Positions 1 to 32,000 of a stretch of DNA of 32,000 nt are shown one piece after another; the stretch's first letter is position 1; each line of letters opens with the position of its first letter. Below the pieces are notes generated by a model that saw nothing but the letters and a program-made list of their open reading frames with translations, was not told the DNA's origin and did not search any database. A program made the translations under genes and the position numbers. Location of the stretch: the NCBI RefSeq assembly GCF_000025945.1, contig NC_006139.1:60001-92000 (forward strand). The letters run 5' to 3'. Origin of the DNA: Desulfotalea psychrophila LSv54 (lineage in GTDB: Bacteria; Desulfobacterota; Desulfobulbia; Desulfobulbales; Desulfocapsaceae).

Positions 1-3000
1 AAAATTGCCACCGATCAGGGTGTCATCCAGCACCGTGCCATTGGCATCATTGTTGGTAAATTGAACATTGCCGGCATCAAACGAACTGGCATCAATGGTC
101 ATATCTCCATCGATTGCCACCACGCTACCCACAGACTGGCTCAACAAACCACCCACAGTCAGGGTGACGTTAGAAGTGCCAACACCATCAGTAATACCGA
201 CGATTTGAAGCTCACCACTATCGATAGTACCAATCTCGACACCATCGGAATCAACAAAAACCAATGCTGCATCACCAGAGAGTAACGCTGCCAGTGTATC
301 AATATCATTACCTGTGTTAGCCAGTGTGGCGTCATCGGTTGACTTGATCGCTAATTGCGCCGCATTAATCGGTGCGGAACCACCTTGAGTGACTCCTGTC
401 GATTCAATACGCAGGATATTCAAAGCATGATTAGCACCAACGGCGGCAACGAAATTCTGACCTGCCGCGTTGGCTGAAGTTAAGCGCAAGCTGCGCAGAG
501 TTAGGTCGGCATCACTATCAACCGTTGAGGCAAAGCCAATGCTGCCCGCCGTAGTTCCGGTACTCATGCTGACATCCCCGGTCAATTCCACAGCCGAGGT
601 AAAGTTAATGTTAGTACCAACGGTGGTGATGGCACCAGCCAAGTTATTCGGGCCAGCACCATTTTGGGTAAAACCACCAGCGGCGTCAATGTCGCTAGCT
701 GCCGCGGTAGTAAACACACCCGCGTTGGTTGCTTCGACCGTACCACCGCTATTCAGCCTGGCATTAACATTGAACGCCGCGCCGGTGAAATCGAGGTTGC
801 CGCTGAGAGTGGCAATGCCATTTAACGTTGTTGTGCCAGAGCCCGCTTGCTGGGTCAGACTGGCAGCATCAATGGTGTTGGAGAAGGTTACGTTATCTGC
901 ATCGACAATTGTTAGGGCATTAAGGGTATCTGCCCTGCCAACTGCGGCAACAAAGTTCACGCTCTGCCCGGCAGCATCAATCGTCAGATCACGGTTCTGG
1001 CCAACATCGCTATTAACGCTAGCAGCAAAGTTCACAGTGCCACCACTGGTCAGCACAGTATCGGCGCGAAGAACAACGGCATCATTATAGTTTTGAGCAC
1101 CAGTTGTCTCGATACTGCCGCCGTTAATCGTTGTACTCCCACCGGCATTAGTTGTCAGACTGGCTGCCTTTACTGCGCCAGTGAATGTTGTTTCGTTACT
1201 ACTATTAACACCCAACGCACCCAACACCCCATCGACAAGATCGCCAATAGCACCACTGAAGGTCGCCGCGCCGCTACCACTGTTCACTGCCAAGGCGTTG
1301 GTTTCGCTGGCCTGGGAATTTACCGTACTGTTAAATGTTACCGCATTGTCGGTAGCTGTCAGTGTTGTACTATTACCAAGGATCACTGCTCCTGTGTAGG
1401 TTTGTGCATTGGCACTGGTCACGGTATCGGTATGAATCTCGGTAGTGCCAGTCACCGCTAGCGTACTCAGACCAGTCACTTGGTCATCAGTCGAATTGCC
1501 CAGCACGACATTGCCATTAATGTCCAAGCTGTGATTATTGCCGGTTAGCGTATCACCGGTGATCACCGTGGTGGCGGTCAGGGTCGTATCGGCCCCCAAC
1601 ACCAGCTGTTCAAGATAGATTTGCGTCCCGGTCGTTGTTACCGACCCGCCATTGACATGCACCGCTCCCGGCGCATCGGTGTAAACACTCGTTGCCGTTA
1701 CCGCTTTGTCGAAGCGGGTCAAAGCACCACAATTGACGACAATTGCGCCCAGTTGTTCCAGGGCACCCAGTGTGTCTAGAAAGCTAACATCGCCGCTCCC
1801 GGAAGAGATGGTCAAATCATCAGTTTCACCAACAGCCGAATCAACGGTGCGGCTGAAGGTAATATTACCGGCACCGCTGTCGCTATCCATGGCGACGGCA
1901 TCATTCAAGGTAATGGCTGTCACGAAAATAATATCATTGTTGACTGTGGTAATATCGCCGGATAGCTCGTTAACACCCGTCCCGTCCTGGCTGAAACCAC
2001 CGTTGGCGACGATGTCGCCACCCAGCGCAGAGGAGAAGGTTCCAGTATTATGAACTTGAGTGCTAGCGTCAGTCGCGACGCCGGCATTAACAGCCAGGTT
2101 CTGGCCGGTAAAGTCAAGATTGCCGCTGAGAGTCATGACACCATTAACTGTTGTGGTTCCAGATCCTGCTGTTTGGATCAGACTTGCCGCGTCCAGGGTT
2201 GATGTGGTCGTGACGTCGGTCGCTGATACGACCTGAATCACACCAAGTTCCTGAGTAGAACCAACGGCGCCACTCAAGACAATGTTGCCAGTGCCCGCAG
2301 TCAGTGTAAGGTTATTGGTTTCAGTTGCTTCGGAATCAACACTGCCATTAAAGGTAATATCCCCAGCGCCAGCACCGGTATCTATCGACCGGTCTGCCAA
2401 TAAGAGTGTGGGACTATTAAGTATCACGCTGCCACCGGCAGCCTGTGTCGCTCCAGAGCCACCACCACTTGCATCAATATTGCCACCAAGGTCGATACCG
2501 CCAGTACCGGTCAGAGTAATGACTCCACCCTGGCCACCAATGGTGCTATCACTGTTGTGATCGGAACCGATGGCATTAATTTCTGCCGTGGTCAACTTAG
2601 CGTCAGCGGCCAAGGTAATACTACCGGCACTTTCTCCAGAACCGTTACTATCAGAACCGCCATCGGCAACCAGCATGCCGATAGAAACCGCTCCCGTTGA
2701 AGTGATGTTAATGTTGCCACCGGATTCATCGCTACCACCGGTAGTCGACAGAGTAACGGCCATCGAATCAAAGCTGGTTATTTCAGTAGCGGTTATGTCG
2801 CCACCTGCAGTCGTGACATCAGCACCGAGCAGCACCGCACCGGTATGACCGGTGAGGTCGACGTTGCCACCCGAAGTGGTAATCGTTGCCCCACTATTAG
2901 AAGTAAACGCCCTACCTACCGTGCTGAAATCACCGCCGGTTGTTGCCACAGTAGCATCAGTCGCCAAGGTCACATCGCCGCTGCCGGAAAGTGCAATGTT

Positions 3001-6000
3001 GCCGCTATTGGTACTCAAGCCAATGACGCCACCGTCATTGATACCTACGGTAAAATCACCAGCATTTTTAAAGGTGAAGTCAGCATCGGCCCCAGTCAGG
3101 GTTGCGGAGATCTCATCTATGGTGTTGGTCAAATCAAGCAATTCAGAAGTATTGGCCGCGTTAACAATGACACGACCGGTCTTTATTTCGTTATCACCGT
3201 CGGTTTGTGACACAGCACCAGTAGCAGCGGTCAAACGTACCAGAGCATCAGCACCATCGGCACCAGTACCGTCAAGCGCCCCCCCACGTGCTATCAATGC
3301 ACCGCCAATACTGAGCACATCGCCAGCTGCCGTCAGGGTCACATTGCCAGCAACACCACCATCGGTATTAGCTACCGTTGCATCTTGTCCGGAGGTAATA
3401 ATGTCACTAACCGTCAGATTGCCATCTGTGCCCATACCATAAGTGACCAGAGTCAAGCTACCGCCGTTTTCTCCAGCAACGGCACTTTGGGTATCGATGG
3501 GAATGCTACTGGAATCGATACTAGGAGCTAACAAGGCAAAGTTTGCACCGCCCGTGCTAACCCCGACCTGATTAACGGTACCAATAGTCAAGGCTAGAGC
3601 AGTAGAGAAATTAACGTCCCCTGTAGCATTGGAAGCAATGGTGCTGACCTGATTGATTGGTGTGCCAAGTGCTTCATTATTGAGGGTATAGCCCCCGGAG
3701 CCGGAAAGCCCAAGCCCGGCAGCGATAATGGCCCCAGTTTGGGTCACGGCACCATCCGCATCGAAAACGGCTATGTCGGTGGTCTTAACATTAGTGACAC
3801 TGAAACCATCTCTATCGGTAAAGCGGATCTCACCTGCGGCATTGTCGCTGTCAGCGGCATTACGCGTCTGAAAATCGATGGAGTTAACATCGTTAGTCTC
3901 CGTCAGAGTGATATCTCCACCGGCGTCTTTAAGTGTCTTAACCGTCAGCAGATTCGCGGCAATTGTGCCCCGAGCGCCTGTGCTCACAGCATCGCCGGCG
4001 GTCAGAGTTGCATTGCCGCTGGTTTCGATCTGGTCGATAACAACACCGTCGACATCAATATAGCCGATGGTGCCAGAACCCGTTGCGTCATCGGCCAGGT
4101 TGCGGCTACGTAATGAGATGGTATCAACTGCGTTGGCTGTGCCTGCGAGGGTAATACTACCGTCGGCCATCGCTTTGGCGGTCAAGGTCGCTACCTGAAC
4201 AGCGGTACCACCCTGCTGAGTGATATCACCACCGGTGGTCACGTACAGATCGCCACTAGTCGATTGGATATTGGCAACGTTGGCTGCGCCATTTAAAGCG
4301 TTAATCGTAATATCACCAGCTACGGTTGAATAATCAAAATCCAGTCCCTGAGTATAATTACCGGTACGGGCATCAACCGTGATGGTTCCTGCATTACCCG
4401 TTTGCAGCGAATAGCCGCCTCCACTGACATGAGCGACGGTGGCGCCATCAATGGTAATATCACCACTGGTTGAGGCAATACTGTTTGATAAGGTTAAGAT
4501 CGCCGAGGAATACAGATCAACATTTCCAGAACCAGTGGTTAAAGCGCCGGGTGTCGAAAGGTTGCCACCTAACGAGCGGAAATCAATACTGCCCTCATCT
4601 GTGGTTATTGCATCACCGGTCAATATGAGTTGTGATCCGGCTATTGCCAGAATCGAGGTATCGTCACCCAGCGTGTCATCAAGCGAGGTCCCATTTGCAT
4701 TGAGTGTCAGATCGTCCGTATCACGAATGGTCACCTGCGCGCCGGCTGCAGTCAGACCAACCTGACCGGTAAAATCATTACTGGAACTACCCAACAGGAT
4801 TGAGCCGGTACCAGCATCAATGCTGGCGGTGCTGGCCTTAATCGCACTGTCAGAAACGCCCGTGTCTACGGTGAAGTCCTGAGTTATACCAACTCCAACC
4901 AGGGTTAGCCCATGGCCATTGGCATCCAGATCGAATGTGGCGAAATCAAGCACGCCATCACTGGTTTCAATGCGGGTTGTTCCACCGGCAGCAACATCGC
5001 CGACACAGGTTAAACCTGCAGCGGCGAGAGTTCCACCTTGATCAAGCAAGGTTAAATCGCCAGTGGTTATCAGTGCACCCAGCTCATCGAGGTTGAGAGT
5101 TTCATCCAAAGCGAGGATGCCGACATCACCAACCAGAGTTTTGGCTGAGATCACACCACCATCGTCCTGAGAAACTATACCAGTAATGTCATTTGCTCCA
5201 GCAGTGCCTAACACCAAAGTGCCAGAACTAACTCCAACTTCATGTAAGGTAACATCTGTAGCATTCAAAAGTTGAACAGCAGTTGCTCTCGCATTATTTG
5301 TATAGAGCTTACCCTCTAACGTAATTGCAGCATCTCCACCAGCAAGAGTGATGGTTCCGGCATCATCAGAAGATATAGATTGATATGCAGAATTAACTTC
5401 ACCGGTTGCCGCTTGATGAATCTCTTCACCGCTTAGATATAGATCGCCAAGCGAACGTACCTGTTTATCGGAAAGTTCAAGCCTTTCAACTTCTCCACCC
5501 TCCACCTTGGCCGTAACAATTTGCAAACCGCCAGCACTCGTAACATTTCCAGTTAGAGTTAAGCCGCCGATGGAATCGTATAGATCGAAATCGTACTGCT
5601 TGCCGCCAACATCGCCGACGGAAACAGCGCCTAACGAACCTACTTTGTTACCGACATTGGTCAACACCACCGAGCTTTCAGCGGTAACAACCAAGATGTC
5701 CGTATCGATACTGGTACCGGCGTTCTGCGTCACCACACCGGTAATCTGGTGGGTGACATCACTGCCGCCTAAGGTTAGGATGCCACCGGCGACATCGATC
5801 TCTGGCAGTGTCAGGTTGGTGGTGCCACGAATAGTAATGGCATTTGCGCTGGTATTATAGGTTTGCAGGGTACCGGCAAGATTGATGGCTCCGGCGAAGG
5901 CACCATCATGGCCTTGTAGCAGGATCGTACCGCCCTGACCGTCGTTGCCATTGACACTAATTGAACCACTGGTTTGCTTGATGCCGCGCCCCTTAAGACT

Positions 6001-9000
6001 AATATTTGCGCCACCATTGATTGAGGACCCTGCAGTAACTGCATGGGTAGCCAGAACCAACCTACCGCCCGCTGTCGCAATTTCGATATCGCCATAAGGG
6101 TTGGTGATCGCTCCTGTCAAGGTTAAGCCACCGGAGACATCGTTGAGTTTAAAGTAAGGCGAAACACTAACGGCATCCTCAAGGTAAAAAGGACCAAGTT
6201 CTGCGATCTCGTTATCCGTATCCAGCTTCACATAGCCTCGGGCGGAGGGTGAGCCGGCACCTATTGTGGTAGTACCGCTGCTATTGATCCCGTAAAGCGC
6301 GCCGCTGGTGGTAATTACGCCACCTGATTGATTAATCGTGTAGCCAGAATGGATCGCAACTCCATCATCCCCAGCGCTAATATTCCCACCGAGGACAATC
6401 CCACGATGATAACCATTATCAGCAGCATTAATGGCACGCAGTTCTACGCCACCGGTCGTTTCTATTGATGATCCACCGCTAACATTTATGTTTTCTGCCG
6501 TTACAATTGAAACACCGCCACTGCCGGCAGTGACAGAATCAAAAACATTAATTGATGCCAGACCGTTTGCAACCAAAGACACCGCACCTGTGCCGAGCGT
6601 ATTTGCCGCGATGCTAGCGCTGCTATTCACAGTGATATCATCGTTTGTACCGGTTGTTCTTAAAAGAATATCTCCATTAGTCGAGAGCAGATCACCAATA
6701 ACCGTTAAGGCAAAAGCATTATTTGATAAAGTAAAACCGTCGATGGCACTAAAGTCGCTGACATTATCTACATAATTGGTCTGTGCCAACAGAGCCGAAC
6801 CGTTAACCACACCACTAATGGTGTCGGCGGCAATATTACCGGTGGCCTGTGTTACATTACCGGTAATAACGTTACCGCTGGTACCCAGAACAAGTTCGCC
6901 AATCTGCCCACTCGGAAATTCAGTTCGACTAACTCGCCCCAGACTGACGTCAGAAGCATTTTCAATAATGACCTTGTCATCGGTCAGTGCATAAAGAGCA
7001 CCCGATAGAGCAATCCTGCTGCCACCTGCATCGATGGTAAGATTACCAGTGTTTCGCTCAGCATAGACACCGCCACCCGAACTGGTCAGGGCATTCTCAG
7101 TATCAGCCAAATCGCTGCCACCGTTTAAGTCAACTGCCGAGCCATAGATCAAGTATCCACCCAAGTTTAACAAACCAGGCGTTGTGATCGTGACGGCACT
7201 ATCCAATGTACCGCCATCCATATGCCCCATTAGGGTCAAGCCATTCTTTTCGGTGTCGGCATCCAGAATGTTAATCGCGCCACCGCGGGAGATTGTTCCC
7301 AGTTCTTTAATTTCATTACCAGTATTCGTCAGAGTAACTGCGCCACTTTCCTGATGAATAGACAACCGACCAACCTTAATCTCTGAATCGGCAGTCTGGT
7401 TAACGGTGCCATAGATTCTTGTGTATCCGAGATTAACTCCGGAAGCGGCACCCTCACCTGTCGTGTCGCGATCGATATTCGTACCCAAGCGTAAGCCGCC
7501 ACGATTGCCAACGGTTCCAGCCGTGATATTTGCAATGATAAGGTTGCCCGTGTCATCAATAACTACGGCATCTGTCGCAGTTGAACCTGCAATAAGATCA
7601 CCACCCAAAGTCACAGCTTGAACTGTTCCGTCACTGTAGTCACTGCCCAAAATAAGAATCTGATCAGCAGCAGTGATGGTCGAGCCAACTAATTGAGTAA
7701 CTCCGCGTCCCTGCAACAGTACGTCACCGCTGGTGGCAGTAATATTGGTAGTAACAAGCGATAGGATACCATCAGTACCGCCAGTGTTCAGACCCGTGCG
7801 AATGGTTACCGCCGTCGCCTCCACATCACCGGTGAGTTGCAGTCCGTTAGTGCGCCCTTTAGCCTGCACAGTTAATGAGCCACCCAAATTAAAATCGCCG
7901 AGGTTATCAATAATGTTATTGGTATCAGTGATACTTAGATTACTCGCGGCATTGACTTCGAGTGTTTTGATGTTGATTTTATCAGTGATTAAACTGAGAT
8001 CTTGTTGAATTACGCTACCAGTAACATCGGCGATTTCAGAGCCGACCGCTCCAACCATTTCACCAATGCGTAAAGTTCCATTTATTGCCGTCACACGGCT
8101 GATATTAACTACTGAAGCATCATGGATAAGAACGGCTGGTGGTTCCTCTGCATCGGTAGCTGTCGAGATTAATGTGCCGTCAAGATCAATGATTCCGCCA
8201 CCGCCATCAATACAAATTTTGCCACTACCGGCATCAATATCATTATCAGTATCGGTCTGGCTGACCCCAATACCGGCAATAGCAATATCGCCACCAGTAG
8301 AAGTTAGGTCCGCTCCATTACCTGAAATCGTTACCACACCAGCTGAGGAGGTTAAGGTGATCGCACCACCAGCAGTGGTTATGTCGGAATCATCAGCAAC
8401 CAACAACACCCCAGACTGGCCGTCAATGGTTACTGCGCCCGCATTCGTAGTAATCGCACCGTTTTGGGTGACCGTGTTGGTCGTCGATTGTAACGTTACA
8501 TCGGCACCGAAGACGGTACTCGTAATGGCACCATGGGGTGTAACCACAGCCCCCTTGGTATAGATATCTACTCCAGCGGCACCGTCCACATTAATCGTTG
8601 AATTCGTATAGTTTGTATTATACGTTATCGCTCCTTCACCCAACACGCGGGTTCCAACGTCATCTGCATAGGTTAAACTTGAAGCATAAACATAAGAAGG
8701 CAAGCGAAGGTTATTCACGCCATCGATACGGACGGCACCAATTCTATTGGCTGAGCTCCCTAGGTTATACTCAAAATAAATATCACCAAAAACTCCACCC
8801 GCACCTGCAGTATCGCCGTGTTCTATGATCAGATGATGAGCACCAGATTCACCAACTGCGCTCCGCACTTGATAGCCCATGGTGACATTGCCTAAACCAT
8901 GGGTAATCTTTACCGAGTCGTCAAGCACCACACTCGAAGATGCATCCAAATCAACGGAACCGTTTGCTGCACTGGTATCCAACACCACTTCGCTGTCATT

Positions 9001-11997
9001 GCCACCAAGAATAATGTTTTCCGTTGCATTAATATCAATTCCAACACCGCCTACCGCTGTTGTAGTAATCCCTTTTACAACATACGTATGGCCTGAACTG
9101 GTTACTTCGAGTTTGCCTAGTTTGTTGGTGCTGCCAACGAGACCCTGTAGGCTAACGTCACCAAGACCTGCGGCCAAAGTCAGAGTTTTTGCCGTACTGT
9201 CAAAGGAATCAATCGTGGACTCAAAGGTAATATTACCCGCAGTTTTTCCTGTGGTCACCAGCCGATCCTCTGTCAGGACGGTAGGACTAGCCACGACAAT
9301 AAAGCCCCCGAGTCCCTGGGTACTGTCGCCAACGTAGCTACCACCAATTGCAGAGAGATTCCCGTTAAGTGTAATTGCTTTATCTGTACCAGCGGTCAAA
9401 GAGATATTGCCAGCATTACCACCATTTCTATGACCAGCTCCAGTGGCATTGCCACCTGTTGCAGTTACGTCGGTCACAGTCACATGGCCACCAGTACTGG
9501 TGACTGATATAGCGGCGGCATTACTACCGACGCCAATTGCATTATTAGCACCGATTGTCGACACAGATTTCAAAATCACATCATCGGTCGCAATAATTGT
9601 TACCGATCCGGACGAAACACCTGTGTCCGCCGTTGCAGTAGTAGTAATAGTGCCATTATCGTCATCAGCGTTGACACCCCCAGACGTTGCGGTAAGGAGA
9701 ACATTCCCCGCGTTTGTGACAATGGAGTCGTTAAAAACAATTGAACCGGCAGTGATATCTACTACACCTGCCCCCCTACCTGTAACAACATCACTGTCGA
9801 CATCATTATCACCATCACTAAGAATCAGCACACTCGTGCCAGCATTGCCTAGGGTAAAGCTGCCACCGAAATCTGCCGAAGCCAGACTCACCGTGCCAAG
9901 GACATTGGCTATGGAGATGCTGCCAAAACCATCGGCAGAGAGGCTAACTGTCCCGGCAGAGGAGAATCCCCCCGTTAGTAAAATAGAACCGTTAGAGTTA
10001 AGTGCGGTGGAGATATTAACAGTACCTGCCGAGCCAACTGCCTGAGAACCTGTGATATTCCCATGAGCCACAAGAGTTAAACCATTGTTGCCTGCAGAGA
10101 CAGTCCCTAAGGTCAGCTTGCAATTATTTACAAGATGAACTCCATCATTTTCACCCGACGTAGCGGAGACAGTCCCCTTGAAAGTGTTAGCGAGAGACGT
10201 GGCGAGAACACTACCGTTTCTTGAGGTAAAGGATGTTGCGTCATGAACATACAAGCTATTATTCAATCCAGCAAAAATGTTACCGTCAGCATTGGCAGTG
10301 AGGGAGCCGTTATATAGACTCACCATTCCATTATTTCCGAGGGTGATGGCACCACCAGTAAGGGTTATGTCTGAATCCGCGTTGAGGGTAAGATTTCCGC
10401 TGACAGAGACAATCTTGGCATTAATATTAATATCATTGCTAGCGTTTAGTGTCAGATTGCCGTCGAAAGAGGCTATCTCGGCATTAATAATAATATCATT
10501 GCTAGCGATTAGTGTTAGGTTCTGATCACTAGACCAGCCAATTTTACTGGCAACGGTGATATTCCCATCCTCCAGAGTAGTGCCCCCCCCCGTTTGCACC
10601 GTCACATTACTATCCTTGAGTGCCGTTGTAAGCCTTTCCACGCTTAATACTGATGGAGTACCTGCAGAGGTAAAAAATTTTTCGTCTGTACTGCTGATAC
10701 TATTGTAATTTTCAGATGAACCATTTTTAATTGTTATATTAAAAGGATCAAGTAGCAGTGTACCGGTCTTGCCTTTTTTTGCCCGCAGATCGGTTATACC
10801 TTGATAGGCTAGTATTTTCTTACCTGACACCTCGGCAAAACCACCATCGCCATTTTCAGTGCCACCTTTAGCAGAAATAGTACCTGCAAACTGGGTGGTC
10901 TCATCCGACCAGATGATTACCTTGCCACCATGGCCGTTATAACCAGCATTTGCGGTAATTAGGGTCTTTTTCCCAACAAAGGTTTTTGTGGCATTTTTTA
11001 CAGTACTATTTTTACCCTGATAGTCGCCACCGACGAGGGCCGTGCCGCCACCACTGGCGCCGGAGACATCAATAACCGAGGTACCGGTTAGGGCGACACG
11101 GTCACCAAGTACCTGCACCGTACCACCCACATCACCTTTTTGGGCAGTAAGGGTGCCACTGTTCTCGGTTGTTCCCGTCCCTGAAACCAACCAAATACGA
11201 CCGCCACGTTCTTCACTCCCCGTTGCTCGCACAGCGCCCGTGTTATTGATAGCAAGGGCGAATTCATTACCCCCTACCGCCTTGAGCTCAGCACTGGCTG
11301 ATTCAATCAGCCCACTATTTTTTACCTTGCCGTCGGAGGCACCTGCGTGGATAAAAATGCGTTGATCACCCGATGCCCGGACAAGAATTTCACTCCCCGC
11401 CGCCAGGCCCACAGTGCCCTCTTTGGCCGTTATCGTTCCTGCATTCTGTACGTCATAGGCGATAAGCAGTACATCACCTGCAATGGCATTAATTTTTCCT
11501 AGGTTGATGACACTTGCGCCTGATTCGCCAAGAAATGTCATATCATCACCGGCTAGAAAGGCCTCATTGGCCACATCAAGGGTGGAGGCGACAAAACCTT
11601 TGGTATCAATAACGCCGGAGGGGCCAATGAGAATACCGTTCTGGTTAACCAGATAGACCTTGCCATTGGCAGTTAGGTTACCGTAAATTTGGGAGGGGTT
11701 GCGGGAGATAACCCTATTCAGGACGGCACTGGTGGCTGATGGTTGGATGAAGTTCGTTGTTTCACCGGCGCCAATCGAAAAGTCCTGCCAATTAATAATG
11801 GCTGAATTACTTCCCTGATTGACATTGAGTTTATTATGGGACCGATTGAAGGAGGCCGAACCACTAATTACCTGCCCACCCGTGGGATTTGCAAGCATGG
11901 TCACTGGAAACATCATCATAAGCGCAAGACAAAGTGCAATGGATTTTTCACATAAAACTAAGGCATTTCGCCCAAAACATAATCGCCAGCTCTTCAT
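1..11997 (-). CDS. Giant two-partner-secretion exoprotein (TpsA / filamentous-haemagglutinin family adhesin). It is partial: the 3' end runs off the left window edge, with at least 3999 codons in the window.
   Basis: The reverse complement of 11995-11997 is ATG, preceded by GGGAGTGAGG (SD-like) ending 6 nt upstream. Translation starts MKSWRLCFGRNALVLCEKSIALCLALMMMFPVTMLANPTGGQVISGSASFNRSHNKLNVNQGSNSAIINWQDFSIGAGETTNFIQPSATSAVLNRVISRNPSQIYGNLTANGKVYLVNQNGILIGPSGVIDTKGFVASTLDV. I hand-checked the frame (plus-strand triplets starting at positions 1 mod 3) for tta/cta/tca in the AT-richest blocks (5161-5520, 8581-8880, 10381-10860) and at 1-60 (..FTNNDANGTVLDDTLIGGNF) and found no stops. The three minus-strand ORFs the track lists in this span are in another frame. 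The plus-strand 'proteins' are A/V/P/S/T-rich mirror images, as expected for the antisense of a G/T/N/D-rich beta-helix. The ORF is absent from the track only because it has no stop inside the window. Confidence 0.9.
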   Translation of the reverse strand, partial: MKSWRLCFGRNALVLCEKSIALCLALMMMFPVTMLANPTGGQVISGSASFNRSHNKLNVNQGSNSAIINWQDFSIGAGETTNFIQPSATSAVLNRVISRNPSQIYGNLTANGKVYLVNQNGILIGPSGVIDTKGFVASTLDVANEAFLAGDDMTFLGESGASVINLGKINAIAGDVLLIAYDVQNAGTITAKEGTVGLAAGSEILVRASGDQRIFIHAGASDGKVKNSGLIESASAELKAVGGNEFALAINNTGAVRATGSEERGGRIWLVSGTGTTENSGTLTAQKGDVGGTVQVLGDRVALTGTSVIDVSGASGGGTALVGGDYQGKNSTVKNATKTFVGKKTLITANAGYNGHGGKVIIWSDETTQFAGTISAKGGTENGDGGFAEVSGKKILAYQGITDLRAKKGKTGTLLLDPFNITIKNGSSENYNSISSTDEKFFTSAGTPSVLSVERLTTALKDSNVTVQTGGGTTLEDGNITVASKIGWSSDQNLTLIASNDIIINAEIASFDGNLTLNASNDININAKIVSVSGNLTLNADSDITLTGGAITLGNNGMVSLYNGSLTANADGNIFAGLNNSLYVHDATSFTSRNGSVLATSLANTFKGTVSATSGENDGVHLVNNCKLTLGTVSAGNNGLTLVAHGNITGSQAVGSAGTVNISTALNSNGSILLTGGFSSAGTVSLSADGFGSISIANVLGTVSLASADFGGSFTLGNAGTSVLILSDGDNDVDSDVVTGRGAGVVDITAGSIVFNDSIVTNAGNVLLTATSGGVNADDDNGTITTTATADTGVSSGSVTIIATDDVILKSVSTIGANNAIGVGSNAAAISVTSTGGHVTVTDVTATGGNATGAGHRNGGNAGNISLTAGTDKAITLNGNLSAIGGSYVGDSTQGLGGFIVVASPTVLTEDRLVTTGKTAGNITFESTIDSFDSTAKTLTLAAGLGDVSLQGLVGSTNKLGKLEVTSSGHTYVVKGITTTAVGGVGIDINATENIILGGNDSEVVLDTSAANGSVDLDASSSVVLDDSVKITHGLGNVTMGYQVRSAVGESGAHHLIIEHGDTAGAGGVFGDIYFEYNLGSSANRIGAVRIDGVNNLRLPSYVYASSLTYADDVGTRVLGEGAITYNTNYTNSTINVDGAAGVDIYTKGAVVTPHGAITSTVFGADVTLQSTTNTVTQNGAITTNAGAVTIDGQSGVLLVADDSDITTAGGAITLTSSAGVVTISGNGADLTSTGGDIAIAGIGVSQTDTDNDIDAGSGKICIDGGGGIIDLDGTLISTATDAEEPPAVLIHDASVVNISRVTAINGTLRIGEMVGAVGSEIADVTGSVIQQDLSLITDKINIKTLEVNAASNLSITDTNNIIDNLGDFNLGGSLTVQAKGRTNGLQLTGDVEATAVTIRTGLNTGGTDGILSLVTTNITATSGDVLLQGRGVTQLVGSTITAADQILILGSDYSDGTVQAVTLGGDLIAGSTATDAVVIDDTGNLIIANITAGTVGNRGGLRLGTNIDRDTTGEGAASGVNLGYTRIYGTVNQTADSEIKVGRLSIHQESGAVTLTNTGNEIKELGTISRGGAINILDADTEKNGLTLMGHMDGGTLDSAVTITTPGLLNLGGYLIYGSAVDLNGGSDLADTENALTSSGGGVYAERNTGNLTIDAGGSRIALSGALYALTDDKVIIENASDVSLGRVSRTEFPSGQIGELVLGTSGNVITGNVTQATGNIAADTISGVVNGSALLAQTNYVDNVSDFSAIDGFTLSNNAFALTVIGDLLSTNGDILLRTTGTNDDITVNSSASIAANTLGTGAVSLVANGLASINVFDSVTAGSGGVSIVTAENINVSGGSSIETTGGVELRAINAADNGYHRGIVLGGNISAGDDGVAIHSGYTINQSGGVITTSGALYGINSSGTTTIGAGSPSARGYVKLDTDNEIAELGPFYLEDAVSVSPYFKLNDVSGGLTLTGAITNPYGDIEIATAGGRLVLATHAVTAGSSINGGANISLKGRGIKQTSGSISVNGNDGQGGTILLQGHDGAFAGAINLAGTLQTYNTSANAITIRGTTNLTLPEIDVAGGILTLGGSDVTHQITGVVTQNAGTSIDTDILVVTAESSVVLTNVGNKVGSLGAVSVGDVGGKQYDFDLYDSIGGLTLTGNVTSAGGLQIVTAKVEGGEVERLELSDKQVRSLGDLYLSGEEIHQAATGEVNSAYQSISSDDAGTITLAGGDAAITLEGKLYTNNARATAVQLLNATDVTLHEVGVSSGTLVLGTAGANDITGIVSQDDGGVISAKTLVGDVGILALDETLNLDELGALITTGDLTLLDQGGTLAAAGLTCVGDVAAGGTTRIETSDGVLDFATFDLDANGHGLTLVGVGITQDFTVDTGVSDSAIKASTASIDAGTGSILLGSSSNDFTGQVGLTAAGAQVTIRDTDDLTLNANGTSLDDTLGDDTSILAIAGSQLILTGDAITTDEGSIDFRSLGGNLSTPGALTTGSGNVDLYSSAILTLSNSIASTSGDITIDGATVAHVSGGGYSLQTGNAGTITVDARTGNYTQGLDFDYSTVAGDITINALNGAANVANIQSTSGDLYVTTGGDITQQGGTAVQVATLTAKAMADGSITLAGTANAVDTISLRSRNLADDATGSGTIGYIDVDGVVIDQIETSGNATLTAGDAVSTGARGTIAANLLTVKTLKDAGGDITLTETNDVNSIDFQTRNAADSDNAAGEIRFTDRDGFSVTNVKTTDIAVFDADGAVTQTGAIIAAGLGLSGSGGYTLNNEALGTPINQVSTIASNATGDVNFSTALALTIGTVNQVGVSTGGANFALLAPSIDSSSIPIDTQSAVAGENGGSLTLVTYGMGTDGNLTVSDIITSGQDATVANTDGGVAGNVTLTAAGDVLSIGGALIARGGALDGTGADGADALVRLTAATGAVSQTDGDNEIKTGRVIVNAANTSELLDLTNTIDEISATLTGADADFTFKNAGDFTVGINDGGVIGLSTNSGNIALSGSGDVTLATDATVATTGGDFSTVGRAFTSNSGATITTSGGNVDLTGHTGAVLLGADVTTAGGDITATEITSFDSMAVTLSTTGGSDESGGNINITSTGAVSIGMLVADGGSDSNGSGESAGSITLAADAKLTTAEINAIGSDHNSDSTIGGQGGVITLTGTGGIDLGGNIDASGGGSGATQAAGGSVILNSPTLLLADRSIDTGAGAGDITFNGSVDSEATETNNLTLTAGTGNIVLSGAVGSTQELGVIQVVSATDVTTTSTLDAASLIQTAGSGTTTVNGVMTLSGNLDFTGQNLAVNAGVATDASTQVHNTGTFSSALGGDIVANGGFSQDGTGVNELSGDITTVNNDIIFVTAITLNDAVAMDSDSGAGNITFSRTVDSAVGETDDLTISSGSGDVSFLDTLGALEQLGAIVVNCGALTRFDKAVTATSVYTDAPGAVHVNGGSVTTTGTQIYLEQLVLGADTTLTATTVITGDTLTGNNHSLDINGNVVLGNSTDDQVTGLSTLAVTGTTEIHTDTVTSANAQTYTGAVILGNSTTLTATDNAVTFNSTVNSQASETNALAVNSGSGAATFSGAIGDLVDGVLGALGVNSSNETTFTGAVKAASLTTNAGGSTTINGGSIETTGAQNYNDAVVLRADTVLTSGGTVNFAASVNSDVGQNRDLTIDAAGQSVNFVAAVGRADTLNALTIVDADNVTFSNTIDAASLTQQAGSGTTTLNGIATLSGNLDFTGAAFNVNARLNSGGTVEATNAGVFTTAAASDIDAAGGFTQNGAGPNNLAGAITTVGTNINFTSAVELTGDVSMSTGTTAGSIGFASTVDSDADLTLRSLRLTSANAAGQNFVAAVGANHALNILRIESTGVTQGGSAPINAAQLAIKSTDDATLANTGNDIDTLAALLSGDAALVFVDSDGVEIGTIDSGELQIVGITDGVGTSNVTLTVGGLLSQSVGSVVAIDGDMTIDASSFDAGNVQFTNNDANGTVLDDTLIGGNF
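10354..10542 (-). repeat. About three tandem copies of a 63-bp (21-codon) unit inside tpsA (beta-helix coil repeat).
   Basis: ggcattaatattaatatcattgctagcgtttagtgtcagattgccgtcgaaagaggctatctc (10417-10479) is followed by the near-identical ggcattaataataatatcattgctagcgattagtgttaggtt... (from 10480). The preceding 63 bp are a more diverged copy. Confidence 0.6.
10583..10591. repeat. C9 homopolymer (G9 on the coding strand) inside tpsA, at about codon 470.
   Basis: Read directly: ..agtagtgCCCCCCCCCgtttgcacc.. It encodes ..QTGGGTT.. on the minus strand, just downstream of the TPS domain. Confidence 0.9.
11100..11997 (-). other. Signal peptide (about residues 1-36) plus TPS secretion domain (haemagglutination-activity domain) of the TpsA protein. 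The lower boundary is approximate.
   Basis: A hydrophobic N-terminal stretch ends ..VTMLA|NPTGG. It is followed by TPS hallmark blocks: NPTGGQVISGSASF, INWQDFSIGAGETTNF, SAVLNRV, NPSQIYGNL, NGKVYLVNQNGILIG (the NPNL/NPNGI-type motifs of FHA/ShlA/HMW1-type TpsA proteins). Confidence 0.8.
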
Positions 11998-12793
11998 GTG
12001 CAACCTCACTCCCAGCAAAGATGATGTTGAATCCTTATAGAACACAATGATTTTATAGTATCTCAGCAAAGGTTAAATTTGCCCAAGCAGTTAAGCCATT
12101 AAGCGCCCAATGCATCGTAAAAAAAACCATTGCCCCACAGATAAAAGCTCTTTTCAGGATACGGAAAGAAAAAGAAGAAGTCAAAAAATGACAATGAGGG
12201 TTTCCTGCCAACAATTAAGACGAAGAGATTGAAAATCTGCCTTTTACCTAGCGATATTTTAAGTGATTTTGCCTATTTGTTTTATGAAATCATGCCAAAA
12301 CAATTCCATAGGAAGAACTTTGAGATCAACAAAACCCAAAAAAATTCTGTAGATATTCTTTGTTGAATATAAAACAATTATGCACTTTTTGTCATGAAAG
12401 TCCTAATGCTTTGAGATAAGTTGAGTCTAGGATCAAAAAAAAGGGCAAGAAAGTGGGATGAAAAGAGAGGAATTTGATTCAGAAAAACAGAGAGTTGGAG
12501 AGGCCAACCATCTTCAGGAGTTATGGGGTGATGGCTAAAGAGGATCTCGCCAATATAGGATTGATGGTGTCGCGGTCAGCTCTAAGATCAAGCGCTTTGG
12601 CTATTCTCGAGGAACAGGCTGGTAGGAATGCAGTGTTCACCTTATCTCGCTGGGCAGGGCTATGACTAAAAATAGTCTCATTATCTCAGGGCTTCCTTTT
12701 TAGTTTCGACCTAGCCATTAATTATGGAGGAAGAGGGGGCTAAAGGCAAGGGGTTGGGGGCCCTATGTGGCAGGATAGTTTTCGCCCTGGTAC

Positions 12794-13684
12794 TTACCTC
12801 TCCATCTCTGAACCAAAATATCGTTTCATTCGATAGACAAACTGGTTCCAGGTTCTCGCATTTTGATATTTTTCCTTTGTTTCGTACTTTTCAGCTCTTT
12901 TTTCAAATTCACCGAACTTTTTTTCCAAAAAAGCTTTTAAAAATTCACGCCCTAAGCTGCTGGCCTTGATGTGGTTTTGCTTTACCGATCCGATAGCAGA
13001 AATAACACAACCGTTGCCCCTTAACCTTACGGTTAAACCATAAATCGAGAACCCTTCCTGCAACTCCTGCCACGTTGTGGCCCTCTCTAAAATATCCCTT
13101 AAAGGCTCTTTACAATCTAACACATAGTTAAGCAAGGACTGCTTCCCTGCATGAGCATCTACATTCTGAGCCTTACTGTTGACCGCCTGTTCTCCCGCCT
13201 TCTCTTTTATCGACCCCACTATTTTCAAATTGTTTTCAATCTCTAGCTCTCTGCAAAGTTGAGTACATTTGATTTTATCCCAACCAGGGCTATTCTTTTT
13301 TTTCGTTAAAGGATCAATCATATTATAGGCAATATGCATATTGCTGGTATTATCATGAATTCCGCAGTGTCGCTGGTGTTCATCAAAGCCAAGTATTTCA
13401 GCAAAATTTTGCTCAATTTTTTTACAAATTTCTACATCTAGTTTCTGTCTATCTTCTGGAGGGAATGAGATAATTAGGTGGTAGGTGTTCCCCTGAACGC
13501 GACGGTTAAAACTCTGTGTGACAACCACCTCATCAATCACTAAATTATAATCATCTTCGATTGCTCCCCCGACAGTCCATGTTGCCAGACACTTTTCGCC
13601 ATCGTTGTTGGCATCAGCGATGTAGTTTGCCAGCTTGCGATAAGACCCCTTTGCGCCTTTAGCCTGCTCAATCTTACATATCAT
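12794..13684 (-). CDS. Conjugative/mobilisation relaxase, MobA/VirD2 (RP4 TraI-like, MOBP-type) N-terminal relaxase domain, 296 aa.
   Basis: The N-terminus MICKIEQAKGAKGSYRKLANYIADANNDGEK resembles the RP4 TraI N-terminus, with the catalytic Tyr in a ..YI.D.. context. It also carries HLIISFPPED and the histidine-triad motif HCGIHDNTSNMHIAYN (HxDxxxxxHxH). Confidence 0.8.
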   Translation of the reverse strand: MICKIEQAKGAKGSYRKLANYIADANNDGEKCLATWTVGGAIEDDYNLVIDEVVVTQSFNRRVQGNTYHLIISFPPEDRQKLDVEICKKIEQNFAEILGFDEHQRHCGIHDNTSNMHIAYNMIDPLTKKKNSPGWDKIKCTQLCRELEIENNLKIVGSIKEKAGEQAVNSKAQNVDAHAGKQSLLNYVLDCKEPLRDILERATTWQELQEGFSIYGLTVRLRGNGCVISAIGSVKQNHIKASSLGREFLKAFLEKKFGEFEKRAEKYETKEKYQNARTWNQFVYRMKRYFGSEMER

Positions 13685-13702
13685 CTCAAGCTATCTTTCA
13701 TC

Positions 13703-14035
13703 TTATTTATAATAGGGATTAATTTTTTTTTGTGTTGATTCAATCTCTTTCAGAACCCTCCTTAACTCTATCGGATCAAAGTTAGTTGGGCTGTTGCCGC
13801 TCAAATAAAATTTAAACAGCCCTCCAAGCCTCCCCAGATCCCCATTGACCTTCAAAAGATCAAGAAAAGATGGTCTTCCCTCCATGGATTCAATTTTTTT
13901 ACCTAATAAAGCCCTGCGAATAAACTCAGACTGCGTCAACCCCGTATAATAAACTTTCTTGATAATCAACTCATATTCCTGAAGGGTAACATGTGCCTTT
14001 AGAGTACGATTTCTAACCACTTTCTTTCCAACCAT
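13703..14035 (-). CDS. MobC-like relaxosome accessory protein (ribbon-helix-helix type), 110 aa.
   Basis: It lies immediately upstream of, and co-oriented with, the relaxase (18-nt gap). The pattern ..AHVTLQEYELI...GLTQSEFIRRALLG.. followed by ..DLGRLGGLFK.. is typical of MobC-family mobilisation proteins. Confidence 0.65.
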   Translation of the reverse strand: MVGKKVVRNRTLKAHVTLQEYELIIKKVYYTGLTQSEFIRRALLGKKIESMEGRPSFLDLLKVNGDLGRLGGLFKFYLSGNSPTNFDPIELRRVLKEIESTQKKINPYYK

Positions 14036-14086
14036 TTTAATTCCTCAATGGAGTGTAATTTACGTTGAGTCGAAGGCGAATAAGCC

Positions 14087-14107
14087 CCTCTCAGGATGAG
14101 CAAGAGG
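14087..14107 (-). promoter_or_regulatory. Candidate oriT nic region: an ATCCTG hexamer within a short inverted repeat upstream of mobC.
   Basis: The minus strand reads CCTCTTGCTCATCCTGAGAGG (5-bp arms CCTCT/AGAGG). ATCCTG is the conserved nick-region core of RP4/MOBP-type oriTs as I recall it. The site is about 50-70 bp upstream of the mobC start, where oriT is expected. Confidence 0.3.
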
Positions 14108-14149
14108 AAAGACCGGCAGACAAAGTGGGCCACTTTCCACATCTTGCCA

Positions 14150-14300
14150 GTTACCATCCACCGCCTTTGCTTGCCGAATGCTTGCTATTATGTTTGTTTT
14201 CTTGTTTGCTTTTATGTTTGTTATTTTGTTTTTTTATATGTTTATTTTTATGTTTTCTTATTTGTTTGCTTTTTCTTCGTGAAAACGAGGTTACTTTTGT
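14150..14300 (+). repeat. Strand-asymmetric T/G-rich low-complexity block made of degenerate TGTTT(G/T)(C/T)TTT-type units.
   Basis: ttgcttgccgaatgcttgctattatgtttgttttcttgtttgcttttatgtttgttattttgtttttttatatgtttatttttatgttttcttatttgtttgctttttcttcgtg. The block has few A's and shares the CTTGTTTTGTTT-like core with the iteron-like units at 14389-14460. Confidence 0.7.
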
Positions 14301-14386
14301 AGCTGAACCACCACTCAAAATAGTCCTCCACAAGACCTTTTTCCTATGAAAAGAAAGTTTAGCCATATGGCCATACCTTCTTGCCT

Positions 14387-14574
14387 GAAAACTACTTTCT
14401 TGTTTTGTTTACAAACTTATTTTTTGTTTTAATCACAAACTACTTTTTTGTTTTATTACAGGTTTCTTTTTATGTGACAAATCTTCTGCCTAAAGCATCA
14501 AAAACAATGGGTTATCTTATAAAAAATCGCGTTCTTCAGAGGGAAAATCGTAAGCCTTTTACAAGAGGCTGAGG
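14387..14574 (+). repeat. Direct repeat copy A (about 188 bp), left flank of the HTH-ATPase-DUF4276 operon.
   Basis: tgaaaactactttcttgttttgtttacaaacttattttttgttttaatcacaaactact...ttatgtgacaaatcttctgcc + taa(a)gc(c)atcaaaaa(c/t)aatgggttatcttata...cagagggaaaatcgtaagc...ctgagg matches 17199-17419. There are only a few substitutions in the first 104 bp. Confidence 0.9.
14389..14460 (+). repeat. Three tandem 24-bp iteron-like units (cluster A).
   Basis: AAACTACTTTCTTGTTTTGTTTAC / AAACTTATTTTTTGTTTTAATCAC / AAACTACTTTTTTGTTTTATTACA. The units are contiguous with no spacers. Confidence 0.75.
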
Positions 14575-14787
14575 CAAGAAAAATTTATAAATATCTGCAG
14601 GCAGGAGCATGAATGACGACACTTTTTTATGGTGCACCCGGCAATAGGTAAAATTATGCGCCTGCCTGAATAGTTGGGGCCTACCAATAAAAAATCCTTC
14701 CGCCCTTACTACCCAGGGCGAGTGCTCTAGGCATTGTTTGTCGACGTATTTAAGGCAGAAGGGGTCATAATGCCTTTGTGACATATT

Positions 14788-14830
14788 TTGCAAATATTGC
14801 GGAAACGACATAAAGTATTACTATGTCGTT
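14788..14830 (+). promoter_or_regulatory. Putative sigma70-type promoter (TTGCAA-17 nt-TAAAGT) overlapped by a perfect 9-bp inverted repeat, which is a likely XRE operator.
   Basis: TTGCAA is at 14788-14793 and TAAAGT at 14811-14816. AACGACATA (14804-14812) and TATGTCGTT (14822-14830) are perfect reverse complements with a 9-nt spacer, 7-22 nt upstream of the HTH gene start candidates. Confidence 0.45.
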
Positions 14831-14851
14831 AAAGACATGGGGGGAGTAAAA

Positions 14852-15094
14852 ATGCTACTTGTTTCAACAAAAGAGATTGGTGATGCTCTGCGACATAAGC
14901 GTAAACAGATGGGGCTTAGCCAGTCAGAACTTGGCAAGCGGGTAGGGCTTGATCAGAAAAAGGTATCATTGATGGAAAATGGCAACCCAAATACACGGGT
15001 GGAGAGTTTGTTACGTCTGCTTTCGGCATTGGAGTTAGGGGTAGTTTTGCAACCTAAGGCGGACTCTTCACAGAACGATAGTACAGATTTTTAA
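14852..15094 (+). CDS. XRE-family helix-turn-helix transcriptional regulator (HipB/Y4mF-like). An alternative start is at 14837.
   Basis: IGDALRHKRKQMGLSQSELGKRVGLDQKKVSLMENGNPNTRVESLLRLLSALELGVVLQPK is a classic Cro/C1-type HTH. GGGGGGAG lies just upstream of the ATG at 14852. Confidence 0.85.
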   Translation: MLLVSTKEIGDALRHKRKQMGLSQSELGKRVGLDQKKVSLMENGNPNTRVESLLRLLSALELGVVLQPKADSSQNDSTDF

Positions 15095-15140
15095 ATTCAT
15101 GAGTCCGCATAGGGATGTGAAAATTATTTATGGGAGCAAC

Positions 15141-16247
15141 ATGTCAATTTCTTTAGACAAACTAACCATTCGTGGCTTCAAATCCATCAGGGAGTTGGTT
15201 GATTTTGAGCTGGCTGATCTAAATGTGGTTGTGGGTGGAAATGGTGCCGGAAAAAGTAACCTGATTTCTTTTTTTAAAATGCTTCGAGCCCTGATCGACG
15301 GTAATTTAAACCGCTATGTAATAGAACACGGCGGCGCTGGTGATCTCCTTTTCAATGGCAGAAAAACAACTGAAAAAATGGAATTTGAAACCCACTTTAA
15401 TTCAAGAGGTTACCGTTTTAAATTGATTCCAACACCAAAAGATGCCTGTTCGCTTGAAGAGGAAGCTCGTTATTATGAGTCCGGCTTAACAGGTTGGTGG
15501 GAATTGGGAGACAGCCATGACGGTACGTCGCGCATGGTCAGCGAAGTGACGGAAAACAGATCCGATGGCCAGTACAGTAAACCGATATATGATGCCATTA
15601 GTTCCTGGCAGATTTATCACTTTCATGACACCGGTTCTAGGGCGGGTATGCGTCATTACGAGATTATTCAGGATAATAAAAGTCTACGTGCCGATGCCTC
15701 TAATATAGGGCCATTTTTGCTCAAACTCAAAAAGAAGCACCCGCAGGAATATAAAGATATCCTTAACGCCATTCGTCTAGTCACCCCCTTCTTTGAAGAT
15801 TTTCTTCTTGAACCACGAGAGAGTGGAAATAAGGAGGAGGTAAATATCAGCTGGAGGCAAAATGGATCGGATTATCCGATGCAACCTTACCACCTCTCCG
15901 ATGGCTCTATTCGATTTATCTGCCTGGCAACAGCCCTACTTCAACCTATGCCGCCAGCCGCAATAATCATTGATGAACCTGAGTTAGGGTTGCACCCTGC
16001 CGCCATTGTCATTCTAGCGGAACTCATCCAAATAGCCTCACAAAAGACACAGGTGATTATTGCCACTCAATCTCCCGCTTTGATGGATCAATTTGCCATT
16101 GAAGATATTATTGTTGTCAATCGGGAGGATGGCGCTTCAACATTCAAGAGACTGAAAGAGGAGAGCTTTTCAGAATGGTTGAAGAGTTATTCCGTCGGCG
16201 AGCTTTGGACCAAAAATGTGATTGCAGGAGGTCCGGTTCATGAGTGA
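15141..16247 (+). CDS. ABC/SMC-like AAA_21-type ATPase (OLD/AriA/AbiLi/PtuA-like ATPase module). An alternative upstream start is at 15099.
   Basis: MSISLDKLTIRGFKSIREL..VVVGGNGAGKSNLISF (Walker A); HLSDGSIRFICLATALL (ABC-signature-like); AAIIIDEPELGLHP (Walker B/D-loop); QVIIATQSPALMD. GGGAG lies 4 nt upstream of the ATG at 15141, whereas the ATG at 15099 has no SD. Confidence 0.85.
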   Translation: MSISLDKLTIRGFKSIRELVDFELADLNVVVGGNGAGKSNLISFFKMLRALIDGNLNRYVIEHGGAGDLLFNGRKTTEKMEFETHFNSRGYRFKLIPTPKDACSLEEEARYYESGLTGWWELGDSHDGTSRMVSEVTENRSDGQYSKPIYDAISSWQIYHFHDTGSRAGMRHYEIIQDNKSLRADASNIGPFLLKLKKKHPQEYKDILNAIRLVTPFFEDFLLEPRESGNKEEVNISWRQNGSDYPMQPYHLSDGSIRFICLATALLQPMPPAAIIIDEPELGLHPAAIVILAELIQIASQKTQVIIATQSPALMDQFAIEDIIVVNREDGASTFKRLKEESFSEWLKSYSVGELWTKNVIAGGPVHE

Positions 16248-16926
16248 TTTTATCGAGGTGATGGTCATTGTCGAAGGAAAAACTGAAGAGAACTTTGTTA
16301 AAAGCCTGTTAAGTAAATATCTTTCTGAAAGAAATATCTTTATGTCTGCCACACAAGTTACTAAACTGGGGCAAAAGGGCGGTGATGTTCGTTTTGAACG
16401 AGTTAAAAATGATATTGGACTTCACTTAAAACAACGGGCTGACACTTATGTAACCACATTGGTCGATTATTACGGCATAAAAGAATGGCCTGGGTTAGAT
16501 GAGGTTCCACCTCGGTCCACTCCGACCAAGATTGCACAAATTGTTAACCGAGCGACTAGCGATAAAGTGAGGGCGCTTTTTTCAAGTCTGAATACAGATC
16601 GACGCTTTGTGCCCTATATTGCAATTCATGAATTTGAGGCGTTACTATTTTCTGACAGTCGTATTCTTGCTTCAGAGCTAGGAATAAGTGAAGAGGAGGT
16701 TACATCTGTCCTCGTAAAATGCAGCGAGCCGGAGGCGATTAACAACAGTCCTGAAACGGCTCCCTCAAAGCGGCTTGATGGCTGGGCAAAGAACGGTAAA
16801 TTTGCAAAAACGAGTGCCGGAATTGCTATCGCCAAAATAATAGGAATTGCTGCTATGCGTGATAGATGCCCAGTTTTCAATGACTGGCTTGAAAGGTTGG
16901 AGATGATTCAGAGAGATTTGCCATGA
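16240..16926 (+). CDS. DUF4276-like (TOPRIM-like) protein, about 229 aa, translationally coupled to the ATPase. The track ORF starts at 16222.
   Basis: MSDFIEVMVIVEGKTEENFVKSLL (hhhVEGxxE, a TOPRIM-type acidic motif), LVDYYG, IAIHEFEALLFSD, NNSPETAPSKRLD. Size and motifs fit my recollection of DUF4276. AGGAGG lies 8 nt upstream of the ATG at 16240, and the start overlaps the ATPase stop (ATGAGTGA). Confidence 0.6.
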   Translation: MSDFIEVMVIVEGKTEENFVKSLLSKYLSERNIFMSATQVTKLGQKGGDVRFERVKNDIGLHLKQRADTYVTTLVDYYGIKEWPGLDEVPPRSTPTKIAQIVNRATSDKVRALFSSLNTDRRFVPYIAIHEFEALLFSDSRILASELGISEEEVTSVLVKCSEPEAINNSPETAPSKRLDGWAKNGKFAKTSAGIAIAKIIGIAAMRDRCPVFNDWLERLEMIQRDLP

Positions 16927-17198
16927 AACTGAAATTTAAGAAGTAAACCTATCAGGCAAGAACCCAGGGTGAAGGATTATTTTTAGGGCCGGCAATTGGC
17001 AAGATCGCTAAACACAAGCCGATCTACACAGAGAGCAGGGGAAAAGCCGGAGAGAATCTTCAGAAATAACTATTTGGGGACCATAAACTATAGCAGCGCT
17101 CAGACGAATTTAGACCTTCTATTAAATTTATCCTGCAGATGATTCTCCAAATACTTACTTTGGCAGGAGCGGGCTGCAGACACCTCCTTATCTTAATT

Positions 17199-17419
17199 GA
17201 AAACTACTTTCTTGTTTTGTTTACAAACTTATTTTTTGTTTTAATCACAAACTACTTTCTTGTTTTATTACAGGTTTATTTTTATGTGACAAATCTTCTG
17301 CCACCCTCAAAAAAAAAGATCATTGCAAACTAAGTGATTTATGCCTAAGCCATCAAAAATAATGGGTTATCTTATATTTTTCAGAGGGAAAATCGTAAGC
17401 ATTTTGTAAGTGTCTGAGG
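17199..17419 (+). repeat. Direct repeat copy B (about 221 bp; it carries a 43-bp insertion at 17303-17345 relative to copy A), right flank of the operon and upstream of the rep-like gene.
   Basis: See copy A. The offset between copies is 2812 bp. The insertion accctcaaaaaaaaagatcattgcaaactaagtgatttatgcc sits between the two conserved segments. Confidence 0.9.
17201..17272 (+). repeat. Three tandem 24-bp iteron-like units (cluster B), about 560 bp upstream of the rep-like gene.
   Basis: Same three units as cluster A, with one substitution in the third unit (ACTTTCTTG vs ACTTTTTTG). Confidence 0.75.
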
Positions 17420-17700
17420 ACAAAGAGTTCTGCTAATCGTCGGAGGATATTGAGAGTTGATGGGACGGATCTCTTCTCTCGTCCAACCCAAACGACAACA
17501 TTCCCCTTGCCAAAAAAAAAAGTATTAGGTAATTTCAGGCTGTGCTAAAAAAAAGCACAATGGGTTTGGAAGCCCATCCTGTCCACGGCGAATACACACG
17601 CCACCAGTCTGTTTTTTAAAGGTGGTTTTTTTATGCCTTTTGTTTAAGGCTATAGTATCGTGTATTCATATATCACAGCATTGAACCGCACAGAATTTCT

Positions 17701-17788
17701 AGGGCGGGCTATATGTGGGAGCTTCGGCTCGCTGGTTCCGTGGATCAGTCTTCCAACCCATATAGTCCCGCCCTTTTTTGTTTGGAAG
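17701..17788 (+). ncRNA. Structured RNA element or intrinsic-terminator-like long hairpin with a UUCG tetraloop sub-hairpin, a U6 tail and an alternative pairing. Possibly a rep-leader attenuator or a small regulatory RNA.
   Basis: GGGCGGG (17702-08) pairs with CCCGCCC (17767-73). CTATATG (17709-15) pairs with CATATAG (17759-65). The inner hairpin is GAGC-TTCG-GCTC (17719-30), followed by TTTTTT (17774-79). Alternative helix: CTTCCAA (17750-56) with TTGGAAG (17782-88). No plus-strand ORF ends upstream of it. Confidence 0.45.
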
Positions 17789-17829
17789 CAGAAGGGGGCG
17801 GTGAATCCTACAACCACGGAGACACTGCT

Positions 17830-18846
17830 ATGATAAGAAGAGGTTTCAGCAACATCTTTTCAGAGAAGACATTTGCAAGCAACGAACAATTCAACACCGC
17901 CTGCAGACAGCTCAGAATCACTCAAGACGTACAATTAATCTACTCAAGCCTTCACTGGCTTTCGCTCAAGACAGGCTATGCATGGCCTTCTCAGAGCTTT
18001 CTCGCCAACGAGATAGGACGCTCACTTCGTACCGTTAAATCGCACATTGCCAAGCTCAAGAGCCTTGGGCTCATAATCGTTAAGCAACGCAATAACGGGC
18101 AGACTGCCTTATACTATCCACTGCCTTTAAGCGAAGTAGCAGCACACCTCCCAGGATGCGCCCAGAGCCAAGCTGATGGGGTCAACGGACAGGGTGAACG
18201 CCATAGTGTCGCTGGATTTATCTCTCAGAAGGGCAATAAGCGCACCGCCACGAGGCACGATTCTGCACACCTCCATAATATAGAGATTAGTACAAGTACT
18301 ATTCCCCCTAAGTCCCCCACAGGGGAAGAGGCTGAGATTTCCTTCCTGAAACTTTGGGAGGTGTGGCCCATCCAACAGGCGAAGAAGTCAGCACGTAGAA
18401 TCTTCATGCGTCTCTACCGTCGTGGAATCATTCCTTCCGTGGAACACCTCTTGAGGATTGTGCAGAACCTGAAGAAATATGACAGGGCATGGATGAACGG
18501 CAAGGTTGCACAACTCCACCGATGGTTACGAGATGAGAGGTGGACAGATAAGGCCTTTAAAGGCCTACAGCCTGCCCCTGTGGCAGCACCCAAAGTCTCT
18601 AAGGCGATAGAACCTGAATTCACACCAGAAGAGCATAGGGCAAGGTCCAGCTACCTGGAACTGTCAGTGGCGGTTATGACCCGGAGGGCCTCCACCGCAT
18701 TGGATCATATCACAGAGAAAATTGTAGAAGGGCTAGGAGGGCTCCAGCGGCTACGAAAGAAGGGGATGACGTGTTTACCTATGGCAACTTCCTTGAAGAA
18801 TACAGAAGCTTACAGGCCGCTTAAGGACTTAGGGTGGTATTGTTGA
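17830..18846 (+). CDS. Winged-helix DNA-binding protein, plasmid/phage replication-initiator-like. The track ORF starts at 17713; I favour the ATG at 17830.
   Basis: YSSLHWLSLKTGYAWPSQSFLANEIGRSLRTVKSHIAKLKSLGLIIVKQRNNGQTALYYPLP is a typical wHTH of Rep/replication-organiser-type proteins. The C-terminal FLKLWEVWPIQQAKKSARRIF...RWLRDERWTD block is common in phage/plasmid replication-associated proteins. ACGGAGA lies upstream of the ATG at 17830. The first 39 codons of the track ORF coincide with the hairpin element. Confidence 0.6.
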   Translation: MIRRGFSNIFSEKTFASNEQFNTACRQLRITQDVQLIYSSLHWLSLKTGYAWPSQSFLANEIGRSLRTVKSHIAKLKSLGLIIVKQRNNGQTALYYPLPLSEVAAHLPGCAQSQADGVNGQGERHSVAGFISQKGNKRTATRHDSAHLHNIEISTSTIPPKSPTGEEAEISFLKLWEVWPIQQAKKSARRIFMRLYRRGIIPSVEHLLRIVQNLKKYDRAWMNGKVAQLHRWLRDERWTDKAFKGLQPAPVAAPKVSKAIEPEFTPEEHRARSSYLELSVAVMTRRASTALDHITEKIVEGLGGLQRLRKKGMTCLPMATSLKNTEAYRPLKDLGWYC

Positions 18847-18889
18847 TACCATTTTAAATTTGGCTCATGTTGCGTTTCGGGGTCGTAAC

Positions 18890-18918
18890 TTGGTAAAAGA
18901 ATGTTTTACTTTTACCAA
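18890..18918. repeat. Perfect 10-bp inverted repeat (hairpin) 44 nt downstream of the rep-like stop.
   Basis: TTGGTAAAAG-aatgtttta-CTTTTACCAA. There is no T-tract after it, so it is not a canonical intrinsic terminator. Confidence 0.6.
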
Positions 18919-18940
18919 CTACTTAAAAGAGTCTCACTAT

Positions 18941-19111
18941 ATGAAGGTAAACATAAAGACCCTGATAGATGATGTACAATGTTACGACACCGTGCGTGAG
19001 TTACGCTGGCCCGAAGGCCGAGAATGTCCGTTTTGTAATTCTAAGAAAGTTATCAAGAGAGGTTATGACGACAAGGAACCTGCAAGACAACGCTATGAGT
19101 GTAAAGGCTGA
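18941..19111 (+). pseudogene. IS1595-family (ISXO2-like) transposase N-terminal zinc-ribbon stub, truncated after about 56 codons.
   Basis: MKVNIKTLIDDVQCYDTVRELRWPEGRECPFCNSKKVIKRGYDDKEPARQRYECKG* matches the ..RWP.G..CP.C.S....K.G.......Y.CK.C.. N-terminal module of IS1595 transposases. The stop falls inside the second CxxC and no DDE domain follows. Confidence 0.7.
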
Positions 19112-19177
19112 AGTAGTACAATAAGTGCAACAGACTAAAGTTTGAAAAGTAAAAAATCAATTTAGAGAGGCAGATGA

Positions 19178-20227
19178 ATGGGAACATTAAATATCCTGGT
19201 GACAGGCGGGGCTGGTTATATCGGCAGTCATACCTGTCTGGAATTGTTAGAGGCAGGCTATGAGGTCACCGTTGTGGATGATCTGTCAAATTCGTGTTAT
19301 GAAGCCCTATCCCGGGTGGAGGCACTTACTGGAAAAAAAATAACCTTTCATCAGGTAAATGTCCTTGACCAGCAGGCCCTCGATGCTGTTTTTGTAAGTA
19401 GCAAAAAGCCCTTTGCCGCAGTGATTCATTTTGCGGGACTAAAGGCAGTTGGTGAGTCTGTGGCCAAGCCACTCCATTATTATCATAATAATGTCACGGG
19501 AACCCTTGTTCTCTGTGACCTTATGGCTAAGCACGGGGTGAAAAATATTATCTTCAGCTCTTCGGCAACGGTTTATGGTGATCCAGCAACTGTCCCCATA
19601 ACCGAAGATTTTCCTCTTTCCTGTACCAACCCCTACGGACGCACCAAATTGATGGTAGAGGAGATTCTTGCCGATCTCCACGGGGCAGACCATGAGTGGA
19701 ATGCCTGCCTGCTTCGCTATTTTAATCCTGTCGGAGCTCATAAGAGCGGCCGGATAGGGGAAGACCCCAATGGCATTCCCAACAACCTTATGCCTTATAT
19801 TGCCCAAGTCGCCATTGATCGTCTTGATTTCTTGTCAATTTTTGGCAATGATTACCCTACGGTCGATGGCACGGGGATGCGGGATTATATTCATGTGGTC
19901 GATCTGGCCAAAGGGCATGTCTGTGCTGTAAAAAAAGTTCTTGAGGGTCAGGGCATTACAACCTACAATTTGGGAACAGGTCGTGGCTACAGTGTACTTG
20001 AGATGGTGAGCGCCTTCTCCAGAACCTGCGGCCGTGATATCGCCTATAAAATAGTAGCGAGACGAGCGGGTGATATAGCAGAATGTTATGCGGATGCAAC
20101 CAAGGCATTAGATGAGCTTGACTGGTTGGCCTCCCTGGGCCTTACGGAAATGTGCGAAGACACTTGGCGCTGGCAGAAAAATAATCCCACGGGCTATCTC
20201 GGCAATAGAGAGGTAAGCGGTAGCTAA
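19178..20227 (+). CDS. galE: UDP-glucose 4-epimerase.
   Basis: [34 protein letters not shown].., ..SSSATVYG.., ..[14 protein letters not shown].., ..[10 protein letters not shown].. It is full length at 349 aa, with AGAGAGG upstream of the ATG. Confidence 0.95.
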
Positions 20228-21140
20228 ATTACACTCCAGCGGCCAGTATACTCCAACTCTTCCTGACTGAGATTGCTAGGAAGCAATTGTCGGCACTCCT
20301 CTTCATTTTCAGCAAAAGGAAGTTTCTCGAATAGATACCTGAGGTAGGCGTATGGTTCAAGCTTACATACCTTAGCACTTTCGATCAGCGAATAGATTGT
20401 CGCGCTGGCCCGTGCACCTTCCGCTGTTCCAGCAAAGAGCCAGTTTTTCCGACCTATAACGAAGGGTCGAATTGCATTTTCAGCTAGGTTATTATCTGGT
20501 GTTGCCGCTGCACAATCGATAAATTGCTCGAGCCTATGCCATTGGGAAAGAGCATAGCCGATAGCTCTATCCAAAAGTCCTTTTGGCAAAACTTGGTCCT
20601 CTTTTTTGAACAACCAATCATGAAACTTCTGAAGCAGCACTTTGCTCTTTTCATTTCGAGCAGCAATAAGCTCCTGTCCAGATAAGCCATCATGGGCAAA
20701 CTCCTTTTCCAGGCGAGAAAGATCCCGTATGTAGTCAAAGCCATAGTAACACTGCCTGGCTTACCTGCTTTTTTGCCCCGAGCCTTATCGGCATCATGGA
20801 ATTTTCGACGCACGTGAGCCCAGCATCCAAGATGGACAATTTCTTGTTCTTTATCCAAAAAACCATATCCTGCATAGCCATCAGATTGCACCGTTCCCAC
20901 ATATCCTTGGAAAAATGTTGCCGCTACACTCGCTGAACGGGTTGATTCATAATGATAGAGCATAGATGGACGTGTAGGATCCCCACCCCGAAAAATCCAC
21001 CGAGGATTTGGTTTCGGCGGCACAACCTGGTTCTTGGAGCACTTGAATTGTTGTTTCATCAACATTTACCAAGGGCCCTGATAAAATCACTTGCTGAAGC
21101 AGCTTGCGAAGCGGCTCGCATTTATCAGCTATACTTTTAT
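20213..21140 (-). mobile_element. IS66-family element remnant: the 3' portion of the transposase (TnpC) with at least two frameshifts. It is 5'-truncated by the IS3-family insertion.
   Basis: Minus-strand fragments read ..KSIADKCEPLRKLLQQVILSGPLVNVDETTIQVLQEPG.., ..WIFRGGDPTRPSMLYHYESTRSASVAATFFQGYVGTVQSDGYAGYGFL..HLGCWAHVRRKFHDA.. and ..NLAENAIRPFVIGRKNWLFAGTAEGARASATIYSLIESAKVCKLEPYAYLRYLFEKLP.. in different frames. GTAAGCG at 20213-20219 resembles the conserved IS66 terminal sequence. Confidence 0.8.
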
Positions 21141-21506
21141 TGATCTTACCCCGATATTGTGGAGTCCATATTAACTCGTTATAATACGAGGAACAGGAGG
21201 CTCACATGGTTATACAAAAACATAGAAAATATGATGCAGATTTTAAACGTAGTACTATTCTTTTAAGTTTAGAACCTGTTAGAACTATTAGAGAAATTGC
21301 AGATAATCTAGGCATACATGTGGATTTTATCTATCAATGAAGAAAAAAATATGAAGAGCAGGGAGAGATAGCGTTCCCTGGTAACGGTATTCCAGCCCTT
21401 ACTTCTGAGCAGAAAAAGATCAAAGTGCTTGAGAAAGAATTAAAGAATATCACTATGGAGAGGGACATTCTAAAAAAAGCCATGGCCATTTTCAGCAGAA
21501 CACAGT
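21141..21506 (+). mobile_element. IS3-family element 5' fragment: IRL plus orfA (HTH_Tnp_1) with an in-frame TGA. It is cut off by the IS903-like insertion.
   Basis: TGATCTTACCCCGATATTGTGGAGTCC at 21141 closely resembles the IS3 left IR. ATG is at 21206 (AGGAGG upstream). Translation: MVIQKHRKYDADFKRSTILLSLEPVRTIREIADNLGIHVDFIYQ*RKKYEEQGEIAFPGNGIPALTSEQKKIKVLEKELKNITMERDILKKAMAIFS. The internal stop is at 21338-21340. Confidence 0.8.
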
Positions 21507-21850
21507 GGCCTTGTTGCACAAATAGAAGTTGCTGGCCTTGACGTTCTGGGTGGACAAGAAAGCGATTGAAGGCGGCACTATCGGAACAGTGTGGTCGTAG
21601 CCGCAAGTACACTGATGATGCACGACCTGTCTGATGTGGAACCATTTACAACTTGTCTCTCAGAGGTGCCGAAGGTTTTCTGAACTCAATTCTTGAACTG
21701 CTGACTCTGGAGCGGCAGTGCCCTGACACACCTGTAGTTAAGCGTGCAAAAACTGTTGAGATAAATTATAGGCTCCCAAGTCGTGGCCGATTAAGCATAT
21801 CGATTCGACTGGGTGTAAACCATGGAGGAGTAAGAGGGAGTTCGCAGCCC
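21507..21850 (+). mobile_element. IS5-family (IS903-group-like) element, 5' part only (copy 1). The right boundary is approximate.
   Basis: It starts GGCCTTGTTGCACAAATAGAAGTTGC (IS903-type IR) and is collinear with 25829-26060. It encodes ..LSLRGAEGFLNSILELLTLERQCPDTPVVKRAKTVEINYRLPSRG.., which resembles the N-terminal half of IS903 transposase. Similarity to copy 2 is lost after about 21845. Confidence 0.7.
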
Positions 21851-21926
21851 GTAAAGAGGGCTATAAATTACCATCTTCTGCTATTTTCCAGAGATTAGCA
21901 TTTAGCACAGCAGGTATCCCCGCAGC

Positions 21927-22793
21927 CTATAGCTGCAGGTTCTGCAAATACTCCCGCAAAGGCCCACCAATCTCAGGATGTTCAAGGGCAAAGGCGATGT
22001 TGGCCATCTGAAAACCGACCTTGTCGCCACAGTCAAAACGGGTGCCCTCAAAATTCACCCCAAAAATGGGCTGTTCAGCAAGAAGCGCCACCATGGCGTC
22101 GGTGACCTGAATTTCACCACCGGCACCACTCTGTTGCCTGCCGAGGAAATCAAAGATACGGGGGGTAAAGATATAACGACCAATGGCCGCAAGGTTTGAG
22201 GGTGCATCCTCAGGTCTTGGCTTTTCCACCATGGAGGAGAGACGAAGCACTCCTTCATAGACCTGCTCACCCTCCAGTATACCGTAACGACCGGTCTCTT
22301 CCCGTGGAACTTCAATAGTAGCCACCATGGAGGCCCGCAGACGATCAAACTGGTGGATCATCTGCTGGAGGACAGGCCTCTCACTCTTCACCAGGTCATC
22401 GGCCAGGAGCACGGCAAAGGGCTCATCCCCCACAACATCACGGGCACACCAGATAGCGTGACCAAGCCCCAGGGGCTGACTTTGCCGGGTATAGATAATA
22501 GAACCCGAAGCAGGGACCAGAGATTCTACCGTACGCAGCAACTCATCCTTGCCTCGTTTGCTCAGGGTATCTTCCAGTTCATAACTGCTGTCAAAGTGGT
22601 TTTCCAGGGAAGATTTGCCGCTGCCGGTAACAAAGATCAGTTGTTCAATCCCTGAATCAAGGGCCTCCTCCACCGCATACTGGATAAGTGGTTTGTCCAC
22701 TATCGGTAGCATCTCTTTAGGCATCGCCTTGGTTGCCGGCAAAAATCGTGTACCTAAACCTGCCACGGGAAAAACAGCCTTTTTTATCTTCAT
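21927..22793 (-). CDS. galU: UTP-glucose-1-phosphate uridylyltransferase.
   Basis: MKIKKAVFPVAGLGTRFLPATKAMPKEMLPIVDKPLIQYAVEEA.. and ..LGLGHAIWCA.., ..VEKP.. It is 288 aa with typical GalU length and motifs. Confidence 0.95.
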   Translation of the reverse strand: MKIKKAVFPVAGLGTRFLPATKAMPKEMLPIVDKPLIQYAVEEALDSGIEQLIFVTGSGKSSLENHFDSSYELEDTLSKRGKDELLRTVESLVPASGSIIYTRQSQPLGLGHAIWCARDVVGDEPFAVLLADDLVKSERPVLQQMIHQFDRLRASMVATIEVPREETGRYGILEGEQVYEGVLRLSSMVEKPRPEDAPSNLAAIGRYIFTPRIFDFLGRQQSGAGGEIQVTDAMVALLAEQPIFGVNFEGTRFDCGDKVGFQMANIAFALEHPEIGGPLREYLQNLQL

Positions 22794-22902
22794 ATGACCT
22801 CGCTGTGAGAATTTTTTAACTATGAAATCGTTTGTATGAACTGCCGAACAGGTCTCTGCACCATGCAGGAAACCCTAACTCACCTCCGCTTCTCGTACTA
22901 CT

Positions 22903-24023
22903 CTAACTCTGTTTAAGATTGTTTGCGAAAATCCCCATTATATGCTGGCTTATGAAAAGCATGAGTATGACACAGCTAGCACCCGCCAGATCAATCAATA
23001 CATCGCCTACCAGTGCACTTCGGCCATCGATAAATAATTGCATTAATTCTGTGCCACTAGAAACTATACTAATATCGAGTAAAGTCAGTAATAAAAGGGT
23101 TCTGCCCCGTAAAAAATGCAAGAGTCCACCAAGAATACCAAAGAGTATGAAATGAGCTATCTTTGTGATATCCAACTTGAAAATTTCTAAAGATGTTAAT
23201 TGAACAAAGACGTTAGGAGTATCATGGGGTATATGGTCAAGCACTTGGGTTTTAAATGTCTTTGCATGGCTGATAATTTCTGCTCTTGCTTCATTTTTTA
23301 AGGTTACAGGCATAGTTGTGCCGATAATTATGGTAAGCGTAACAAGTACTAAAGGGGCAAACCACTTTTTATCAAAGCCATTGGCCACTACCGCAGACAC
23401 CAGGAGAGAAACAATCAATAATGTCCATAGACCAAAACAGATCCAACGAACCACCCTGTACACAGGATTGAGCTGCACACGATAGAGTGCTAAGTTCCTT
23501 ACCTGCAATTCACCCGTAGAGTGGCTGAGTTGTATGCTGATTCTAACTTCTGTAGTGTGGGAAGAACGGGAAAGACTTGTCTGGATTTCTCCCAATCGTG
23601 AGTTCCGTCGAGCGTAATCAGTTGATGGGGTGCTGAGTAGTTCGCTTTGGCTGCAACATATTGTACTAAAACGATACGACCTTTTTCCCATCCTTTGACG
23701 CCACCAACGATTCCGGCAGTTTTTACCTCTGCCACCAGAACCACTTTGCTGCCAAGCAAACCAGGGTTTATTCTTTGTGTTAATTGTGCAGATTGTTCAG
23801 ACTTGCAAAGCATCATTCTGGCAGTACCTGAATCCACCTCTATGATAGCAGATTGTGAGCCGCTCACTTCCCACTCCTTCATACCTGATGAAAAACCAGG
23901 ATGAAAAAGTATCTGTTCTCCTCTTGCAATGTATTTATCTATATAGCTGGTAGCCAGTAGCGTACCGAATGATAAAATAAAAAAACAAATGATTTTTAGT
24001 CGTGAAATTTTTAAGAACGGCAT
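22903..24023 (-). pseudogene. Frameshifted gene. An N-terminal signal-anchor plus beta-sandwich-like domain is fused to a C-terminal VanZ-family membrane domain (track ORFs 23499-24023 and 22903-23691).
   Basis: Both overlapping ORFs read sensibly only on one side of about 23555-23565: ..THDWEKSRQVFPVLP | TTEVRISIQLSHSTGELQVRNLALYRV.. The span is 1121 nt (3n+2), so a single missing base restores one 373-aa ORF. The C-terminus HFILFGILGGLLHF...GTELMQLFIDGRSALVGDVLIDLAGA is VanZ-like. Confidence 0.55.
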
Positions 24024-24043
24024 AAATAATTGAAGGTATCAGG

Positions 24044-24258
24044 GGCCTTATTGCACAAATAGAATTTGCTAGCATTGCTCGATGTTGTTTTCTTGTAACA
24101 TAGAGCATTGGAGGAGTTATGGGAGACAGCAGGAGAAGGAGCAAAACTTTAAACAAGATTAACGCTTTAGGGATGCCTGTTCGAAAGGTTATTTGCTAAG
24201 ATGAAATGGATTAGAGAGGAACTAATTTTTCTTCCTTCATGATTTATGCAACAAGGCC
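24044..24258 (+). mobile_element. 215-bp MITE-like deletion derivative of the IS903-like element (both termini present, no transposase).
   Basis: The left end GGCCTTATTGCACAAATAGAATTTGC and the right end ..TCATGATTTATGCAACAAGGCC are inverted copies. The right-hand ~100 bp (aaactttaaacaagattaacgctttagggatgcctgttcgaaaggttatttgctaagatgaaatgg..) matches the 3' end of copy 2 (26505-26611). Confidence 0.8.
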
Positions 24259-24296
24259 CCTATAGCGTACCCCACTACTACACTTTATCTCGAATT

Positions 24297-25637
24297 TTAC
24301 TGCCTACAGCTCCTACCTCGGCCAATACCATAATAGGCAAGGCCAAGTTGCTCCACAGACTGAGGATCATACAAATTACGACCATCAAAAATGACCCGAT
24401 CGGCAAGAGAGCTCTGCAACAACTCAAAATCAGGTACTCGAAAATGCTTCCACTCAGTGACAATAAGAAGGGCATCCGCACCTTGCAGAACTGCTTCCTT
24501 AGTACCCATAAGAGTTAAATCAGATCGATAGCCATAGATCCTTTGAGCCTCTTCCATTGCCTCTGGATCATAGGCATGTACCTTTGCCCCAGCTTGCCAT
24601 AAGGCCTCAAGCAAAACTCGACTGGGGGCCTCGCGCATATCATCGGTATCTGGTTTAAAAGAAAGGCCCCAGAGAGCCAAAGTCTTTCCCCGTATATTTT
24701 CAACACCATAATGCTGCACAATATACTTAAAAATCTTCTCTTTCTGGCGAGCATTGGTCTCTTCAACCGCACTCAATATAGCTGCATTATAGCCATATTC
24801 ACCTGCAGAGCGAGCAAGCGCCTGCACATCTTTAGGAAAACAGGAGCCACCATAGCCACAACCAGGATAGATAAAGCTATAACCAATACGGGAATCGGAA
24901 CCTATTCCCCGACGAACCTGCTCAATATCAGCACTCATACATTCAGCAAGATTTGCCATCTCATTCATAAACGAGATTTTAGTCGCCAACATGCAGTTGG
25001 CCGCATATTTAGTAAACTCAGCACTGCGCTGGTCCATAACCAGCATCTTTTCACGGTTACGGCTAAAGGGAGCATATATCTCCCGCATAACCTCTTCGGC
25101 ATAGGGGCTATCTGTACCAATAATAATGCGCTCGGGACGAGCACAGTCAGCAAGGGCAGAACCCTCTTTTAAAAATTCAGGATTAGACACCACAGAAAAG
25201 GGTATATTTACCCCACGTTCTTGAAGAACACTCTCGACTCGGGCACGTACCTTGTCTCCCGTCCCCACAGGAACTGTAGACTTATTAACGATGATAGCCT
25301 CACCATCCATACCCTGGGCAATCGTCTCAGCTACAGAGAGCACATAGCGAAGATCAGCACTGCCGTCTTCATCCGGTGGAGTCCCTACAGCAATAAAATA
25401 GACTTGAGCATGGGCCACCCCCTCCTTGAGATCTGTGGTAAAATGAAGCCTGCTACTGGTAACCCCAGCCTCCACCAAAGACTCAAGACCTGACTCATAG
25501 ATGGGAATAGTGCCTACCTGCAAACCTTCGATTTTAACTGCATCAACATCTACACAGCACACATCATGGCCAACATCGGCAAAGACTGCCGCCTGAACAA
25601 GGCCAACATAGCCGACACCAAAAATCGTTATCTTCAT
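24297..25637 (-). CDS. ugd: UDP-glucose 6-dehydrogenase.
   Basis: [32 protein letters not shown].., ..GGSCFPKDV.., ..[17 protein letters not shown].. The ATG at 25637 is preceded by AAGGTGA. The track ORF adds one upstream GTG codon. Confidence 0.95.
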
Positions 25638-25828
25638 CACTCACCTTTACCTAAAAACAGACCAACATGAAAAGAAGTAAACTGTAACCGCGACAGTCGA
25701 AAATCAGATAGATTTGAAAAAATGCCAAAGCTTAGGGGAAAAACTCATAGATGAACCGTGAAGAGATGTTTTATAGCCACAGTCCAACCAAAATGGCGTA
25801 AATCATGTGGGGAAAAGGCATTCGGGGT

Positions 25829-26611
25829 GGCCCTGTTGGACAAATAGAAGTTGCTGGCCTTGACGTTCTAGGTGGACAAGAAAGCGATTGAAGGTGGCAC
25901 TATCGGGACAGTGTGGTCGTAGCCGCAAGTACACTGATGGACATCGACCTCCAGCCGCCAGATACACCTGTTAGCAGACGTGCCTAAACAGTTAAGGTGA
26001 ATTATAGGCAGCCAAGTCGTGGGCCGATTAAGCATATCGACTCGACTGGGTGTAGGCATGGAGAAGGAGAGTGGCGCGTCAGAAAACACGGGGCTTCCAA
26101 ACGTAGAACCTGGCGCAAACTTCACCTTGCAATCGATACCGAGACTGATCGCCTAAGTGGTGAAATCTCGCTAGAGCGCGTTCATGACGCCAAGGTGTTG
26201 AAACCTCTTCGTCGACGCATAGAGCAGATATCAGGCGATGGTGCCGGACCCGAAAGGGTACTATCAAATTATTGCAATCAAAGGTGTCTGCTCATCCACC
26301 ACGGAAAAATGCTCCTATGTGGGAGGATGGCCATCCAAGAAATGAAGCTGTAGGAGCATTGCAAAAAGATGAGCTGAAAGAGTGGAAAGCAAGCACAGGG
26401 TGTGTGCTCTTGCTGAAACAGCGATGTATCGCTACAAACAGTTGATCAGGGGCAAATTAAGCCTCCGCGAGGAGGCAAGCAGGTAGGGCTACAATCAAAG
26501 CTTTAAACAAGATTACCGCTTTAGGAATACCTGTTTGAGAGGTCGTTTGCTAAGATGGAATGGAGTAGAGGGAAGGTGGTTTTCTTCCCTCATGATTTGT
26601 GTAGCTAGGCC
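25829..26611 (+). mobile_element. IS5-family (IS903-group-like) element, copy 2. Both IRs are present but it is internally deleted and frameshifted (transposase pseudogene).
   Basis: IRL is GGCCCTGTTGGACAAATAGAAGTTGC and the right end is ..CATGATTTGTGTAGCTAGGCC. It encodes ..IDSTGCRHGEGEWRVRKHGASKRRTWRKLHLAIDTETDRLSGEISLERVHDAKVLKPL..IEQISGDGA.. then shifts frame to ..AETAMYRYKQLI.GKLS... and ..ALNKITALGIPV.., as in IS903 transposase. It is 783 bp versus about 1.05 kb for intact relatives, and lacks about 85 bp that are present in copy 1. Confidence 0.8.
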
Positions 26612-26656
26612 GCAGATACTCATTCCACGTAGTGCAAACTTTCAAGACTTCTTTAA

Positions 26657-27133
26657 TTAGTGGTTGTTCAGTTCACCCTTTATAAAGTTGATTAAACTAA
26701 TGCTAGCATAATCATCAATACTCTTTAAACATTTAAGATCAGCCAATTTTGAAAGTCTATCCACAAGGTCATTTTCATTAAATATTGGGTAAATATAGCC
26801 TCTTTCAGCTAATGACGCAGTAGTGTCTAACTGGTGATTGTTTCTGTGCTCTTGATATTCACCTAATCTGGGGAGAGTTAGAATAATTTTTTTTGACTTT
26901 AAACAAGATATAATAGTCCCCATACCCGCATGACTAATAATAATTTTGGCCTTGTCAAAACGTTCGTTAAATGAACGCTCATCTAGAAAGTTTGTAAAAG
27001 GTATATTTTGGGGTATATATTTAGAATTTGCTACTTGCGCAAAACACTCATATTGATTTATTTCTGGCCATTTATCAATCAATGCCACAAGCCTGTCAAA
27101 AGGAGCCTGCGTTCCCACAGTGATGAAAATCAT
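26657..27133 (-). CDS. Alg13-type glycosyltransferase catalytic subunit (PssE/Cps14G family, GT28 C-terminal domain).
   Basis: MIFITVGTQAPFDRLV...IISHAGMGTIISCLKSKKIILTLPRLGEYQEHRNNHQLDT.. closely parallels Cps14G/EpsF-type proteins. Its start overlaps the upstream stop (ATGA). Confidence 0.85.
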   Translation of the reverse strand: MIFITVGTQAPFDRLVALIDKWPEINQYECFAQVANSKYIPQNIPFTNFLDERSFNERFDKAKIIISHAGMGTIISCLKSKKIILTLPRLGEYQEHRNNHQLDTTASLAERGYIYPIFNENDLVDRLSKLADLKCLKSIDDYASISLINFIKGELNNH

Positions 27134-27609
27134 AGAACAGTTCCAATATATTTAGTTTTATCTCCAGCTAGATGTTCCCATTGAGTTAAGTGTACATCCA
27201 CAATTTTTCTAACTATTTTACCACTCATTGAAATTTCATTAGAATTGGCGATGCTATCTAACCAAATGGTTTTAGCACCAATAAACTTACCAACAATAAT
27301 AGCCCAAACCCCTATTGAAGCACCGGTGGAAAAAATAATATCTGGTTTATTCTTTAAAACAATTATAGCCACTTGCAAAAACTGCCTAATCAAGTTTATT
27401 TTAGCCCACCTTGAAGCATCACAAACAGAAAAATAAATTCCATTATCAACTTCTAAGTTCGGTTGATTCACGAAGGTAGAAACAAAAATAAGTTCCTTAT
27501 CAAAAAAAGCTGGAAGCAATCTCTTCAACTGAATCCAGTGCCCTCCCTGCGAAGAAACAAGCATAATTTTATCTTTTTTCAAACTATTCACCCCATACTC
27601 TTCTATCAA
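27130..27609 (-). CDS. Alg14-type glycosyltransferase membrane-anchor subunit (PssD/Cps14F family).
   Basis: KIMLVSSQGGHWIQLKRLLPAF..ELIFVSTF..PDIIFSTGASIG.. is the typical partner of the Alg13-type subunit. The start may be the internal Met (MLVSS). Confidence 0.8.
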   Translation of the reverse strand: MIEEYGVNSLKKDKIMLVSSQGGHWIQLKRLLPAFFDKELIFVSTFVNQPNLEVDNGIYFSVCDASRWAKINLIRQFLQVAIIVLKNKPDIIFSTGASIGVWAIIVGKFIGAKTIWLDSIANSNEISMSGKIVRKIVDVHLTQWEHLAGDKTKYIGTVL

Positions 27610-28054
27610 AGATGGATTATTAACAATAATTCGGCAAAATATGGGACATACCGAGTCTTTGGAATTAATTCAAATTTTTGTTTTTGTGGTCTGCCAGATA
27701 AAACTAGTTTCACTCTGCGCCCTAATACTTGTGAGATTTTATTTTGCAAACGGTTATTTCCTAAGACAAAATTACCATTGGTAGCTTTGCGAATATTGTC
27801 AATTATCCCCGGGTTCAAGTGAAACGAAATAACTCACAATAAGCCGTATGCCTTTCATCTTCTGTTCTACCAAGATCCAAGTGTACGAGGTGCGGACTTA
27901 AAACGACAGTACTTTCACCTTGGGCATTGGTGCGATAACTTGCCCAACGGTATTCTCTAGAATGTTCAACCATTCCAACACGTACCGGATTTAGTTCAAT
28001 ATAGCGCTGCAATGGAAAATATAATGACTGGATTACTTCTGCAAATACATTCAC
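27606..28054 (-). pseudogene. REP-associated tyrosine transposase (RAYT / IS200-like Y1 transposase family) C-terminal half. It is frameshifted and 5'-truncated by the IS481-family insertion.
   Basis: ..YIELNPVRVGMVEHSREYRWASYRTNAQGESTVVLSPHLVHLDLGRTEDERHTAYCELFRF.. continues in another frame as ..IRKATNGNFVLGNNRLQNKISQVLGRRVKLVLSGRPQK. The HUH/Tyr-containing N-terminal half is not contiguous with it. Confidence 0.7.
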
Positions 28055-29280
28055 TCAATCCTCTGCCTGCCTTTTGGGAAAAGTTTAACTTGCTGTATTT
28101 CAGTAACATTCATGACCAGTTGCAAATCTCAGTCAACAAACCCTGTAGCAAATTACGAGTGTTGGGTCCCCGACGATTGGTTGGTCGCTTCTTGAATAAA
28201 TTTGGTTTGAGTTGATGAAACTCTTTCAGCTTATCCATGGGCGTTAAATGCTTCAATGCTTTTTGCGGGATATGCTGGTTATAAACTAGCTCATATCGGT
28301 GCATTGTATCCTCAAGATCTTGTGCTGACTCGAATGTAGTTCTTTTCAGAATGGCAGCAATGCGCCCATTGAAACGTTCAACCATTCCGTTTGTTTGAGG
28401 ATGCATTGGCTTTATAAGTCTATGCTCAATATTGTGGACGGTGCAATTTTGGTCAAAAACATGTTTACCTGTAGGTTCTCTTTGCCCAGTAGCACAAAAA
28501 CGGTCAGTAAATTCTTTACCGTTATCAGTTAAAATAGTTTTCACTTTAAAGGGAGCTTTTTCCAAAAGATTTCTAAGAAAAAGAGATGCACTCGCCGCTG
28601 TTTTATCTGGCATAATCTGGAGATATACCCAGCGTGTCGCTCTGTCTATGCCAACAAAAATGTATCTTCGTTGATCTTCATCTGGCATCTGAGGAAGATA
28701 TTTCAGATCAACATGCACATAGCCAGGATCATACTCTTTAAACTGTTTTGGCGATGGTTTGGGAGCTGTCTCCGGGATTAAATCTTTAAGACGGCTTACT
28801 CCGTGCCTTCGCAAGCAACGATCAAGTCCTGATCGAGAAGCCTTGGCATTGATAAATTTTCGCACCACAACAAGCAGATCGTCGAGTGACAGTAAAAGCA
28901 TTTTACGAAGCTCTACAGCAAGCCATTCCTGATCTTTTGAAAGGGTCGTTTGGAGATTTTGAGCAGTATGGGACCTATCTTCAACGGAGTCTCGGTCACG
29001 CCATATTCGTATTGTGGTCTCGGCTACACCAAGCTCTCTTGCAAGTGTTCTTACAGGTTTATCTGATTCCTGTATGTACTTACGAATTCGGGGCGTTGTG
29101 GTTGCATTTGCATGTAGCTTAACTTGCATAAGAATCACCTTTTGAAAGGAAGTTAATAAAATCCTGCATCCATGCATATGATTGTAACAACCTTTCACTA
29201 CGGATGTCTAGGAAATCATCAGGGACCCAACAAATACACACTTTCAAACAATTGCCTATCTTTTGACAGGGACACTAGAC
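28055..29280 (-). mobile_element. IS481-family insertion sequence. The boundaries are approximate and the terminal IRs were not resolved by eye.
   Basis: The left limit is inferred from where RAYT homology stops (about 28054). The right limit is inferred from a TGT...-type end adjacent to a CTAG (29273-29276), the preferred IS481 target, and from RAYT-like remnants further right. Confidence 0.4.
28110..29129 (-). CDS. IS481-family transposase (HTH plus rve integrase core), apparently intact at 339 aa. The track ORF extends to 29198.
   Basis: MQVKLHANATTTPRIRKYIQES..., ..YVHVDLKYLPQM....YIFVGIDRATRWVY.., ..ILTDNGKEFTDRF.., ..HRLIKPMHPQTNGMVERFNGRI.. show a DDE pattern. AAGGTGA lies upstream of the ATG at 29129. 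Confidence 0.85.
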   Translation of the reverse strand: MQVKLHANATTTPRIRKYIQESDKPVRTLARELGVAETTIRIWRDRDSVEDRSHTAQNLQTTLSKDQEWLAVELRKMLLLSLDDLLVVVRKFINAKASRSGLDRCLRRHGVSRLKDLIPETAPKPSPKQFKEYDPGYVHVDLKYLPQMPDEDQRRYIFVGIDRATRWVYLQIMPDKTAASASLFLRNLLEKAPFKVKTILTDNGKEFTDRFCATGQREPTGKHVFDQNCTVHNIEHRLIKPMHPQTNGMVERFNGRIAAILKRTTFESAQDLEDTMHRYELVYNQHIPQKALKHLTPMDKLKEFHQLKPNLFKKRPTNRRGPNTRNLLQGLLTEICNWS

Positions 29281-29523
29281 TTCTCTAAAATAAACGCACT
29301 TACTTTACCCACTTGAATTTCAAAAGAGCCATAGTTTTCTTATTGTTAAAAACGTAGTCTGTTCCATATTACGTAGTAGTAGAGAATTGTAAAGTAGCAT
29401 CCCGACATGATCAGATGTCGCTTGTTGTAGAAGCGGGTAATTCCCTTTCTGATAGCCTTAAAATACGTCTGGAACACTAATTACTGAGGTGATTGATTAT
29501 TTATGGACTTTCCTTGCCGTGCG

Positions 29524-30513
29524 TCAATCATATTGGTCCATTACCTTTTTTATATTATTTAATTTTATGCTTTCTCCTAATATTAAGTCATATTTTTTCG
29601 GTGTAAAATAAGCCCTTCCACCAGAAGGAGTAAATGTTAATTCTCCAAAATATATTTGTTCACCTGTTGTGTATAAGTCAACGCGTACAAAAGGAAAACC
29701 TTTACTCAATAATTCAGCACATTTTATCATCTCTTTCAAGTTGTCAGGCTTTTCTGCTTTTCCATGATATATAGGTTTTTTTTCGTATGTAAATGGTAAT
29801 AAGTTAAAGTTAGTATCATAAAAATTTTTATGATGGTTTGAAAATCTTCCTATATCAACTTGGATATATTTTACCTTAGCGTCAAAACAAAAGAATTTAT
29901 AATCTTTTAGTTCATTTCCATTAAAAGGTTTTATGTATTTTTCCGCAATTATACGTGGTTTTATATCTTTATATATGTATTCTCTACTGTATTTGTAAAA
30001 ATTCCTATTTAAATATTTTTTAAGCTTTTTTTTCATAGAAAAAATATCAAGAGATGATTTATCCTCACAAATGATAACGCTACCACTATCATGTGTACAC
30101 TTTATCACAAATTGTTTTGGTAGCATATCAAAATCTATATCTTCAACATCATCCCAAACACCTATTGTAGGTATAATTTTATCCTTTCCTGTTTTTTCTG
30201 ATATTATTTTTTTTACATCATATTTATCTACATATTTTGATAGATCCTGATTTCTAATGTTTAATTTTAACCATTGAATTTTTTCATTAAAAGTTTTAGG
30301 CGCTTTTAAATTTATAACTCGGTTCATAGAACAAAAATAGTCTATAATAATAAAAGATTTGTCACTAATCCACGATACTGGAAGTTTTCTCATAATTGTT
30401 GGAATAACAACTAATGGCCTAAACCATAATCGTTTTAAAATAGATTTGAACTTTGAAATTAACATTGTTTTCATATATAATATATTTTTATTTATCTTCT
30501 TTAAGTAGATCAT
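29524..30513 (-). CDS. TupA-like ATP-grasp amidoligase (polysaccharide/teichuronopeptide-type modification enzyme). The start is possibly at the internal Met at 30474.
   Basis: ..APKTFNEKIQWLKLNIRNQDLSKYVDKYDVKKII..., ..LPKQFVIKCTHDSGSVIICEDK.., ..LKDYKFFCFDAKVKYIQVD.., ..FPFVRVDLYTTGEQIYFGELTFTPSGG.. match the ATPgrasp_TupA family pattern. The gene is very AT-rich. Confidence 0.8.
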   Translation of the reverse strand: MIYLKKINKNILYMKTMLISKFKSILKRLWFRPLVVIPTIMRKLPVSWISDKSFIIIDYFCSMNRVINLKAPKTFNEKIQWLKLNIRNQDLSKYVDKYDVKKIISEKTGKDKIIPTIGVWDDVEDIDFDMLPKQFVIKCTHDSGSVIICEDKSSLDIFSMKKKLKKYLNRNFYKYSREYIYKDIKPRIIAEKYIKPFNGNELKDYKFFCFDAKVKYIQVDIGRFSNHHKNFYDTNFNLLPFTYEKKPIYHGKAEKPDNLKEMIKCAELLSKGFPFVRVDLYTTGEQIYFGELTFTPSGGRAYFTPKKYDLILGESIKLNNIKKVMDQYD

Positions 30514-31570
30514 AATAAATATTTTTCAATTTATTTATTACAATATCTGGATAATAATTTTTAATTATTTCTTTTGATGTTTGGCCATATTTATCTATAA
30601 GTTCTGGATTGTTAATGAAAAAATCGATTGCCATTTCTATTTTATTTTTGCTTTGAGGTGCAATTAAGAGGCCATTTTTATGTGGAATTACAATATCTGG
30701 TATTCCACCTACTTTTGTAGCTATTATACAACAATTATAGCTCATTGCTTCTAATATTGATATAGGCATAGCTTCCATATAAGATGGTAAAATAAAAATA
30801 TTACACCAATTTAGTAAATTTATTTTTTTAGTTCCAGTTACCCATCCTTTGTATTGAATAATATTTTGTATGTGGTTATTTTTTATTATATTGTTTAATT
30901 TGTATATTTCTTTATCACCACCAATTTTTAGTGATACGATATCTTTGTATTTAGATTTGTTTTCTATTATTGTTTGCACTAGATCAAAAATGCCTTTTTG
31001 TTTTATGATATTTCCGAGGAATAATAGTCTTATCTTAGGAGCGTATATATGAGTCTTATTGTCTAATACCGGATAGTTTATTATATTATTTAATACATAT
31101 ATTTTAGTTTCATCTATACCTAGAGAAACAAACCAGTTTTGCCAATTATTTGATAGTACTATAAGTCTATGGCAAGAATTTAAAGCTCTAAGAATATTGC
31201 ATTTATTTCTTGATGAATTGTAAAATTCTATAAATCCTCCTCCGTGAATGTGGATAATTATCTTTTTATTAAATAAATTCCCTAATTTTATTAATAAAGA
31301 AATTCTTTTGAAAGACGAATTAGACGCACTATGAAAATGTAAAATTTTAATTTTTTTTCTGAATACTAAAATGAAAAATAAACAAACATAAGCCTTGATA
31401 AAGATCAAAATTTTATATAGTAAGTTACTGTCTGCCCAAGTAGTAATATATTGCAAATGCTCAAAGATTTTATCATAATTTTGAATTACTGATGCCATAC
31501 CGCCTTTAGCATTTTTTTTATAATTTACGCCAATCATTAATACTTTATTTGATAATTTTTTATTAATCAT
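30488..31570 (-). CDS. Family 4 (GT-B, Glycos_transf_1) glycosyltransferase.
   Basis: ..GGMASVI.., ..HIHGGGF.., ..FILPSYMEAMPISILEAMSYNCCIIATKVGGIPDIVIPHKNGLLI.. carry the EX7E-type motif. The gene is very AT-rich and co-oriented with the ATP-grasp gene. Confidence 0.8.
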   Translation of the reverse strand: MINKKLSNKVLMIGVNYKKNAKGGMASVIQNYDKIFEHLQYITTWADSNLLYKILIFIKAYVCLFFILVFRKKIKILHFHSASNSSFKRISLLIKLGNLFNKKIIIHIHGGGFIEFYNSSRNKCNILRALNSCHRLIVLSNNWQNWFVSLGIDETKIYVLNNIINYPVLDNKTHIYAPKIRLLFLGNIIKQKGIFDLVQTIIENKSKYKDIVSLKIGGDKEIYKLNNIIKNNHIQNIIQYKGWVTGTKKINLLNWCNIFILPSYMEAMPISILEAMSYNCCIIATKVGGIPDIVIPHKNGLLIAPQSKNKIEMAIDFFINNPELIDKYGQTSKEIIKNYYPDIVINKLKNIYYDLLKEDK

Positions 31571-32000
31571 ATTTTTTTTATAAATTTCTTATCTCCTTAA
31601 TTTCTTGTACTGAAAAGTAAAGCACAAGAAACCTGTCCCTTACGTTGAAGGGAGCATCTGATCGTGCTGGGACGCCTCTTGACAGGCAACGATTTTGCGA
31701 TTTTTTGCTCCAGATCTGCCATCAAGGGCTTATCCACTCAAGATAGCGAAGAACCACATCATTTATGCCAAATACAAAACTCCCATAATATGGGTCGTGA
31801 TGTCAAAACGTTGAAGGTGTGGTAGATTGTGATTTTTTTTAAGGTTCTGATATGGCTACATGTCTTGCCGTTTTTGCAGTGGTACTGATGAGGTAGGTCG
31901 CCATGGGTAGTAATGGAAATCGAAGGTGACTCTGGTACGCATGGAACCACGCTGAGGATTATCAAACCTGCTTTTAGGATTGTTGACACCTTTCGGTATA

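What the first reader, a model, noticed from the sequence alone, without database searches (positions are those of the whole stretch)
14788..16926. XRE regulator + ABC/AAA_21 ATPase + DUF4276 (TOPRIM-like) operon: a candidate uncharacterised PARIS/AbiL/OLD-like defence module
Three co-directional, tightly packed genes sit behind their own promoter/operator.

- An XRE-family HTH (14852-15094).
- An ABC/SMC-like ATPase of about 370 aa. It carries Walker A GGNGAGKSN, the signature-like HLSDGS, and Walker B/D-loop IIIDEPELGLHP.
- A protein of about 229 aa whose features match what I remember of DUF4276, a TOPRIM-like family: VMVIVEGKTEE at the N-terminus, LVDYYG, HEFEALLFSD and SPETAPSKRL.

The ATPase stop and the downstream start overlap (ATGAGTGA, with AGGAGG 8 nt upstream), which implies translational coupling and probably a complex.

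A split 'ABC ATPase + TOPRIM-like partner' is the architecture of PARIS (AriA / AriB-DUF4435) and AbiL (AbiLi / AbiLii-RloB). It is also the unfused version of OLD/GajA nucleases. All of these are anti-phage systems. Here the partner belongs to a different family and a dedicated XRE regulator is attached.

I do not know of an experimentally characterised ATPase-DUF4276 system, and I cannot check that here.

The cassette is cargo of a mobilisable plasmid-like island and is bracketed by direct repeats. Both are typical of defence cassettes.
Basis: partly seen in the sequence, partly recalled or inferred. Interest (0 to 1): 0.85.

Follow-up and report, generated by a model that had tools for sequence, protein, structure and literature searches.

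The report
HEC-01 defence pair behind captured HipB
The three genes are real, but the ATPase + DUF4276 pair is the already named candidate anti-phage system HEC-01, and its "dedicated regulator" is a HipB antitoxin, with its promoter and operators, left over from a hipBA toxin-antitoxin module whose toxin gene was replaced.

Summary
Three co-directional genes are present: an 80-aa XRE HTH (14852-15094), a 368-aa ABC ATPase (true start 15141, ends 16247) and a 228-aa DUF4276 protein (16240-16926). The last two share the 8-nt ATGAGTGA overlap.

The novelty claim fails. PADLOC-DB models match both proteins full-length (HEC-01A 9e-142, HEC-01B 3e-70). HEC-01 was defined by Payne et al. 2024. [quoted passage not shown] A distant relative of the pair is MAD3-MAD4 of MADS.

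The pair is adjacent in 36/36 other loci from many phyla. About a fifth of them sit inside Type III RM-like modules. None has an XRE gene.

The XRE is a HipB. Its closest relatives (69-73% identical) precede a 435-aa HipA in 10/10 places. DNA homology (~71%, E ~1e-36) covers the promoter, two operators and hipB, then stops at the last hipB codons. The window has no hipA. The near-universal C-terminal Trp is replaced by Phe.

The flanking direct repeats are iteron arrays beside a Rep-like gene. The fusion was not found elsewhere.

Verdict: an ordinary new member of a known candidate system, with a one-off regulatory front end borrowed from a TA module.

The parts
14379..14574 (.). Left copy of the ~200-bp direct repeat. 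It holds three iteron-like 18-mers (AAACTACTTTCTTGTTTT) at 24-nt spacing.
   Evidence: There are 6 iteron matches in the window, all inside the two repeats, against 0.04 expected by chance.
14765..14851 (+). hipBA-type promoter/operator region. The distal imperfect operator is ATGCC-N5-GACAT (14770-14784). The proximal perfect operator is CGACAT-N11-ATGTCG (14806-14828); it overlaps a -10-like TACTAT, with a -35-like TTGCGG 16 nt upstream.
   Evidence: DNA homology to five hipBA loci starts at 14765-14806 and the alignment shows conserved half-sites. The palindrome is unique in the window. It is present upstream of hipB in 6 of 10 hipBA loci and in none of the HEC-01 loci. The promoter hexamers were read by eye and fall below the scanner's threshold.
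14852..15094 (+). HipB-family XRE HTH protein (80 aa): an orphan antitoxin/autorepressor. Its C-terminal tail is altered and ends in Phe instead of the near-universal Trp.
   Evidence: sub-threshold hits to the HipB/Y4mF models; 10/10 closest homologues precede HipA; 94 of 96 homologues end in W.
15099..15140 (+). 14 codons in frame with the ATPase (MSPHRDVKIIYGSN). They are possibly a relic of the hipA 5' end; HipA homologues begin MSPKKNISLQIL. Probably not translated as part of the ATPase.
   Evidence: N-terminal comparison; homologues start at the equivalent of 15141. The segment is too short for a statistical test, so this is an inference.
15141..16247 (+). HEC-01A: a 368-aa ABC/SMC-head-type ATPase with Walker A K38, signature LSDGS 252-256, Walker B D278/E279 and D-loop H285. 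Q310 sits where the H-loop His is expected.
   Evidence: AAA_21 6e-52; PDLC04175, 9e-142, full length; motif invariance; AF2 pLDDT 81.8; SMC head TM 0.63/0.70, E 1e-15; also Rad50, PtuA, Ts OLD.
16240..16926 (+). HEC-01B: a 228-aa DUF4276 protein, the TOPRIM-like presumed nuclease effector. E12, E16, D76, H130, E131 and E133 are invariant. It is translationally coupled to HEC-01A through an 8-nt overlap.
   Evidence: PF14103 1.6e-57; PDLC04188, 2.9e-70; invariant columns; AF2 pLDDT 92.6; OLD-like_TOPRIM sub-threshold in 34/63 members; RloB-like phage protein, prob 0.99, TM 0.45-0.48.
17191..17419 (.). Right copy of the direct repeat. It carries the same three iteron-like units plus a 43-nt insertion and a 10-nt deletion relative to the left copy.

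Best explanation
The core is a standard two-gene HEC-01 module on the large plasmid of Desulfotalea psychrophila.

**Likely mechanism (by analogy with PARIS, OLD and Septu).** HEC-01A is a compact ABC/SMC-head ATPase. It most likely acts as the sensor and keeper of HEC-01B, a TOPRIM-like, metal-dependent nuclease made in fixed ratio through translational coupling. A phage- or plasmid-derived trigger would change the ATP-dependent state of the ATPase and license the nuclease. The nuclease would then cut nucleic acid and abort the infection. The target could be tRNA, as for AriB and recently for P2 OLD, or DNA.

**What is particular here is the front end.** The pair has replaced hipA in a Desulfobulbales-type hipBA toxin-antitoxin module. 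It is now transcribed from the hipBA promoter, downstream of an intact hipB. The HipB-like protein probably still binds its two operators and autorepresses the operon. That would keep the potentially toxic pair at low level, and if the protein has kept HipB's lability, it would allow de-repression under stress.

**Shown:** family identity, co-conservation of the pair, ABC fold, hipBA origin of the XRE gene and its operators, and absence of hipA.

**Inferred:** sensor/effector roles, nuclease activity and substrate, and repression by the HipB-like protein.
For: **Identity as HEC-01**
- Full-length PADLOC hits: HEC-01A 9e-142 and HEC-01B 2.9e-70.
- Pfam AAA_21 and DUF4276.

**The pair is an obligate unit**
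- The ATPase lies directly upstream of DUF4276 in 30/30 loci with a (near-)complete DUF4276 gene, plus 6 more loci.
- The 8-nt overlap is conserved.
- Cross-phylum identity is 70-82% for A and 59-69% for B.

**Defence association**
- About 5 of 27 independent loci have a Type III MTase within three genes of the pair, and several of these also have Res. Two have DrmD-like helicases.
- One HEC-01 cluster protected E. coli B against at least one of T4, T5 and T7.
- Deleting mad3 or mad4 weakens MADS.

**ABC fold**
- AF2 model versus SMC head, Rad50, PtuA and Ts OLD, all at E <= 1e-12.

**TOPRIM-like partner**
- The model has beta1-alpha1-beta2-alpha2-beta3-alpha3-beta4 order.
- Invariant E12/E16, D76 and E131/E133 mirror P2 OLD's E398/E402, D453 and D541/E543.
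- Recurrent sub-threshold OLD-like_TOPRIM hits and an RloB-like structural match.
- Published assignments.

**hipBA origin**
- 10/10 closest XRE homologues precede HipA.
- ~71% DNA identity over 14765-15069, E 1e-34 to 1e-38 for four of the five loci compared.
- The operator palindrome is shared with hipBA loci only.
- There is no hipA in the window.
- HipB alone binds its operator tightly, and its C-terminal tail is a Lon degron (PMC3376134).
Against: - Payne et al. saw no defence from their HEC-01 representative against BASEL and classic coliphages. The positive report is a single screen with few details.
- Foldseek of the DUF4276 model against the PDB gave no significant TOPRIM hit. The best E was 0.04, and AriB came at rank 37 with E 0.2.
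- The canonical TOPRIM DxD is only D-Y-Y here.
- The H-loop His is replaced by an invariant Gln, so ATP turnover may be atypical.
- No consensus promoter or terminator was detected for the operon.
- The HipB-like protein has lost the conserved C-terminal Trp and about 10 tail residues. Its stability and function are therefore unknown.
- The hipB-HEC-01 junction was found nowhere else, so there is no evidence that selection maintains it.
Confidence: 0.6

Rival explanations
1. Toxin swap into an addiction module. The trio works as a toxin-antitoxin-like plasmid stabilisation or abortive-infection unit. A labile HipB-like repressor keeps a toxic ATPase/nuclease pair silent. Plasmid loss or transcription shut-off lets the repressor decay and the pair kills the cell. 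Here HEC-01 has functionally replaced HipA.
For: - hipA is precisely replaced while hipB, both operators and the promoter geometry are retained.
- The location is between the mob and rep genes of a plasmid.
- The HipB tail is a Lon degron in E. coli.
- A distant ATPase-DUF4276 pair lies directly downstream of vapBC on a small mobilisable Acinetobacter plasmid.
Against: - This is a single occurrence. The junction is absent from 241 M metagenome records and from IMG/VR at the sensitivity of the pattern used.
- 36 other HEC-01 loci need no antitoxin-like partner, so the pair is presumably self-inhibited.
- Repression-only control would not neutralise protein that has already been made.
- The tail sequence has changed.
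Confidence: 0.2
2. Accidental relic. A recombination event destroyed hipBA. The orphan hipB is a decaying leftover with no regulatory significance for HEC-01, which functions exactly as in any stand-alone locus.
For: - No other HEC-01 locus has an XRE.
- The junction is unique.
- The conserved terminal Trp is lost.
- The distal operator has a half-site mismatch.
- The neighbourhood is littered with IS fragments.
Against: - The hipB ORF is intact and 69-73% identical to functional-context homologues.
- The proximal operator is perfect.
- No alternative promoter for HEC-01A is visible in the 46-nt gap or by the scanner, so transcription most simply comes through hipB.
Confidence: 0.25
3. HEC-01 is only an accessory arm of methylation-based systems, as MAD3-MAD4 is in MADS/Hma or as seen in Type III RM-like modules. 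Without a partner methyltransferase or helicase it is inert here.
For: - It was discovered embedded in Hma.
- mad5 can be deleted only together with mad2 or mad3, which links the ATPase to the restriction arm.
- About 20% of sampled loci lie in Type III-like modules.
- A stand-alone clone gave no defence.
Against: - Most sampled loci (~75%) have no RM genes within three genes of the pair. Examples are E. coli L003 among housekeeping genes and L035.
- A HEC-01 cluster gave protection in E. coli B.
- The very high conservation of stand-alone copies argues for autonomous function.
Confidence: 0.15
4. One reading: a previously unrecognised three-gene defence system with its own dedicated XRE regulator.
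For: The three genes are tightly packed, and operator-like palindromes lie upstream.
Against: - The pair is already named and modelled and has been tested.
- The XRE is absent from all other loci and is of hipBA origin.
Confidence: 0.03

Closest known systems
HEC-01 (Hma-embedded candidate 01; PADLOC-DB; Payne et al. 2024, bioRxiv 10.1101/2024.01.29.577857)
   Same: - Both proteins match the HEC-01A and HEC-01B models full-length (9e-142 and 2.9e-70).
- Same two-gene order and overlap, the same ABC ATPase fold and the same TOPRIM-like partner.
   Different: This copy is not embedded in an Hma or RM system. It is plasmid-borne between mob and rep genes and is preceded by a captured hipB with the hipBA promoter and operators.
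MAD3-MAD4 of MADS (Maestri et al.; 'MADS3-4' in PMC11464382)
   Same: An AAA_21-type ABC ATPase plus a DUF4276 protein. Both genes contribute to defence in P. aeruginosa.
   Different: Only distant similarity: PADLOC mad3 1.7e-30 and NCBIfam MAD3 99 bits against a cutoff of 420. No other mad genes are nearby.
PARIS (AriA / AriB-DUF4435)
   Same: A split ABC ATPase sensor plus a TOPRIM-family effector. This is the likely mechanistic template: sequestration, then release of a nuclease.
   Different: - The partner is DUF4276, not DUF4435.
- AriA is only a weak sequence hit (PDB phmmer 2e-4) and is not among the top 50 structural matches.
- AriB is not a significant structural match.
- No copies were found in 50,697 phage records, whereas PARIS is often phage- or satellite-borne.
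AbiL (AbiLi / AbiLii-RloB) and RloB-type partners
   Same: A split AAA_21-like ATPase plus a small TOPRIM-like protein. An RloB-like phage protein is the most specific structural match of the DUF4276 model, and the only named TOPRIM-family hit (prob 0.99, TM 0.45-0.48, full length).
   Different: No sequence-level RloB hit. AbiLi matches only weakly (7e-23, against 9e-142 for HEC-01A).
OLD / Gabija GajA nucleases
   Same: - ABC ATPase with a D-loop His (H285, matching P2 OLD H306).
- TOPRIM acidic residues with the same spacing: E12/E16 match E398/E402, and E131/E133 match D541/E543.
- Ts OLD is a structural match of the ATPase.
   Different: - The two domains are separate proteins rather than fused.
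- The second Asp of DxD is Tyr.
- The H-loop His is Gln.
hipBA type II toxin-antitoxin module
   Same: The XRE gene, promoter geometry and two GACAT/ATGTC operators are homologous to Desulfobulbales hipBA loci at about 71% DNA identity.
   Different: There is no HipA anywhere in the window. The HipB tail is rewritten and lacks the terminal Trp. HEC-01A/B occupy the toxin position.

Membership tests
HEC-01 (PADLOC) | Protein A matches a HEC-01A profile | tested here: met
   PDLC04175, 9.2e-142, residues 17-379 of the 382-aa ORF against profile positions 4-362 of 363.
HEC-01 (PADLOC) | Protein B matches a HEC-01B profile | tested here: met
   PDLC04188, 2.9e-70, residues 4-223 against profile positions 12-226 of 230.
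HEC-01 (PADLOC) | The A and B genes are adjacent and co-directional | tested here: met
   8-nt overlap at 16240-16247. The same arrangement is seen in 36 other loci.
HEC-01 (PADLOC) | Anti-phage phenotype | not testable with these tools
Pfam DUF4276 (PF14103) | Score above the gathering threshold over the whole domain | tested here: met
   195.3 bits against a cutoff of 30.2, profile positions 1-192 of 192.
TOPRIM superfamily | beta1-alpha1-beta2-alpha2-beta3-alpha3-beta4 core | tested here: met
   The AF2 model (pLDDT 92.6) has E5-11, H14-29, E33-39, H52-63, E69-76, H95-113 and a short strand at 123-128. Strand order within the sheet could not be inspected.
TOPRIM superfamily | Conserved Glu at the end of beta1 | tested here: met
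   E12 is invariant in 63 sequences, and so is E16. These correspond to P2 OLD E398 and E402.
TOPRIM superfamily | DxD motif after beta3 | tested here: not met
   D76 is invariant, but the +2 position is an invariant Tyr (D76-Y77-Y78-G79). E131 and E133 may supply the missing acids; that is an inference.
TOPRIM superfamily | Significant similarity to a recognised TOPRIM family or structure | tested here: inconclusive
   - Pfam OLD-like_TOPRIM is sub-threshold in 34/63 members, best E 2e-4.
- Foldseek against the PDB gave nothing significant.
- BFVD gave an RloB-like protein at prob 0.99, TM 0.45-0.48.
- Published assignments exist.
ABC ATPase (SMC/Rad50/OLD-type head) | Walker A, signature, Walker B and D-loop motifs plus an ABC head fold | tested here: met
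   The motifs are invariant or nearly so. Foldseek gives SMC head TM 0.63/0.70 at E 1e-15, plus Rad50, PtuA, OLD and RecN. Exception: Q310 stands in place of the H-loop His.
PARIS | AriB partner with a DUF4435 TOPRIM domain | tested here: not met
   No DUF4435 or AriB hit in Pfam or PADLOC. AriB 8ux9_A scores E 0.2, TM 0.23.
AbiL | AbiLii / RloB (PF13707) partner | tested here: not met
   No RloB sequence hit even at E <= 10. There is only a borderline structural resemblance.
OLD / Gabija GajA | ATPase and TOPRIM fused in one polypeptide | tested here: not met
   Two separate ORFs. Old and GajA models match only parts of the ATPase.
MADS | MAD3 equivalog score and presence of mad6-8 | tested here: not met
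   NCBIfam MAD3 scores 99.1 bits against a cutoff of 420. The neighbours are mob, rep, IS and sugar-nucleotide genes.
hipBA TA module | HipB-type HTH with hipBA operators | tested here: met
   The closest homologues precede HipA in 10/10 places. Operator and promoter are homologous. The NCBIfam HipB/Y4mF models score below their cutoffs.
hipBA TA module | HipA kinase toxin downstream of hipB | tested here: not met
   tblastn with five HipA proteins against the whole window gives a best E of 0.33.
hipBA TA module | Conserved C-terminal Trp of HipB | tested here: not met
   The window protein ends ...NDSTDF, whereas 94 of 96 homologues end in W.

The most novel reading that the evidence does not exclude
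This is a natural 'toxin swap'. An ABC-ATPase/TOPRIM defence pair has taken the place of the HipA kinase behind an intact HipB repressor and its operators. The result would be a hybrid addiction/abortive-infection module in which a labile TA antitoxin acts purely as a transcriptional fuse for a defence effector. If it is functional, it would be a concrete evolutionary intermediate linking type II TA modules and ATPase-nuclease immune systems. It would also give a natural inducible context in which the still uncharacterised HEC-01 activity could be triggered.
Probability: 0.2. Interest if true: 0.55.

Novelty: new member of a known kind. Interest (0 to 1): 0.3.

Why it matters
The finding adds little to the catalogue, because the pair is already indexed as HEC-01.

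Two things are useful:

1. HEC-01 is mechanistically uncharacterised and has conflicting phenotype reports. This survey shows an extremely conserved, strictly coupled pair that spreads across phyla. It carries an OLD-like set of acidic residues, an invariant Gln at the H-loop position and a DYY in place of DxD. These are concrete targets for mutagenesis.
2. The hipB-HEC-01 chimera is a clean example of regulatory capture from a TA module. It offers a natural repressor/operator handle for switching the pair on in a controlled way.

Tried and rejected
- **PLSDB megablast** of 12500-19000 found no match, so the source was identified through the exact proteins instead.
- **Exact-protein look-up** of the DUF4276 protein found nothing on record.
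- **Foldseek of the DUF4276 model against the PDB** returned only noise. I therefore do not claim a fold-level TOPRIM match.
- **Profile search of DUF4276 against PDB sequences** found nothing meaningful.
- **Consensus scan** found no promoter upstream of the HTH and no + strand terminator after 16926.
- **Automated inverted-repeat search** with 12-nt arms missed the 6-9-nt operator arms. They were recovered by alignment and pattern search.
- **Search for a hipA relic** with tblastn and blastn of hipBA loci found none beyond a possible 7-9-codon resemblance at 15099.
- **Scans for a recurring hipB-to-HEC-01A junction** in IMG/VR and JGI metagenomes, using two patterns, gave 0 hits. The patterns demand exact matches at the specified bases, so divergent junctions could be missed.
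- **E. coli complete RefSeq genomes** lack the E. coli-type pair, and **phage records** lack DUF4276 relatives.
- **A RecF/RecR-like housekeeping role** was considered and rejected, because the pair is patchy, horizontally spread, and embedded in RM modules or carried on plasmids.
- **Transposon-type ends** were considered for the flanking repeats and rejected in favour of iteron arrays.


Full report
**1. Observation**

The three co-directional ORFs exist as described.

- **HTH gene, 14852-15094 (80 aa).** It hits Pfam HTH_31 and HTH_3.
- **ATPase.** The ORF opens at 15099. All homologues, and the NCBI protein for this very sequence (P0121, 368 aa), start at the equivalent of ATG 15141, which follows a GGGAG. 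It is a strong AAA_21 member (6e-52). Its Walker A (K38), LSDGS signature, Walker B (D278/E279) and D-loop His (H285) are invariant across homologues.
- **Partner, 16240-16926 (228 aa).** It matches the whole DUF4276 profile (1.6e-57).
- **Overlap.** The ATGAGTGA overlap with AGGAGG 8 nt upstream is present.
- **Source.** Exact-sequence matches place the window on the 121,587-bp contig of *Desulfotalea psychrophila*. That size fits its large plasmid, which I know from memory rather than from a tool result.

**2. The pair is already a named system**

- PADLOC-DB v2 has dedicated models. HEC-01A (PDLC04175) scores 9e-142 and HEC-01B (PDLC04188) scores 2.9e-70, both end to end. They are far ahead of the AriA, AbiLi, Old, GajA and mad3 models.
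- Payne et al. (bioRxiv 10.1101/2024.01.29.577857) defined HEC-01 as an ABC ATPase plus a TOPRIM-like protein found embedded in Hma systems. They noted a metal site conserved with Bp OLD. Their representative gave no defence in E. coli.
- A cold-seep survey (bioRxiv 10.1101/2024.09.26.614923) reported that one HEC-01 cluster protected E. coli B against at least one of T4, T5 and T7.
- The Menshen analysis (PMC12065111) places DUF4276 and RloB in the Toprim superfamily and equates DUF4276 with Mad4.
- The PARIS paper (PMC11464382) lists AbiL and 'MADS3-4' among ABC-ATPase/TOPRIM systems.
- In MADS, deleting mad3 or mad4 reduces protection. mad5 can be deleted only together with mad2 or mad3.

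**3. Comparative genomics of the pair**

- The DUF4276 protein has more than 1,200 relatives at 90% clustering. Identity across Desulfobacterota, Gammaproteobacteria, Verrucomicrobiota/Lentisphaerota, Spirochaetota and others is 59-69% for the partner and 70-82% for the ATPase.
- In 30 of 30 loci with a (near-)complete DUF4276 gene, the ATPase lies directly upstream, usually with the same 8-nt overlap. Six further loci agree.
- Flanking genes are heterogeneous. Among 134 neighbours from 27 independent loci, the commonest families were ResIII (6), N6_N4_Mtase (5) and DEAD (5). There were also RE_endonuc and SNF2/DrmD-like helicases. In other words, about a fifth of loci are embedded in Type III RM-like modules (examples).
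- Other loci are stand-alone among housekeeping genes.
- The family is rare on plasmids: 12 of 72,556 records. It is absent from 50,697 phage records.

**4. Structure**

- **ATPase model** (pLDDT 81.8). It matches SMC heads (TM 0.63/0.70, E 1e-15), Rad50, retron/Septu PtuA, Ts OLD and RecN. This confirms a compact ABC head without a coiled coil. By sequence it is only remotely related to any solved protein (best 1.5e-6). At the position where P2 OLD has its H-loop His (H332, 33 residues after Walker B D299), HEC-01A has an invariant Gln (Q310, 32 residues after D278).
- **DUF4276 model** (pLDDT 92.6). It has TOPRIM-like beta-alpha order followed by a helical C-terminal half.
  - Invariant E12/E16, D76 and E131/E133 mirror P2 OLD metal-site residues E398/E402, D453 and D541/E543 in order and spacing. 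The second Asp of DxD is an invariant Tyr.
  - Foldseek against the PDB gave no significant match.
  - The viral library gave an RloB-like protein (prob 0.99, TM 0.45-0.48).
  - 34 of 63 family members give sub-threshold hits to Pfam OLD-like_TOPRIM over beta1-alpha1-beta2.
  - Overall, TOPRIM affinity is supported but not proven here.

**5. The 'XRE regulator' is a captured HipB**

- None of the other HEC-01 loci has an XRE upstream.
- The window's HTH has 96 close relatives. Those that carry a taxonomic label are Desulfobulbales/Desulfobacter, and sources often name them HipB.
- In all 10 places examined for three of the closest relatives (69-73% identity), the gene is followed, with overlapping stop and start, by a 435-aa HipA (Couple_hipA + HipA_C).
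- DNA homology between those hipBA loci and the window runs from 14765 to 15069. For four of the five loci it is ~71% identical over ~270-310 nt at E 1e-34 to 1e-38. It covers the promoter region, two operators built from GACAT/ATGTC half-sites, and hipB up to about codon 73.
- The proximal operator, CGACAT-N11-ATGTCG, occurs once in the window (14806-14828, against 0.02 expected by chance). It lies upstream of hipB in 6 of 10 hipBA loci and in none of the HEC-01 loci.
- Homology ends in the last hipB codons. 94 of 96 relatives end in Trp, while the window protein ends ...NDSTDF.
- No hipA remnant exists in the 32 kb (best tblastn E 0.33). The one possible exception is the 14 codons at 15099-15140: MSPHRDV... 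against HipA's MSPKKNI.... They are in frame with the ATPase but too short to test.
- Published work shows that E. coli HipB alone binds its operator tightly. Its conserved C-terminal Trp docks on HipA, and its last 16 residues are a Lon degron (PMC3376134 and PMC10627512).
- The simplest reading is that hipA was replaced by the HEC-01 pair, which is now transcribed from the hipBA promoter under a HipB-like autorepressor.
- Two degenerate-pattern scans of JGI metagenomes and one of IMG/VR found no second example of the junction, so it appears to be a one-off.

**6. Context**

- To the left are a MobA/VirD2-type relaxase and a NikA-like protein on the - strand.
- To the right are a Rep-like protein (HTH_36 + RP-C), IS fragments and sugar-nucleotide genes.
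- The flanking ~200-bp direct repeats each contain three iteron-like 18-mers at 24-nt spacing, found nowhere else in the window. They are best read as duplicated origin iteron arrays rather than a signature of a defence cassette.

**7. Mechanism and verdict**

- The best-supported model is a PARIS/OLD-like sensor-effector pair. The ATPase holds and licenses a TOPRIM-like nuclease, here under the transcriptional control of a borrowed TA repressor.
- Identity is near certain. The mechanism is inferred by analogy and is weakened by the mixed phenotype data.
- Rival readings are given with tests in the Rival explanations section: a TA-like addiction hybrid, an irrelevant hipB relic, and an accessory-only role that requires an RM partner.
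- Novelty: a new member of a known candidate system with an unusual, single-instance regulatory front end. Interest is modest.

Noticed in passing
window 17697-17776 (+), and 17541-17617 (+): A full-length match to Rfam C4 antisense RNA (RF01695): 45.2 bits against a gathering score of 45, E 1e-5. A weak isrK-like hit (24 bits, below threshold) lies just before it. Both sit between the right iteron repeat and the Rep-like ORF 17713-18846, and the C4 match overlaps that ORF's 5' end. A P1/P7-type c4-like antisense regulator may control the rep-like gene.
   Followed up: partly
window 1-12072 (- strand): One stop-free reading frame of at least 4,024 codons runs off the left edge of the window. 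The other five frames hold 91-385 stops. The translation has no Pfam family at E <= 1e-5, and GC is ~0.48-0.54 against ~0.40 for the mob/HEC-01/rep block. The + strand ORFs listed there are shadow ORFs. This is a giant orphan protein gene on the plasmid.
   Followed up: partly
window 14178-14274: A T-rich tandem array with a 12-nt period (about 7 copies; also read as 24- or 36-nt units). It lies between the NikA-like gene and the left iteron repeat and may be part of oriT or oriV.
   Followed up: no
window 14700-14721 (- strand): A terminator-like GC hairpin followed by a T-run on the - strand. It sits in the 190-bp spacer between the left repeat and the hipBA-derived segment. No annotated - strand gene ends there, and the 91-aa - strand ORF 14536-14811 that contains it is probably spurious.
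   Followed up: no
window 16066-16074 (ATPase residues T309-Q310-S311): HEC-01A carries an invariant Gln where ABC ATPases such as P2 OLD (H332) have the H-loop His. The OLD-type D-loop His (H285) is kept. This may mean slow or switch-like ATP turnover.
   Followed up: partly
L048 (Acinetobacter sp. TR11 plasmid pTR11_2) 2141-4666: On a 10.9-kb MOBQ mobilisable plasmid, a distant ATPase-DUF4276 pair (37% identity) lies 146 nt downstream of an intact, co-directional vapBC TA module. This is a second case of a TA module next to this kind of pair on a small plasmid.
   Followed up: no
window 18860-19111, 20484-21065, 28110-29198: Transposase remnants: an IS1595 zinc-ribbon fragment, an IS66 DDE fragment and an rve integrase-core ORF. 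They are interleaved with sugar-nucleotide/polysaccharide genes (epimerase, NTP-transferase, UDP-glucose dehydrogenase). GC falls to 0.24-0.33 at 29-32 kb.
   Followed up: no
L002 1797-2904: In a 3x-coverage metagenome contig, the HEC-01A gene is split into 204-aa and 184-aa ORFs. An otherwise identical locus (L001) has it intact. This is probably a sequencing frameshift rather than a pseudogene.
   Followed up: no
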